From positions 5,236 through 69,235 of the forward strand of contig CAZFJX010000008.1 in assembly GCA_964519505.1 (NCBI GenBank): 64,000 nt of DNA. Direction: 5' to 3'. Numbering within the stretch: the stretch's first letter is position 1; every line of letters starts with the position of its first letter. A model generated the notes under the pieces. That model was not told the origin of the DNA and searched no databases. It saw only the letters and a program-made list of their open reading frames with translations. The stretch comes from an uncultured Desulfurococcales archaeon (GTDB taxonomy: Archaea > Thermoproteota > Thermoprotei_A > Sulfolobales > CAZFJX01). Both the position numbers and the translations under genes were made by a program. This document shows, piece by piece, positions 1 through 64,000 of this stretch.

Positions 1-2
1 TA

Positions 3-995
3 GCCGGTACTGGGATTACTCAAGGGATAGGCGTTGGTGGCAGAGATGTTAAATCACCTGTAGGGGGCATCATGACCATAGAATCTATTAGGGCTTTAGA
101 AGCTGATCCAGAGACTAAGGTTATAGCTATAGTATCTAAGCCGCCATCACCTGATGTTCAGGATAAGATAGTTAACTTCATAGCTGAACATACAACAAAG
201 AAGTTCGTAACGTGCTTCATAGGCGGTAAAATATTTAAGGTACCTGAGAAGGCTAAGGGTAGGATAGTACAGACAAGAACGCTACACGCAGCCGCCTTAG
301 AAGCCGTTAAGTTAGTTGATGGAAAGCTATATGAAGAGGCTAAGAAGAGGCTATTCTTACCCAAGGAAGAGATATTCAGGATTGCTGAAAAGGAGTTTAG
401 TAAGCTTGAAAAGGGCCAGAAGTACATTAGGGGCTTATTCACTGGTGGTACCTTGACTTACGAGACCATGGTGATTCTAAAGGAGTTAATAGGTGATGTA
501 TACTCAAACACCCCATTAAAGCCCGAATTCAAACTACCTGACGTGCATAAGAGCATACAGCACACACTGATAGACCTAGGTGAGGAGGAGTTTACAGCAG
601 GTAGGGCACACCCAATGATAGACCCAACCATAAGGCTGCATAGACTTATTGAGGAGGCTAAGGACCCTGAGACCGCTGTGATACTACTTGACTTCGTCAT
701 AGGTTACGGGTCACACCCAGACCCAGCATCAGCACATCTAGAGGCCATTAAGGAGGCTAAAAAGATAGCTGAGGAGAACGGTAGGTACTTATCGATATTA
801 GCCCACATATGTGGTACTGAGAAAGACCCGCAGAACGCTGTAAGGCAGGCGGAGATATTGAGGAACGCTGACGTAGTCATACTACCCACTAACGCCTTAA
901 TGGCACTAACGTCCGCATTAATAGCTGAGAGGAAGATAGATGAGGCTAAGGTAGAGAAGTTCTACACTGAGTTCCTACAAGGCATATACTCCTAA
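3..995 (+). CDS. fdrA: FdrA/YahF-family acyl-CoA synthetase-like protein (5' end lies outside the window)
   Basis: The frame is open from position 3 (AGTGITQGIGVGGRDVKSPVGGIMT...). FdrA motifs GGRD, KPP, GLFTGGTL, DLGEEEFTAGRAHPMIDP, LLDFVIGYGSHPDP and CGTEKDPQ are present. Confidence 0.85.
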   Translation, partial: AGTGITQGIGVGGRDVKSPVGGIMTIESIRALEADPETKVIAIVSKPPSPDVQDKIVNFIAEHTTKKFVTCFIGGKIFKVPEKAKGRIVQTRTLHAAALEAVKLVDGKLYEEAKKRLFLPKEEIFRIAEKEFSKLEKGQKYIRGLFTGGTLTYETMVILKELIGDVYSNTPLKPEFKLPDVHKSIQHTLIDLGEEEFTAGRAHPMIDPTIRLHRLIEEAKDPETAVILLDFVIGYGSHPDPASAHLEAIKEAKKIAEENGRYLSILAHICGTEKDPQNAVRQAEILRNADVVILPTNALMALTSALIAERKIDEAKVEKFYTEFLQGIYS

Positions 996-1007
996 AGGGT
1001 GACCCGC

Positions 1008-1181
1008 ATGGTTGAGAAGGTCTTACAGCTCTTTAGGTCTAAGCCCAAGATAATTAATATAGGTCTAGAACACTTCTATAGGGAGCTTAAGGCCCAAGGT
1101 GTTGAGGTAGGTCACGTACTTTGGCAACCACCACCGAAGCTAGAGAAGGAGCTTGAGGACATACTAAGTAAGATACTTTAA
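1008..1181 (+). CDS. Small FdrA/YahF C-terminal-domain protein
   Basis: IINIGLEHFYRELKAQGVEVGHVLWQPP resembles the C-terminal domain of YahF. ATG at 1008 follows the SD-like AGGGTGA; the ORF track uses GTG at 999. Confidence 0.7.
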   Translation: MVEKVLQLFRSKPKIINIGLEHFYRELKAQGVEVGHVLWQPPPKLEKELEDILSKIL

Positions 1182-1186
1182 CCAAA

Positions 1187-2305
1187 CTATTTTTTCTTAC
1201 TTTGGAGCGTATCTATAAGAGGCTTTTTACCTAAGCACTCAGCAACCGTAAGCAACGTTACACCGTTCTTCTTAGCCTCAACAAAAACATCAGATACATA
1301 CTCCCTCCACCTCCTCTCCCTAAGTAAGTGATGGTCGTATATGATTAGCTTGGGTTTTGAGCTAATTATGGATATTACGTTATCTATAGCCCTCCTTAAG
1401 TTAACCCTGTTAAACATGTAAGGGAATAGATAGGTTGGTGGTCCGTCGAGTATTAGTACGTCAGCCTTAAGCCTAGCTATCCACTCCGCGTAATCCTCAA
1501 TAACAGGTCCCATAAGGTCGCTTGAGAAGAAGATTGCGTAATTACCCTTCCTAATTAATACTGGGGTTACCCAGCCAGTCCTATCGTATTCAATACCATG
1601 GAACCAGGGCTCTAATACCTTAATGTATATGTCGCCAAACACAAACTCCTTACCGTCACCCCAAACGACTCTTGACCCATCACTAAGCCTCATCTCGGTG
1701 ACCCATGGCCCCTTACCCCATAACTTACGTACTAGGTTAGCAAACCATGACTTACCCTTCATTAATAACTCCTCCCTCCTACTTCGGTAATCCCCAAAGT
1801 CCTTAGATAGCGCGATGCTTAAGTTATTAACAGGATCTTCAAAATCTGCTACCTCAGGCTCACTTAAGTACCTGCCTAGGTCATCACCTACTAACTTAAG
1901 TAATTCATTAAGGAATTTACGAGCCCTAAACCACTGACTTTCATTAATATACATGTTAGGATTCTTAACTATTAGTAACTTCCTACATAACCACATCTTA
2001 GTAGGGCTCTTCACATCAGGGTCTGTAGGTATTATGTGATGGTCGTAGTGGTAGTGGGTGATTATTAGTGCTTTAGCCCTCCAGCACCAACTCTCGATAG
2101 AGCTTATAGCCTTAGCCCTTAACTCCCTCTTCTTAGACTTAGGTAGTGGATAGCTAGGCTGCATTTGTGCCGCTCCAGGGTCTATGACTATGACGCCTCC
2201 AGAACCCTCAATACTTACTGAGAAGCTCTTAGCACCCAAGCTATCGGACCATATTAAGTTAATACCTAACTTCTTAAGAAGTTCGTTACAGCCCACTAAA
2301 TACAC
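1187..2305 (-). CDS. UPF0282-family metallo-beta-lactamase-fold hydrolase
   Basis: SDSLGAKS, IDPGAA, THYHYDHH, FSSD, LDGPPTY and YDHHLLR motifs. Confidence 0.8.
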   Translation of the reverse strand: MYLVGCNELLKKLGINLIWSDSLGAKSFSVSIEGSGGVIVIDPGAAQMQPSYPLPKSKKRELRAKAISSIESWCWRAKALIITHYHYDHHIIPTDPDVKSPTKMWLCRKLLIVKNPNMYINESQWFRARKFLNELLKLVGDDLGRYLSEPEVADFEDPVNNLSIALSKDFGDYRSRREELLMKGKSWFANLVRKLWGKGPWVTEMRLSDGSRVVWGDGKEFVFGDIYIKVLEPWFHGIEYDRTGWVTPVLIRKGNYAIFFSSDLMGPVIEDYAEWIARLKADVLILDGPPTYLFPYMFNRVNLRRAIDNVISIISSKPKLIIYDHHLLRERRWREYVSDVFVEAKKNGVTLLTVAECLGKKPLIDTLQSKKK

Positions 2306-2458
2306 CTACAAAAGATATAGTGCTCTTCGTTAAAATGTTCTTTAATCTTCCTACGTTGCTCAATAGGTAATTTATGCTAATGCACTTTCTTTGTACTAAA
2401 ATAAACTTTTTATAGTGCCTCCCCACTTATTTATTATGTCAGTAAAGGGTGTTCTTCT

Positions 2459-4828
2459 GTGGTGTATAGATACGTAGGTAAATCAGTTCCACGTATTGAT
2501 ACTGATAAGGTAACTGGCGAGGCAGAATACCCATTCGACTTTGAGCTCCCTGGGATGGTTTATGCGAAGTTGGTTGCTAGCCCATACGCCCACGCTAGAA
2601 TAGTTAAGATTGATTACAAGAAGGCTCTAGAAGTCCCTGGGGTAATAGCGGTATTCACTGGTAAGGACTTCCCATTTAAAGTAGGTATTTATGCTGCTGA
2701 TAGGGACGTGCTGGCTAGGGAGAAAGCACTTTACATAGGCCACCCTGTAGCGGCGGTTGTTGCTGAGACCTTAGAAGCGGCTGAGAAGGCTGCTGAGCTT
2801 ATTGAGGTTGAGTATGAGCCTTTAAAGGCTGTGTTCGACCCTAAAGAGGCTCTTAAGGAGGACGCACCAATACTCCATGAGAAGTTAGGTGAGTATAGGC
2901 ATGCGGTATTCATAACGCCCGTTCCAGGGACTAACATAGCTAACCGCGTTAAGTTAAGGAAGGGCAATATCGAGGAGGGCTTTGCTAAGGCTGATGAGGT
3001 AATTGAGAATGAGTACTATGAGCCACTAATTAGCCAAGGCTACATGGAGAATTGGGTAGGTGTTGCTAGGGTTAAGAGGGATGGTACTGTAGAGATATGG
3101 TCAAGCCATCAATCACCATTCGCTGTAAGGAACCTACTAGCTCTATCTCTCGGGCTACCAATACATAAGGTCGTAGTACACCACATGTACGCTGGTGGCG
3201 GGTTCGGAGGTAAGGCAGGACTACTGCTAGAGCACATACCAGTACTCCTATCAATGAAGATAGGCGGTAGACCAGTTAAACTTGAGCTAAATAGGGAGGA
3301 GAACTTCCACTACATGGCTCAAAGAGCAGGTTACTATTTCAAGATGAAGACAGGTGCTACCAAGGACGGTAAGTTAGTTGCCCACTGGGGTGAGTACATA
3401 CTCGATGCTGGCGCATACGCTGACTACACAGTCAATATAGCTAGGGCAGTAACCTTTAAGCCCATAGGTCCCTACGAGATACCTAACATACATATAGACA
3501 CTTACTGTGTTTACACGAACAAGGTACCTACGACAGCCTTTAGAGGATTCGGTATGATGGAGATGCACTTCGCATTTGAAAGGCAGATGGACTTACTAGC
3601 GAAAAAGCTAGGTATAGACCCCGTTGAGTTTAGGGTTAAGAATGCCTTAGTGCCGGGTAAGTCATACACAGCTACGCAGGAATTACTAAGGACTGATGCA
3701 GGAGCCCCTGCTGAGGCCATTAAGAAAGCCGCTGAAGAGATAGTTTGGGGCAAGCCCTCAGAGAAGCCTAAAGAGCCATGGCTATATCGCGGTAAGGGTA
3801 TAGCAGCATTCTGGAAAGGACCAGTACAGCCATCTAATGCAGCCTCATCCGCCATAATTAAGTTGAATGACGATGGAAGCGTTGATGTCCTCGTAGGTAC
3901 TGGTGAGATGGGTCAGGGCACCATAACCGCGTTAGCGCAGATTGTTGCTGAGGAATTAGGGATACCTATAGAGAAGGTGAGGATAGCGCCCATGAGGAGT
4001 ACCGACATGGTCGCATACACATGGCAGACAGTAGGTAGTAGGGGCTTATTCAGTGAGGGTCAGTCAGTACTAAGGGCTTTAGAGGACCTAAAGAACCAGA
4101 TCAAGGAGGTGGCTTCACAGATATTCAAGGTACATAAGGACCTAATAGAGATTAAGGACGGTAAGGCGTGCGTTGAGGGTGAGCCGTGGCATTGCGTAAC
4201 ACTCGCTGAGATAGCTCTAGGCTATATGTTCCCAGACGGAACAACAATTGGTGGGCCATTAATCGGTAGGGGTAGTTACGTACCTGCTGCAAACACCTTA
4301 CTAGACCCAGAGACAGGTAAGGGTAAGCCAGCGCCGTTCTATACGTTCGGTGCTGGCGCTGTTGAGATAGAGGTTAATGTACTTACTGGTGAGATCAAGA
4401 TACTTAAGGCGGTAGCCGTACTTGACACGCCCGTAATTAACCCAGCACTAGCTGAGGGTCAGGTATATGGGGGTATAGTTATGGGTAGTAACATAGCGCT
4501 ACGTGAGGAGCTTAAGTTCAGCCCAGACGGCAGGCTACTTAACCCGAACTTCACCGACTATAAGGTAGCTAGGGCTGGTGATACGCCTCTAGAGATGAAG
4601 GCGATATTCTTAGGTGTCGGTCAGTCAGACGCGCCATACGGCGCTAAAGGCATTGGTGAATTAACGATGATACCATGGCCAGCAGCCATAGCTAATGCAT
4701 TAGCTAACGCCATAGGCGTTGAGGTTAAGGCGTTACCCATGAGTCCCGAGAATGTCATTAAGGCCATTAAGGAACAGAGACCTGAGTTGCTTGAGAAGGC
4801 GAAGGAGTTTCTTAAGGTTAAGGAGTGA
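2459..4828 (+). CDS. Xanthine dehydrogenase/aldehyde oxidoreductase family, molybdopterin-binding large subunit
   Basis: GGGFGGK, TTAFRGFG, GEMGQG, GSRG and YGAKGIGE motifs; 789 aa. Confidence 0.92.
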   Translation: MVYRYVGKSVPRIDTDKVTGEAEYPFDFELPGMVYAKLVASPYAHARIVKIDYKKALEVPGVIAVFTGKDFPFKVGIYAADRDVLAREKALYIGHPVAAVVAETLEAAEKAAELIEVEYEPLKAVFDPKEALKEDAPILHEKLGEYRHAVFITPVPGTNIANRVKLRKGNIEEGFAKADEVIENEYYEPLISQGYMENWVGVARVKRDGTVEIWSSHQSPFAVRNLLALSLGLPIHKVVVHHMYAGGGFGGKAGLLLEHIPVLLSMKIGGRPVKLELNREENFHYMAQRAGYYFKMKTGATKDGKLVAHWGEYILDAGAYADYTVNIARAVTFKPIGPYEIPNIHIDTYCVYTNKVPTTAFRGFGMMEMHFAFERQMDLLAKKLGIDPVEFRVKNALVPGKSYTATQELLRTDAGAPAEAIKKAAEEIVWGKPSEKPKEPWLYRGKGIAAFWKGPVQPSNAASSAIIKLNDDGSVDVLVGTGEMGQGTITALAQIVAEELGIPIEKVRIAPMRSTDMVAYTWQTVGSRGLFSEGQSVLRALEDLKNQIKEVASQIFKVHKDLIEIKDGKACVEGEPWHCVTLAEIALGYMFPDGTTIGGPLIGRGSYVPAANTLLDPETGKGKPAPFYTFGAGAVEIEVNVLTGEIKILKAVAVLDTPVINPALAEGQVYGGIVMGSNIALREELKFSPDGRLLNPNFTDYKVARAGDTPLEMKAIFLGVGQSDAPYGAKGIGELTMIPWPAAIANALANAIGVEVKALPMSPENVIKAIKEQRPELLEKAKEFLKVKE

Positions 4829-5730
4829 GGGTGAGAACTATGCCCGCACCCATAATTGTTTATCCAAAACTCCTACCTGAGTTTGAGTACTTCAGACCGT
4901 CAACCCTCGATGAGGCGTTAGAGCTACTTAATAAGCACGCTGGTGAAGCCGCAATCCTCGCTGGAGGTACCGACCTCTTAGTAGATATGAGGTTAAGGAT
5001 TAAGAGACCTAAGTACGTCATAGACATTAAGGGCATTAAGGAACTCCATAAGGTTGAGTATGAGGAAGGTGTAGGTATAACCATAGGGGCTACAGTAACT
5101 CTCAATGAGTTATTAAGGAATAGGGTCATTAGAGAGAAGTACCACGTCCTATGGGACGCTATGAGGCAAATGTGTGATTACCACTTAAGGAATAGGGCTA
5201 CACTCATAGGGAACATATGTAACGCCTCACCAGCAGCTGATAGCGCCCCCGCATTACTAATACTTAATGCTAAGGTGAACATAGCAAGTGCTGAAGGGAC
5301 TAGGACTGTAGATATTAAGGACTTCTTCACATGGGTTAAGAAGACTGTACTCAAGCCTAATGAGTTAGTCACCTCAGTATTTATACCTGAACCACCTAAG
5401 GGCTCTAAAGGTAAGTACTATAAGGTCGTGAGAAGCGTTGAGGATCTAGCCTTAGTGGGTGTTGCTGGGTTAGTAGCTAATCCTAAGGTACCTAGTGAGA
5501 GAATAGTTAGGTTAGCGTATGCATCAGTAGCGCCAACTCCGGTAAGGGTCTTTGAGGTTGAGGAGTTATTTAAGCAGGATAAGCCAATTAGTGAGCTCAT
5601 CGATAAGGCCGTAGAGTTGGTCCTAAAGAGGCTGTCACCGATTAGTGATGTCAGAGCGACTAAGGAGTATAGGTTACACATGATCGATATAGGGACTAGG
5701 TTAGTACTTAAAGAACTCCTTAAGGGGTGA
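4825..5730 (+). CDS. Xanthine dehydrogenase family FAD-binding subunit (CoxM/CutM-like)
   Basis: AGGTDL, RNRATLIGNICNASPAAD and PISDVRATKEYR motifs; overlaps the large-subunit stop. Confidence 0.92.
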   Translation: MRVRTMPAPIIVYPKLLPEFEYFRPSTLDEALELLNKHAGEAAILAGGTDLLVDMRLRIKRPKYVIDIKGIKELHKVEYEEGVGITIGATVTLNELLRNRVIREKYHVLWDAMRQMCDYHLRNRATLIGNICNASPAADSAPALLILNAKVNIASAEGTRTVDIKDFFTWVKKTVLKPNELVTSVFIPEPPKGSKGKYYKVVRSVEDLALVGVAGLVANPKVPSERIVRLAYASVAPTPVRVFEVEELFKQDKPISELIDKAVELVLKRLSPISDVRATKEYRLHMIDIGTRLVLKELLKG

Positions 5731-6212
5731 GACCCATGTCCAGAACAAGAACTATTAGGCTTAAGGTAAATGGTGTTGAGAGAGTCGTTGAAGTTAAGCC
5801 TAACGAGACCTTACTTCATGTACTAAGGGATAAACTACACGTGAAGAGTGTTAAGGCGGCTTGCTGGCGTGGTGAGTGTGGCTTATGTACAGTACTCATG
5901 AATGGTGAGCCAGTAAAGTCGTGTTTAGTACTAGCTGTTGAGGCTGACGGCGCTGAGATACTGACCGTCGAGGGGTTAGCCCCATTCGGGACTTTAGCAC
6001 CTATACAGAAGTCCTTCATAGAACATACGGCATTCCAGTGCGGCTTCTGTACACCAGCATTCATATTGACAGCACACTACATACTCACTAAAAACCCAGA
6101 CGCTACTGAGGAGGAGATTAAGGAATACTTAAACGCCCTAATATGTAGGTGTACAGGATATAAGCAGATAATCGACGCTATTAAGGACGCAGCTAAGTAC
6201 TATAAGAAGTAA
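5727..6212 (+). CDS. Xanthine dehydrogenase family 2x[2Fe-2S] subunit (CoxS/CutS-like)
   Basis: CWRGECGLCTV...CLVLA and QCGFCTP...CRCTGY cysteine motifs. ATG at 5736 is an alternative start. Confidence 0.92.
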   Translation: MRPMSRTRTIRLKVNGVERVVEVKPNETLLHVLRDKLHVKSVKAACWRGECGLCTVLMNGEPVKSCLVLAVEADGAEILTVEGLAPFGTLAPIQKSFIEHTAFQCGFCTPAFILTAHYILTKNPDATEEEIKEYLNALICRCTGYKQIIDAIKDAAKYYKK

Positions 6213-6299
6213 GCTTAAACAAATTTATTTTTAATTCACTACATACGCATTTCCTTAAACCTAGCTAATTACGTAAGCCACAACCGTATTTAGCCCACG

Positions 6300-6357
6300 T
6301 GCCTCAGCACGTACAATTCACATCACTAATCAGTAGCGGTGGAGGCTCATCACCACA
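6300..6357 (-). ncRNA. Archaeal C/D box methylation-guide sRNA
   Basis: The minus strand reads GTGATGA (C box, 6353-6347), gcctccaccgcta, CTGA (D', 6333-6330), tta, GTGATGT (C', 6326-6320), gaattgtacgtg, CTGA (D, 6307-6304). Box order and 12-13 nt guide spacing are canonical, and it lies in an intergenic region. Confidence 0.85.
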
Positions 6358-6454
6358 TAACCCTAAGTTACCGACCTTAAGAACCTTACCTAATACTTAA
6401 ATTCGTGTGGTAGTCATAGTTAAACAGTTAAGTAGGCATCATTAGGGCTTAAGG

Positions 6455-7846
6455 ATGAGTGTGGTTAATGAGTATAGAGAAAGAATAATTAGTGGCCCTT
6501 TACTGAGGACGATCCTATGGCTCGCTTGGCCGCCCATAGTTGCGTCCTTAGTTAATATATCCTATAACTTCATCGATACATTATGGCTTAGTAGGTTAGG
6601 GGCTGCTGAGATGGCTTCACCTAGGCAGGCTTGGTTCATACTCATGGTTATTTACGCTGTTGGTATGGGGTTAACTGCTGGGAATACCGCACTTATATCT
6701 CAGTACGTAGGTGCTGGTGATTTTAGGAGGGCTTCTGAATGTGCTAGGCAACTACTCATATTCGCCTTAAGTGTTGGGTTAGGTTTCTTCGCGTTTCTAT
6801 ACGTGATGGCCCCGCATCTACTTAAGCTATTAGGGACTCCTAAGGAGATTTACGGCTTTGCTGTTAACTACATGAGGGTCGTATCTTTAGGTGTTCCGTT
6901 AGGTTTTGCTGCCTTCGCTTTAGTGACTATCTTCCACGCGTTTGGCGATACTAGGACGCCCACAATGGTCAGTATAGCTAGCACCATACTTAACGCGATA
7001 CTAGACCCCATATTCATCTTTGGACTCTTAGGGCTACCTGCATTAGGTGTTGTTGGTGCAGCTATAGCGACAGTAATTAGTAGGTCGCTTATAGCCTTAG
7101 TAATTACGCCCTTACTCATTAGGGGGTATAAAGGGATTAAGATATCACTTAGGGGCTATAGGTTTGATGCCTCATGGTTTAAGAGAACAGTACGTATTGG
7201 GGGTCCTATAATGGTTCAGCAAGTAACTAACGCATTCGCTTTCACACTACTCTTGGCTTTAGTCAACGTCTTCGGTGTTGTAGCTGCTGCAGCATACACC
7301 ATAGGTATGACAGTGATAAACCTGATTGAGGCAGTACTTAGGGGTTTCTCACAGGCTACCTCAATAATCATAGGACAGAACTTAGGTGCTAATAGCCATG
7401 GTAGGGCCTATAAAGCCGCTAAGCTATCCATGGCGGTAGTCGGGGTAGTGTTAGGTTTAGGTGCTTTACTTTTACTAATCTTTAAGGACCCCTTAATAGC
7501 CATATTCATTAAGGAACCAGCAACCCATGAAGAGGCTATCTTACTTATGAATGTATTTCAAGAAACAAGGAAGTTACTTGACCTATTTGCTATATCAGTA
7601 CCTTTCTTCGGTGTTTTCTTTATATCTATGGCCGTAGCTAGAGGGTCGGGTCATACATTTACCGTCATGATACTCTCAATACTTAGGTTATGGGCTATAA
7701 GACTTGGTCTCTCATATCTATTGGCAATAGTCCTCTTATGGGGAACTACAGGGATATGGTTAGCCATGAGCTTAAGCAACCTATTTGCAGGTCTTGCAGG
7801 TGCTTTATGGGTAGTCAGGGGTAGTTGGTTAAGGAGGGTTATTTAG
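6455..7846 (+). CDS. MATE family efflux transporter
   Basis: Two-repeat ~12-TM architecture; FGDTRTP, NAILDPIFIFG, GAAIAT and GQNLGA motifs. Confidence 0.9.
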   Translation: MSVVNEYRERIISGPLLRTILWLAWPPIVASLVNISYNFIDTLWLSRLGAAEMASPRQAWFILMVIYAVGMGLTAGNTALISQYVGAGDFRRASECARQLLIFALSVGLGFFAFLYVMAPHLLKLLGTPKEIYGFAVNYMRVVSLGVPLGFAAFALVTIFHAFGDTRTPTMVSIASTILNAILDPIFIFGLLGLPALGVVGAAIATVISRSLIALVITPLLIRGYKGIKISLRGYRFDASWFKRTVRIGGPIMVQQVTNAFAFTLLLALVNVFGVVAAAAYTIGMTVINLIEAVLRGFSQATSIIIGQNLGANSHGRAYKAAKLSMAVVGVVLGLGALLLLIFKDPLIAIFIKEPATHEEAILLMNVFQETRKLLDLFAISVPFFGVFFISMAVARGSGHTFTVMILSILRLWAIRLGLSYLLAIVLLWGTTGIWLAMSLSNLFAGLAGALWVVRGSWLRRVI

Positions 7847-7894
7847 CCAGTACCTAAACTTAATAACTTAACCCGTAATTAGGAATTAGGTGGT

Positions 7895-8314
7895 TTGATG
7901 AGTAAGCAACTAAAACCCGGGTTAATCTTAAGGAGGAAATATAAAACCGCCGAGGAGCACTCTGCTAAGTTCTTAGGTAGCGGTGATATTGAGGTACTAT
8001 CAACGCCATCAATGATTCTCTTCATGGAAGAAACCTGTAGGATCTTATGTGATGAAAAACTACCTAAGGAGCTTACCACAGTAGGTGTGAGGGTTGATGT
8101 AAAGCACCTTAAAGCTGCACCCATAGGTGTGGACATAGATGTTATATGTAAATTAAGGGAGGTTGAGGGTAAGAAGTTAATCTTTGAAGTTGAAGCGTAT
8201 TGGGGTGATTTAAAGATTGGTGAAGGGATTCATGAAAGATTCATAGTTAATAGAGAGAGATTCCTAAGTAAGTTACGTGACTTACTCAGATTGAAGACCC
8301 AGCTCACCTCTTAA
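7895..8314 (+). CDS. Hot-dog-fold thioesterase (fluoroacetyl-CoA thioesterase-like)
   Basis: VLSTPSMILFMEE, TVGVRVDVKHLKAAP and GEGIHERFIV motifs. Confidence 0.85.
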   Translation: MMSKQLKPGLILRRKYKTAEEHSAKFLGSGDIEVLSTPSMILFMEETCRILCDEKLPKELTTVGVRVDVKHLKAAPIGVDIDVICKLREVEGKKLIFEVEAYWGDLKIGEGIHERFIVNRERFLSKLRDLLRLKTQLTS

Positions 8315-9311
8315 TAACCCCCTTAATCAGTACTACCCTATCACCTTCCTTAAGTCTGGTATCTAACGCCGGCGTAGGTAATAGTTGGGTTCCTCTAATT
8401 AACGCTACAGGTACATACCTTACCCCCTCCTCACCATAGGACCTCATGAGGGTACTTAATGGACTCCCATCATACTTTTTACTAACGGTTAACTCAACAA
8501 TATCCAGCACACCCTTAGCTGTGGTTGCTTCATTAAGAAACTCAACTACAGCGGGCTCGAATACGGCTGAAGCTAGTGTTCTTCCAAGAAGCTTCATAGA
8601 TATTACTAAGGAGGCCCCAGCCTCCCTCATCAACTCAGCAGACTTAGCCGTACGTGCCATAGCTATAACCTCAATACCTCTATTTAGCCTCTTAAGCATG
8701 AGTATTGTATGTACTGCTTTAGAGTCGTCAGATAAGCATATGATTGCTTTTGAAGCCTTAGAGACTCCACCCCTAATTAACGTATCTTCATCAGCGGGGT
8801 CACCAACAACGAACTCGACATCTAGAGGTTTCTGGGGTTGCTTAGAAAGTACCCAAGCAATTCTGGCGTTACGCATGTTTATCTTGAGCTCATTAATAAC
8901 CTCTTCACAAACCTCTGTATCACCTATAACCAATATATTCACGCCCTTCAACCTACCTAAACCCATAGATTTCTTTAAACTCCTACTTAAGAACTCCTCT
9001 GCAATAACTGATATAAGTAGAGTGAATGTTGCTATACCCATAACAGCGGTCTCAAGAGCTAAAACACGCCCAGCCCATGACTCAGGGACTACATCACCGT
9101 ATCCTATAGTAGCCATAGTTATTACTGACCAATAAAAGGATGTAAAGAGGTCTATATCTCCACGACCATTAACCACATGCTCAATCCAGTAGAAGAGTAA
9201 ACCATTAATTAAGGTAACAATTCCGAACAGAAAGAGTACGAATAGGAATTTACGTTGCCATAAGGTATGTAAGGCCCTCCTAAGCAAGTTATAGACTACG
9301 AATATAACCAA
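8304..9311 (-). CDS. Two-TM potassium channel with RCK/TrkA domains (MthK/Kch-like)
   Basis: Pore signature TMATIGYGD; C-terminal GDPADEDTLIRGGV RCK domain. Confidence 0.9.
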   Translation of the reverse strand: MVIFVVYNLLRRALHTLWQRKFLFVLFLFGIVTLINGLLFYWIEHVVNGRGDIDLFTSFYWSVITMATIGYGDVVPESWAGRVLALETAVMGIATFTLLISVIAEEFLSRSLKKSMGLGRLKGVNILVIGDTEVCEEVINELKINMRNARIAWVLSKQPQKPLDVEFVVGDPADEDTLIRGGVSKASKAIICLSDDSKAVHTILMLKRLNRGIEVIAMARTAKSAELMREAGASLVISMKLLGRTLASAVFEPAVVEFLNEATTAKGVLDIVELTVSKKYDGSPLSTLMRSYGEEGVRYVPVALIRGTQLLPTPALDTRLKEGDRVVLIKGVIKR

Positions 9312-9355
9312 CCACTACACCTAAGCTTATTCTGGCTGAGGTATTTAATTTATGT

Positions 9356-9970
9356 TTAACCACCCTTACTGTAACTCATCATCATACCCATGATCTCAGT
9401 AATTCCACTTCTAATGATTGCTATGGCGAACGCCGCAAGTATTAGCGACATCACCTTATCAAGTATTAACGTACCGTTCTCACCTAACATAGCCCTTAAC
9501 TTACCACCAGCTTGAAGTACTGGTAGAGCTATTAGTGCGTTAACCACTATAGTAAATATAGCTATGTGTAGACCCCACGAATACTTAATATATATTACGG
9601 TAGCTATAGAGCCTGGACCAGCCAGTAACGGCGTTGCCATGGGGACTATCGCTATGGTTCTCTTCTCAGACTTAGGTAGCAACCTAACCTCAAGTAACCC
9701 AAGTATTGAGTAAATGAGTAAGACTAGACCAGCAGCAACCTTAAAGTCGCCCACGGTAATCCCTAAAGCACTCATTAGTAAGTCACCAGCTATGGCAAAT
9801 AGTAGGAGTATTATGGTAGCTGCAACAACACTCTCATTTATTAAGCCCTTCCTCTCCTCATCACTAAAGTCCTTAGTAAGTACGAAGAAGAATGGAGCAT
9901 TAGCTAGAGGGTCAAGTACGATGAATAACAGCACTATCGGCTGCAGTATACTGAGCAGTAACTCTAGCAT
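9356..9970 (-). CDS. MarC family integral membrane protein
   Basis: VLDPLANAPFF, IAIVPMATPLLAGPGSIAT and KVMSLILAAFAI motifs. Confidence 0.9.
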   Translation of the reverse strand: MLELLLSILQPIVLLFIVLDPLANAPFFFVLTKDFSDEERKGLINESVVAATIILLLFAIAGDLLMSALGITVGDFKVAAGLVLLIYSILGLLEVRLLPKSEKRTIAIVPMATPLLAGPGSIATVIYIKYSWGLHIAIFTIVVNALIALPVLQAGGKLRAMLGENGTLILDKVMSLILAAFAIAIIRSGITEIMGMMMSYSKGG

Positions 9971-10017
9971 GCTGATTACCTAAATAAAGAGTTTGCGGGA
10001 ATTTATTAGGCTTATCT

Positions 10018-11346
10018 CTATTCAGTACTTATTATCCCATACCTTAACGCGCGCTCCATATATCTCCTACTCCTCATTATTAGCTCCTCAATCTCAGACT
10101 TAAGTTCAGTACGGGTTAATGACCACCTAGCAACTCCCTGCTCCATAGCCTTCTCAGCGACAGCTACCGCCTCAGCTACGTAGGCATCTACCTCACTCAT
10201 CCTAGGTATTATGTATTCCTCATGAATACCCCTCTCCTCAGCGTATTTAGCTAGGGCATTAGCGGCAGCTATACACATCTCGTCAGTTATCTTCTTAGCC
10301 TTGACCGTTAAGGCACCACGAAAAACTGCTGGAAACCCAAGTGAGTTATTTACTTGATTAGGGAAGTCTGAACGGCCAGTAGCAACTACCTTAGCACCTC
10401 CCTCCTTAGCTTCCCAAGGCCATATCTCAGGGACGGGGTTAGCTAACGCAAATACTATAGGGTCATCATTCATTAACCTAACCCACCCCTTCTTAATTAT
10501 GCCGGGCCCAGGCCTTGATGCCGCTATAACAGCGTCAGCACCCTTCAATGCCTCAGGTATTCCACCCTTAACACATTCCCTATTAGTTCTTAACGCGGCA
10601 TCATACCAGTGAGGTGCCTTAACCTTAAACTCCTCAATCATTGGGTGCTCTCTATGTAGGATACCTATGCCCGGTCTCTCAACAGCAATTACGTTACCTA
10701 GGTCTACCCCGTAAATACCTAGGTACTTAAGTATTGAGTAGTTAGCAGCACCTAAGCCTACGAGAACTATCTTAGCCTTCCTCAAGTCCTTACCAACAAC
10801 CTTAAAAGCATTTATCAATGCCGCTAAAGTAACTAAGGCGGTTCCTTGCTGATCATCATGCCATACAGGAATCTTTAGTAACTCTCTAAGCCTCTCAAGC
10901 ACGTAAAAGCACTTAGGGCTCTCAATATCCTCAAGGTTAATACCACCAAAACTAGGTTCTAAAGACTTAACGAACCATACTAGCTCATCAGGATCCCTAG
11001 CCCTAGTCACTATAGGTACAGCATCAACACCACCTAAGTACTTAAAGAGGAGTGCCTTGCCCTCCATAACGGGTAAAGCAGCTTCAGGACCTACATTACC
11101 TAAACCTAAAACCCTACTGCCATCAGAGACTACAGCAATGTAATTCCATCTTAAAGTAAGTTCGAAAGACTTATCAGGGTCTTCAAGAACCCTCCTAGAG
11201 ACCTCAGCAACGCCTGGTGTATACCATATAGCGAAATCACCGTGACTCTCTATGGGGACTTTAGGTACAACCTCGATCTTACCCCTATAAGCCCTATGGA
11301 GTTTAAGTGACTTCTTAAAGACCTCAGCTTTAGACTCGTCAGGCAT
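10018..11346 (-). CDS. maeB: NAD(P)-dependent malic enzyme
   Basis: YTPGVA, VSDGSRVLGLGNVG, PVMEGK, GINLEDI, HDDQQGT, FALANPVPE, ATGRSDFPNQVNN motifs. Confidence 0.92.
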   Translation of the reverse strand: MPDESKAEVFKKSLKLHRAYRGKIEVVPKVPIESHGDFAIWYTPGVAEVSRRVLEDPDKSFELTLRWNYIAVVSDGSRVLGLGNVGPEAALPVMEGKALLFKYLGGVDAVPIVTRARDPDELVWFVKSLEPSFGGINLEDIESPKCFYVLERLRELLKIPVWHDDQQGTALVTLAALINAFKVVGKDLRKAKIVLVGLGAANYSILKYLGIYGVDLGNVIAVERPGIGILHREHPMIEEFKVKAPHWYDAALRTNRECVKGGIPEALKGADAVIAASRPGPGIIKKGWVRLMNDDPIVFALANPVPEIWPWEAKEGGAKVVATGRSDFPNQVNNSLGFPAVFRGALTVKAKKITDEMCIAAANALAKYAEERGIHEEYIIPRMSEVDAYVAEAVAVAEKAMEQGVARWSLTRTELKSEIEELIMRSRRYMERALRYGIISTE

Positions 11347-11429
11347 AACTAGGCCCTTGATAAATGTACGTGTGTAGTAATTAAGGGGTTTATGGTAATG
11401 TTAATTTATGTCTAGTCATATTTTACTCA

Positions 11430-12818
11430 TTGGTGGTTCACCTGACTAAATTACTTGTTGAGAGTAAGTTCATCATACCTGTAGTACCTAGGGGTAAGAT
11501 AATTAAGGATGGGGCCATAGCCATAGAGAATGATAGGATTGTCTATGTGGGTAAGGCGGATGAGATTAAGGGTAAGTTTAAGCCTGATGAGGTTATTAAG
11601 GCAGATAAGCACGTAGCCATACCTGGATTAATTAATGCTCATTGCCACCTATTCCAGTCAATATTAAGGAATATAGGTATAGATATGGAGTTAGTTACTT
11701 GGTTAAGAACCTCAGTCCACCCGACATTAGCGTCATTTAAGGATGAGGATTTCTACGTATCTACCTTATGGGGTATTGTAGAGAACATTAAGTCCGGGGT
11801 CACTACCTTAGTGGAGAATCATTACGGACCTAGAGGGTATGATTACGTAATTAAGGCTATCCTTGAATCACCTATTAGGGCAGTACTTGCTAGAGGGATA
11901 TACGAGCTTAACGTACTCCTTGAGGAACTCATCGAGGATCCCGATAAAGCCTTATCACATACTGAGAACTTAATTAAGAAGTACCACGGTGCTGAAGGTA
12001 GGTTAATGATTGCTGTAGCCCCAATGCATCCCTATAACGCTAGTAAGGAATTGCTGATTAAGGCTAAGGAACTCTCAGATAAGTACGGCATTATATACCA
12101 CACACATACGGCTGAGTCTAAGAGGGATCAAGAACTCGTTAAGGAGCTTCACGGAAAGACTGACGTTACACTGCTTTATGAGTTAGGTGTCTTAAGCCCT
12201 AAATACCATGCGGTACATGCGGTTAACGTACTACCCCACGAAATTAAGTACTTAGCTGAAAAGGGTGCTCACGTAATACATAACCCTGAAAGCAACATGT
12301 ACCTAGGCTCAGGAATAGCCCCGATACCCGAGTATATGAGGGAGGGTATTAACGTAGCCTTAGGTACTGACGGGCCCGGCAGTAATAATAACCAAGACAT
12401 GATTGAAGCCATGAGATTTGCTGTAATGCTCCATAAGGTAGCTAAGTCGGACCCAGCAGTAATTAGTGCTTGGGATGTTCTTGAGATGGCGACAATAAAT
12501 GGTGCTAGGGCATTAGGTCTTGAGAATGAGTTAGGTTCTTTAGAGCCAGGCAAGAAAGCAGACATAACCCTAATTAGGCTTGACGAACCCCACATAGCCC
12601 CAGTACATGACCCATTAGGCTCCATAGTCTACTGCGCCAACGCTAGTGACGTAGATACCGTAATTATTGATGGTAAGGTAGTCATGGCTGGTAGAAAGAT
12701 GCTCGTTATGGATGAAGAAGAGATAGCAGTGAAGGCTGAGGAAACAGCTGAAGCCATACTAAATAGGGCTAGGGAGAGATACGGGACTAAGTTCCCATTT
12801 GAAAAATTTATTGTTTAG
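11430..12818 (+). CDS. Amidohydrolase, MTA/SAH deaminase (SsnA/AtzA-like) family
   Basis: PGLINAHCH, HTHTAES, HAVH, HNPESN, ALGTDG and GSLEPGKKADI motifs. Confidence 0.88.
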   Translation: MVVHLTKLLVESKFIIPVVPRGKIIKDGAIAIENDRIVYVGKADEIKGKFKPDEVIKADKHVAIPGLINAHCHLFQSILRNIGIDMELVTWLRTSVHPTLASFKDEDFYVSTLWGIVENIKSGVTTLVENHYGPRGYDYVIKAILESPIRAVLARGIYELNVLLEELIEDPDKALSHTENLIKKYHGAEGRLMIAVAPMHPYNASKELLIKAKELSDKYGIIYHTHTAESKRDQELVKELHGKTDVTLLYELGVLSPKYHAVHAVNVLPHEIKYLAEKGAHVIHNPESNMYLGSGIAPIPEYMREGINVALGTDGPGSNNNQDMIEAMRFAVMLHKVAKSDPAVISAWDVLEMATINGARALGLENELGSLEPGKKADITLIRLDEPHIAPVHDPLGSIVYCANASDVDTVIIDGKVVMAGRKMLVMDEEEIAVKAEETAEAILNRARERYGTKFPFEKFIV

Positions 12819-12823
12819 TAACC

Positions 12824-13525
12824 CTACATAAATAGGTGACCAACTATTAAGACGTAAGCAAGTGATGTACCGCTTATCAATACATTATCGTCTATAGGGT
12901 TAAATTCGAAGTGCTCAATAAATGAGGCTATGAAGGCTATAGGTATACCCCACTTACCTATTAAGTAGTAGCCTAGCGGTAGGCATGTAGCTAGCATAGC
13001 TAGATTACCCCACCATGACTTAGTTCTCCTCCTAAAGATTATATTCCTAACAAACCCAGTGGCGGCATCACCAAAAGCCATGAAGGAAATCGGTAGTAAT
13101 GCGTATATAGGACTACCTAGTAGGGTCCATGCAACAAGAGCACAAACACCCCACATGATACAGAAGTTAACCTCATACATGTTCTCCTTGACTTGAAACC
13201 AATACATTAACTTACCTTTCTTGTGGGGTAGGTAATTCATGATAGCAAGTATGATGGCTAATATTGCTGGGATCGTCGGTGATGTAAAGAAAAGAGGTAC
13301 TAGTAGCGCTACAAGCCCACCAGCAAATACGTGTATTAACTTCCTATTGAAGTATATGACTATGTTAGGCTTTACCCCTCTCTTAGTCAAGTAATCGTAA
13401 ACCCACTTAGTCGCTATAACAACAAGAATTACGTAGACGAATAAACCAGCAGCGATGAGCGACTCCATGAGTGGGTTTTGAGGTATCAAGCATTCAGTGC
13501 AGGGTTTAATCAATCCCCACACCAC
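12824..13525 (-). CDS. Dolichol/phytol kinase-like CTP-dependent membrane kinase
   Basis: RKLIH, GDAATG, KSWWG and DDN motifs in a multi-TM protein. Confidence 0.75.
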   Translation of the reverse strand: MVWGLIKPCTECLIPQNPLMESLIAAGLFVYVILVVIATKWVYDYLTKRGVKPNIVIYFNRKLIHVFAGGLVALLVPLFFTSPTIPAILAIILAIMNYLPHKKGKLMYWFQVKENMYEVNFCIMWGVCALVAWTLLGSPIYALLPISFMAFGDAATGFVRNIIFRRRTKSWWGNLAMLATCLPLGYYLIGKWGIPIAFIASFIEHFEFNPIDDNVLISGTSLAYVLIVGHLFM

Positions 13526-13619
13526 CTACATATCTTCATAGGTAAAATTTAAAAACCTTTATATAGGTGCTTAAGTAAGTACGAGAAAGCACTTAAGTTA
13601 GTGGGGTATAGGTATTTAC

Positions 13620-15380
13620 CTACCTCACATACCTTTTTAGGAAGAGTATCGCTGGTAACAGTATCTTTAATGCGTCATCAGTTGTTAGGATTATGTGCCC
13701 CATGTCTGGAGCTATATGTGCTTCAAACACCTTACCCAGCTCTAACAACCTCTCCATATACTTAATCACTGGCTTTAGAGGCGTTCTCGTATCGTTCTGT
13801 GGATGTATTATACATAGCGGCTTCCTCACGTTCTCTACGTAGTTTATTGGCGATCTCTCCTTCATTAACTCTTTCTTACCTGCGAATAGTATGTCTATGA
13901 ACTTTCTGAATACAGCATCGCCTAACCCATACATACCTACCCAGTCAACAACACCAGCACCAGCTACGCCACAACACCATAGGTTTGGGTATTTACCCAT
14001 TATTAGGTAGGTCATGTAACCACCGTAGCTATAGCCCATAATAACCACCTTATTAGGGTCTGCTATACCCTCCTTAACACCCCATTCCCTAGCATGGATC
14101 ACATCCATTAAGTCACCACCGCCTGGGTCACCTATGTCTAGATTCCTAAACCAATCACCGTAGCCTTTGGACCCCCTAAAGTTAGGTGCTATTACGTGGT
14201 AACCTGAAGCGACTAGCGAGGCTATTGTTACGTTCCATGAGTCCATAACCTCAGACCAAGGACCTCCATGGACGTATATGACCGTAGGTCCTGGCTTACT
14301 AGCTAACTTACTCTCAACTACGTAAGTAGGTATCTCTAGTCCGTCAAATGACTTATACTTAACGAACTTAACCTCACCCAGTCTGTCACTTATCTCTTTA
14401 GGTAATTCACCCTCTATAGTAACATCTATTTCACCGCCCCTTAAGTCAACTCTAAACACCTTCGGTGGTTTAGTTAGACTGGACATGGTTATGTAGACGA
14501 AATTACCTAAAAATACTGGCTCGCCAATGAACATACCTTCAGGCGTTGGTATCTCCTTACCATCGATGAATAGCCTGCCCCTACCGCACTTTTTACCTAT
14601 TGCCCATATATCTCCCCATGGGGTCTCACCGTAGCTATGGTGCTCTATAGGTCCGTACTTAACGTAGTCTTCGTAAGTGAATTTAACCTTACTTAACTCA
14701 TCACTTGATAAGTCATATATGTATAGCTTATTCCTACCCTCAAAATCACTCTCAAAAAGTATCCTACCATCCTTAACTATCTTGGGTCTCTTAGAGTTAG
14801 CCCCCTCTTTAGGCGTATATACCTTAAACTCACCAGTACTTAGGTCATATATGAATAACTCAAGAGTTCTTGGATCACTCCTTAACTTACCGAAACCCAC
14901 TATTAGGTCTCCATACATGTCAGTCACTAATGCGTACGTATTAATGACCTGAGCCTTCTCCCAATCACCACCTAACCTAGCTACATAGATGGCTATGTCC
15001 TCTTGAGTAGCGGCCGTAAATGCTACCCTCTCACCATCTATAGCTAGGCTAAAGATTCTCATTAGTGGTGTATCACTGACTAAAGACTCTTTACCGCTAC
15101 GTATATCTACGTAGTAAATCCTATGTAACTCCTTACCACCAGCAACATCAACTGTAAACACTACATAAGGGCAGTTGGGTTTAGGAGGTGCGGCACCATG
15201 AACGGGCTTAGTTGTTAATCTCTTACTGCTACAGTCCTTAGGATCTATACGCCATAAGCTAGTAACACCCTCCCTAGTACTTAAATATACGGGGTAATTG
15301 AGAGCCCGACCGACTAAGGCATATCTAGGTACTTTAATAAGCTCCTCAACAATCTTGACGACATCAACCACAGACTCCAC
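13620..15380 (-). CDS. S9 family acylaminoacyl peptidase
   Basis: Beta-propeller N-terminus, HGGPW, nucleophile GYSYG, NDTRT (Asp) and MGH (His). Confidence 0.9.
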   Translation of the reverse strand: MESVVDVVKIVEELIKVPRYALVGRALNYPVYLSTREGVTSLWRIDPKDCSSKRLTTKPVHGAAPPKPNCPYVVFTVDVAGGKELHRIYYVDIRSGKESLVSDTPLMRIFSLAIDGERVAFTAATQEDIAIYVARLGGDWEKAQVINTYALVTDMYGDLIVGFGKLRSDPRTLELFIYDLSTGEFKVYTPKEGANSKRPKIVKDGRILFESDFEGRNKLYIYDLSSDELSKVKFTYEDYVKYGPIEHHSYGETPWGDIWAIGKKCGRGRLFIDGKEIPTPEGMFIGEPVFLGNFVYITMSSLTKPPKVFRVDLRGGEIDVTIEGELPKEISDRLGEVKFVKYKSFDGLEIPTYVVESKLASKPGPTVIYVHGGPWSEVMDSWNVTIASLVASGYHVIAPNFRGSKGYGDWFRNLDIGDPGGGDLMDVIHAREWGVKEGIADPNKVVIMGYSYGGYMTYLIMGKYPNLWCCGVAGAGVVDWVGMYGLGDAVFRKFIDILFAGKKELMKERSPINYVENVRKPLCIIHPQNDTRTPLKPVIKYMERLLELGKVFEAHIAPDMGHIILTTDDALKILLPAILFLKRYVR

Positions 15381-15584
15381 GACTACGACACCAATGACTC
15401 ATTGATTAAGTAGGAAAAAAGCATCACGGTAACCATGCATGACTTCATGGGTGATGCGACTGTTCTTAGCCTCTTAAGCATTCATAAGGACTAGCTCTAA
15501 CGGCTTAGTGATGTCTGGGGGGACTGACCTTTGCCTTAATAAGTATTACTGTGCTTAATAATCATGGTGGAAGGAGTAAGGTAA

Positions 15585-16835
15585 ATGAGGGTAGTTAATC
15601 CTAAGCTATGTATAGTGTGTAGGGGAGCTAAGCTACTTTGTGGTATGGCCTACTGCCCAATAATAGTTAAGAACATATACTACGTAAGGTCAGTAAAGTA
15701 CAGCGATCTCAAGGAGTTTGAGGGTTCTTCTCCACCCTCTGTCTTCGTGGGTAGGGTTGGCTACCCATACGTTTACGTAGGTCCTCTAGTACCCCCGTAT
15801 AAAGGGGATACATCAATATTAGACCTACCTGAGGCATGGGTTGATAAGAAAATCGAGGACATAATCGATTTCAGGTCATCCCTAATTAGGGGTAAGACAT
15901 TAGTTAATGTTAAGGAGTTAAGGAGGTATGAGAGGGTCATTACTGAGCTTCAGGAACTAGCCCTCTCTGAGAGACCCGTAGATTCTGAGGTTAGGTTTAT
16001 TAAGCCTATTAAGCCTACCATGAGGTTTGATGAGAGGGTGCCCCCATTAGGTCCTTCAGGTGTTCTTAGGGAGTTTAGGATAACTAGTAATATCTATGTT
16101 AACAGGAAGTTAGAGAAGGCTTACTACGATACGGACCTTAAGGCTTTAGAAGCTATTAGGTGGCTTTACAGTAATGGCGTACCCGTAACCCTTATTCAGA
16201 GGGCGTTAAGTGTTGGTGCTTTAGGGACTGCTAGGTGGAGGAGGTTAGTACCTACTAGATGGGCCATAACGGCGGTTGATGACGCTATCTCTAGGTACTT
16301 GATCAAGAAGATTAAGGAGTACCCCATAGTCAATAAATTTCTCGTCTTCCATAGGAAGGTATTTAAGAATACGTTCATAGCCATCATAGCACCTAGGCGT
16401 TGGTCGTATGAGTGGATTGAGGCTTGGTTCCCTCAAACAACATGGAACCCCAGTCATGACGAAGTTGAGTTCGGTGGCGATTATGAGGGCATTAGCGGTA
16501 GGACAACGTATGCTGAACCCGGTGGGTGTTACTACGCTGCTAGACTAGCAGTTACTGAGTACTTATGTAGGGTTAGGAGGCAGGGTACTGCTATCCTATG
16601 GAGGGAGATCTATACGGGGTTCAACCTACCTATAGGTGTTTGGTTCGTTAGGGAGAACTTAAGGGCTATGTTCAAATCACAACCTAGGGTGTTTGATAGC
16701 ATTACTGAGGTGCTAGAATACCTGAAGGGTGTGTTGACCATAGATATAGGTACTTGGGTAAGACAGAGTAAGTTAGTTAGGGACTTACTGTTTCAAGAGA
16801 CCTTAAGTAAGTACTTTAAAGGATTGAGGAAATGA
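15585..16835 (+). CDS. nreA: Nre-family DNA repair protein with C-terminal PCNA-interaction (PIP) box
   Basis: N-terminal CIVCRG...CGMAYCP, GSSPPSVFVG, LVPTRWAITAVDD, GGCYYAARLAV; C-terminal QETLSKYF fits QxxLxxYF. Confidence 0.9.
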   Translation: MRVVNPKLCIVCRGAKLLCGMAYCPIIVKNIYYVRSVKYSDLKEFEGSSPPSVFVGRVGYPYVYVGPLVPPYKGDTSILDLPEAWVDKKIEDIIDFRSSLIRGKTLVNVKELRRYERVITELQELALSERPVDSEVRFIKPIKPTMRFDERVPPLGPSGVLREFRITSNIYVNRKLEKAYYDTDLKALEAIRWLYSNGVPVTLIQRALSVGALGTARWRRLVPTRWAITAVDDAISRYLIKKIKEYPIVNKFLVFHRKVFKNTFIAIIAPRRWSYEWIEAWFPQTTWNPSHDEVEFGGDYEGISGRTTYAEPGGCYYAARLAVTEYLCRVRRQGTAILWREIYTGFNLPIGVWFVRENLRAMFKSQPRVFDSITEVLEYLKGVLTIDIGTWVRQSKLVRDLLFQETLSKYFKGLRK

Positions 16836-17662
16836 GGATTAAGTACATAAGGGTTAAGAGTGCCTTAAGTAGGTCTGGGCTTAAGGAGATAGATTACGCA
16901 TTAAACCCTTACTTAGGTTGCTATCACTCATGTATCTACTGCTATGCGAGGGACTTCACTAGGTATGAGGAGGTGGCTAAGAATTGGGGTGAGGTAATAT
17001 ACGTTAAGATAAACTTACTTGACGTATTGAGGAGGGAGGTTAAGAGATTACCTAAGGGGGTTGTTGGTGTAGCAACAATAACAGACCCCTACCAACCCAT
17101 AGAGGCTACCTACCGACTTACTAGGGGTTCATTAGAGATACTTAAGAGGTATGGGTTTAAGGTCTCAATACAAACAAAGTCCCCGCTAGTCCTTAGGGAT
17201 AAAGACATAATAGAACCCAAGCAATTCGATGTGGGTGTCACAATAATAACCATGGATAAGGATGTAGCTAAGGTCGTAGAGCCTAAAGCACCACCACCAA
17301 CCGATAGAGTAAGGATACTTAAGGAGATTTCAGAGCTAGGTGTTGAGACATGGCTATTCATGGGGCCAATAATACCATGCTTAACCGACAACCTAGAAGA
17401 CATAAAGGAGGTATTAATAGTAGCTAAAGAGGCTAACACGCCAGTTTACTACGATAAACTAAACATGAAGCCACTAATGAGTAAACACTTCATAAAAACA
17501 CTAAGTAAAGAAGGCTTCAACATCAAGGAAATACTGAGTAAAGTACGTAATGAGAAGTACTGGAAAGAACTATTCAGCAAGGTAGAGGAGTTATGTGAGG
17601 ATGTAGGAGTGAAATGCTACCTAGCGTACCCGTATAGCTTTACGAAATTAGTGAGGAATTAG
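16832..17662 (+). CDS. Radical SAM protein, spore-photoproduct-lyase-like family
   Basis: LNPYLGCYHSCIYCYA (CxxxCxxC), TDPYQP and IQTKS motifs; ATGA overlap with nreA. Confidence 0.85.
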   Translation: MRIKYIRVKSALSRSGLKEIDYALNPYLGCYHSCIYCYARDFTRYEEVAKNWGEVIYVKINLLDVLRREVKRLPKGVVGVATITDPYQPIEATYRLTRGSLEILKRYGFKVSIQTKSPLVLRDKDIIEPKQFDVGVTIITMDKDVAKVVEPKAPPPTDRVRILKEISELGVETWLFMGPIIPCLTDNLEDIKEVLIVAKEANTPVYYDKLNMKPLMSKHFIKTLSKEGFNIKEILSKVRNEKYWKELFSKVEELCEDVGVKCYLAYPYSFTKLVRN

Positions 17663-17671
17663 AAGAGTAAG

Positions 17672-18485
17672 TTACTTCGTAATTAATGCATCTACGTATA
17701 ATGAGCCTATGAAGTACTCTTCACTATTGAATCTTAGCTTTATAGGTGAGTAGAAGTAGCTGGCATATACTTTACCAAAGTCGTATTCTAAGTTGATCAC
17801 ACATTCCAGGAGGCCTGCTTTAACACCTACATTAGCTATTGGTGCTAAGGTAGTTATGTTGGGGTTATTTAGTAGCCAAGGCAATACAGACATAGAGGTG
17901 ATGAGTGTAGGTACTATCTGTAAATCCCTTGTTATGGTTAGGTGCGTTATGATTAAGTAAGAACTACTGCTATACGTACTTGACCTCCTCCAATACCTCC
18001 TTAGTACCTTAAAGATTAATTCAGAGACCCCCCAAGATCTTAGCCAGATTTAAAGGTACGGTTTTAATAATGGCGTAAACTCCTTGAGGAGTATGAATTG
18101 AGGCCAAAATTATAACACCGATATTAATTAAGTTAAGATTACAGCCCTTATTTAGGAGATAATCACGCCATTCCTTAAACGCAGTAAGTAGCTTAGTAGC
18201 GTTGATGTACACAACACCAGCATCACCTAAATACGTACCCAACTCCTTAACCTCCCTATTAGGCATCCATACATAAATAGTAACCACGACAGAGTACGCA
18301 CCATTAAGGCTATCCCTAATAATAACCCTAAATACTTGCTCACTAAACAAACCCCTAAGATAATTAACGGTCACGTTACCATAAGTACAGACTTCGATAG
18401 GTGCTTCAATATTAATAAGAGCATTAACAACAACATTAAACATCAATAGCAATATAGGTATTAAAATAAGAATTCTCCTCCCCAC
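17672..18485 (-). pseudogene. Internally deleted, frameshifted tandem paralogue of the 510-aa secreted protein at 18582-20114
   Basis: 18021-18485 matches the N-terminus (SIHTPQGVYA). The frame 18030-17672 (VSELIFKVLRRYW...SMSVLPWLLNNP...GSLYVDALITK) matches the C-terminus. The junction is a G6 run (C6 at 18028-18033). Confidence 0.85.
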
Positions 18486-18581
18486 CTTACCTACCTCAGG
18501 TATAGATTTGTGCTAATAGGATTGTATTAGATACTTGCGTTTAGCTATATTTTTCATAAGAGTAAGAAAAATATCGTTTAT

Positions 18582-20114
18582 TTAAGCCTTAGTTATGAAA
18601 GCATCAATATATAGCGAACCTACGTAATATTTATTGTAATCATACTCGAATTTTACTGGGGTATAGAAGTACCTAGCCTGGATCTCATAAGTACCCTTAT
18701 ATTCGTACTTAAGTACTATATTGGCCTCTAATGACATGTATTGACTGCTTTCTGAAGTAAGACCTACTGTTATCCCTAATATGAATGCTATAGGGGCAGT
18801 AATAGGGTTGGATAACAGCCATGGTAAGACACTCAGTGAAGCTGCAAATAAGGGTATGGTTTGTGTGTCCTGAATTATGTCTGTATGTTTTATAGTTAAC
18901 CAGTAAATATCTTCATATACCTCATCAGATAATTTCCAGTAATTTCTTATTACTCTAAAGGTGCTCTCGGCTACCCCATTATAGTCTGTTGGATTATCGT
19001 CTACTTCATACCATTCCTTTATCTTATTGTTCTCAATTATAGGCCTTGCTAAAGTCATATTAGCTACGTCACCGGTAGGCTCTTCATAACAGTAACTGAG
19101 GTAACAGGTAATCTTATGTAGCTCGTATTTAGCGAAAGCGAAATCACCCTTCATACCTATAGACAATATAGCATCATCGGTAAAGTCCTCTCCCTGAATG
19201 AAATACTTCTGATAATCTAACCATGTATGGCCATCTCCTCCAAGCTCTATAGTAAAGCCAGGCACTGAGAAACTTACACCACCATAGGCATTCTGTATAA
19301 CAGCTAATATAGTGAAACCTATTGTGATACCAGCTGAACTATAGGTTCTAAATTCCTCAAGAAGTTTTACTGAACGAAGTTTATCAGCATATCCAAAGAC
19401 ATACGTAGACACTAATGGTGCTCCTTTATTTAGTGCTACTGCGTATGTTTCCTGGAGTCTCCACACATAACATACACATACCCTACTCCAGCAACTACAC
19501 CCCTCCCAAATATCTGAGGGCGGCCATGAAGCTATGTTGACTCCTCCCTGATTTTCTTTGTTGAATGTGTTTAGTTCTTTCTGTATTTCTTCAGGTGTTA
19601 TGATTGGGTTCTTTTTAGTTAGTTCCTCAGTTATGTCTATCTCTATTGATGTTCCTGAGAGTATTTCTGTTATGCCTATGGGTACTGCCTTCATGACCGC
19701 GTAGACTCCTTGTGGTGTGTGGATCGAGCCCATGATTATTATGCCTAACCTAATTAGGCTTGGGTTATTACCCTTACTTATCAAGTAATTACGCCAAACG
19801 CTAAATACCTGCAGTACCTTATTAATGTCTACATCCACAACACCCCTACCTCCGTAGATACCTAACTCCTTGATGGAGCCGTCAGGCATCCACATATAGA
19901 TACTAAGTATGGTTGGGTATCCATCACCAGAGACATTCTTAACAACAACCCTAAACACCTGCCCACCAAGGAATGGCCTAAAGTACTTAACACTCACATC
20001 ACCGTAAATAACAACCTCATTAGGAACCTCAGCATTAATAAGAACACTAGCAATAACCGTAAGTATTAGCAAAGAAGTTATTACCAACGATAATACCTTC
20101 TTACCCATACTCAC
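18582..20114 (-). CDS. Hypothetical secreted protein, 510 aa
   Basis: Basic plus hydrophobic N-terminal signal; long ORF; a paralogue next door supports it being a real gene. No family recognised. Confidence 0.75.
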   Translation of the reverse strand: MSMGKKVLSLVITSLLILTVIASVLINAEVPNEVVIYGDVSVKYFRPFLGGQVFRVVVKNVSGDGYPTILSIYMWMPDGSIKELGIYGGRGVVDVDINKVLQVFSVWRNYLISKGNNPSLIRLGIIIMGSIHTPQGVYAVMKAVPIGITEILSGTSIEIDITEELTKKNPIITPEEIQKELNTFNKENQGGVNIASWPPSDIWEGCSCWSRVCVCYVWRLQETYAVALNKGAPLVSTYVFGYADKLRSVKLLEEFRTYSSAGITIGFTILAVIQNAYGGVSFSVPGFTIELGGDGHTWLDYQKYFIQGEDFTDDAILSIGMKGDFAFAKYELHKITCYLSYCYEEPTGDVANMTLARPIIENNKIKEWYEVDDNPTDYNGVAESTFRVIRNYWKLSDEVYEDIYWLTIKHTDIIQDTQTIPLFAASLSVLPWLLSNPITAPIAFILGITVGLTSESSQYMSLEANIVLKYEYKGTYEIQARYFYTPVKFEYDYNKYYVGSLYIDAFITKA

Positions 20115-20428
20115 CCCTCAGTCCATATCTATATCCCAGATATATTTAAATGGGTGGTACCTTAACATGTTCATTCTTAAGGTTGTTCTCATGTATATCT
20201 GCCTAATTCTATTCGATGTGGAGTACTTCATATAGACGTTGATTAAATTGTTTAACACGCATAATTGGTAAATTTAATCAGATACGTAAATCTGTGATTT
20301 TCTTGCCTATGTCGATTACTTAACGCTTATGTAGTAATCTCTTTGTGGAGTGTTTAGTTAATGGTATGGTTTTGTTTAAACTAGGATGCCTATACACTCT
20401 AGTCTAAAAATCAATAACTTCAATGAGC

Positions 20429-21739
20429 CTAAGGAATGTGTTTCTTAACTTCCTTAATCAACGATTCCTTTTTGACTTCTAAGCGTTCGTTTCTTTCCCT
20501 GACGTATATCGTCACAGTGTTGTTGCTTACTTCCTTATCACCTATGAATATCAGTATAGGTATGTTTAATTTCTTAGCGTACTTCCTTTGTTTTTCTTCC
20601 TTAGATCTCGTAACGTCGAATGAGGTGTTTATCCCTGCATTTCTTAACGCCTTAACGACATCCAACGCGTACCTCATGTACTCCTCATTCATTACCACAA
20701 CATAGACTTGAGTTATGGTCTTCTTACTTAGCTTAAAGACCCCTAACTCAATACCTGCATCTATAAGTCTCTCAACACCTATAGAGCCACCAGTAGCTGG
20801 TACTTTCTTACCTAGAAACATCTCTAATAAGTCGTCATACCTGCCACCACCACTTAAGCTACCTATTTTAGGCTTAGAAACAACAGTCTCATGTATGGGT
20901 CCTGTATAGTAGTCTAGACCTCTAACTAGGCTTAAGTCTATCTTTATATGACTCTCATCCTCAACAAACTCAAGAATGCCTCTCAAGTGCGTTAAGCTCT
21001 CCTTAACCAACTTACTTGAGCCATACTTAGACTCTATAGTGTTAAGTACCTCCTCATTAGATCCTTCAATACTTATTATATCGATTATTTTACCTACATC
21101 ATCAGGGCTTAAACCCGACTTAAGGAGGAGTCCCTTAACGCCGTTAAGACCTATCTTATCTAGCTTATCTATAGCCCTATAGATGGGTATTGAGTCCTTA
21201 AGACCTAACTCAATCTCAAGTATAGCCTTAAGTATCCTCCTATCACTAAGCCTTATTACGTAGTTACTGAAGTTGAATTCCTTCATAACGCTGTCTATGA
21301 CGTTAATTATCTCAGCATCAGCCTCAGGGTATGGTGAGCCAACGATATCTACGTCGCATTGATAGAACTCCCTATACCTACCTCTCTGTGGGTCTTCATG
21401 CCTCCATACAGGACCTATGTGATACCTCCTAAACGGTAGTGGGGTCTCACTATGGGTAGCTAAATACCTAGCTAGAGGGACTGTAAGGTCATACCTTAAC
21501 GCATACCACCTATCACTCCATGGGTCTTTAAACCTCCACATAAGCTTATTCTCAGCCTCCTCACCATACTTACCCGCCATAACCTCCCAATACTCAAGGA
21601 TAGGTGTCTCTATAGGGTCAAAACCATACCTCTGGAAAACCCTCTCAATACGTGACAATACCTCCTTCCTAAGCAGCATAATATCTGGTGGGAAGTCCCT
21701 AAACCCCTTAGGGGGCCTAAACTTCTTCTTACCCATCAC
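20429..21739 (-). CDS. hisS: Histidine--tRNA ligase
   Basis: PPKGFRDF, LRYDLTVPLAR, RGRYREFYQCD, VRGLDYYTG, GGGRYDDL and GSIGVERL motifs. Confidence 0.97.
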   Translation of the reverse strand: MMGKKKFRPPKGFRDFPPDIMLLRKEVLSRIERVFQRYGFDPIETPILEYWEVMAGKYGEEAENKLMWRFKDPWSDRWYALRYDLTVPLARYLATHSETPLPFRRYHIGPVWRHEDPQRGRYREFYQCDVDIVGSPYPEADAEIINVIDSVMKEFNFSNYVIRLSDRRILKAILEIELGLKDSIPIYRAIDKLDKIGLNGVKGLLLKSGLSPDDVGKIIDIISIEGSNEEVLNTIESKYGSSKLVKESLTHLRGILEFVEDESHIKIDLSLVRGLDYYTGPIHETVVSKPKIGSLSGGGRYDDLLEMFLGKKVPATGGSIGVERLIDAGIELGVFKLSKKTITQVYVVVMNEEYMRYALDVVKALRNAGINTSFDVTRSKEEKQRKYAKKLNIPILIFIGDKEVSNNTVTIYVRERNERLEVKKESLIKEVKKHIP

Positions 21740-21816
21740 AATACCCTCTATACTGAACTACGTGTTAAGAAATATAAGATATTTGAGCTTTATTAAGGAA
21801 TAGGGTCCATTAAGTT

Positions 21817-22722
21817 ATGAGTGAATGGCGCTCTACCAACTTAACCAGACCTTACGACTTTGAGTTATCACTATTCCCATCACTTAACTACGTACTTTTC
21901 GAGAAGGTAGGTAGGGGTAGGTGGGTTAAGTTATTTGGGTTTAAGAAAGGCTCCTACATAGAGTTCGTGGATGAGAACAAAGTTAGGTTTACGGGTTTCA
22001 CTGGGGATGAGTTAAGGGCTTACGTAGGTTTATGGTACGACCCCTTAAATTACGTTAATGAGGTTGAGCATAGGTATAACGAAGTTATTGAGGAAGTCAT
22101 CAATATGTACAGGAGAGCCGGCTTACCTATAGCTATCAATGACCCAGTAATAACCTTTATTTCAGCATTCCTAAATAGGGTAACTAACTACCACACTAAC
22201 GTTGTTCGCTGGGTGAGGACTTTACTTAAGCAAGTTAATGAAGATATTACCTTAATAAATGAGGATGTATTAAGGAATGTCAGTACATCATTCCAGTTGG
22301 TGGGTTTAGTTAACGCATTAAGGGACTTTATGAGGATTGAGTTAAGAGGTGATTACTGGTCGTTAAGGCAGGACCTAATGGGTATTAAGTTCGTAGGTCC
22401 TAAGGTAGCTGACCTATTCCTACTTCACTGGAGGGGTTTTTACGAGGCTGTACCCGTAGATATTCACTTAGTGAGGATGGTGCGTAGGCTGGGTTTAGTA
22501 CCAAACTTTAAACTACCTAGTAAATCCTTATGTACTAAATACACATGTTGGTCATGTAGTAGTGAGGAATGCTTAGGATACTTAATTAGGTCTAAATTAG
22601 GTAAGCTAGCACCCTGGTTCCAAACAGTTTCGTACATACATGATAGACTATACTGCAGTAAGAAATTATGTAGTGAGTGCGTTCTCCGTAAGGTATGTAA
22701 GCGTAACAAACAACTTAGATAG
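21817..22722 (+). CDS. HhH-GPD family DNA glycosylase/endonuclease III-like protein
   Basis: HhH motif LMGIKFVGPKVAD, VPVDIH, and a C-terminal CSKKLCSECVLRKVC Fe-S-like motif. Confidence 0.75.
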   Translation: MSEWRSTNLTRPYDFELSLFPSLNYVLFEKVGRGRWVKLFGFKKGSYIEFVDENKVRFTGFTGDELRAYVGLWYDPLNYVNEVEHRYNEVIEEVINMYRRAGLPIAINDPVITFISAFLNRVTNYHTNVVRWVRTLLKQVNEDITLINEDVLRNVSTSFQLVGLVNALRDFMRIELRGDYWSLRQDLMGIKFVGPKVADLFLLHWRGFYEAVPVDIHLVRMVRRLGLVPNFKLPSKSLCTKYTCWSCSSEECLGYLIRSKLGKLAPWFQTVSYIHDRLYCSKKLCSECVLRKVCKRNKQLR

Positions 22723-22770
22723 GTACCGAGGACTTAATGCTTACAAAAAGCCTTTAGTTAAGTCAGGTTT

Positions 22771-23991
22771 TTAAGTTATTATAGTTGATGCTATATTTTT
22801 CAAGTCCTTAATGTGCTCCTCCTTCGGTTTACCCTTAAATTCTATTGTTTTAATTACTTCATACCCTGCCTTAGTTAGTAAGTCCTTAACTTGTTTAGTG
22901 GCTATGCCTCCCCACCCATAAGCCGTAACTATGATTACGGGCTTGCGGTATGTTGCCTTCATAGCCATTAAGCCCGCAACCCTAAGTATCTCAGGGAATG
23001 CACCACCCTCATACGTAGACACACCTATAACTATGACTTGGGAATCAGCAACATCACTCAATACATCACTTACTGGTGGGTGTGAGTCCTCAGTAAATGC
23101 GTGTACCTTAACCTCAGCACCAACCTTAACTAACTCACCAATTAGAACCTCCATAGCCTCCTTAACGTAACCATACATACTATCGTAAATCACGGTGACC
23201 TTCTTATCTTTAGGTTTACCTTCAGCCCACCCAACGTACTTACTTACAATAACTTTGGATTCTCTCCTCCATATAAGTCCGTGGGCTGGTGCTATGACCT
23301 TAATGTCTAAACCTAAAGACTTAATCTTATCTATTCCTTTAATTATGTAGTCCTTATAATGCCCAACAACTGTAATCACGTATTTTCTGGCGTAGTCTAG
23401 GTACTTACCTAACTCATCCTTAGATAGCTCGTCATCAAAAAGGGACCTAGGTATTGAGTAAGCACCAAATACGTCACAAGATATGAGTGTACCTAACTCC
23501 TCAACGTAACTCACTATGGTCTCGGGCCAATGAAGCCATGGGGTGTATATGAACCTTAGTGAGTACTTACCTAGCTTAAGTACCTCACCATCCTTAACTA
23601 CCTTAAACTTAGGTTTAATGCCGTAGAAGGACCCAATCATCCCTCTAACCATGGGGTGAGCAACTACCGTAGCCTTAAAGCCGTTAGCCTCAAGAACCTT
23701 AGGTAATGACCCACTATGGTCCTGCTCCATATGGTGAATAACTACGTAATCAATATCCTTAACGTCTACGACCCTACTCAACTCATCAATAAGTAGGTCT
23801 GAGTACTTGCCTTTCCAGCCATCAAAGAGGACTACCTTATCACCTATGAGGAGGTAAGCATTATATGTAATCCCTTCAGGTATGTACCATAAAGCCTCAA
23901 AGTACTTAGTCTCAACATCATCAACCCTAAATACGTATAAATCACCAATAACCTTACCTACATGGGTCTTAACCAACCTAAACACCAGCAC
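22771..23991 (-). CDS. fprA: Flavodiiron protein (FprA family)
   Basis: GITYNAYL, HHMEQDHSGS, LHWPET, SCDVFG, APAHG and the flavodoxin YDSMYG motif. Confidence 0.92.
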   Translation of the reverse strand: MLVFRLVKTHVGKVIGDLYVFRVDDVETKYFEALWYIPEGITYNAYLLIGDKVVLFDGWKGKYSDLLIDELSRVVDVKDIDYVVIHHMEQDHSGSLPKVLEANGFKATVVAHPMVRGMIGSFYGIKPKFKVVKDGEVLKLGKYSLRFIYTPWLHWPETIVSYVEELGTLISCDVFGAYSIPRSLFDDELSKDELGKYLDYARKYVITVVGHYKDYIIKGIDKIKSLGLDIKVIAPAHGLIWRRESKVIVSKYVGWAEGKPKDKKVTVIYDSMYGYVKEAMEVLIGELVKVGAEVKVHAFTEDSHPPVSDVLSDVADSQVIVIGVSTYEGGAFPEILRVAGLMAMKATYRKPVIIVTAYGWGGIATKQVKDLLTKAGYEVIKTIEFKGKPKEEHIKDLKNIASTIIT

Positions 23992-24078
23992 TTAACCTTA
24001 GTGCTAGAAAGTTATTAATGATTATTAATGTATTAGGTAAAAACATTGTTTAAGGTTTTAGTTAGGGGACCTACACCG

Positions 24079-24783
24079 TTACTTGGCTGGCTTAGATGCC
24101 CTCTCTAAGAACTTCCTAACTAACTCTATATCTTCCTTAGGCACTACTTTCTCGTGGCAGAACCACCAGTCGAAACATTCGAATTTCTTAACCCTCTCTT
24201 CGGCTTCCTGAATAGTTGCTGCTGGCGGTACTATGATTGATTCACCTATTAACTCGTTGTTAGGCCAGTTAGCTGGTAATGCCCTACCGTACTTATCACT
24301 TATCTGTAGTGCCTTCACCAACCTCAGTATTTCGTCGATTAACCTACCGACATTTAGTGGGTAGTAAAGAATTGCCCTAATAACGCCCTTATCATCAACG
24401 ACGAATACGGCCCTAACAGTATGCGTCGCTGACTCAGCATGCAACATACCTAACCTCCTAGCAACAACCCCTTGAGGATCACCTATTATCGGGAACGGTA
24501 TTTCAACACCAAACCTCTCCTTAATCCACTCAATCCACTTAATATGACTAAACGTACTGTCAACACTAAGCCCTATTAACTCAGTATTTAGCTTCTTAAA
24601 GTCCTCATACCTCTTAGCAAAAGCAACAAACTCAGTAGTACATACTGGCGTGAAGTCAGCTGGATGACTAAACAGTACGAACCACTTACCCTTATAGTCA
24701 TCAGGTAGTACCTTAACACCATGAGTAGTTAGCACCTTCATTTCAGGAAACTTCTCACCAATTAAGGGTATCTGACCAGGCAT
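24079..24783 (-). CDS. Archaeal peroxiredoxin (Prx6/AhpC-type)
   Basis: [12 protein letters not shown] and CFDWWFC motifs. Start placed at ATG 24783 (MPGQ); the ORF track uses 24792. Confidence 0.93.
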
Positions 24784-24940
24784 ACATAACACCCCTTACA
24801 TATACCTTCGAGAAACCATATATGCAAGCTAGTATTTATTTATTATCTTTATAAAATTTCTATCACCAAAAGTTCGAGAATCAAACCAACATAAAAAATA
24901 TTGCTACGAAAAAGACATCAATCATTAACTTTAATGGTGA

Positions 24941-26371
24941 CTACTCAGTAATAACTCCCGTAATGAGCTGTTTAGGTGGTTTCCAGGTTTTTTGAGGGGT
25001 CTTTACGCTTATTAGTATGTAAATTGAGGACTCTATATATTTTGACTTATCATTTATTCTATGAGTTATGAGTTTAACCTTAATTAACCATGTGCCTTCA
25101 GGGCATCCCTTTACTGCTTTAATTCGTAACCTCACCTTAGTTAATCCACCATTCTTTATTAATATACCCTTAAGAGGTGTGAAGACTAATTCTTGAGGTA
25201 TACTCTGCGTAGGTATAGGGTTCATCACCACGATGTTACCTACTAGATCCTGATCTATATCGTGAGGTTTAACAATGAGTTCTATAGAGCCCTCGGTGCC
25301 AGGTTCCAAGACCGTTACGTTAGGGATAACTAATGTAGCCTTACTAACACCTAACTGACTGATTAACTCACTAGAGACATTTAACTTAAAAGCCCTTACC
25401 TTAGCACCTTCTATAGATGTAAAGTTAGGTTCTATGAAAACAGTTAACCATGGGGTCCTAATCATTGATGAATAAGTAACTGTTACCACATCACCTGTTT
25501 TAGCATTTACTAAAGCAACAACCCTGCGGGCTACATAATTGGTATCTCCATATAAGGCTATAACCCAGAAGAGACCGTACTTACCAGCATACTTAGGGTT
25601 AATGACTTTCTCTAAGTAGTAATTCTTAGCTCCAGGACCTAGCTTAGCTAACCTCAAATCAATCCAAAATACCTTCCCTTCCTCAATAACTTCCCAGCCA
25701 TCCTCAGGTATTGTGAGGTTTAGCTTATCCTTGAGCTTAGGTAATGACCTCACGATACTTAGGGCCTTACTCATATTGATATTTAACTTAGGTATGAAAC
25801 CCTTAGGTGGTAGCTCTTCATCACACTTAGCTATACTTACTATAGTTCCGTTTAGGGCGTCAACTCTAACCTCTATATGGGAGTAATATGTGTAACAACC
25901 CCAAAGCCAGTAACCCCCATAAGTCCTAACGAAGTTAAGTATCCACTCAGGTCTTTCACGTACCTCACCATTAATTACGATCCCACTGCTTAGTGAGGCA
26001 GAAACTAACTTATACTTTGAGGGGTCTAGACCTAACTCCTTAGCCACTGACTTGATAACGTCGTTTAAACTAAGTACGTTAACCTCTAAATACCCTAATC
26101 TATAGGTGAAGGGCGACTCCCCTGAGTATTGATAATATACTGATATATTGATGAACCCCTTACTTATCTTTGGGTAACCTAACTCCCTATATATGGGGCT
26201 TACATTAAGGAATAGGTTAAGCTCTTCCTTACCTATTAAGGAGGTATTGGTAATTAATGGGGGTATTGTGCTCTCCTGCTTAATGTATTTAGGTGATATG
26301 AGTATGTAGTAGGTGGTGATTAATATTAATGAGATAAGGGCGATCACTATCAAGTACTTGAAGGTTTTCAT
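24941..26371 (-). CDS. Hypothetical membrane-anchored/secreted protein with PepSY-like repeats
   Basis: N-terminal TM; two repeats ending VRVDALNGTIV and ALVNAKTGDVV. The family assignment is tentative. Confidence 0.6.
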   Translation of the reverse strand: MKTFKYLIVIALISLILITTYYILISPKYIKQESTIPPLITNTSLIGKEELNLFLNVSPIYRELGYPKISKGFINISVYYQYSGESPFTYRLGYLEVNVLSLNDVIKSVAKELGLDPSKYKLVSASLSSGIVINGEVRERPEWILNFVRTYGGYWLWGCYTYYSHIEVRVDALNGTIVSIAKCDEELPPKGFIPKLNINMSKALSIVRSLPKLKDKLNLTIPEDGWEVIEEGKVFWIDLRLAKLGPGAKNYYLEKVINPKYAGKYGLFWVIALYGDTNYVARRVVALVNAKTGDVVTVTYSSMIRTPWLTVFIEPNFTSIEGAKVRAFKLNVSSELISQLGVSKATLVIPNVTVLEPGTEGSIELIVKPHDIDQDLVGNIVVMNPIPTQSIPQELVFTPLKGILIKNGGLTKVRLRIKAVKGCPEGTWLIKVKLITHRINDKSKYIESSIYILISVKTPQKTWKPPKQLITGVITE

Positions 26372-26432
26372 GCTTTGTTCCCATGGTTGTGGATGTGATG
26401 GGGGGCTAAAAGTATATGTTTTAGAACGTTAA

Positions 26433-27170
26433 CGTCCTTACGGTGGTGTAGATCTGTTCGCTAGGTATGCAGCCATAGTTAAGAACCTTCGTGGAGTCGT
26501 TGCTTTCGACCTCAAGGACCCTAAGTGGGTTAGCGTTATTGAGTGGTTATCTAAGAGGTTTAGGTATAGGGACTTAGGTATAGGACCTAAACTAGCTGAT
26601 GCTGTAGGGAGGTTGATAAGTGAGTACTTAGGTGGTAGGCCCTTAAGAGTACTTACCTACCCTGTAAGTGATATTGAGGAATTAGTTAAGGTATTGGTTA
26701 AGGCATCTAAACTACCTGAATACCTTACTGAGGCTTTAGTGCTTGCATCGACCTACGTATCGCCACTCATGGTGCTAAGTGAGGGCTACATTAAAATCAT
26801 TAAGGGATTAGCCGTAGGTAAGGTCACGGCTTACGGTGACTTAAGCATTAATGACTGGAAATTACATCTAAGGATAGCTGACTACACAGTACTAGACATG
26901 TATGAGACATGCGTTACTGAGGCTATCAAAGTAATTAACGATGAGTTAAGCGTTAAGGAGGTGATTAAGGCTAGGCATGAGAGGGTAAGTAAGGACCTAA
27001 AGAGGTACTGGAGATTTAAGCAAATGAAGGGCACTGAATGGGTATTCATGTACTACATAGACATGGTGAAACTCATAGTTGAGTCGGGTATAGACCCAAG
27101 AAACCTAAACCCTAACCAAGCCGCAGGACTAGCCGTAGTACCAGCCATAAACCTATGCAAGGTTAAATAG
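26433..27170 (+). CDS. Hypothetical protein, probably disrupted at its 5' end
   Basis: The frame is open from 26433 (RPYGGVDLFARYAAIVKNLRG...), 60 codons upstream of the annotated TTG at 26613. An in-frame TAA at 26430-26432 precedes it. Confidence 0.55.
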   Translation, partial: RPYGGVDLFARYAAIVKNLRGVVAFDLKDPKWVSVIEWLSKRFRYRDLGIGPKLADAVGRLISEYLGGRPLRVLTYPVSDIEELVKVLVKASKLPEYLTEALVLASTYVSPLMVLSEGYIKIIKGLAVGKVTAYGDLSINDWKLHLRIADYTVLDMYETCVTEAIKVINDELSVKEVIKARHERVSKDLKRYWRFKQMKGTEWVFMYYIDMVKLIVESGIDPRNLNPNQAAGLAVVPAINLCKVK

Positions 27171-27200
27171 TATAGTGTAGTGATTTAAGCTAACACATAA

Positions 27201-27593
27201 GGACTTGATGAACTTAAGAATGAAACTTCTCCAGAAAATCTTTCATCGGCTCTCCAAGACTATTTCCCTTCAGAAGAAGAATTGAGAAAGAGAGACGAGA
27301 TTGAGGAAGTTATGCACGCGCTTTCGGCATGGCTTAAAATCAATTCGGACCTTGTAGTTAAAGATATCCTTAAGGCTAATCCGAACTTAAATCCTGAGAC
27401 CATAAGAGAAGTAATTACGAGAATAGAAGACTTTGAGAATATATTAACATGGGTCTTTAATCCATTAAAAATATCTGAGTATGAAAGAGTAATGAGAGAA
27501 ATGATGGAAAAATATAATCTAATCATAGAACTTAATCCCTTAAACACATCCCTAAACCTAATGGATAACTTACCTAACTCATTATTACCTTAA
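27201..27593 (+). pseudogene. Gene fragment without a clear start (helical, acidic)
   Basis: The frame is open from 27201 after a TAA, and the only start is an internal TTG at 27282. No family recognised. Confidence 0.35.
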
Positions 27594-27613
27594 CTAACAG
27601 TTAGGAGTAATAC

Positions 27614-27982
27614 TTATGGAGACACCATGCTCAGCGCTTCACCTAGGAATGCTTCAAGCGAGTAGTTATGTAAGGGGTGAATTCTTCCATTCTTATGTTT
27701 ATGATGAGGGTGCGTCTTTACTTCTGGGTGGTGTGGGGCGTTATCATATCTTAATGCGACCTCCTTACCTACAATCAACTGGTATGGGTACCTAACAATC
27801 TTTCCAGATATAAGGAATTCACGTATGTGGGCCTCAAATCCCTCACTACATATTATGATTAAGCGAAGATATTCAGTATCCTCTACTACACGATGTTTCT
27901 CGATCTTAACTCTGCAATCCTTACCTCTAAGTCTTTCTTTAATAACCCTTATGACCTGTTGTAATCTTGTAGTTGCCGCCAT
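27614..27982 (-). CDS. tumE: DUF6516-family toxin (TumE-like)
   Basis: YQLI...LRYDNAPHHPEVKTHPHHKH signature. Confidence 0.8.
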   Translation of the reverse strand: MAATTRLQQVIRVIKERLRGKDCRVKIEKHRVVEDTEYLRLIIICSEGFEAHIREFLISGKIVRYPYQLIVGKEVALRYDNAPHHPEVKTHPHHKHKNGRIHPLHNYSLEAFLGEALSMVSP

Positions 27983-28263
27983 AGCTCTCTAAGCTCCTTT
28001 AACTCCTTTTCAAGTCTCTTCTTCTGCTCTAGAAGAGCTTCCCACTCCACAATATCGGGCTCTGAACCTTCGGGAAGATCCCATTCCCTCTCTCCTTGAA
28101 GCATTCTAAGAAAATCATCGCTTGATATGCCATACTTAGTCTCAAGCAGAGCTAACTCCTCATCTATTGCAACTAACTCACTCTGCAATTTCTTGATCTC
28201 TTCCTTCACAAACTTTACTAATGAATTTAAGGTCCTTTTAGAGATAGTGATGGTGCCTACCAA
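27949..28263 (-). CDS. tumA: Antitoxin (TumA-like)
   Basis: LETKYGISSDDF...DIVEWEAL; lies directly upstream of and overlaps the DUF6516 gene. Confidence 0.7.
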   Translation of the reverse strand: MVGTITISKRTLNSLVKFVKEEIKKLQSELVAIDEELALLETKYGISSDDFLRMLQGEREWDLPEGSEPDIVEWEALLEQKKRLEKELKELRELWRQLQDYNRS

Positions 28264-28619
28264 TCTGAATCACCCTTTGAAGTCTAGTAAGCCTTAATCA
28301 TCCCTATCTATGCTTCTATCTCTAATCACTATTAAAGTATTAAGTCAACCTTAAAATAGGTCATCATACCTTCCTCGATATACAATCTACCCTTAGGGGG
28401 GTTCTTAACTTCTTCAACACTCCATGACATGTAAAATGGCTGCTTTAATTAGTTTTCAAGTGTGATTATACTAAATGATTATATGCGCAAAACCACATGC
28501 TCAAAAAGCCCTTAAGAAAAAGAGACTTACTAAGGAAGTAGAAATTAAAAATTAAGGAGAGGGGAAAAGATTCAGACCTAGTTAGTGCTGATTTAAGTCA
28601 CTGATTATGCCTATTAGTT

Positions 28620-29030
28620 TCATTCTTCTATATGACCTCTCATTAGGTGTGCCTTGCTTATGTCTAAGTAATCTACTTCAGTAATTAGCTTAGGTTTAAG
28701 CTTAAGTACCTGTGAAAGCCATTGGATGATCTTCCATACGTAATCACGTGATGCACCCCAGTCAGATATGTCGAGGAGTCCTGCCTTACCTCCGCCTGTA
28801 ATGACCTTAACAACGGTCTCCTTACCTGATTCAATAGCTATTGATGTAACTAAGAGGCTACTGCCGGCCCTAATATAGTACTGTTCACCTACGAATACGG
28901 CTATCCTAGGTTTCGTGCTAAATACCTCACTATACACGTTAAAGGCTTCAGGGACATATTTAAATGCCTCAATAACTTTATCAAAGTCAGCACTGAACTT
29001 AACAACAACCCCGTGAGCAAGCTTACGCAT
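28620..29030 (-). CDS. DUF6054-like hypothetical protein
   Basis: EQYYIRAGS...VITGGGKAGLLDISDWGA pattern. Start placed at ATG 29030. Confidence 0.6.
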   Translation of the reverse strand: MRKLAHGVVVKFSADFDKVIEAFKYVPEAFNVYSEVFSTKPRIAVFVGEQYYIRAGSSLLVTSIAIESGKETVVKVITGGGKAGLLDISDWGASRDYVWKIIQWLSQVLKLKPKLITEVDYLDISKAHLMRGHIEE

Positions 29031-29201
29031 GGTGCCCCACCCAAGCAATATTTAGAGGGGAGTAATATATGGTTAGCATCATTAAGGCTAAGTAATTAAG
29101 TTAAATTAAGTGTCGCGTTCATTCATAACCCTGTCTTGCTATCTTAATTTAGGGAAAAGTTAATTCGTGTGTGATGTGACATTTTCTAGGGTTAGGGTAC
29201 T

Positions 29202-29789
29202 GTGTCCAACCCTTTAAGTACTGACGATATTTCTATGGAGTTATCTAGGGCTCTTAGGCTTTGGAGGTCTATAGCCGTTAAGGAACTAGAGTTAAGCGTG
29301 CCGCCCAGGGTTGGTGGTTTAGGTATCGGTGAGGTTAGGGAGGGTCTAGGCATTAGCTCAAGACCGTTCTTCACAAAGGTATTCGGTAGCGATAACTTAA
29401 CCTCCATAATGAGATCCGTAATTAAGTCCTTAGGTAGGTTTGGTGAAGGCATTAAGTACTTAGCCACATACACGTCGGGTTATGAGTTAGGTAGGAGGTT
29501 AGTTACTTCAGGAATCATTAGGAGTTTAGATGACTTACCAATAGCCTTTGTAGCTAATGGGGTAGGTCTCGTAGATGTGGTTAAGGAGAGTCTTAACCGT
29601 ATGGTCATAAACATATATGAGTGCTTAAGTTGCTACGCGTCAAAACCCGTGGGTAAGACCATGTGCTGGTTTGAGGCAGGTGCTTTAAGGGGTGTTCTTG
29701 AGTCATTATATAAGAATAATAAGGTTAAGGAGAAGGAGTGTTGGGGATTAGGGTACTCATTCTGTAGCTTCATAGTGGAGTTCGAGTAG
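29202..29789 (+). CDS. corQ: V4R-domain protein, CorQ-like CO-regulator partner
   Basis: GYELGRR, YECLSC, MCWFEAGALRG and VKEKECWGLGYSFCSF (V4R); heads a CODH cluster like Thermococcus corQ. Confidence 0.8.
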   Translation: MSNPLSTDDISMELSRALRLWRSIAVKELELSVPPRVGGLGIGEVREGLGISSRPFFTKVFGSDNLTSIMRSVIKSLGRFGEGIKYLATYTSGYELGRRLVTSGIIRSLDDLPIAFVANGVGLVDVVKESLNRMVINIYECLSCYASKPVGKTMCWFEAGALRGVLESLYKNNKVKEKECWGLGYSFCSFIVEFE

Positions 29790-29797
29790 GTGGATAC

Positions 29798-30913
29798 ATG
29801 ACACTAACCCTACTACTCAGACTAACAACCCGGTGTAGTGGTTGCGGTGCCCCATGCCCCTACACATCAAAACACAGCACTAATGAGGTAAGTACATATA
29901 TTAAGGACGTAATTAATGGGTTAACTAAGTTCGTAGATGAGGGTTTTGATGAGTCAGTAGTTCTGTGTCCAGTAAACTTAAGGGATGAATATCTCCATGA
30001 CCTAGTTAAGGTGCTTAAGGAGGTGAGTAATTCTGTTAAGGTATTCATACCCTTAAGTGAGGTTAAGTCATTAAGTAAGTACCTAGCTAGTATGCTTAAT
30101 GAGTTAGTTATAGTTGTTGGTAACATATCTACAGAACTACCTACTCAGTTAAGAACCTTAATTACTAACGGTATTGAGAACATATCGCTATATACCGTAC
30201 TAAGCCATAGCAGTAGTTTAGAGCTACTTAAGTGGGTTATTAGCGTAGCTAAGAGGTTCGGTGTTAGGGTTAGGGTTGGTGAGGCGCCATACATAGGTAA
30301 CCATATAGATGTTCATCAAAGACTAGTTAGGTATTGCTTAGGTATAGGGCTACCCTTCGGTAACCTCTATGGGTATAGGGCAGCAACAACTTTCATAAAC
30401 GACTACCCAGTAACTGTACTGTTTAAAGATCCGTCAGAATGTAGGTGTGTATACATAAACCCTGAAGGTAAGCTATGTAGATGCCCGTTAAGTAATGAAT
30501 GCCTAGACCTTAGGAACGCTAGGAGAGATATCATTCTTAACGTACTTAATAAGCCATGTAAGTTAGCTAAACCACTCCCCTACCCATCTATAAGGATAGA
30601 TGTCAAGCTACCTAACGGTATCACCATACCCTCAGAAATACTTCAGCTCCTAGAGCTCATAGACCACACTAGGTCATTAAGAAAAGCATGCTCGGTACTT
30701 GGTGTGTCTGTATCTACATGTATTGAGAAGTTAAGGAGGGTTGAGAGAGAGTTAGGTTCTAGACTCGTTGAGGGTTATAGGGGTGGTAGTAAGCATGGAT
30801 ATACTGTACTCACTAGCCTTGGTAGGGAGGTTCTTGAGGTTTATAGAGATGTTAGGGGCGCTATAATTGATAGCTTAATATCTAAGAACATAGTTAACTT
30901 CTCAATTGACTAA
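29798..30913 (+). CDS. corR: CorR-like transcriptional regulator: Cys-rich N-terminal domain plus C-terminal LysR/ModE-type wHTH
   Basis: LLELIDHTRSLRKACSVLGVSVS...LGSRLVEGYRGG...LTSLG wHTH; lies between corQ and cooF. Confidence 0.75.
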   Translation: MTLTLLLRLTTRCSGCGAPCPYTSKHSTNEVSTYIKDVINGLTKFVDEGFDESVVLCPVNLRDEYLHDLVKVLKEVSNSVKVFIPLSEVKSLSKYLASMLNELVIVVGNISTELPTQLRTLITNGIENISLYTVLSHSSSLELLKWVISVAKRFGVRVRVGEAPYIGNHIDVHQRLVRYCLGIGLPFGNLYGYRAATTFINDYPVTVLFKDPSECRCVYINPEGKLCRCPLSNECLDLRNARRDIILNVLNKPCKLAKPLPYPSIRIDVKLPNGITIPSEILQLLELIDHTRSLRKACSVLGVSVSTCIEKLRRVERELGSRLVEGYRGGSKHGYTVLTSLGREVLEVYRDVRGAIIDSLISKNIVNFSID

Positions 30914-30988
30914 GGACTTCGTATACTTACCCGTGTTCTAAAGCTCTTACCACGCCGGGGTTAAAAATAATTATTATCGTTAAGATAC

Positions 30989-31633
30989 TTGGGTGTTATT
31001 ATAGCATCGAATAACCCTGAATTCATTATCTACATAGACCCTGAGCGATGTATGGGTTGTAGGGCTTGCGAGATTGCTTGTGCCGTTGAGCACTCGCTCT
31101 CTAAGTCCATATATGAAGCACCTTACGAAATACCTAAACCTATACCTAGGATTAGGGTCTTACCTATAGACATTTTCTACGTACCAGCACGCTGCCAGCA
31201 CTGTGAGGATGCTCCATGCATCGCTGTATGTCCCACTAAGGCGATATCTAAGACTGATGAGGGCTTCGTAATAGTTGACCCTATGAAGTGCATTGGTTGC
31301 TTAATGTGTGCTTTAGCATGCCCCTTCGGTCACCCAAGATATAGTGCTGAGGAGAAGACCATGATTAAGTGTGATTTCTGCTACACTAGGGTTAGGGAAG
31401 GCAAGCTACCCGCATGTGTTGAGGCATGCCCAACAGGTGCGTTAAGATTTGGTAGGTTTGAGGAGGTTATGAAGGAGGTTGCTGAGGAGAAGATGAGAGC
31501 GGTAATTACTGGTAAGGCAGGCCCTGGACTTGTAGTTATTAAGCCTGTGAAGATAGAGGTTGAAGTTAAACCGGCACCTCCGGCTAAGGTATCTGATATT
31601 AAGTCCATGTATAAACCCGTTTCATGGTCGTGA
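30989..31633 (+). CDS. cooF: CooF 4x[4Fe-4S] electron-transfer subunit
   Basis: CMGCRACEIAC, CQHCEDAPCIAVCP, CIGCLMCALACP and KCDFC...PACVEACP motifs. Confidence 0.92.
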   Translation: MGVIIASNNPEFIIYIDPERCMGCRACEIACAVEHSLSKSIYEAPYEIPKPIPRIRVLPIDIFYVPARCQHCEDAPCIAVCPTKAISKTDEGFVIVDPMKCIGCLMCALACPFGHPRYSAEEKTMIKCDFCYTRVREGKLPACVEACPTGALRFGRFEEVMKEVAEEKMRAVITGKAGPGLVVIKPVKIEVEVKPAPPAKVSDIKSMYKPVSWS

Positions 31634-31652
31634 ATTTATTTAGGGTGAGAGC

Positions 31653-33563
31653 ATGGCCCGTACTAACAAATTTAGACTCCCCAAACTCCCCGCTAAGGAA
31701 ATCTCCATAGTGCCTGGGGTTAAGGAGCTTATAGAGAAGGCCGAAGAGGAGGGTGTTGAGTTAGTCTGGCATAGATTCCTAGAGCAACAACCACAGTGTG
31801 GCTTCGGGCTTCTCGGTATATGCTGTAGGAACTGTAATATGGGTCCATGTAGGATAGACCCATTTGGTTTCGGACCTACCAAAGGCGTGTGTGGAGCTAC
31901 AGCAGACACCATAGTAGCTAGGAATATAGTCAGAATGATAGCAGCTGGTGCTGCGGCTCACAGCGATCATGCTAGAGATATATGGAAGGTATTCCATGGT
32001 GTCGTTCACGGCGAGATTAAGGCCTACAAGATCACTGACTCAGCTAAGCTTAGGTGGTTAGCTCAGGTACTTGACATACCTACTGAAGGTAGGGATGATA
32101 TGGAGATAGGTAGGGATGTCGCTGCCGTATTGGAGAGAGAGTTCGCTAAGCAGGATGAGGAGCCTTTAGCTCTAGCTAAGGCGCTAGCACCTAAGAGGAG
32201 GCTTACGGTATGGGAGAAGGCGGGTATAATCCCTAGGAACATCGATAGGGAGATATGTGAGTGTATGCATAGGACTCACGTAGGTGTTGATGCTGACCCA
32301 GTAAGCTTAATACTCCACGGTGCTAGAACCGCCTTAGCTGACGGTTGGAGTGGTTCAATGATGGCTACCTTACTTAGCGACATATTGTTCGGCACGCCAA
32401 AGCCGTTAACAGCTGAGGCTAACTTAGGTGTTCTTAAGGAGGACTACGTAAACATAATAGTCCACGGACATAACCCAGTACTCTCAATGAAGATTGTTGA
32501 GGCAGCCATGAGTGATGAAGCTAGGAAGTTAGCTGAAGGGGTAGGTGCTAAAGGAGTTAACGTAGCCGGTATGTGCTGTACAGGTAATGAGGTGCTCATG
32601 AGGTTAGGTGTGCCGTTAGCTGGTAACTACCTAATGCAGGAGTTAGCCATTGCTACGGGAGCTGTTGAGGCGGTAATAGTTGATTACCAGTGTATATGGC
32701 CCGCAATAGTCAACGTAGCTAACTGCTACCACACTAAGGTAATAACTACAGAGCCTAAGATGAAGATACCCGGAGCACTACATATAGAGTTCGAGCCTGA
32801 GAAGGCTGATGAGCTAGCTATGAAGATTGTTAAGGTAGCTATAGAGAACTTCCGTAACAGGGTTAAGGAGAGGGTTAGGATACCTAGATACAGAATGAGG
32901 TTAATGGCAGGCTTTAGCGTTGAGGCTATAGTTGAGGCTCTAGGAGGTACTCTAGACCCGCTGATTGAGGCGCTAAAGAGCGGTGTGATTAAGGGTATCG
33001 TAGGTATTGTAGGCTGCAACAACCCGAAGGTAAGGCATAACTATAACCACGTAACCATAACTAAGAAGTTAATCAAGAACGACATACTAGTAGTAGGTAC
33101 TGGTTGCTGGGCTATAGCATCAGCCATAGAGGGACTCTTAACGCCCGAGGCAGCTAAGCTAGCCGGTCCAGGGCTTAGGGCTGTATGTGAGAAGCTAGGT
33201 ATACCGCCATGCCTTCACATGGGTAGCTGTGTTGACTGCTCAAGAATTCTAATAGCACTAAAGGCCCTCGCTGAGGCGTTAAACGTAGACATACCTGATT
33301 TACCTGCCGCTGGCTCAGCGCCTGAATGGATGAGTGAGAAGGCAGTAAGCATCGGTACCTACTTCGTGGCTTCAGGAGTATTCACGCATCTAGGCACGAT
33401 ACCACCAGTACTCGGTAGTAAGAAAGTGACCAAGCTCCTTACCGAGGACGTTGAGTACGTAGTTGGCGGTAAGTTCTACGTAGAGCCTAACCCAGAGAAG
33501 GCCGCTGAAACAATAATTAGGGTGATTGAGGAGAAGAGAAAGAAGTTAGGCTGGCCTACATAA
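31653..33563 (+). CDS. cooS: Anaerobic Ni,Fe carbon monoxide dehydrogenase catalytic subunit
   Basis: QCGFGLLGICCRNCNMGPC, GVCG, AHSDH, HGHNP, GMCCTGNE, DYQC, VGCNN, TGCW, MGSCVD and SEKA cover the B/C/D-cluster ligands and catalytic residues. Confidence 0.97.
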   Translation: MARTNKFRLPKLPAKEISIVPGVKELIEKAEEEGVELVWHRFLEQQPQCGFGLLGICCRNCNMGPCRIDPFGFGPTKGVCGATADTIVARNIVRMIAAGAAAHSDHARDIWKVFHGVVHGEIKAYKITDSAKLRWLAQVLDIPTEGRDDMEIGRDVAAVLEREFAKQDEEPLALAKALAPKRRLTVWEKAGIIPRNIDREICECMHRTHVGVDADPVSLILHGARTALADGWSGSMMATLLSDILFGTPKPLTAEANLGVLKEDYVNIIVHGHNPVLSMKIVEAAMSDEARKLAEGVGAKGVNVAGMCCTGNEVLMRLGVPLAGNYLMQELAIATGAVEAVIVDYQCIWPAIVNVANCYHTKVITTEPKMKIPGALHIEFEPEKADELAMKIVKVAIENFRNRVKERVRIPRYRMRLMAGFSVEAIVEALGGTLDPLIEALKSGVIKGIVGIVGCNNPKVRHNYNHVTITKKLIKNDILVVGTGCWAIASAIEGLLTPEAAKLAGPGLRAVCEKLGIPPCLHMGSCVDCSRILIALKALAEALNVDIPDLPAAGSAPEWMSEKAVSIGTYFVASGVFTHLGTIPPVLGSKKVTKLLTEDVEYVVGGKFYVEPNPEKAAETIIRVIEEKRKKLGWPT

Positions 33564-33580
33564 AATATTAGTGGGTATCT

Positions 33581-34384
33581 ATGGGCTTAAGGATAGTAGT
33601 GACGGGGAAGGGAGGGAGTGGTAAGACCACCATAGCCGCATTAACCTCAATAACTTTTTCGCTTAACGGCTATAGGGTTCTTGCACTAGATACCGACTCC
33701 GTACCTAACCTAGCCTTAAGTCTAGGCATACCCCAAGATAAGGCATCTAAGATAGTGCCATTAGTAAAGAATGAGGAGTTAATAGCTGAAAGAACAGGGG
33801 CTAAGCCTGGTGAGGGTTGGGGCATACTCTTTAGCTTAACACCTGATGTCTCAGATATAACCGATAGGTTTGGTGTTAAGGTTAATGAGAACCTAACTCT
33901 AGTTGTTGTTGGCAGTATAGACGTTAGTAAGGAGGGGTGCTTATGTCCAGCCATAGCCTTAGCTAAGGCATTCCTACTACATATACTCTTAAGACCTAAA
34001 GACGTAGTCGTAATAGACTCTGAAGCTGGTGCCGAAGTCTTCGGTAGAGGGCTCGCTGAGAGATTCGATGTTAACTTATGTGTTGCTGAGCCTACTCTAA
34101 AGTCATTAATGATAGCCAAGAAGTTAGTTAAGATGGGGAGGGAACTAGGTATTAAGCATAACTTCATAGTCATCAATAAGGTTATAGATACATTAAGAGC
34201 CGCTCAATTATATAGTGAGGTGTTTACTGATGAAAGACCAAGGTACTACATAGTTAGGTATAGTGATAACATAATTAAGTTAGAGAATAGTGGTAAAGGA
34301 CTTAATGAGCTCCCCCATAACGACCATGCACTTCAAGATGTGAAGCAACTAATTAATAGTCTTAGAAATATTTTCCTTAGGTGA
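33581..34384 (+). CDS. cooC: CODH nickel-insertion ATPase
   Basis: TGKGGSGKTT, DTDSVPNL, GCLCP and IDSEAGAE motifs. Confidence 0.93.
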   Translation: MGLRIVVTGKGGSGKTTIAALTSITFSLNGYRVLALDTDSVPNLALSLGIPQDKASKIVPLVKNEELIAERTGAKPGEGWGILFSLTPDVSDITDRFGVKVNENLTLVVVGSIDVSKEGCLCPAIALAKAFLLHILLRPKDVVVIDSEAGAEVFGRGLAERFDVNLCVAEPTLKSLMIAKKLVKMGRELGIKHNFIVINKVIDTLRAAQLYSEVFTDERPRYYIVRYSDNIIKLENSGKGLNELPHNDHALQDVKQLINSLRNIFLR

Positions 34385-34388
34385 GAAT

Positions 34389-34583
34389 ATGTGTGAGTCT
34401 AAAGCCGTAGTTGTTAAGGGATCTAAGGAGGAATTAGTACTTGACGATGTAGTTATGTTGGAGATCCTTGGTGATAGGTTAAGGCTTGTTAATATTGAGG
34501 GTAAGGAAAAGCTAATCACTGAATATAGGCTAGGTAGGATAGATTTCATAGGTCATAAGATATACCTGGTCCCTAAGGAGTAG
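34389..34583 (+). CDS. cooT: CooT-family nickel-binding protein
   Basis: MCES N-terminus and C-terminal IDFIGHKI; 64 aa, directly after cooC. Confidence 0.85.
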   Translation: MCESKAVVVKGSKEELVLDDVVMLEILGDRLRLVNIEGKEKLITEYRLGRIDFIGHKIYLVPKE

Positions 34584-34589
34584 CCTTAG

Positions 34590-36569
34590 GTGATTATGCT
34601 GGAAGGGGCTCTCCTTAAACTAATAGAATTTTTAGAAATGAATAACCCAATAACCCTATCCGTAATCCTTCTCGTAGCTTCCTTAATAGTAACCCCTTTT
34701 ATTAGGGGCTTAATAGGTGCTTACATATCGTTAGCCGTATGTTTATTTACTTCTTCAATACTTACGTTAATATCTCTCAAAGTCTTAATTACTGGGAGCG
34801 TAGTTACGTTAACAATACCTCTATTACCCTGGGCTAAGTACTACCCCATAGACTTATCTTCCGTTAAGTTAGTTATAGATCCATTAACAGCTTACTTCAC
34901 ATTACTCTTATCAATCATAGTATTCGCATCCTCACTCTACGGTTTCGGTTACGTACTTAGGTTCAGAGGTAAGGAGCACTTAGGTTGGTACGGCTTTAAT
35001 TACTCACTATTCTTCCTAGCTATGTTCCTCACATTAAGCGTTAGGGACTTCATACTATTCATAATCTTCTGGGAGTTAATGACTCTCTCATCACAATTCT
35101 TAGTATCTTATGAGAAGGAAAAGCCTAGAGCCGTTAAAGCAGGGATTAAGTACTTCTGTATAAGTAAGTTCGGTGCTGAATACATGTTAATTATAGCGAT
35201 AACATTAACTACCTTACTAGCTATGACGACCTCATTTAGTGGTGTGGGTGAGTTCCTAAAGAACCTCCAGATCAATGACCCAACACTTTATTACTTACTT
35301 ACCTCATTCTTCATGTTAGGCTTATTAATTAAGTGTGCTGCAGTACCATTCCATAACTGGCTACCTGAGGCGCATCCTGAAGCTCCGGCTAACGTATCAT
35401 CACTACTCAGCGGTACGATGATTAAGGTACCTATATACATGATGTTAAGGCTATTACTAGACCTATCTAACCCAACACCAGCATGGGGTTTAGCCATAGC
35501 TATTATTGGGTGCGTAACTCTATTCATAGGTACCATGTATGCACTTATTCAAGTAGACTCCAAGGTCTTACTAGCCTACCACAGTATAGGTCAGATAGGC
35601 TACATACTCTTAGCTTTAGGTACATCCATATACCTCTACAGTCTAGGAAATTACTTATTGGCATTCATAGCGCTGACTGCCACCTTATATCACGCAATTA
35701 ATCATGCAGTATTCAAGTCTTTACTATTCTTAACGGCTGGTTCAGTGGTCTTTAGGTTAGGTACTAGAGATCTGAACGTTCTTGGTGGTTTAGGTAAGTA
35801 CATGCCCTTTACAGCGGTGTGTGCGTTAATAGCTGCGTTATCTATATCTGGTGTTCCGCCATTCAACGGGTTCGCTAGTAAATGGATGATTTACTTCTCA
35901 ACAATGACTAGTTCAACCATACTTTCTTTCCTAGGCGCTATAGCTATGTTTATAAGTAGCGTAACAACAGCCAGTTTCATCAAGTACTTCACAACACTCT
36001 TCACTAGAGAGGCTAAGGTAGACGTAAGTAAGGTTAAGGAAGTGCCAGCACCTATGGCTATAGCTCAGGGAGTTCTAGCTATACTATGTATATTATTAGG
36101 TCTTTACCCAATGCTAGCTATTAAGGCTAGTAAGTCGCTAGCTATGTATCTAGGTTTAAGCATACCTAAGGTCATTTCTTACGGACCCATAGTTGTTACG
36201 GTACCAGGTAAGGCATCAATATCCTTACTATTAATAGCTACGTTACTAGTCATAACCATACCTATAGTCATGGCCGTAACTAAGCCTAAGATCGTCCCTA
36301 GACCCTGGGTAGCGGGTGTTGGTATCAGACCCCAACACTCGATACCAGCAAGTAGCTACTATAGGGATTTTGAGCTTGTATATTACGAACCTTACGGGCT
36401 AGGTAGGAGGCTATATAGCGCCCTCTGTGTGGACTTCATTAACTGGCTAAGGAGGTCATTACCTAAGTTGTCACTAGGTCTTGAGAACCCCCAGAACTCG
36501 CTACCTATATACATAGCCATAGCGCTACTCACATACTTAACGATAATTGCGGGATTGAGGTGGTGGTGA
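34590..36569 (+). CDS. hyfB: Group 4 hydrogenase antiporter-like membrane subunit (HyfB/HycC/NuoL-like)
   Basis: FWELMT, PFHNWLPEAHPEAP, LAYHSIGQIGY, HAVFKSLLFL and PPFNGFASKW motifs. Confidence 0.9.
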   Translation: MIMLEGALLKLIEFLEMNNPITLSVILLVASLIVTPFIRGLIGAYISLAVCLFTSSILTLISLKVLITGSVVTLTIPLLPWAKYYPIDLSSVKLVIDPLTAYFTLLLSIIVFASSLYGFGYVLRFRGKEHLGWYGFNYSLFFLAMFLTLSVRDFILFIIFWELMTLSSQFLVSYEKEKPRAVKAGIKYFCISKFGAEYMLIIAITLTTLLAMTTSFSGVGEFLKNLQINDPTLYYLLTSFFMLGLLIKCAAVPFHNWLPEAHPEAPANVSSLLSGTMIKVPIYMMLRLLLDLSNPTPAWGLAIAIIGCVTLFIGTMYALIQVDSKVLLAYHSIGQIGYILLALGTSIYLYSLGNYLLAFIALTATLYHAINHAVFKSLLFLTAGSVVFRLGTRDLNVLGGLGKYMPFTAVCALIAALSISGVPPFNGFASKWMIYFSTMTSSTILSFLGAIAMFISSVTTASFIKYFTTLFTREAKVDVSKVKEVPAPMAIAQGVLAILCILLGLYPMLAIKASKSLAMYLGLSIPKVISYGPIVVTVPGKASISLLLIATLLVITIPIVMAVTKPKIVPRPWVAGVGIRPQHSIPASSYYRDFELVYYEPYGLGRRLYSALCVDFINWLRRSLPKLSLGLENPQNSLPIYIAIALLTYLTIIAGLRWW

Positions 36570-36570
36570 A

Positions 36571-37488
36571 GTGCTTTGGTTAAGACTAACGTACATAGTG
36601 CTTAACGTGCTGGTTGCCTTACTACTAGCTCCGTTACTGCACGGTATTGAAAGAAAGGTTAAGGCTAAGGTACAGAATAGGATCGGGCCCCCAATACTTC
36701 AGACTATATATGATTTAAGTAAGCTCTATAGGAGGGCCCCAATAGGTTATAGTATCGCCTCATGGATCTTAATATCCATGTCATTTAGCTACGCTCTAAT
36801 TTTAACTTTACTAGTACCCACCGCGTTTAACGTATCGCTAGGCTTTACTAGTGACTTAGTACTGGTTATTTACTTATTAACGTCAACATCCGTACTTATG
36901 GCTTTAGCCGCCATAGCTGGTGCCAGTCCTTACTCAGGGGTTGGATCTTCTAGGGAGGCTTCTTTAGTTATGGCCATTGAGTTAGTAATCGCATTCATCA
37001 TTGGTACACTAGCAGTTAGTTATGGAGTATTTACACTACCTAAACTACTCCCCATATGGGACTTAGGGTTTAAGCCATCAGTACTTGGTGCTTTAACCTT
37101 GCTAGCCATACTGACTTATATTGAGGGTCTTAGATTACCTTTCGACATACCCGAGGCCGAACCCGAGATAGCTTCAGGTGTTTACGTTGATTTTAGTGGT
37201 AGGATTCTTGCCGCAGCATTACATACGCATCTATTGAGGAGGTTGCTAGTTACCTCACTATTTATTGATTTCTTACTACCTAGGGAGTGGTTTTACTTCA
37301 AGTTAGGTGGTTACTTAATTGACTTAAGTATAGTTCCTTACTTAATCATAATGGTTTTGGCATCAGTTATTTATGCTGTTACTGAGGCATTATTCGGTAG
37401 GTATAGAATCGATGCTGCTCTCAAACTCCTTAAGGCCATGGCTATAATGTCGTTGGGGGTGATGGTGCTTGCGTTCGCAGGTTACTGA
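36571..37488 (+). CDS. hycD: Group 4 hydrogenase NuoH-like membrane subunit
   Basis: ERKVKAKVQNRIGPP, GSSREA and RLPFDIPEAEPE motifs. Confidence 0.9.
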   Translation: MLWLRLTYIVLNVLVALLLAPLLHGIERKVKAKVQNRIGPPILQTIYDLSKLYRRAPIGYSIASWILISMSFSYALILTLLVPTAFNVSLGFTSDLVLVIYLLTSTSVLMALAAIAGASPYSGVGSSREASLVMAIELVIAFIIGTLAVSYGVFTLPKLLPIWDLGFKPSVLGALTLLAILTYIEGLRLPFDIPEAEPEIASGVYVDFSGRILAAALHTHLLRRLLVTSLFIDFLLPREWFYFKLGGYLIDLSIVPYLIIMVLASVIYAVTEALFGRYRIDAALKLLKAMAIMSLGVMVLAFAGY

Positions 37489-39109
37489 AGTAGCTAAGAA
37501 GCTTAAGGCGTTTGGTGAGGTATATGTACGTGATGGTGTGGTTAAGGTAGTTACTGATGAGGATAGACTTAAGGATCTAATCCTATATATGCTTCAATCA
37601 CTTAACGCTAGGTTAGCAACTACGGTGGGTGTTGATACTAGAGTATTAACGCACAATTATAGGGTTATCCATATTTTCTCTATTGATGATCTAAAGATAT
37701 ATGTCCTTGTCGAGCTTAAAGTACCTAAGGAGAGACCCGCTGTACGGTCAATAACACCTCTAATACCCGGTGCTGACTGGTCTGAGCGTGAGGTACGTGA
37801 CCTACTAGGTATTGAGTTTAAGGGGCACCCGACTAAGGAGTACCTAATTAGGAGACCTAAACTCTGGCTTGAGCACGCTTACCCTCTAAGGAAGGACTAT
37901 CCGCATAGCAAGAAGGTTTTAGTACCTTCACCACAATACGATATCGAACCTACTAAGGGGTTCTCAGTAGCCATAGGCCCCTATCACCCAGCGCTTCATG
38001 AGCCAGAGCACTTTGAGTTAGTGGTTGATGGTGAGAGAATAGTTGAAGCTAGGTACTGCGGCTTTATGGTCCATAGGGGTATTGAGAAGCTTGGTGAATC
38101 TAGGTTAGATATATATCAGATACCCTTCATAGCTGAGAGAATATGCGGTATATGCGGGTTTACACATAGTGTAGCCTATACGCAGGCTGTTGAGTCAGCG
38201 CTAGGCATAGATCCCCCAGAGAGAGCTAAGTACATAAGGTCAATCCTACTTGAGATTGAAAGGGTACATAGTCACTTACTATGGTTTGGAGTGCTTTTCC
38301 ATGTGTTAGGCTTTGACACAGGCTTCATGAATGTATGGAGAATTAGAGAGCCTGTTATGGAGCTTGCTGAGTTATTGACAGGAAACAGAAAGACTTACGG
38401 TGTAAATAAGGTTGGTGGCGTTAGGAGAGATATCGATGAGTCTAAAGTGAAGAAGGTAAAGGAGGTCGTTAATAGGGTACGTAAGGAGTTTACCGAACTC
38501 ATAGATAAGTTCTTAAACTTATCAGAAGTTATTGAGAGGACCAAGGGTGTTGGCGTACTTGAGGTTAGTGACGCTAAGAAACTATGCGTCGTTGGCCCTA
38601 ATGCTAGGGCTTCAAGTATTGACATAGATACCAGGAGGGATCATCCCTACGCAGCATACCCTAACGCTGAGTTTAAGGTACCTGTAAGTGATGGGTGTGA
38701 CGTGTATTCTAGGGCTTTAGTACGTAGGGATGAGATCTTAGAGTCCCTAAGCATTATTGAGCAATTAGTTAGTGATTTACCTAAGACACCATTGTCTGTT
38801 GAGGAAGTACCGTTTAAGGAGTTAAGTGAGGGTGTTGGGGCTACCGAAGCACCTAGAGGTGAGAACGTTCATTACGTAATTACAGGTAGGTCTAGAAAGC
38901 TATTTAGGTGGCGTGTTAGGGCACCGTCATACGCTAACATACCTTCACTACTATACATGCTTAGAGGCCAACACCTAGCTGATGCCCCAGCAATAATAGC
39001 CAGCATAGATCCGTGCTTCTCATGCACTGATAGAGTACTGGTGATTAACCTAAGATACGGTACTAAGAGATACGTGACTTTAAGAAAGTTGAGGTCTTTA
39101 GGTGAGTAG
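37469..39109 (+). CDS. hycE: Group 4 [NiFe]-hydrogenase large subunit (NuoC-NuoD fusion)
   Basis: L1 ERICGICGFTH and L2 DPCFSCTDR; N-terminal EREVRDLLGIEFKGHP; EAPRGE. Confidence 0.95.
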   Translation: MRSQVTEVAKKLKAFGEVYVRDGVVKVVTDEDRLKDLILYMLQSLNARLATTVGVDTRVLTHNYRVIHIFSIDDLKIYVLVELKVPKERPAVRSITPLIPGADWSEREVRDLLGIEFKGHPTKEYLIRRPKLWLEHAYPLRKDYPHSKKVLVPSPQYDIEPTKGFSVAIGPYHPALHEPEHFELVVDGERIVEARYCGFMVHRGIEKLGESRLDIYQIPFIAERICGICGFTHSVAYTQAVESALGIDPPERAKYIRSILLEIERVHSHLLWFGVLFHVLGFDTGFMNVWRIREPVMELAELLTGNRKTYGVNKVGGVRRDIDESKVKKVKEVVNRVRKEFTELIDKFLNLSEVIERTKGVGVLEVSDAKKLCVVGPNARASSIDIDTRRDHPYAAYPNAEFKVPVSDGCDVYSRALVRRDEILESLSIIEQLVSDLPKTPLSVEEVPFKELSEGVGATEAPRGENVHYVITGRSRKLFRWRVRAPSYANIPSLLYMLRGQHLADAPAIIASIDPCFSCTDRVLVINLRYGTKRYVTLRKLRSLGE

Positions 39110-39623
39110 CGTGGGTAGGTTAGACATACTTAAGAAGGCTTTAGGTATTGGCGTAGTCACTAGGAAGTATCCTTACGTGAGGGTAGAGCCACCTGAAGGG
39201 TTTAGGGGTAAGCCAATCATAGATCCAGACAAGTGTTTAGGTTGTGGGGCCTGCGCTGAGGCATGCCCGCCTAAAGCAATAAGTACTGAGGACAGTCAAG
39301 AAGAGGGTGCTAGGTATGTTAAGATATTCTACGGTAGGTGTATTTTCTGCGGTATGTGTGCTGACGTATGCCCCGCTAACGCCATAGAACTAAGTAAGGA
39401 GTTTGAGCTAGCCTCTAAAGAACGTAACGACCTCTACCTAGTTATTAAAGTACCTATGGTTAAGTGCTCAGTATGCGGTAAGTACTTCACAACAGCACCA
39501 CTACTACTTAAATCACTAGAGAACGTCCCTGAACACTTACGCCCTATCATGACCGTATGCCCTGAATGCAAGTCTAAGCTCTCCTCTAGATTCACATCAT
39601 TCGCTAGGAGGGTGGGTTCATGA
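39102..39623 (+). CDS. hycF: Group 4 hydrogenase 2x[4Fe-4S] subunit (NuoI-like)
   Basis: CLGCGACAEACP and CIFCGMCADVCP; C-terminal CSVC...CPEC. Confidence 0.9.
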   Translation: MSSVGRLDILKKALGIGVVTRKYPYVRVEPPEGFRGKPIIDPDKCLGCGACAEACPPKAISTEDSQEEGARYVKIFYGRCIFCGMCADVCPANAIELSKEFELASKERNDLYLVIKVPMVKCSVCGKYFTTAPLLLKSLENVPEHLRPIMTVCPECKSKLSSRFTSFARRVGS

Positions 39624-40192
39624 GCATACCTAAGCTCTTTAGAAGGAGCTTATGGGTATTCCACCTAAATACTGGGGCGTGTAATGCCTGTGATATAGAG
39701 ATACTTGACCTAATAACCCCCTATCATGACGTGGAGAGGTTCGGTATAAAGTTAGTTGGTTCACCAAGACACGCGGACTGCATACTCCTTACGGGACCCA
39801 TAAACGTAAATACGTTACCTCACGTGATTAAGGCTATTGAAGCCATACCTGAACCTAAGGTGCTGATAGCTATAGGTTCATGCGCTTGCGGTGGTGGGAT
39901 ATGGTTTGACTCATACTCAACACTCGGTGGTGTTCCTAACCTCATTAAGTACCTAAAGGAGCATGGGTTACCAATACCTAACGTTATTTACGTACCCGGA
40001 TGCCCACCTAAGCCTGAGGCTATGATTTATGGAATAGCTGTTGGTTGGGACTTAGTCAGGCAGAAACAGGTACATGAGGTTAAGGTAGTTAAGGTTAGTG
40101 AGGAAGGTGTTAAGGCTATTGAGGGGTTAAGTAGAGAGCTTAAGGAGTCGTTAGAGAGGTTTAAGAGATTCTTAAGAGGTGTTAAGTCATGA
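39620..40192 (+). CDS. hycG: Group 4 [NiFe]-hydrogenase small subunit (NuoB-like)
   Basis: CNACDIE, GSPRHAD, GSCACGGG and PGCPP motifs. Confidence 0.93.
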   Translation: MSIPKLFRRSLWVFHLNTGACNACDIEILDLITPYHDVERFGIKLVGSPRHADCILLTGPINVNTLPHVIKAIEAIPEPKVLIAIGSCACGGGIWFDSYSTLGGVPNLIKYLKEHGLPIPNVIYVPGCPPKPEAMIYGIAVGWDLVRQKQVHEVKVVKVSEEGVKAIEGLSRELKESLERFKRFLRGVKS

Positions 40193-40467
40193 TACCTCAG
40201 TCATTAGTAGATATCTATCTAATGATAATTAGCTCAGTCTTCCTACTAGCGTTCACCCTATACACTATTAGAGTATTTAAAGGGCCTACAATCCCTGATA
40301 TGGTTATCGCAATAGACTGCCTATCCTTTGACTTAGCAGTGTTCTTAGGGTTACTCTCAGTGTTATACAGAACACCATTCTTAATTACGGGCGCCTTACT
40401 CCTAGCCCTATGGGCATTCTTATTTGATTTATTCATAGCTAAATACATACTTAAGAAACTGAGGTGA
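40189..40467 (+). CDS. mnhF: Mrp/Mnh Na+/H+ antiporter subunit F
   Basis: KGPTIPDMVIAID; 3 TM. Confidence 0.85.
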   Translation: MIPQSLVDIYLMIISSVFLLAFTLYTIRVFKGPTIPDMVIAIDCLSFDLAVFLGLLSVLYRTPFLITGALLLALWAFLFDLFIAKYILKKLR

Positions 40468-40862
40468 TGCCCATGGAGATAAACATACCGTCACCAATAA
40501 GCGATGTGGTGCTACTTATCGGTATGGTGTTAGTAAGTATAGGAGCCGTATGCGACTTACTGGCCTCTATAGGCCTTCTTAGATTCCGTAACTTCTTCTT
40601 AAGGATGCATGCAGCTACTGTAGGTATTATCGGCGGCGCTGTAGTGCCCTTAATAGGTGTTGGACTAATCGCTCTCTCACTAAATGCTTTCGGCAGCTTT
40701 ACGTTACCATTCACGCTGTTAAGTATAGCTACGGCATCCTTCATAATGGTCGTAGCCCCCATAGCGACCCATGCATTAGCTAATGCAGCATATAGGGCAT
40801 CAACACCCAAGCCTGAACCCTTAATTTATGACGCTATTAAGGAAGAGGGTGGTGGATCATGA
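40464..40862 (+). CDS. mnhG: Mrp/Mnh antiporter subunit G
   Basis: GLLRFRNFFLRMHAAT and APIATHALANAAY motifs. Confidence 0.88.
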   Translation: MMPMEINIPSPISDVVLLIGMVLVSIGAVCDLLASIGLLRFRNFFLRMHAATVGIIGGAVVPLIGVGLIALSLNAFGSFTLPFTLLSIATASFIMVVAPIATHALANAAYRASTPKPEPLIYDAIKEEGGGS

Positions 40863-41119
40863 TCATATTCACACTAGCACTCCTGACGTTCCTAACGACT
40901 ATAGCGTTAGCAGCGACCATTAAGGCTATAGCCGAGAAGGACCTAGTTAAGGCTGTAGTATTCTCAGCACTTCAGTCAGTTGCTTACGCAATAATTTATG
41001 GCGTACTCATGGCCCCAGACATACTTTATGCGTACATAGCTGTAGGTGTAGGCATATATCCAGTCATAGTTCTTTACGCAATAGCCAAGACATACAGGTT
41101 CGAAGGTGGTAGGAAATGA
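40859..41119 (+). CDS. Mrp/Mnh antiporter subunit B N-terminal part (DUF4040-like)
   Basis: KDLVKAVV...LMAPD...VGVG motif. Confidence 0.8.
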   Translation: MIIFTLALLTFLTTIALAATIKAIAEKDLVKAVVFSALQSVAYAIIYGVLMAPDILYAYIAVGVGIYPVIVLYAIAKTYRFEGGRK

Positions 41120-41883
41120 GGTGGTTCATAGCTCTAGTAATAGCCCTAACCGCTGTAGTACTCGTTAAGGCCGTAATGGATGGTTGCTTAGGATACATAC
41201 TGACTACGGACGTTAGGTCAATTGCTGAGTTTTACTTAAGGAGTACCTACAACGTATTTAATAAGACCCACTGGGCTGCTAGTCCTGAAGCAGTTAACGC
41301 TATACTATGGGATTATAGAGGGTTAGATACGGTCTATGAAACTACAGTACTATTCATCGCCTTACTAGGGTGCTTAGTCTTAGCCACTAAGCTTAGTAGT
41401 GAGTTTATGGAGGTAGGTGAGTGGTTAACTATAATAGCTAGGACGGGCGTTAAGTTAATAATTATGTTCATAGCCATCATAGCCCTAATACTAGCGTTTA
41501 AAGGCTATGTAACCCCAGGAGGGGGCTTTCAAGGTGGTTCAGCATTCGCTATAATACCCTTACTCATACTTGCCGCATTCTCATGTAAGTACCTTGAGAA
41601 CTTAGGCTATAGGGTCAATAAAGCCGAGGCTTTAAGGAGCTTAGGGCTTCTAGCCATAGCCGCTATAGCAGTACTTCCATTCATATTCTTAAGTGCTTAC
41701 TTCCTACAGAACCAGCCTAAGCCCTGGATACCTATAGGTATCCCTCACGTAATTACCTTCATATATACTGGGGGAACAATACTCTTTTACAACTTAGCTG
41801 AGTTAGTGGTTGTTAGTATGGAGTTCACAGCTATATTCATAGTACTAACACTACTTAGAGGTGAGGAACATGGAGGGCATTAA
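41116..41883 (+). CDS. mnhB: Mrp/Mnh antiporter subunit B
   Basis: VNAILWDYRGLDTVYE and TPGGGFQGG motifs. Confidence 0.88.
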   Translation: MRWFIALVIALTAVVLVKAVMDGCLGYILTTDVRSIAEFYLRSTYNVFNKTHWAASPEAVNAILWDYRGLDTVYETTVLFIALLGCLVLATKLSSEFMEVGEWLTIIARTGVKLIIMFIAIIALILAFKGYVTPGGGFQGGSAFAIIPLLILAAFSCKYLENLGYRVNKAEALRSLGLLAIAAIAVLPFIFLSAYFLQNQPKPWIPIGIPHVITFIYTGGTILFYNLAELVVVSMEFTAIFIVLTLLRGEEHGGH

Positions 41884-42277
41884 TTATTTATTAGCTACTT
41901 ACGTATATGCATCATTAATAGTGATAGTAGCGGTAGCAATTTACGGAATTATAGCTAAACCTAACCTAATTAAGAAGGTAATAGCCCTAACCATACTTGG
42001 CGATACCGTAAATACATTCATTATATTGATAGGTTATAGGTTCGTAAGTAAGCCTAAACCACCAGTAATCCCCACGCTCCATCCAAGTCCTGAGGACATA
42101 ATTAACATAGTTAAGAACGGTGTTGACCCATTACCTCAGGCATTCGTAATTACCGCCATAGTGATTAATCTAGCAATAACTGCTTTCTTAGTCATGCTCG
42201 TAGTTAGGATCTATAGAGCCTACGGGACTTTGGAGATGAACCTAATAGAGAGAAGGAAGGGTGAGGAACATGGGTAA
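41861..42277 (+). CDS. mnhC: Mrp/Mnh antiporter subunit C
   Basis: NLIKKVIAL and DPLPQAFVITAIVI motifs. Confidence 0.9.
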   Translation: MRNMEGINYLLATYVYASLIVIVAVAIYGIIAKPNLIKKVIALTILGDTVNTFIILIGYRFVSKPKPPVIPTLHPSPEDIINIVKNGVDPLPQAFVITAIVINLAITAFLVMLVVRIYRAYGTLEMNLIERRKGEEHG

Positions 42278-42770
42278 GGCATTAGCTTATGTAGGTGTGG
42301 GGCTAATCACGTTTATACTCTATATAGCGTTTGTAGGCTCTCTAGAACCTACTGACTTAGTGTTCGCTATAGTGATATCGTGCGTGGTTGCTGCGTTAGT
42401 GGGTGGTGTGGTTGTTGAGCATGGTGGTAAGTTATTTAGCTTACGTAGGTTAGGCTACTTAATAGCTTACGCCATACATTACCTACTAATTGTTGAGGTT
42501 AAGGCTCATGCAGGCCTTATTAAGAGGATAATTACTGGTGAGGTTAAGCCAGCCATAGTTAAAGTCCCTTACGGGGTAAAGACCGATTACGCCTTACTAA
42601 TGGTGGCTAACTCAATAACGAACACCCCAGGTACTGTAGTTGTTGATGTTGATGAGGGTAAGGGAGTAATGTACGTCCACTGGATATTCGCTAAGGCCTT
42701 AGAGCCTAAGGAGGCTAGGGAGCACGTCTCTAAGCTATTCGAGAAGTACGCTTCTAAAGTACTTGATTAG
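42261..42770 (+). CDS. mnhE: Mrp/Mnh antiporter subunit E
   Basis: KPAIV and ANSITNTPGTVVVD...YVHW motifs. Confidence 0.88.
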   Translation: MRNMGKALAYVGVGLITFILYIAFVGSLEPTDLVFAIVISCVVAALVGGVVVEHGGKLFSLRRLGYLIAYAIHYLLIVEVKAHAGLIKRIITGEVKPAIVKVPYGVKTDYALLMVANSITNTPGTVVVDVDEGKGVMYVHWIFAKALEPKEAREHVSKLFEKYASKVLD

Positions 42771-42778
42771 GTGGTACC

Positions 42779-44347
42779 ATGGAGGTGCCTCCACCCCCCC
42801 AATTAGTACCTACCGAGGTAGTACCACCTATATCCATACTCACACTAACTACGTTAGCTTTCCTAATACCCTTACTTCACTTAGCTACACATAGCCGTAG
42901 GGTCCCTGAAGTATTGACATTACTAGGTACTGCCTTCGTCGCATACATAAACATCTGTATGGCCAAGGAAGTCCTAATTAGTGGGAATAGGGTTGTTTAT
43001 GGTTTTGGTGGTTGGCCAGCACCTATAGGTATTGTTTATGAGGTCGATCATTTATCAGCTATATTCTCAGTTTTGATCACTACGGTCCTATTCTTCATAG
43101 CCTTATATAGTATTGGCTACTTCAGTAAGGGTCATGAGGGTAGGCTATACCTATACTACACCTTACTCTTGCTTGTTGAGGTCGGTATGCTTGGCGTTAT
43201 ATATACTTGCGATATATTCCATATGTTCGTTATGCTTGAGGTCATGTCTATAGCGGCTTACGTACTTGTTTCTTACGAGCTTGGGAGGGTTGCTTTATCA
43301 GCATCGTCTAAGTACGCCATATTTGGTGCTTTAGCAACCACGATATTCCTACTAGGTGTTGCTTACGCTTACGGGTGTTTCGGCACGGTCAATATGGCTG
43401 ATATAGCTGCTAAGGTTAGAGGTACTGAATTCCCGGTAAGTACTGTTGTTGGTGTACCTTCACTAGGTGCCTTAATACTCTCACTCACAGTATTATGGAT
43501 GTTTACGTTTAAGTCAGCAATATTCCCGAACCACTTCTGGCTACCTGATGCACATAGTGAAGCACCAACACCCATATCGGCACTCCTTTCAGGCCTTGTA
43601 GTTAAGGTGGGTATTTACGGGTTCATAAGGATATATATCACCGTATTAGGTATTGATTTAAGTAGGGTATTTCTTGAGGTACTATTCATACTTGGTTTGG
43701 TTACGGCATTCATAGGTTCTCTTTCAATGCTTTTTGAGTATGATGTTAAGAGGTTAATCGCCTATAGCACCATACTTAACTTAGGGCTTATAGCTCTAGG
43801 CGTCTCGATAGCTACTCAAGAAGGACTTGCATCAACACTTAGCTACGTTATTAACCACGCAGTAACTAAGGCTTTAGCCTTCATGTCTATAGGTATAGCT
43901 ATTAACGCGTTAGGTAGTAGGGACTTAAGGGTGCTTGAAGGTGTCGGCAGGGTATGTAGGGTTGTTGGCATAGCGTTCGCTACATCCATGATAGCCCTTG
44001 GGGGTATACCACCTTTAAACATGTTTATGGCTAAGCTATACTTATATGTAGCTATACTTAGGGCTAAAGGGCTGTGGTGGGCTTTAATAGCGGTAGCACC
44101 ATCAGTCATAGGCTTTATAGGCTACATGAGGGCTATGTACTCAGTATGTATTAAGCCATATAGAGCAGGTAAGCCCGTAAAAACACCCTTATCCTCAGGT
44201 ATAGCCGTAGCCATACTTACTGCAGCCGTACTTGTGTTAAGTATACTAACACCTTACTTAATGAGTAAGTACTTAGTAGGTGCAGCTAGCCAAATAACTA
44301 ACTATGTAACATATATAGAGGTAGTGAAGGAGTACCTAACGCCTTAA
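42779..44347 (+). CDS. mnhD: Mrp/Mnh antiporter subunit D
   Basis: DIFHMFVMLEVM, HFWLPDAHSEAPTPISA, KRLIAYST and GIPPLNMFMAK motifs. Confidence 0.9.
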   Translation: MEVPPPPQLVPTEVVPPISILTLTTLAFLIPLLHLATHSRRVPEVLTLLGTAFVAYINICMAKEVLISGNRVVYGFGGWPAPIGIVYEVDHLSAIFSVLITTVLFFIALYSIGYFSKGHEGRLYLYYTLLLLVEVGMLGVIYTCDIFHMFVMLEVMSIAAYVLVSYELGRVALSASSKYAIFGALATTIFLLGVAYAYGCFGTVNMADIAAKVRGTEFPVSTVVGVPSLGALILSLTVLWMFTFKSAIFPNHFWLPDAHSEAPTPISALLSGLVVKVGIYGFIRIYITVLGIDLSRVFLEVLFILGLVTAFIGSLSMLFEYDVKRLIAYSTILNLGLIALGVSIATQEGLASTLSYVINHAVTKALAFMSIGIAINALGSRDLRVLEGVGRVCRVVGIAFATSMIALGGIPPLNMFMAKLYLYVAILRAKGLWWALIAVAPSVIGFIGYMRAMYSVCIKPYRAGKPVKTPLSSGIAVAILTAAVLVLSILTPYLMSKYLVGAASQITNYVTYIEVVKEYLTP

Positions 44348-44376
44348 GCAATAATTAGGGACAGAGCGGTGGTTGT

Positions 44377-45060
44377 ATGGATATAGCTGAGTATCAGAGA
44401 TTAAGTAAGGTATTCGTAAAGCAATCAGAAAAACTCATAAACCGCATTAAGAATGTAAAGACTTTCAGAATAAACGTAAGAGAGGGCCCATGCAGGAAGT
44501 ACTGCAGGTCAGGTAGCTTACCTAAGATTAAGGAATTGCTCAGGAATTTCAACATTAAGGTATTCTATAAGGACGCATCAATAACTTGCAGTAATATCAA
44601 TGAAGTCCTTAAGAACTTTAAGACCTATTTTGATGCTTGGCTAGTTAATTATATTGATGAGCATAGCTCTAAGGGAGGGATTCTTAGGGTCATTACTGAA
44701 GTTTCCATACTTGCTTTAGGTATAGTTATGATGTTCAGTCTCAAGGACATACCCATACCGAATGAGGTAATCAGCATAGTCGCTACAACACTAATAATAT
44801 CGTCAGCCTCATCATCAATAATGTACGCAGTAAGAACATTTACTGAAGGCAGGCTAGGTAAGTTACTTAAAGCTCATGAATTCATGCTTAAAGTAAATAG
44901 CATGTATAGGGCTAAATACGAATACCTAAGTAACTACATATATAAGGTGCTATCTCTCGCTGAAAAATGCAGTGAGATAGAGAAAGGGAAAGTAAATGAG
45001 GACTCACTTAAAGTTAAATGCCTAAGTAAAACAAAAGTAGTGGTTTATGTAGCATCATAA
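44377..45060 (+). CDS. Hypothetical 2-TM membrane protein
   Basis: 227-aa ORF with two central hydrophobic segments, 29 nt after mnhD. No family recognised. Confidence 0.6.
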   Translation: MDIAEYQRLSKVFVKQSEKLINRIKNVKTFRINVREGPCRKYCRSGSLPKIKELLRNFNIKVFYKDASITCSNINEVLKNFKTYFDAWLVNYIDEHSSKGGILRVITEVSILALGIVMMFSLKDIPIPNEVISIVATTLIISSASSSIMYAVRTFTEGRLGKLLKAHEFMLKVNSMYRAKYEYLSNYIYKVLSLAEKCSEIEKGKVNEDSLKVKCLSKTKVVVYVAS

Positions 45061-45204
45061 ATATTCAATGTCATGGGAAGAACATTATTAGGAGTACTTT
45101 AGTAAGCTTCAGGAGAGGGTATCCTATAGGAAGGGTAAGTATTGTTACTATATCTTATATAGTACTTTTTATTTTCCTCCTTCGATTTTATCAAGGGTGG
45201 TTTA

Positions 45205-45822
45205 ATGCGTATTATTGATTTAACTATGACCTTAAGGACCGGGTTTCCAGTCTTTCCAGCGTATCCTGTCCCTGTCGTTCATGCGTGGACTAGTGTTAAG
45301 GAGCATGGATTCTACTCGAACTTACTAATTATTATTGAGCATGTGGGTACCCATGTTGATGCTCCAGCACATTTCATTGAGGGTGGTAGGACCATAGATG
45401 AGGTGCTTATAGATAGGTTCATGGGTAAGGGTGTAGTTATTGATGTTACTCACTTAGGTCCTAAGGAGCCAATAACTAAGGACATTATTAAAGGGATCCT
45501 AAGTAAGTATGGTATTGAGTCATTAAAGGGTTCGGTAGTCCTGTTCTATACGGGTTATGACTCTAAGTTAGGAACCCCTGAATGGTTTAACCACCCGGGC
45601 CTTGATGGTAGCGGGGCTAAGTACTTACTTGATTTAGGCGTTAATGCTGTAGGTATTGACGCACCGAGCATCGACCATGAGCCTTACCCAGCACATAAGT
45701 TACTATTAGGTAATGGGGTACCGATATATGAGAACCTAACTAACCTTAAGGAGTTAGTTGATAAGCCTGGATTTAGAATCATAGGGCTACCCCTAAAGAT
45801 ATTGAGGGGGCAGAAACATTAA
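45205..45822 (+). CDS. Cyclase family (KynB-like) metal-dependent hydrolase, C-terminus possibly truncated
   Basis: HVGTHVDAPAH, GIDAPSID and ENLTNL motifs. Ends LPLKILRGQKH, without the usual GSPxRA tail. Confidence 0.8.
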   Translation: MRIIDLTMTLRTGFPVFPAYPVPVVHAWTSVKEHGFYSNLLIIIEHVGTHVDAPAHFIEGGRTIDEVLIDRFMGKGVVIDVTHLGPKEPITKDIIKGILSKYGIESLKGSVVLFYTGYDSKLGTPEWFNHPGLDGSGAKYLLDLGVNAVGIDAPSIDHEPYPAHKLLLGNGVPIYENLTNLKELVDKPGFRIIGLPLKILRGQKH

Positions 45823-45954
45823 TCTGTAGCTTTCTATATCATTCTATATCCTTTTATCCCTTTTAAGGTTATGAGATAGGCTGAGGTTATAACTCATATA
45901 GGGGATTCCCCAATAAATTTTAAATTAAGAAGAACTAATAAATATATAGGTGAC

Positions 45955-46086
45955 TGCTGAGTTCCTGAGGGGGGTCAATGAGGCTCCCGTAGGTGGCTCA
46001 GTGGAGACCGTGATGAACCAAACCGTATCCGATACAGAACGATATAGTTTGATAGATGAAGACACAGTTTAGGCGAACGGTCAGCA
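45955..46086 (+). ncRNA. Candidate structured RNA with a kink-turn
   Basis: GACCGT-GAT-GA-A-CC (46006-46019) pairs with GG-C-GA-ACGGTC (46072-46082), the Kt-7-type arrangement. Further stems: CTGAG/CTCAG (45965-69/45997-46001) and TGCTG/CAGCA (45955-59/46082-86). Intergenic. Confidence 0.5.
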
Positions 46087-46128
46087 AGCCCCGTAAGAGC
46101 TATAGCTATAATCGAGGAGTGAGCGTTA

Positions 46129-46599
46129 ATGAGTGAATCACGAAATATTGAGGAGTTAGCTAAGGACGTTATTAACAACATAGTTAAGGCTTATGAAGAA
46201 CTAAGGATGGTGTTAAAGATAGACCTACCTAAGGAGTTAGTTAATGAGGCGTTGAGGGAGACTGAACATATAGTTATTCATGAGTTATGCCATGCAGCTA
46301 TACGTAAGGTATATCCAGAGATAGGCAAGGTATATGATGTTAATGAGGCTAAGGCTACATGTGTTGATGAGTTGGTAGGTAGGTTATTAGAGACTTATGT
46401 ATCTAGACGCGTAGGTGCTTTCGTCCATAGTTTTGAGGAACACATAACTGAGTTAAGGCTCTATACACCGCTAAGTAACCTCAACATAACCCCAGAACTC
46501 CTTAAAGGGCTTTACGAGGAAATGGTTAAGGCGATTGAGGGAGGTAAGTTAAGGGAGTTTATTAAGAAGGTTGAGCGCGATATATGCAGGATAGGTTAA
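46129..46599 (+). CDS. Hypothetical protein with HExxH zincin-like motif
   Basis: VIHELCHA followed by a downstream DELV Glu. Confidence 0.65.
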   Translation: MSESRNIEELAKDVINNIVKAYEELRMVLKIDLPKELVNEALRETEHIVIHELCHAAIRKVYPEIGKVYDVNEAKATCVDELVGRLLETYVSRRVGAFVHSFEEHITELRLYTPLSNLNITPELLKGLYEEMVKAIEGGKLREFIKKVERDICRIG

Positions 46600-46606
46600 A
46601 TCACCC

Positions 46607-48946
46607 TTAACTTTTCCTGCCCTTAAACATCACTAGCAATGTTATGATTATGGCTATAGCTAGGATAGCTACTATAGCTATTAATGGGGCTAAGGGCTTC
46701 TCAGGTGTTGCTGCATGTGTTGTGGGTGTAGTTACTGCTGTTTCTAAAGCGGTCATGGTAGTTGTGGTTGTTGTTTTTGTTAGGAGCTTACTTAACTCAT
46801 AGTAGTGGATGGCTTTGTGTGAGGTTATGGTAACTACGTAACTTAAGTTAGGTGGTGCTGTTGGGGCTACCTCAAGAATACCGCCCTCACCTATCTTAAT
46901 ACTCTCCACGACATCACCAGCTCTATTTAGTACCGTAAGGTTTTCACCTAAGGTAATTACGTATTTACCATCGTAAGGTACCTCAACCTGACGATACATA
47001 CTTTCAGTACCTACCTTAGGGTACCTCCAGAGGTATGTGCCGTTCATAGAGAACGCGTAGATAATCCCTCCCTTACTTGCCGCAACAACTATGGGGTTAC
47101 CACTCTTCGAGCACTCAACATCTATTACTGGCTCATTAATTAACCCTCCAGGGCTCCTCCACAGGATCTCACCACTACTTAAGTTTAGGGCTATTAGCGT
47201 ACCATTAACTAAGCCGACAACCACACCATTAGACGTTAAGTCGAGGTCGAATACGGACTTATCCAGTTTAAGTATCCATAAGGGTTCTCCTTCCGTAGTT
47301 AATGCCTGAATAACACTACCATTACCACTAAAAACAACGACTATGAAATCACCTAAGGACCTTACGAACCCCCTCTTAAACCCTATACCTACGAACTTAC
47401 TTGGGGTACTGATTGAGGTCTCCTTAATTAAGTTACCATCTAGATCAAGGATAAGTACCTTACCCCACGTCACAGTAATGATGTAGTCATTAACTATGGT
47501 TAAGTCCTCAACAGACCCGCCTACATTCCTAGACCATATCATGGTACAGTTGAGGTTCATGAGTATAACGTTGTTAATTAGCCCTATGGCTAGGAGACCC
47601 TTAGGCGAGGTAACTACTTTCTTTATATTTCCTAAAGGTTTACTCCATATTAATGAACCATTTCTAGATACGTAGTGTATATGGCTTTCGGTGGTTATGA
47701 TTACGTCCCCATTGCTCAATATGTATGTGCGTCTAGCTACGTCATAGGTCTTGGCTGACCATACATGAGGTCCTTTATTAACTATAGTTATGTTTATGGG
47801 TGAATACTTAGGTAGTGTTGTAGTCGGTGAGGGTAGCCCCGTGCCTTTAAGTAGGTAAAGACCGAAACCACCTATCACAGCAATTAACGATGAGTCCCTA
47901 GATATGTCGGCTTCAAAACCAGCAATTAACTCCTCTAGCTCTATACACCAAAGAACTCCCCTGTTAGGGTCTATGAGTAATGCCTTAGGAGGTGACTTAC
48001 TGTTATCTATAACGACTGCCCGCCCATCGTCAGATACGGCTACGGGTGTTACGTAATCAGCTCCATGGATGTACTCCCATAGCTTAGTTCCGCCACTACT
48101 AAAGCACCAAGCACCTTTCCAACCACCAATAACTACGTACTCACCACCATCACTAACATCCATGTAGAATATCGGCACACCAACATACCTCTCCCAAACA
48201 ACGTTGCCCTCACCATCAACTAAACTAACCTTACTGTACTCACCAATAACTAGCACATCACCTTGCGTATCAATATCCATAGCGGTAATTTCAGTCGATA
48301 CGTTAACAACCCATAAAGTACGCCCAGAAAGATCCAGGAACTTAACGGTTCTACCAGCACTTACAGCAACACCAACCTCAGACGCACTCATTAAGACGAA
48401 ATTAAAGTCCCCACGAAAGACCTCCTGACCCCAGACTAACTTACCGTCTATAGTCAGTAAGTCAAGAGTTACCTCCCTAACACCCTCACCCCTACGTAGG
48501 GTAACTAAAGCTATGTAGCTACTATTAGGTACATACCTCGCATCAACACCGAAAACACCCTCCTTAACATACCTCCAAAGCACGTTACCATCTAAATCAT
48601 AGGCAATTAAGTAAGCAGTAACAAACTCCTCACCACCCTCCAGTAACGTAGTGTTAATCAAGCAAACAATAAACCCTCCAGGAACGAATGTAGCGCTACG
48701 TAAGATTAATGGACCAAAGTCGGCGCCGAACTTAACAACACCCTCAGTAGTCACTAATGTGATTCTAGCAGTATCCCAAACAAGGGCGTACCCACCATCG
48801 TCAGATAACTCAACATGTAAACCCGAAACCCTCTTAAACCACAATACCGGGCCGGGGTACTCAGTAGGGTCCTGACTAACAACCACATACTGCGCACTCA
48901 CTATTACTAAAACAAGCATAAAGACCCCGCAAAGCCTAGATATCAT
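46607..48946 (-). CDS. PQQ-like beta-propeller repeat cell-surface protein
   Basis: Signal peptide; repeated DLxGxxLW motifs; Thr-rich linker, C-terminal TM and KGRKS tail. Confidence 0.85.
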   Translation of the reverse strand: MISRLCGVFMLVLVIVSAQYVVVSQDPTEYPGPVLWFKRVSGLHVELSDDGGYALVWDTARITLVTTEGVVKFGADFGPLILRSATFVPGGFIVCLINTTLLEGGEEFVTAYLIAYDLDGNVLWRYVKEGVFGVDARYVPNSSYIALVTLRRGEGVREVTLDLLTIDGKLVWGQEVFRGDFNFVLMSASEVGVAVSAGRTVKFLDLSGRTLWVVNVSTEITAMDIDTQGDVLVIGEYSKVSLVDGEGNVVWERYVGVPIFYMDVSDGGEYVVIGGWKGAWCFSSGGTKLWEYIHGADYVTPVAVSDDGRAVVIDNSKSPPKALLIDPNRGVLWCIELEELIAGFEADISRDSSLIAVIGGFGLYLLKGTGLPSPTTTLPKYSPINITIVNKGPHVWSAKTYDVARRTYILSNGDVIITTESHIHYVSRNGSLIWSKPLGNIKKVVTSPKGLLAIGLINNVILMNLNCTMIWSRNVGGSVEDLTIVNDYIITVTWGKVLILDLDGNLIKETSISTPSKFVGIGFKRGFVRSLGDFIVVVFSGNGSVIQALTTEGEPLWILKLDKSVFDLDLTSNGVVVGLVNGTLIALNLSSGEILWRSPGGLINEPVIDVECSKSGNPIVVAASKGGIIYAFSMNGTYLWRYPKVGTESMYRQVEVPYDGKYVITLGENLTVLNRAGDVVESIKIGEGGILEVAPTAPPNLSYVVTITSHKAIHYYELSKLLTKTTTTTTMTALETAVTTPTTHAATPEKPLAPLIAIVAILAIAIIITLLVMFKGRKS

Positions 48947-49119
48947 TTAAACTCACCCTTCCCGAGGTTCTTAAGTAAGTAAAAGCAATACTTAAAAATA
49001 TTTTACCACGTACTTACTTAATTTGGGTAATTAAGTAAATGTAATTAAAAGCAGGGTTGGTGTAAGAGAAGACTGTTTTATTAGGTTCATATTGTATAGA
49101 TTATCATGGGTTACCGGTA

Positions 49120-49383
49120 TTGAGTGGTGTTAAGGTTTTGAAGATAAGTGTGCCTGAATATGTAGGTATTGATGAGTATGAGGCTAAGCTTCTCTTGGCT
49201 GTGGAGCTTTACCGTGAAGGTAGGTTAACTATTAAGCAAGCTGCAGAGTTTGCTGGTCTTTGTGTAGAGGATTTCATGAGGGAGTTATCTAGGAGAAAGG
49301 TCAGCATAATTAATTGGGATATAGGGGAGCTAAAGGAGGAGCTTAAAATTGCTGAAGAACTTACTAAAGAAACAAAGGACTAA
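49120..49383 (+). CDS. UPF0175-family antitoxin
   Basis: LAVELYREGRLTIKQAAEFAGL...FMRELSRR motif. Confidence 0.85.
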   Translation: MSGVKVLKISVPEYVGIDEYEAKLLLAVELYREGRLTIKQAAEFAGLCVEDFMRELSRRKVSIINWDIGELKEELKIAEELTKETKD

Positions 49384-49849
49384 TAACGCAATCTCAAATA
49401 CCTCCCCTCTCATAGCTTTAAAACACATAAGTGTATTAGAGAAACTTAACCTCATATTTCAAAGAATAATTATTCCGCCAACAGTCATGAAGGAGTTAAG
49501 CATTAAGGAGAAAGAGTACTTTGGGGGCTTAAGCCTCTTATATATCGAGGAACCTCATGATAAGAGGTTAGTCACGGTGTTAAAAGCAATTGTTGATGAG
49601 GGTGAGGCTGAGGCAATAGCATTAGCTTTAGAGAAAGGGAGCCTACTAATAATAGACGACCTTAAAGGTAGGAGAATCGCGAAAAGGCTAGGTATAAGGA
49701 TCATAGGCACTTTAGGTCTACTAAAGCTCATGAAACTGAAAGGTATAATAAGTGAAGTTAAGCCCTTCATAAAGATACTCATAAATAAAGGTTTTTATGT
49801 GGATAGGGAGCTTATAGAACAATTACTAAAAGATGTAGGGGAGGCTTAA
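49349..49849 (+). CDS. DUF3368/PIN-domain (VapC-like) toxin
   Basis: SNTSPLI, VDEGEAEAIALA, IIDDLKGRRIA and IIGTLGLL motifs. Start codon uncertain. Confidence 0.85.
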   Translation: MLKNLLKKQRTNNAISNTSPLIALKHISVLEKLNLIFQRIIIPPTVMKELSIKEKEYFGGLSLLYIEEPHDKRLVTVLKAIVDEGEAEAIALALEKGSLLIIDDLKGRRIAKRLGIRIIGTLGLLKLMKLKGIISEVKPFIKILINKGFYVDRELIEQLLKDVGEA

Positions 49850-49890
49850 GAAAGTAATAATTATATAATCAGTAATGCGTTTTGTGCGAC

Positions 49891-52212
49891 CTACTCCTTT
49901 AATCTCTTAGATATTAAGATCACTATTAGTACAGATATTATGACTGCTATCGCTAATTTCGGGTCTATAGGTAGGCTAGGCCCTGCTGGTGTGGTTGTTT
50001 CTGTTGTGCTTGTTGGTGTTGTAGTTGGTGTGGTTGTTGATGTTGATGTGGTTGCTGGGGTTGTGGTCGTGGTTGTTGGTGGTTTAATGGTTATTTTCTC
50101 TTTGTATGTTGCTTTGTTCCCTGCTTTATCAGTAGCTACTATGATTACCTCGTAAGTTCCTGGCTTTAGCTTAATTGACTTAGTGCCCTCCTCCTCAACA
50201 CTTATTGATTCCTTACCCATGGTTAGGGTTACGTTACCTACCTCATAATTATCCTTCACTAACCACTTAATCGTTACTAAACCATCAGATACAGACACTT
50301 CAGCATCTATTACTGGGGGTTCGTTATCCACCATAACTACTAAGGGTATCTTAACGGAGGTTTCTGTTTTAGGTAATGGCCATGTATCCTTCACAACAAC
50401 CTCTATACCGTACTTACCTTCTTTTATGCCTTTAGGTATGGGTATGGTTATGTTCTCAATAACCTTACTGCATGGTTTTACAGTTACGTTAATTACTTTA
50501 GACCAACCGATCTCTTTAGGTGCCTTAATTAGAACAATATATTTCCTAGCTACGGCATTAGGGTTCTCTATAGCTATACCTACACTTACCTCATTACCCG
50601 CATAGACCTTAAACTCTTTACCTAATGCCTCGACCTTAGGTAGCTCAAGAAGTGGTGGTAGGGTATAGTTCGTATGTGGCTTAATTAGTGGGTACTTATC
50701 CGTCACTTTAGAGAATACATCAGAAGATACTAGAAGGAACGTGTACGGAATGTCTGATAACCCATCACCATCATTATCAGTAGCGTTTACGTTTAGACTC
50801 CAGTAATTACCTATGCGACTACGGAACTCCTTACCGCCATACACGTACGTTAATTCATCATCACTAAAGAACCTTACCATCTTAGAACCACTTAAGAAGG
50901 TATTCTCATGCACATTAATTACGCTATTCCCAAACATTAAGAGGTCGCTATCATAGACACCATCAACGGCGCTCCAACCCATGCCTCTAAACATATTCCT
51001 ATATATTATTATGTCCTTAGTCCTCGCTATCGATATACCGGACCCAACCCTACTTATGTTATTGTTATATATTACTATGTTCTTACTATCGACAACTGCT
51101 ATGGCTGATCTAGTCACTGTGATCTCGTTATTAAATATGGTTACGTTGGTGACCTCAGTAAGCGATATTGTCTCTATGGGGTTACTCACGAACCTATTAT
51201 TAGTTATTAGTATGTTGCTTGACCTAACTACATTTATAGCTACCCATAAACCAGTGAATGAGTAACCCTCAATGATTAATCGGCTAACGTTGTAAGCGAT
51301 TATCTGACCTACGGCCTCGTAAGTGTCTTTAAGGCTTGCCCACTCAAAGTCCTTATCCCTTAAGAATACTAGAGGCGCACCCCTCACGCTAACGTTCTTT
51401 ACGCTTACCTCAGGGATTGAGTCTATATCTATGAACTCTAACCCACCACCAAGTAATGTAGAGTCCTCAATGGCTACGTCCTTAACACCCCAAAGACTTA
51501 TATCCGCAACTAAACCAAAATGCTCTGCTAAGCTCTTAAGTATTAAGTTCCTTAAGGTAGCGTTCACTACCCCGGTAAGGTCTATACCTGTTGTATTTTC
51601 TGACTTAACACCATCTATAACTATGTTAGAGACCCCTTCAGCCTCTATAGCTTCATAAGCAGAGTTTATGATCTCGGTATTAACTATCGAGAGACCCTCC
51701 GACTTCTCAATACCGATACCCCTAACTGTGTAGTTGACCCATGAGTCCTTGATCAATATATCCCTTGATTCTACGATGTATATGCCTAGCACGGAGTCGT
51801 AGGTCTTAACCCCCTCTATAGTTATCGATGTGGAGTTCTCGATAATTATGTTGTATTTCTTAGCTCTAGTGAATGACAGTCCTGAAATAGTTATGTTGCG
51901 CGAATTCTTTATGTACACCACGAAGTCGTTTCTCCTATCAATATTTAGGGTTACGTTACCCTCACCAATAATTCCTAAGTCATGCTTATTCTCAATGTAT
52001 ATGAAGTCTATGTACGTACCATTACTAATAACTACAACATCCCCTGGCTCAGCCATAAATACAGCACCCCTAACGCTCGGGCAGTCTTGAGGAACCCTAA
52101 TAACCCTCCCAGAACCCCCTGAAGAAGCGTTAAGCGTTGGTAAGGTCATTAATACCGAGGTTAGTACCGTAATTATTAAGAACGTAGTTATTAGCTTCAG
52201 AGCTCTAGGCAT
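49891..52212 (-). CDS. NosD/CASH right-handed beta-helix cell-surface protein
   Basis: Signal peptide; repeated IxIxNSxNIxI coils; GNYWS...DNDGDGLSDIPY; Ig-like C-terminal domains; Thr-rich linker, TM and KRLKE tail. Confidence 0.85.
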   Translation of the reverse strand: MPRALKLITTFLIITVLTSVLMTLPTLNASSGGSGRVIRVPQDCPSVRGAVFMAEPGDVVVISNGTYIDFIYIENKHDLGIIGEGNVTLNIDRRNDFVVYIKNSRNITISGLSFTRAKKYNIIIENSTSITIEGVKTYDSVLGIYIVESRDILIKDSWVNYTVRGIGIEKSEGLSIVNTEIINSAYEAIEAEGVSNIVIDGVKSENTTGIDLTGVVNATLRNLILKSLAEHFGLVADISLWGVKDVAIEDSTLLGGGLEFIDIDSIPEVSVKNVSVRGAPLVFLRDKDFEWASLKDTYEAVGQIIAYNVSRLIIEGYSFTGLWVAINVVRSSNILITNNRFVSNPIETISLTEVTNVTIFNNEITVTRSAIAVVDSKNIVIYNNNISRVGSGISIARTKDIIIYRNMFRGMGWSAVDGVYDSDLLMFGNSVINVHENTFLSGSKMVRFFSDDELTYVYGGKEFRSRIGNYWSLNVNATDNDGDGLSDIPYTFLLVSSDVFSKVTDKYPLIKPHTNYTLPPLLELPKVEALGKEFKVYAGNEVSVGIAIENPNAVARKYIVLIKAPKEIGWSKVINVTVKPCSKVIENITIPIPKGIKEGKYGIEVVVKDTWPLPKTETSVKIPLVVMVDNEPPVIDAEVSVSDGLVTIKWLVKDNYEVGNVTLTMGKESISVEEEGTKSIKLKPGTYEVIIVATDKAGNKATYKEKITIKPPTTTTTTPATTSTSTTTPTTTPTSTTETTTPAGPSLPIDPKLAIAVIISVLIVILISKRLKE

Positions 52213-52285
52213 ACGTACACCGATTAATCTTACCCCGAATAAATTTAATTAAATTTAATCAAGGATTCACCTTAAGAGCTATACA

Positions 52286-52970
52286 TTACTTACGTAGAAC
52301 CAACTTAGTAAGGAACCCCTTATATATCACTTCGTGTGAGCACCCAACTAGCTCTAGCTCCTTACGTATATAGCCAGACCCGAATTCCCTTCTTGGGATG
52401 CCGTGCATTAACCCTGCAAGCTTAAGGTACCTGACTGATACCTTAAACTCCTTTGAGAACTCTCTAGCTTCTTCAGGACTTATATCGTGTGAGAATTCGT
52501 AAATCCATGCCTCACACCCGTTCTTTAAGACCCTAACACACTCCTTAAAGACCTCATGAGGCCTCCTTATGTGGTGAAGAGTTCCAGTACTGACTATGAG
52601 GTTAATACCATTATCCCTAAATGGTAATTTATGAGCATCGCCTAAAACTAAATCTACGTAGCCATGCAGACCTGCACGCCTAGTCTTCTACTTACCTAAC
52701 TCAAGCATAGCTAACGATATATCTAAACCTACAGCGTGAACCCTAACCTTCCCTAATAACTTAATAATTAATGACCCAACACCACAACCCACATCAACAA
52801 CTACACCCCTAGACTCAACCACACTCATGACTTCATGAGCTACATAAGCATGAATAGGATCAAGAAACCTAGCAGCTATTGAGTTATATATGTATGATGG
52901 TCCTCTGGGTATTCCTTGCTTCCACTTCTGAATCGAGGTAAATAATCTATTAAGCTTAAAGCAATACTGT
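52286..52970 (-). pseudogene. Class I SAM-dependent methyltransferase pseudogene (absent from the ORF track)
   Basis: The minus-strand frame reads VVDVGCGVG...VGLDISLAMLELGK*KTRR...LGDAHKLPF...STGTLHH...RVLKNG to TAA at 52288-52286. It has an in-frame TAG at 52690-52688 and no in-frame start, so a 5' frameshift is likely. Confidence 0.85.
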
Positions 52971-53163
52971 TTAATAAGCCCACAATGACATACCCATCAA
53001 ATACTTAGGTTTAAGGCTAAATTAACTAACGTATATAAATACTCATTAGAGAGGTCTAACTAAATCTCACTGTGCTCAGTGAGTACTTATCTACAGACCC
53101 TGTTAAGGCTAATTAAAGCAAGATATATAAGTATAGTCTATATAGGTATACGCTGGTGGATGA

Positions 53164-53778
53164 ATGAAGTTCTTCAAGTTAGGGTTTATAGGAATATTGA
53201 TTATGGCGCTTATTTTTGCTAGCATCAGTGTTGCTGCTTATAAGGGAGTTCTAAACGAAGTTACTGTTAAAGTAGCAGGAACTACTTATAAAGTAATCAT
53301 TGATCAAGTTAAGGACCCGATAGTCAGTAAGCCATTCGACACCAAGAACTTCTTCTTAGTATATTTAGAGAAGGCAGCTAAATACATACCTAAGAACTAC
53401 ATAAATATATGGGAAGCTAAACCAGCGAAAGACAATGAAGGTAGTATGAAGATTTATGTGGTTGAGGTCAAGGTAATCAGAGTAGAGAAGCCCGTATCAG
53501 GTACTTTAAGTCCAGGAGCCTATGATGCGTATGGCCCATTTAGCTCAACTGAACATATATTTGTTGATGTAACTTGGACCCCTACAAATCAACGTTTAGG
53601 TATAGTGTTAGTGGATGTTGAAGCAGGTATTGGTTATGGGTATTGGTACGAAGAAGGTGAGGCACATGCGAGCTTCGATACTTTCTGGTATAGGACTTAC
53701 TACATAGTAATTATAGCTAGTCAATACAATACTGAAGATCTAACTTATGAAGGTACCATAACCTTATACATAGTTTAA
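53164..53778 (+). CDS. Hypothetical secreted protein
   Basis: Signal peptide MKFFKLGFIGILIMALIFASISVAA; beta-rich C-terminal domain. Confidence 0.7.
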   Translation: MKFFKLGFIGILIMALIFASISVAAYKGVLNEVTVKVAGTTYKVIIDQVKDPIVSKPFDTKNFFLVYLEKAAKYIPKNYINIWEAKPAKDNEGSMKIYVVEVKVIRVEKPVSGTLSPGAYDAYGPFSSTEHIFVDVTWTPTNQRLGIVLVDVEAGIGYGYWYEEGEAHASFDTFWYRTYYIVIIASQYNTEDLTYEGTITLYIV

Positions 53779-53855
53779 TCACCTTCAAGTCTAAACCTTG
53801 TTTAACTCATGAGGCACGCCAGATAATTAAGGACTTTATGGAAAAAGGTGTTTAA

Positions 53856-54692
53856 TTAGGTTGGTCTAAAAATTATGTTGTAAGCTCTATGGCATATTGG
53901 TTTACTGAATTCTTCCAATGTTCTTAGGTCTGCGTATGCTTTCACGAATTCCCATCCTGACTTTTTCGCTAGGTTAACTAACTCATGGATTGAGTATACC
54001 CTTTGAGAGGACTCTAACTCATCTAAGAATACTAAGTCATTACCCTTCTCTTCATAGAACCTCCATCTAGATATGTATCTTGAGTTAGTTAGGTCTAGCT
54101 TGGAGTACTCTATTAATAAGCCTTCATCAAGCTTCATTACCGATACTAACACCCTATGAGTACTGAATAATGTTACTAAATAATCCCTATTAACGTGGTT
54201 TAGAATCATTAACTTACCTTCATTATTAACGAGCCCCCTACATTTAGTTAGTATTTTGAGGTCTGTATCTTCATCGTAGTAACCAAGTACTGATGTCCAG
54301 TAAAAGATTATGGCATCAAAAGACCTCCCCTGCGGGCATCTATCTAACTCCCTAGCATCACAAACTAAGAACTCTACATCAACCCCTAGCTCTCTAGACC
54401 TTCTCTTAGCATCTTCAATATATGTAGGCGATATGTCTATACCCGTAACCCTATAGCCTAGCTTAGCTAAGTTAATAGCTATCCTACCATTGCCACAACC
54501 AACCTCAAGGATACTAGAGCCTTTACTTACCCCATGAACATCAAGAATTTTTGAAACAAGCTTAGCCTCCTCAAAAGCAGTCCTCCACTTAGCGCTCATT
54601 AACTTAAGGGAGAGCTTAGAGTTTTTAATGAAGAACTCATGAACCCAACCCGTACATCCCTCAACACCTATCAAGACTAAACCGAAGCCCAT
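53856..54692 (-). CDS. Class I SAM-dependent methyltransferase
   Basis: ILEVGCGNGR, VTGIDIS, CDAR, FDAII and SQRVYSIHEL motifs. Confidence 0.88.
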   Translation of the reverse strand: MGFGLVLIGVEGCTGWVHEFFIKNSKLSLKLMSAKWRTAFEEAKLVSKILDVHGVSKGSSILEVGCGNGRIAINLAKLGYRVTGIDISPTYIEDAKRRSRELGVDVEFLVCDARELDRCPQGRSFDAIIFYWTSVLGYYDEDTDLKILTKCRGLVNNEGKLMILNHVNRDYLVTLFSTHRVLVSVMKLDEGLLIEYSKLDLTNSRYISRWRFYEEKGNDLVFLDELESSQRVYSIHELVNLAKKSGWEFVKAYADLRTLEEFSKPICHRAYNIIFRPT

Positions 54693-54733
54693 TAATTTAA
54701 ACCTTACTATCTACATTAAGGTAGGTAAAGTAC

Positions 54734-55537
54734 TTGATTAAGGTGTTAAGAATGCGGTTATTTAGGTTAGGTAGAGGGGAGCCTATTGTTGATCCATGGA
54801 AGTACTTCGTTAGTGATAAACCCTTACCGAGCAATAGAGTCGTAATGGTGTTTACTTCTAGGTTACTTAATGTGGCTAAGAGAACTTTACGTAACGTTAA
54901 TAGGTTAAGGCGTGGTGAGTTAATAGCCGTTAAGGAAGGTATTGTGGGTGAGTTTGATGGTGAGAAGGTAATAGTAGTCTTACCTTATATTGGCGCACCC
55001 GCTAGTGCTATGGTTTTAGAGACCTTAATAGTTAATGGTGGTAAAGTATTTATCGCCTTAGGACTTGCTGGAGCTATAAAGAGATCTATACGTATAGGTG
55101 ATGTTGTTATACCTACATGGGGTATTAGGGAGGAGGGCACTAGCTATCACTATATGCCCCCAGAGTACGTACCTAGACCGGATGATGAGCTAGCTAACGC
55201 ACTATATGACGAGATACTTAACATTGGTAAGCCCATGAAGATAAATGTCGTTAAGGGTGGCGTTTGGAGTGTTGACGCCCCGTCACGTGAGACTAGGGAT
55301 AAGGTCATTAAGTACTCAAGGAAAGGGGTCTTAGCTGTGGATATGGAGTCTACAGCCTTAATGACCGTAGCTAAGTACTATGGTGTGAAGTTAGCGGTTG
55401 TTTTGGCAATATCTGATGAGCTATATGGGAAGGGATGGAGGCATGGATTTAAGTCAAGGAGGTTAATTAAGGCTGAAAAGGTAATTATGGAGGCTACCCT
55501 TAGGGTATTAACCCGATCCGATTTAGTTACTGCATGA
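54734..55537 (+). CDS. Nucleoside phosphorylase (PNP/UDP family 1)
   Basis: IGAPASAMVLE, GLAGAI, IREEGTSYHY, WSVDA and AVDMEST motifs. Confidence 0.88.
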   Translation: MIKVLRMRLFRLGRGEPIVDPWKYFVSDKPLPSNRVVMVFTSRLLNVAKRTLRNVNRLRRGELIAVKEGIVGEFDGEKVIVVLPYIGAPASAMVLETLIVNGGKVFIALGLAGAIKRSIRIGDVVIPTWGIREEGTSYHYMPPEYVPRPDDELANALYDEILNIGKPMKINVVKGGVWSVDAPSRETRDKVIKYSRKGVLAVDMESTALMTVAKYYGVKLAVVLAISDELYGKGWRHGFKSRRLIKAEKVIMEATLRVLTRSDLVTA

Positions 55538-55548
55538 GGTATTCATAA

Positions 55549-56724
55549 TTAATGCTTCATTCTCTGATAGGCGAATAGTAGTAATGATATGGTTATGAAG
55601 AGGGCTAGACTTACTAGGTATGGTAGTGTTGGCTTTATGTACGCTAAGAAACCAGCTATTGCTGGCGTTACTAAGTTTATTAGTCTTCGGTAACTAGACA
55701 GTGCTGCCAATAAGCTACTAGCCTTCTCCTTAGGTATCTTACTAAAGATCCAGGACCTATAGAACGGGAATGCTAGGACATCACCAAACCTAGCTATTGA
55801 GTAAGCTAAGACAGTCATGATGAATGGTGGGTTAAGAAACATTATTAAAGCCCATAGGGAGATTAGTAGGTAGCCTATGGCTATGGCTTCAAACCTATGT
55901 TTAGTACTTAGATGCTCCGATACGTAGGTAGCTACTATAGACGCTATAGATATGGCTGCCTCAACAACCATAACCTCAAATAGCGTTAACCCAAGTACGT
56001 TAACTACGTAGTTAAGTAGGACTATCTCAGGCGCTAATGCCCAAGCGAGCGTCATTAAAGCCTCAATAACCAGTATTAACTTAAACTCAGCATCAATCCT
56101 AAACCTAAAACCTTTAGCACTAACTCTCTCCTCAACATCTATTTTAGGTAGGCATGTGAGTAAGTAGGTTATGGTTATGAGTGATGAAAGACCTATAGCT
56201 ATAAAGCCTAATCTATAACCCTCAGGTGTGGTAAGTACGTAACCGAAGACATAGCCTAAAACCAGGAAACCAACTAACTGACTTACTTCAGGTAACCTAA
56301 TATGCCAGGCGAAGATCTCCTCCATCTTATCCTCAGGATATAGCACCCTCTCAGCGGCTTGGTATAGGGGGTAGAACATGCCTGCTACCTCATCAATGAT
56401 TAAACCTAGGAAGAGCATTAGTGGGGCTATAGGTCCGTAAGCAAGTCCGAAAAGTATGGATGAGGTACCTTCGAGAGCGTCTATCAGTACTAAGCCATGC
56501 CTTATGGGGATTCTATCGAACAACTTACCTATTAGGTACGTAATAGGTATTGAAGCTATGTGAACAGCAGTAAACACTATACCTACGTCAAGTATGTTGT
56601 AACCAGTCATGAACATATACATAGGTAACATATACCAGGTAATCAATAACGGAGATACTATGACGTGGTAAATTATATATCTACGTGCGTTAGAAGGAAT
56701 CTCACTCCACTTCACTAGAATCAC
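55549..56724 (-). CDS. MFS transporter
   Basis: About 12 hydrophobic segments; GKLFDRIP loop motif. Confidence 0.8.
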   Translation of the reverse strand: MILVKWSEIPSNARRYIIYHVIVSPLLITWYMLPMYMFMTGYNILDVGIVFTAVHIASIPITYLIGKLFDRIPIRHGLVLIDALEGTSSILFGLAYGPIAPLMLFLGLIIDEVAGMFYPLYQAAERVLYPEDKMEEIFAWHIRLPEVSQLVGFLVLGYVFGYVLTTPEGYRLGFIAIGLSSLITITYLLTCLPKIDVEERVSAKGFRFRIDAEFKLILVIEALMTLAWALAPEIVLLNYVVNVLGLTLFEVMVVEAAISIASIVATYVSEHLSTKHRFEAIAIGYLLISLWALIMFLNPPFIMTVLAYSIARFGDVLAFPFYRSWIFSKIPKEKASSLLAALSSYRRLINLVTPAIAGFLAYIKPTLPYLVSLALFITISLLLFAYQRMKH

Positions 56725-56907
56725 CTAAATACCTATTTAGTGGGGGAAACACCACTAATACTCCATGTAAAACACCTTACGTATATATAACTGATTAATC
56801 ACACCATATAAAGTTTTCCTTGAAAATACCCAACTAAATGTTAGTACTGTCCTTACGTAACCTAGGTAAAACAACTATGAATGATTATACCTAATGCCTA
56901 GTGCTGG

Positions 56908-57495
56908 CTACGTACTTGTGCCTATGAGCCCTTCCTGCCTATAGTACTTAGTCGCTGGGCATGCATAGCACTTACCTTCCTTATATAGTGGGCATTTCCC
57001 ACATAGCATACCACATGGCGCTGCCTCCCCCTTCTTACTTACGACCTTAACAGGGACGTAGTTAGGTGTTATTAGCTCTCTAGACACAAGTACTTCACTC
57101 CTCCTTATGCCTTTATGCGTTCTCACGACACATATATTCATACATGACTCAAGGATATCCATATTTTCAAAAGCCATGACGGCTATATACCCCATACCCC
57201 CTATGAGTGGTGCTAACAATACTATTCTGGGGCAGTTCTTAAGTTTGTGTGCTATGTTCTTGAAGTACGTGTAGCTCTCTAACTCAGTAATTACTATTGC
57301 ATAGACAAACATTTTTGAGTTCAGTAACGCACTTACCTTAATTATACCCTCAGACATTAACTTTTGTAACTTCTTCCTAACAGCTACGTGACTAATTCCT
57401 AACTCCTTACCTAAGGACGTAAGAGTTTTCCTACCGTCCTCTTGAAGTAGCTCGATAAGCCTTAAGTCACTCCTCTCTAGACTCATCGCCCCCAC
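56908..57495 (-). CDS. Lrp/AsnC family regulator with C-terminal Cys4 domain
   Basis: DLRLIELLQEDGRKTLTSLGKELGISHVAVRKKL HTH; C-terminal CGMLCGKCPLYKEGKCYAC. Confidence 0.85.
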   Translation of the reverse strand: MGAMSLERSDLRLIELLQEDGRKTLTSLGKELGISHVAVRKKLQKLMSEGIIKVSALLNSKMFVYAIVITELESYTYFKNIAHKLKNCPRIVLLAPLIGGMGYIAVMAFENMDILESCMNICVVRTHKGIRRSEVLVSRELITPNYVPVKVVSKKGEAAPCGMLCGKCPLYKEGKCYACPATKYYRQEGLIGTST

Positions 57496-57561
57496 CTAAG
57501 CACTATATTTACATAGGTACTGATTAATCTATGTTCAAGCTCATGGAGTTACCAAGTTACA

Positions 57562-58371
57562 CTATATAATACCCATCTTCCTTAAGGCATCGATAGCCAC
57601 ATATAGCCCAGCACCTATTATGGCCAATGCATATATGAGCCTCAGTACCCACGGTGGTGATTTAGCTGATAACTTAGCACCTGCCCATGAAGCTATGAGT
57701 GTCGGTACACCTACTAGCAGGAATAGTAATGGGTACATAAACCCATTAATAGTCAGTACTGTTGAGCCTAAACCAGCTACTGGTAGCATCTGGATGCTTG
57801 AAGTACCTACAGCAACGTGAGTTGGGTACCCTAACCCCATAAATATAGGTACGAAGTATATGCCACCACCGAAGCCGCAGAGCCCTGTAGCGAAACCTGC
57901 TAAGAACATTAGTAGCGCTAGCTTAGCCCCATGCTCAAGGGTCTTAACGGCTTCAACAGTAACTCTCTTAACTAACACCTTCCTAGCTCTTAAGGTCTTA
58001 TAGATTACGTAGATACCTATACCTACACATACGAAACCAAAGAATACCCTTAGTGGCATGGCGGGTATATACTTAGCGACTATATAGGCACTTATAGAGA
58101 CCCCAACCATAGCGCTTAAAGCAGCAACTACGAACCCCTTCATATATACATGCTTCTCCTTAACATGAACAATAACTCCAGGGATTGTTGTTAGAGCTAC
58201 CACTGCTTGATTGATACAGTATGCTGTCTTTATCGGTACACCAAAAAGATATATCAACATAGGTATCCTTAAGAAACAACCACCGACACCTAACCATGTC
58301 GATAACAACCCGGGAATTAAGGCAGTTAGTAACACGTAAACCCATGTGATTGGGGAACCTAGATCTATCAC
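57562..58371 (-). CDS. TauE/SafE family sulfite/organosulfur exporter
   Basis: GVGGCFLRIPML and GFGGGIYFVP...AVGTS duplicated repeat. Confidence 0.85.
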   Translation of the reverse strand: MIDLGSPITWVYVLLTALIPGLLSTWLGVGGCFLRIPMLIYLFGVPIKTAYCINQAVVALTTIPGVIVHVKEKHVYMKGFVVAALSAMVGVSISAYIVAKYIPAMPLRVFFGFVCVGIGIYVIYKTLRARKVLVKRVTVEAVKTLEHGAKLALLMFLAGFATGLCGFGGGIYFVPIFMGLGYPTHVAVGTSSIQMLPVAGLGSTVLTINGFMYPLLFLLVGVPTLIASWAGAKLSAKSPPWVLRLIYALAIIGAGLYVAIDALRKMGII

Positions 58372-58453
58372 ACAATCACCAAGGAAATTATGAGTACAAA
58401 TTTAAAAATGTAATGTTTGTAACCAGTCTCACTAAGTAAATGTTATCTTTATG

Positions 58454-59050
58454 CTAATATTTAGTTTCAGATTTTAACCAGTAACCATAGATAAGACTAG
58501 CTAACTCGATAAGTCTTGCGGCATGCTTTTCCAGATCCTTAAACACTCTCTTATCCTTAAGTACCTCACGGTGCTTAAAACCTATACCCATGACCCCTCT
58601 ATCACCTATAACCATCTTATGTTTTAAGGCCCAGTTATGTATGGCTACTAACGCTGAATCTAGCCCATAACCCCTTCCTACGACTACGCAGCCTAAAACC
58701 TTATTCCTTAACTTACCCCTTAAGCACCACGTGCGATCCATAAAGACCTTAGTAAGTGATGTAACATTATCGAAGTACACTGGCGACGCGATTACCAATA
58801 TATGTGACTGAAGTATATCTGGTGTAACAATATTGGTCATGTCATCATGAATACAGCACTCACCTAACTCCAAACATTTCCTACATCCATAGCACGGCTC
58901 TATATGTAAGTCCTTCAACTTTACCTTGCGTACATAAACACCGTAATCACGTAGCCTACCCAATAAGTAATCAAGGAGTATATCAGTATTTCCCCCATCT
59001 CTAAAACTCCCTAAAATACCTAAAGCCCTTAAAACCATACCACTAACCAC
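58454..59050 (-). CDS. Iron-sulfur flavoprotein / flavodoxin family protein
   Basis: GSFRDGGNT, CYGCRKC...C...DDM, ASPVYFDNVT and MDR motifs. Confidence 0.88.
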   Translation of the reverse strand: MVSGMVLRALGILGSFRDGGNTDILLDYLLGRLRDYGVYVRKVKLKDLHIEPCYGCRKCLELGECCIHDDMTNIVTPDILQSHILVIASPVYFDNVTSLTKVFMDRTWCLRGKLRNKVLGCVVVGRGYGLDSALVAIHNWALKHKMVIGDRGVMGIGFKHREVLKDKRVFKDLEKHAARLIELASLIYGYWLKSETKY

Positions 59051-59108
59051 TCAAAATATAGCATATAGGTCTTTAAGTATTAATTACTTACTAAACTTCA
59101 TCATGCTT

Positions 59109-59534
59109 TTAAAGGCTCTTCCTTTCCTTCCTACCTAACTCATCTCTAAAGCACCATATACCTTCACCAAAGTCTAGTAGAACAACCTTTAGTTTACTTA
59201 AGAGTTTATCATTAAGTAAGACATACCTAGCGGTAGGTAGTGTAAGGACCGAACACATCACAGGGCCCTCAACCCTATCCTCCGTGAGTACATAGACTTT
59301 TACTGACTTCCTGTACTTCATTAAGGTTACCTCTCTCCCATCCCCCGTTATCTTAACATGCACCTTAGGCTTCTGTACCTTATGTAGTTCAAGTTCTCGG
59401 GCTATATGAGAAGGCATGAGTATTTCTGGTTCTGCACCCACGAACCCGCTATTAGCTATGCCTATAACCTCAATATGGGCACCACTATCTATTCTCTCTA
59501 TCCTTACTTTCAGTCTTAACACGGTACTCACCAA
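59109..59534 (-). CDS. Retropepsin-fold (clan AA-like) protein with NSG in place of DTG
   Basis: IANSGF...ILMP...ARELEL...VLLNDKLL pattern; paralogue at 62894-63328. Confidence 0.6.
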   Translation of the reverse strand: MVSTVLRLKVRIERIDSGAHIEVIGIANSGFVGAEPEILMPSHIARELELHKVQKPKVHVKITGDGREVTLMKYRKSVKVYVLTEDRVEGPVMCSVLTLPTARYVLLNDKLLSKLKVVLLDFGEGIWCFRDELGRKERKSL

Positions 59535-59542
59535 TATCTAAG

Positions 59543-59602
59543 TCAATTAGGGTTAACAATAGCTCCTCCTCATCAATTAAGGTTAGTAAGACCTCCTCCA
59601 TA
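59543..59602. repeat. Degenerate 30-bp tandem duplication
   Basis: 59543-59572 and 59573-59602 share 23 of 30 positions. Confidence 0.6.
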
Positions 59603-59740
59603 ACCCCCATATACTTTAAGGCGCTATAGAGTTAATTAACCTTAACCAGAATAGCCTCTTTCATATGCGTGACTTAGTTCATCCTTTAGTTATTGATGAG
59701 GTTAGTAATGCTGGTGTTCTTGAAGCAACATCACACCAAT

Positions 59741-59965
59741 CTATACAAATAGCGCTATTATAGCCACCTCTACCGCATATCTAAGTCTGAACGTTCCCAT
59801 AGCTATGGAGGCTAGTACATCTGTAACTACAGCGGCTATTATGGCGGCATGAATACCTATCTCAATGGTTGAATAGACCATAAGCGCTATGAGAGGCACT
59901 GATATCTCACTACCAACGATAGCTACTACATATAGGTTAACACCCTTAACCTTAATACTGTACAT
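59741..59965 (-). pseudogene. Small membrane-protein gene, probably truncated by a premature stop
   Basis: Hydrophobic 74-aa ORF ends in TAG in mid-TM; coding-like sequence continues in shifted frames beyond it. Confidence 0.4.
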
Positions 59966-59993
59966 ACCTTAAACTGTGGTTAGGGTTGAGTGA

Positions 59994-60254
59994 ATGGGAG
60001 GTAAGGTGAAGACTAGTATAGTTATTGATAGTGATTTATGGGAGGAGTTCAAACCAAGAGTTGGAAGCAAGAAAGGTATGAAAGCCCTTAGCCGAGCTAT
60101 TAAGGAAGAAATCCCTGAGCGCTTAATAATTGAGGCGTTAAAGGAACTTATTGGGTTTAAGGAGAAGTTACCGTTGGTTATTAGCCCCGTTAAGCCTAAG
60201 GTAAAAAACGATGCAGGGAAGACAGTCAGGGAATTGAGGAGGTCAAGGACATGA
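59994..60254 (+). CDS. Ribbon-helix-helix (VapB/CopG-like) antitoxin
   Basis: KVKTSIVIDSDLWEEFK N-terminus and DAGKTVRELR C-terminus; followed by a PIN-toxin remnant. Confidence 0.7.
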   Translation: MGGKVKTSIVIDSDLWEEFKPRVGSKKGMKALSRAIKEEIPERLIIEALKELIGFKEKLPLVISPVKPKVKNDAGKTVRELRRSRT

Positions 60255-60340
60255 AGATAGCTTACTTAGACTTAAAGCATTAAACAGTGAGTTAGTTTTA
60301 TCATTATATGGAATATAAGTGAAGTGCTTGGGAGGGTTTA
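60251..60340 (+). pseudogene. Decayed VapC/PIN toxin remnant
   Basis: ATGA overlap; MKIAYLD then, across frameshifts, ALNSELVLS and WNISEVLG, matching the PIN pattern YLD...ALNGE.VLSFS.WNIGEVLG. Confidence 0.6.
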
Positions 60341-60344
60341 ACAT

Positions 60345-61214
60345 ATGTCTTCGCGAGTTGTTGGTCGTGGTGTATGCCCTAAGTGCGGTAGGGAGGGCTC
60401 GGTAGTGTTTAAGGAGATTTCTGGGAGGATCTACGTCTATATGAAGCATGGTCGTGATTGGTGTTACTTAGGTCCGTTAGGTAGTGTGGACTTATCAAGT
60501 GTTCTTACTGACTTAACGGATTACCACACCTTTACCACTAAATTAGCGGGTTTCATTAGGTCTAGGTGGGGTTCAGACAGAATGAAGGTCTCTACACCAT
60601 TCACCATAGGTCTCGCATTACTGTTGACCGCCTACGGAGTTGGGCTTGGTGGACCTAACTACGGTAATTACGTATTGGCGTTAGTGTTGCTATCAACACT
60701 ATCGTTCCTTCTAGCCATAGCTACTTATGAATCCATTTACTCAAAGTTAAAGAGCTATATGGGGCTATCAAGGGTGATGTCTAAGGGGTTAATGCCCTAC
60801 ACACTACTTACGGCTGCGTTAGTGTTCTTCACGGTCATCATCACAATACCTTTAGAGGCGCCAATAAAGCTTGAGCTCACTTACCACCCCCCACCTTACG
60901 TAGGTATTGAGAGTGTACGTACGGCTATCCCCATCACATCAGTAATAATTACGTCATTAGTCGTGACGTACCTCTCAAGACCCTTAATAAATAGTTTAAG
61001 GAGTTATCTAACATATATAGTCTTGTCCACACTGGTAGGTTATGCAGCATTACTAACGTTACCACTAATTCAGTTCGGTATTAATGTACTTGCAGAACCA
61101 TCCACACTCACGTACTTAGCAGTATCAGTAGGCACTGCATTAGTAATTACGGCGGCCTTAATAACCATATTTACAGTCTCATTAAGCGTTCTAAAGAGAG
61201 TAGTTAAAATGTAA
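60345..61214 (+). CDS. Membrane protein with an N-terminal Zn-ribbon/SSV-integrase(N)-like domain
   Basis: GVCPKCGREG...KEISGRIYVYMKH...WCYLGPL followed by about 6 TM segments. Confidence 0.65.
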   Translation: MSSRVVGRGVCPKCGREGSVVFKEISGRIYVYMKHGRDWCYLGPLGSVDLSSVLTDLTDYHTFTTKLAGFIRSRWGSDRMKVSTPFTIGLALLLTAYGVGLGGPNYGNYVLALVLLSTLSFLLAIATYESIYSKLKSYMGLSRVMSKGLMPYTLLTAALVFFTVIITIPLEAPIKLELTYHPPPYVGIESVRTAIPITSVIITSLVVTYLSRPLINSLRSYLTYIVLSTLVGYAALLTLPLIQFGINVLAEPSTLTYLAVSVGTALVITAALITIFTVSLSVLKRVVKM

Positions 61215-61276
61215 AGGACTTAACTTAATTTATGGAAGCTCCATGAGACCTTCATTAATCCTTATGTAGTATTTCA

Positions 61277-61984
61277 TTATATTCTTACTTTATCACCGGC
61301 CCTCAATGTGAGTAGCTTAGTGGGGTATTTCCTCGCTAAGTACTCTCTTGCACGTACGCCTGAGCAATGTAGTGGTACTACATACTCGGCTTTACTAGCT
61401 ACGTAATCTAACTGAGTAATGCGTGGTTCATGAAAACCCCCAATAACCATATAAACTTTACTCACCCCTGTTATGTTAATAGATCTATCAATGATTACTT
61501 TAAGACCTGGATGGGAACATCCAACAACGATTACGAGTCCCTTACCCTTAATTATGAAGACTAGTGAATGCTCTCTTAACCCCCAAAGACAAAGCCTTAA
61601 AGGACCTGTAGACCAAGCCGAACTACTTATCTGCTGAGGTTCATTAATGACTATAGGTCTTAACCCCCAACTCTCCAAATATCCATACCCCCCTGGAGGT
61701 ATGTAAACCGTGAGTGAGGGACATACCTGACCTACGTACTTAAAGCCCCCGTAGTGATCCCCGTGATGGTGGCTTAAGAAGGCAAAGTCTAGTTTAGTTA
61801 GGTCTATACCTAACCTACTGGTGTTATACCTAAGTACCTCACCACTAGTACCGGAGTCAAATAAAGCCCTCCATTCGTTAGACTCTATGTAGAGACTGAG
61901 CCCCCACTCACTAAGAAACCCCTCCCTTGAGTAATTATCTACTAAGACATATATATAGGCACTACCCAGACCCACTACTAGCAC
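61277..61984 (-). CDS. Metallo-beta-lactamase-fold hydrolase (COG1237-like)
   Basis: EWGLS, LFDSG, SHHHGDHYGG, GCSHPG, GGFH and PLHCSG motifs. Confidence 0.88.
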   Translation of the reverse strand: MLVVGLGSAYIYVLVDNYSREGFLSEWGLSLYIESNEWRALFDSGTSGEVLRYNTSRLGIDLTKLDFAFLSHHHGDHYGGFKYVGQVCPSLTVYIPPGGYGYLESWGLRPIVINEPQQISSSAWSTGPLRLCLWGLREHSLVFIIKGKGLVIVVGCSHPGLKVIIDRSINITGVSKVYMVIGGFHEPRITQLDYVASKAEYVVPLHCSGVRAREYLARKYPTKLLTLRAGDKVRI

Positions 61985-62123
61985 CTACCAAATTTAAAAT
62001 ACCTTCAAGCTTATTAATTAAGTCCTTAATAGTATCCTTCTTAGCCACCTTCCTTTAATCATTAACACACTCCTAAGACCTTACATGCATATCAAGTACT
62101 CCACGATAACTCTTAACTCTAAA

Positions 62124-62738
62124 TCACTCAAGTATTTTTCTCAAAGCATTTTTGATTCTGTAGAGTTTATAAGAGGCTACAGGTTTAAATCTCCATAAAG
62201 CGCTCTCTAAGAAATCACCTAATAGTACCTTAGAGTAAACCCTACCCTTAGAATGCTTCTTCTTAAGAACTTCCTCAGTTAACTCTTCATTCTCTAGTTC
62301 CTTCCTCACGTTAAACTCTAAAGAGTTTTGTATAAGCAGAGAGTGCATGAAACTTTAGGTAAATTATTGATGTATGCTGGGTGTATGAGCCCATACTTCT
62401 TAACCACGAACATTGCGTCAGTTAACGTCGTGAACTCAACAGGGTAAATCTCTTAGCACTTGTGGTAAAGCCTTCCTTTAACCTCTTGATGAGTCTTAAA
62501 GCCCTCTTAGGAGAACCAAAACCCTATCAGTCACTCTCTCAATAACTCCGGGGTTGCCCTCAATTATATCTCTTTTAAGATGAGTACACCTCCTATTACT
62601 CTTCCTCGGTAGACCTACTCACTTAAGTAACTTCCTCACATATCTCCTCCTAGGCTCTAAAACTTCTACACCAATGCCTAACCTACTATCAACATACTCA
62701 ACAAATCTTAGGCTTCTTTGAGCCTCAAGGTAAAGCAT
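62124..62738 (-). pseudogene. Degraded PAPS-reductase-domain protein
   Basis: Fragments VEYVDSRLGIGVEVLEP..K*VGLPRKSNRRCTHLK and GLIHPAYINNLPKVSCTLC are broken by several stops and frameshifts; the SGGKDS motif is absent. Confidence 0.65.
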
Positions 62739-62893
62739 ATATACATATATAACCCTTGACTTAAAGTCTATTTATTTCTAGAGCCCTAAGGTGAGTATTC
62801 AGGGTATAGCTTAGTCACGTAACCATTTAAGCAATCCTATTAATCAATGTCTTTAGTACCATAACTTTCAATTGATAATAAATATGGGTGGTA

Positions 62894-63328
62894 TCAGAAC
62901 CAGTATTGTGACGCTTCAGTCTCCCTAACCTTATCCTCATCAGAAAACCTCCACTTACCCCTAAGGTCAAGTATTACGAGACCTAACTCACCACCAAGCC
63001 TATCACTAATAAGTACCTCATACTCTAAATTAGATATCATTATATCACACCTCACCGGACCTACCCTCCTATCATTAGTCTCAACATATACTTCAGCAGC
63101 ATTAGGCACTAGGTAATTCCTTACTGGGCCACCAGCAGTACCTACCTCGATAAGGTAAGCATCGTTAGGCGGAGGCCAGAGACCTAACTCAATAGCTAAT
63201 TTACGCGGTATCAGCAATTGCGGTGTCTCAGCCTCAAACCCTGAGTTTACTAGGGCTGATGTAATTACCTCCTTACTCGCCCTTAGGGACCTTACCCTTA
63301 GCTTGACCCTTACTGCCATAAACATCAC
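62894..63328 (-). CDS. Retropepsin-fold (clan AA-like) protein with NSG in place of DTG
   Basis: LVNSGF...LLIP...LAIELGL...VLISDRL pattern; paralogue at 59109-59534. Confidence 0.65.
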   Translation of the reverse strand: MMFMAVRVKLRVRSLRASKEVITSALVNSGFEAETPQLLIPRKLAIELGLWPPPNDAYLIEVGTAGGPVRNYLVPNAAEVYVETNDRRVGPVRCDIMISNLEYEVLISDRLGGELGLVILDLRGKWRFSDEDKVRETEASQYWF

Positions 63329-63333
63329 CTAAT

Positions 63334-63393
63334 CTCTTTAGGGGGTATATATGACCGATTCTCCTCTTAATAGGGTATATATGACCAATCCTA
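63334..63393. repeat. 30-bp tandem duplication with identical near-palindromic core GGGTATATATGACC
   Basis: Cores at 63343-63356 and 63373-63386; the units share 24 of 30 positions. Confidence 0.75.
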
Positions 63394-63634
63394 CCCTTAA
63401 GTTTACGAATCCTCACTCAATCTAACCTCATAACCTAGTATTCCCTCAAAACTTTTAACTCATTCATAATTAAGCCGGTAAATACCTTTACATACACTAT
63501 CACCGTTAAGTAACTTAATGCTTTAAAACTCTAAGAATTACTACAACCTACACTAACTACTAACGCTTAACTTATAGGGGGTTGGCGCTTTCTTAAGACT
63601 CACTCTCTCCTGGCAAGCATCACTATAGCTATAA

Positions 63635-64000
63635 TTATTTATAATTATTACTTACTACGATTATTATGGCTAATATTATAGCCATGGTTTGAATGATTAC
63701 TTCAAAGATGCTAGGTATTGGCAGGGTTTTTGATTTCGTAATTGCTGGTGTAGGTATTGTAGGTGATTCGTACGTTGTTGTGGCTGTATGAGTAGGGGTC
63801 TTTGTTGCTATAGTTTTCGTGGTTGTTGGTTATGTGGTTATGTGGTTACGCATGTGATGGGTGGAGCTGATGTCTCCATAGCTATGGAGGTGACTGTTTT
63901 GGTTGTTGCGACCCCCTTAGTTGAGGCTAGGCCCGTTAGCCTATCACTTATAATGAAATATAGACCCCATAAGAAGCCAGTATTAACGCTAAGCAAGCCA
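63635..64000 (-). pseudogene. Decayed C-terminus of a Thr-rich cell-surface protein
   Basis: PTTTKTIATKTPTHTATTT...LPIPSIFEVIIQTMAIILAIIIVVSNNYK* with an in-frame TAA at 63832-63830 and further upstream stops; runs toward the window edge. Confidence 0.55.

Follow-up and report, generated by a model that had tools for sequence, protein, structure and literature searches.

A complete, apparently regulated Thermococcus-type CO dehydrogenase, group 4 hydrogenase and Mrp gene cluster in an uncultured vent archaeon of the Thermoproteota

The genome of an uncultured archaeon from a deep-sea vent carries a complete and apparently regulated Thermococcus-type system of CO dehydrogenase (CODH), group 4 hydrogenase and Mrp genes, and homology makes it very probable that these genes encode a membrane-bound respiratory complex for the reaction CO + H2O -> CO2 + H2. 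The cluster lies in the window, which is the whole stretch of 64,000 nucleotides that was analysed, and consists of 18 co-oriented, tightly packed ORFs between positions 29202 and 44347 of the + strand (Table 1), in the order corQ-corR, cooF-cooS-cooC-cooT, five hydrogenase genes, and seven Mrp/Mnh genes. Intergenic distances inside the cluster range from -23 to +19 nt, the sole exception being a 75-nt gap between corR and cooF, so that the initial annotation of 18 co-oriented genes with small gaps or overlaps is confirmed. Domains were called with Pfam and NCBIfam, and those expected were found for all 18 genes. The host is represented by a metagenome-assembled genome that is 99.6% complete. 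Its GTDB family includes no second species and falls in an order that holds Desulfurococcaceae, Pyrodictiaceae, Zestosphaera, and Pyrofollis. This placement bears out the earlier suggestion of a Desulfurococcales-like host.

Table 1. Features of the CODH-hydrogenase-Mrp locus (positions in the window)
Feature	Position	Strand	Assignment and evidence
corQ	29202..29789	+	V4R, putative CO-responsive co-regulator; PF02830 V4R E=7.9e-14; 44% identity to the co-positioned T. onnurineus NA1 V4R gene
corR	29798..30913	+	371-aa regulator, C-terminal LysR/ModE-type wHTH; HTH_1 residues 282-343 and ModE repressor domain
corR-cooF intergenic region	30914..30988	.	TATA-like TTAAAAATAA box at 30961-30970, candidate structural-operon promoter, read from the sequence
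cooF	30989..31633	+	4x[4Fe-4S] electron-transfer protein; Fer4_11 E=3e-27; 16 Cys in four cluster motifs
cooS	31653..33563	+	Ni,Fe CO dehydrogenase catalytic subunit, clade E, E-1 type; Prismane / TIGR01702 758 bits (cut-off 478)
cooC	33581..34384	+	Ni-insertion ATPase; CbiA/ArsA-type P-loop; GKGGSGKT and C120-x-C122
cooT	34389..34583	+	small Ni chaperone, 64 aa; PF10133 CooT on the identical product in other assemblies; Cys2 present
HyfB/MbhH/NuoL-like antiporter-like hydrogenase membrane subunit	34590..36569	+	659 aa; Proton_antipo_M E=5.7e-55; top NCBIfam hydrogenase 4 subunit B
HycD/NuoH-like membrane subunit	36571..37488	+	NADHdh PF00146 E=2.5e-36
hydrogenase large subunit, HycE type, group 4b	37469..39109	+	fused NuoC-like and [NiFe]; Complex1_30kDa, NiFeSe_Hases and Complex1_49kDa
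HycF-like 2x[4Fe-4S] subunit	39102..39623	+	Fer4_7 E=6e-20; two CxxCxxCxxxC motifs and two CxxC pairs
hydrogenase small subunit HycG/NuoB-like	39620..40192	+	Oxidored_q6 E=3.5e-24; four Cys for proximal cluster
MnhF/MrpF	40189..40467	+	PF04066
MnhG/MrpG	40464..40862	+	PF03334
MbhD-like, part of MrpA C-terminal region	40859..41119	+	PF13244
MnhB/MbhE-like	41116..41883	+	PF04039 and PF20501
MnhC, NuoK-like	41861..42277	+	PF00420 (Oxidored_q2)
MnhE	42261..42770	+	PF01899 E=8e-31
MnhD antiporter-like subunit	42779..44347	+	Proton_antipo_M and Proton_antipo_N; top NCBIfam Na+/H+ antiporter subunit D

By its grouping with the T. onnurineus reference, a CODH previously assigned to E-1 (PMC6344411), CooS is a Ni-CODH of clade E, structural group E-1 of Inoue et al. 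2019; the two proteins are 74% identical and fall in one clade of 43 sequences with support of 92/95. The nearest solved structure is that of the Thermococcus sp. AM4 CODH (6T7J), with which the ligand residues align. In an alignment of 14 homologues, the residues of the D-, B-, and C-clusters and of the acid/base function are invariant (C49, C57, C58, C61, C66, C80, H103, H271, C309, C347, C455, C485, C526, and K563), in agreement with the claim that the CooS cluster ligands are intact. The polyferredoxin CooF and the Ni chaperones CooC and CooT adjoin CooS, and CooC is 60% identical to its T. onnurineus counterpart. The public gene call for cooF is shorter, at 193 aa, and would lose the ligand Cys21.

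The group 4 [NiFe] hydrogenase is likewise complete: a small subunit and two membrane subunits accompany a large subunit in which NuoC and HycE are fused. Both active-site motifs of HycE are intact (L1, RICGICGFTH, at 224; L2, DPCFSCTDR, at 514) and HycG has cysteines at 21, 24, 88/90, and 128, as had been reported for the L1/L2 motifs and the small-subunit cysteines. The nearest solved structure to HycE is that of E. coli FHL HycE (7Z0S, E=1e-129), and HypD is encoded elsewhere in the host genome. The Mnh/Mrp module that follows is a contiguous run of seven genes, collinear with that of T. onnurineus.

By homology, cytoplasmic CooS would oxidise CO at its Ni,Fe C-cluster, and electrons would then move through the B and D clusters into CooF with its four [4Fe-4S] clusters, and from there through the Fe-S subunits HycG and HycF to the HycE-type [NiFe] site, where protons would be reduced to H2. 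The small drop in free energy would power the translocation of ions by the membrane subunits of NuoH and NuoL type, and the seven-subunit Mnh (Mrp) module may convert this translocation into, or add to, a Na+/H+ gradient used by the archaeal ATP synthase. Nickel would be loaded into CooS by CooC and CooT. The coupling ion and the stoichiometry are uncertain, because identity to the characterised T. onnurineus proteins is only 37-54% for the subunits of the hydrogenase and of Mnh. Coupling to Na+ in particular is uncertain because the c subunit of the ATP synthase, a duplicated protein of four helices in which only the second hairpin carries a carboxylate, has no clear Na+-binding ET motif on inspection of its sequence.

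Regulation of the cluster is predicted on similar grounds. CorQ and CorR are members of the Thermococcus-type regulator pair, by homology at 34-44% identity. CorR is 34% identical to T. onnurineus CorR over its full length, and six of its cysteines (13, 20, 57, 215, 229, and 254) are conserved in 10 orthologues. Work on T. onnurineus showed that the cluster yields CO-dependent H2 and that CorQR activates it (PMC4791640; PMC10570040), and the V4R protein CorQ and the wHTH protein CorR may similarly turn the operon on under CO. The TATA-like box lies 19-28 nt upstream of the TTG start of cooF, a distance that suggests a leaderless transcript for the cooF operon. A search for the locus in RNA runs returned no match, all 19 runs listed for it being DNA metagenomes.

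The absence of an acetyl-CoA synthase (ACS) gene, noted earlier for the locus, extends to the genome: ACS (PF03598) is missing from the whole 99.6%-complete assembly, with control genomes positive, and CooS is therefore not part of a Wood-Ljungdahl enzyme. The genome also encodes no member of the family of 4-hydroxybutyryl-CoA dehydratase, the key enzyme of the 4-hydroxybutyrate cycle. Given the absence of both, the host probably lives heterotrophically and draws energy, not carbon, from CO. This lack of an obvious route to autotrophy would also suit a functional complex that does not support growth on CO and acts mainly as a low-flux device for survival or CO detoxification, or as a ferredoxin-independent redox valve, in a heterotroph living by fermentation and sulfur respiration. 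The three further [NiFe] large subunits encoded in the genome point in the same direction, as does a 2026 study in which Ni-CODH/ECH served survival under electron-acceptor limitation in facultative anaerobes (PMC13077300). However, the full Mnh module and the regulator pair are arranged as in T. onnurineus, which grows on CO with organic supplements, and the cluster is intact across samples, which makes such a restricted role improbable and favors energy conservation from CO.

The host lineage recurs in several hydrothermal-vent metagenomes, and across independent assemblies from them the locus and both flanks are 99.93-99.98% identical, with all ORFs open. The upstream junction is identical in six independent assemblies and the downstream junction, checked by an exact look-up of MnhD, in four, with different assemblers and samples represented. 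This recurrence excludes the chimeric contig that the initial annotation had named as fatal to its proposal. Thermococcales have the same architecture and occur in vent metagenomes, and the cluster could in principle have been drawn by assembly or binning from a co-occurring Thermococcus or another organism. Such an artefact is scarcely credible, given the recurring junctions, flanks of genome-typical composition, and a HisRS gene on the contig with up to 63% identity to members of the host's order. Moreover, CooS groups in the tree with sequences of that order and not with Thermococcales, and per-gene protein identity to the T. onnurineus NA1 cluster is only 34-74%.

The tetranucleotide profile of the cluster itself is atypical (r=0.931, against 0.976 on average for the genome; 1st percentile among 15-kb chunks), which could reflect a fairly recent acquisition or, equally, the codon bias of membrane proteins. 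By CooS the nearest relatives are in family f4, by the HisRS of the window in families f7, f8, and f6; a toxin-antitoxin-like pair is also found just upstream of the cluster. These features could be read as those of a recent transfer, an island lying silent or badly integrated in this host and with no physiological role. This is very unlikely, as none of the 18 ORFs is disrupted, every catalytic residue is in place, and the locus has reached fixation in populations from several samples. Furthermore, there is no tRNA in the window, no integrase in the flanks, and no flanking repeat, the GC content of the cluster is close to that of the genome (43% versus 41%), and genes rich in membrane proteins skew composition anyway.

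Among the 325 species of the host's order, at least 16 others, from four other families, have complete CooS genes, with 75-87% identity. Five of these 16 possess the whole cooFSCT-hydrogenase-Mnh cluster, with corQR directly upstream in four of the five, an architecture common to these species and Thermococci. In view of the other CooS-bearing species, and of a prediction made for Zestosphaera in 2019, as it is cited, the proposal that the cluster would extend carboxydotrophy to a new group does not stand. The proposal of gene transfer between phyla is upheld insofar as the cluster is clearly shared across them. A first, quick CooS tree nested Thermococcales inside a Thermoproteota grade; in a careful tree this grade collapses to a polytomy, and a monophyletic Thermoproteota group survives an AU test (p=0.319), so the Thermoproteota-to-Thermococcales direction taken from the quick tree was dropped. 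It is possible, though doubtful, that the order harbours a broad guild of uncultured, hyperthermophilic, hydrogenogenic CO oxidisers, spanning at least five families and far commoner than recent global surveys list, that the Thermococcus-type cluster originated in these Thermoproteota and passed from them to Thermococcales, and that this genome is the first such case from a family with no other sequenced species.

With the present host included, at least 17 species of the order have a complete CooS of this type, and in six the hydrogenase-Mnh cluster adjoins it. To our knowledge, growth on CO has been demonstrated for no member of the order. The present genome is a high-quality addition, from a lineage of family rank in which it is the sole sequenced species; it supports a patchy but wide spread of CO-driven proton respiration among vent and hot-spring Thermoproteota, and offers a concrete target for cultivation. 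The table entries listed in a 2026 survey of 306,260 genomes include two Thermoproteota with Ni-CODH/ECH. As the trait was already predicted for the group, the cluster is a solid but ordinary further example that leaves understanding of the system unchanged.

Among known systems, that of the bacteria Carboxydothermus hydrogenoformans and Rhodospirillum rubrum (CooS-CooF-CooMKLXUH, group 4c ECH) shares the general chemistry and logic of CODH, CooF, and energy-converting hydrogenase, but its CooS belongs to clade F, its ECH has six subunits and no Mrp, and the haem sensor CooA takes the place of CorQR (PMC6344411; PMC13077300). Among crenarchaeal lineages, Thermofilum alone has been shown to grow hydrogenogenically on CO, the cultured example being T. 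carboxyditrophus 1505 (PMC6687684). Its CODH-ECH, compared by way of Thermofilum and Thermofilaceae MAGs, has the same corQ-corR-cooF-cooS-cooC-cooT front end and a CooS 73-78% identical. The Thermofilum type continues, however, with a simpler seven-gene hydrogenase that has separate 30-kDa and 49-kDa subunits and no Mnh/Mrp genes, where the present cluster has a fused subunit and seven Mnh genes. Within the host's own order, Zestosphaera tikiterensis (Desulfurococcaceae), for which carboxydotrophic hydrogenogenesis was proposed (St John et al. 2019, as cited in PMC11467010), has a CooS 75% identical and corR-cooFSCT followed by a group 4b hydrogenase, but its HycE is only 45% identical and no Mnh genes lie within 5 kb downstream. 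The gene-for-gene counterpart is the codh-mch-mnh3 cluster of T. onnurineus NA1 with its corQR (around TON_1018/1023/1031; CP000855 930903-952795), from a host in a phylum other than Thermoproteota that likewise has no ACS. All 18 genes are collinear and near-identical in length, which supports the match to the Thermococcus Codh-Mch-Mnh and corQR architecture made in the initial annotation, the one difference in gene calls being HycF, a single ORF of 173 aa here and two ORFs in the T. onnurineus record.

Eighteen consecutive ORFs, named from Pfam and NCBIfam profile matches, occupy 29202-44347 (+), and ORFs, profiles and motifs confirm in full the co-oriented cluster that the initial annotation had described there. 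Genes are spaced by -23 to +19 nt, the sole exception being a 75-nt gap between genes 2 and 3, corR and cooF. A TATA-like box, TTAAAAATAA, lies 19-28 nt 5' of the TTG start of cooF, a position which suggests that the structural operon is separate from the upstream corQR and would be leaderless. Public calls for the identical sequence begin CooF at the internal ATG 31052, giving a 193-aa protein that would lack Cys21, with which the ligand set of the first [4Fe-4S] motif opens. Translation from the TTG at 30989 retains Cys21, and the N-terminal stretch is conserved in relatives. Six cysteines of CorR (C13, C20, C57, C215, C229 and C254) are kept in 10 orthologues, including those of Thermococcus onnurineus and Thermofilum, and may together bind a metal or an Fe-S cluster with which CO is sensed.

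Features of the cluster and its surroundings (window positions, except where the host genome, G000, is named), with identity to T. onnurineus NA1
Feature	Position	Strand	Properties	Identity
HisRS	20429-21739	-		
Flavodiiron-type protein, 1-Cys peroxiredoxin, TumE-like toxin gene with MJ0235-like gene	within 22771-24792 and 27614-28263	-		
CorQ	gene 1	+	V4R domain, 195 aa	44%
CorR	29798-30913	+	371 aa, LysR/ModE-type wHTH match at C-terminus	34%
CooF	30989-31633	+	16 Cys in four [4Fe-4S] motifs	55%
CooS	after CooF	+	TIGR01702 equivalog, 758 bits vs cut-off 478	74%
CooC	after CooS	+	P-loop, C120-x-C122 motif	60%
CooT	after CooC	+	64 aa, Cys2 present	45%
Antiporter-like subunit	after CooT	+	659 aa	
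NuoH-like subunit	after antiporter-like subunit	+		
Hydrogenase large subunit	after NuoH-like subunit	+	546 aa, NuoC-like domain fused to [NiFe] domain	
2x[4Fe-4S] subunit	after large subunit	+	one 173-aa ORF	
NuoB-like small subunit	after 2x[4Fe-4S] subunit	+		
Hydrogenase subunits, as a set				37-54%
Mrp/Mnh genes (n=7)	cluster end	+	order F, G, MbhD-like, B, C, E, D	39-54%
227-aa ORF	44377-45060	+	one hydrophobic segment near residue 100	
A-type ATP synthase c subunit	G000:C2:69035-69460	-	~165 aa	

The 227-aa ORF, which begins 29 nt past mnhD, matched neither Pfam nor NCBIfam profiles and was not found 3' of any related cluster examined; it may share the operon's transcript. Among the genes 5' of the cluster are two of the kinds that typically protect anaerobes against oxygen, one for a flavodiiron-type protein combining ODP metallo-beta-lactamase with flavodoxin and one for a 1-Cys peroxiredoxin; there is also a TumE-like toxin gene paired with a small MJ0235-like gene.

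The hydrogenase large subunit has intact L1 (RICGICGFTH, residue 224) and L2 (DPCFSCTDR, residue 514) motifs, and the small subunit has cysteines at 21, 24, 88/90 and 128. In CooS, the D-, B- and C-cluster positions and the catalytic His and Lys show no variation across 14 aligned sequences and also match the solved enzyme of Thermococcus sp. AM4 (6T7J), bearing out the earlier reading of these ligands and motifs as intact. Among solved structures the large subunit is nearest to E. coli formate hydrogenlyase HycE (7Z0S, E=1e-129), with Pyrococcus Mbh (6CFW) more distant, a ranking that fits a predicted group 4b, Mrp-linked hydrogenase.

The host genome (1.64 Mb, 50 contigs; completeness 99.56%, contamination 1.08%) has its GTDB family and genus to itself in an order of 325 species, which also holds Pyrofollis japonicus, a Pyrodictiaceae MAG, Zestosphaera tikiterensis and MAGs named "Desulfurococcales archaeon". 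Because the GTDB r226 entry for Desulfurococcaceae places them under Sulfolobales, this order is a broad Desulfurococcales-plus-Sulfolobales group, and the suspicion of a Desulfurococcales-like host was right by order membership. The cluster and 7.5 kb of upstream flank recur in six independent assemblies at 99.93-99.98% nucleotide identity, the downstream junction and next 8 kb recur in four, and the locus is represented at >96% of sampled words in 7 hydrothermal-vent or marine-sediment metagenomes. Because the junctions are reproduced, the flanks have a tetranucleotide composition typical of the genome, and the contig's HisRS reaches 63% identity with its counterparts in the order, the chimeric contig that the initial annotation had considered is ruled out.

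The host genome encodes one CooS, HypD for [NiFe] maturation, and three other [NiFe] large subunits. The absence of an ACS gene held genome-wide, at 99.56% completeness, and the 4-hydroxybutyryl-CoA dehydratase family is likewise unrepresented; since both are lacking, we read the host as a heterotroph using CO for energy, with CO + H2O -> CO2 + H2 as its putative energy source. This lifestyle matches that of T. onnurineus, which on CO needs organic supplements. The CO-to-H2 energy conservation proposed earlier is a predicted function, well supported by homology and probably correct. The c subunit of the host's ATP synthase is a duplicated four-helix protein: hairpin 2 (AVYEEFFG) retains the usual carboxylate, whereas another residue takes its place in hairpin 1 (LPMTQTFYG). 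The one-site 16-kDa c subunit known from Pyrococcus and Thermococcus is similar.

A CooS homologue occurs in 36 of the 325 species, with a complete CooS at 75-87% identity in 16 species besides the host (families f2, f3, f4 and f10) and a split cooS, 71% identical over its main piece, in a family f7 genome (G321). The cooFSCT-hydrogenase-Mnh cluster is found in five genomes (G036, G125, G127, G130 and G212), four with corQR directly upstream, and also in a Thermococci MAG (L006); loci cut by contig ends in G200, G131, G117, G002 and G321 agree with it as far as visible. The nearest relative, GCA_053990015.1 (CooS 86.5%, HycE 62% identity), has corQR 3.4 kb away. Furthermore, the Zestosphaera cooS-hydrogenase cluster has already been interpreted as a sign of carboxydotrophic hydrogenogenesis (St John et al. 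2019, cited by PMC11467010). With the complete CooS of 16 other species, five genomes sharing the cluster and this prior prediction, the claim that the host extends carboxydotrophy to a new group does not stand; the kind of cluster is already known, and the host adds a family-level lineage without other sequenced species. The trait, though known, is under-reported in the order: in the portion of a 2026 survey's table covered here, only two Thermoproteota appear with Ni-CODH/ECH (PMC13077300). The host genome offers a target for cultivation and helps to map where the trait occurs.

In the CooS tree, the window sequence groups with a family f4 genome and with metagenomic sequences (support 96/92), in a clade nested within a 43-sequence clade (92/95) that forms a polytomy of ~7 subclades, six mostly Thermoproteota and one Thermococcales (100/100). 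Thermoproteota CooS as a single clade is not rejected (AU test, p=0.319). Of the inter-phylum transfer proposed earlier, the sharing stands, the cluster being clearly common to both phyla; given the polytomy and the AU result, either phylum may have been the donor. Transfers within the order are hinted at, weakly in each case, by the intermixing of families f3 and f10 in the CooS tree, by the host HisRS, which points to families f7, f8 and f6, not f4, and by the cluster's tetranucleotide profile (1st percentile of genome chunks), for which its many membrane-protein genes alone could account.

HisRS has two forms across the order: it is 52-63% identical to the window's in f6, f7 (genus g23), f8 and f10 (genus g42) and 45-49% in f11, and only a form at 29-35% identity is present in f2, f3, f4, f9, f13 and most of f10. 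These two forms suggest an old replacement or xenologous displacement. The CooS of Desulfurobacterium crinifex (Aquificota; P0072), on a 1.79-Mb contig, lies inside the Thermococcus CooS clade, and this nesting points to archaeon-to-bacterium transfer of this type of CODH.

Unlike the window, the Zestosphaera cooS cluster is without adjacent Mnh genes. Thermofilum, alone among crenarchaeal lineages in that hydrogenogenic growth on CO has been demonstrated for it (PMC6687684), has the corQR-cooFSCT front end in common with the window. Its type of hydrogenase, however, is simpler: it has seven genes, encodes the 30-kDa and 49-kDa subunits separately and comes without Mnh, whereas that of the window has a fused large subunit and Mnh. 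A MAG named Candidatus Asgardarchaeum abyssi (L001, JBECUL010000002.1) has corQR-cooFSCT with a Thermofilaceae-type hydrogenase cluster, and its CooS is sister to that of a Thermofilaceae MAG; either an Asgard archaeon acquired the cluster by transfer or the contig was mis-binned.

All 18 genes recur at the T. onnurineus NA1 locus (CP000855 930903-952795), in unchanged order and with nearly equal lengths, so that the match to the Thermococcus Codh-Mch-Mnh cluster with corQR is collinear gene for gene. The HycF-like gene, one ORF in the window, is annotated in NA1 as a pair of overlapping ORFs, 91 and 99 aa long (L144 17380-17876, in our numbering of that locus); the reference strain may have a frameshift here, or its annotation may have divided the gene. 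The T. onnurineus cluster supports CO-dependent H2 production and is activated by CorQR (PMC4791640; PMC10570040), and because the Thermofilum type is without Mnh and keeps the large-subunit domains separate, the architecture of the window is of the Thermococcus type, not the Thermofilum type.
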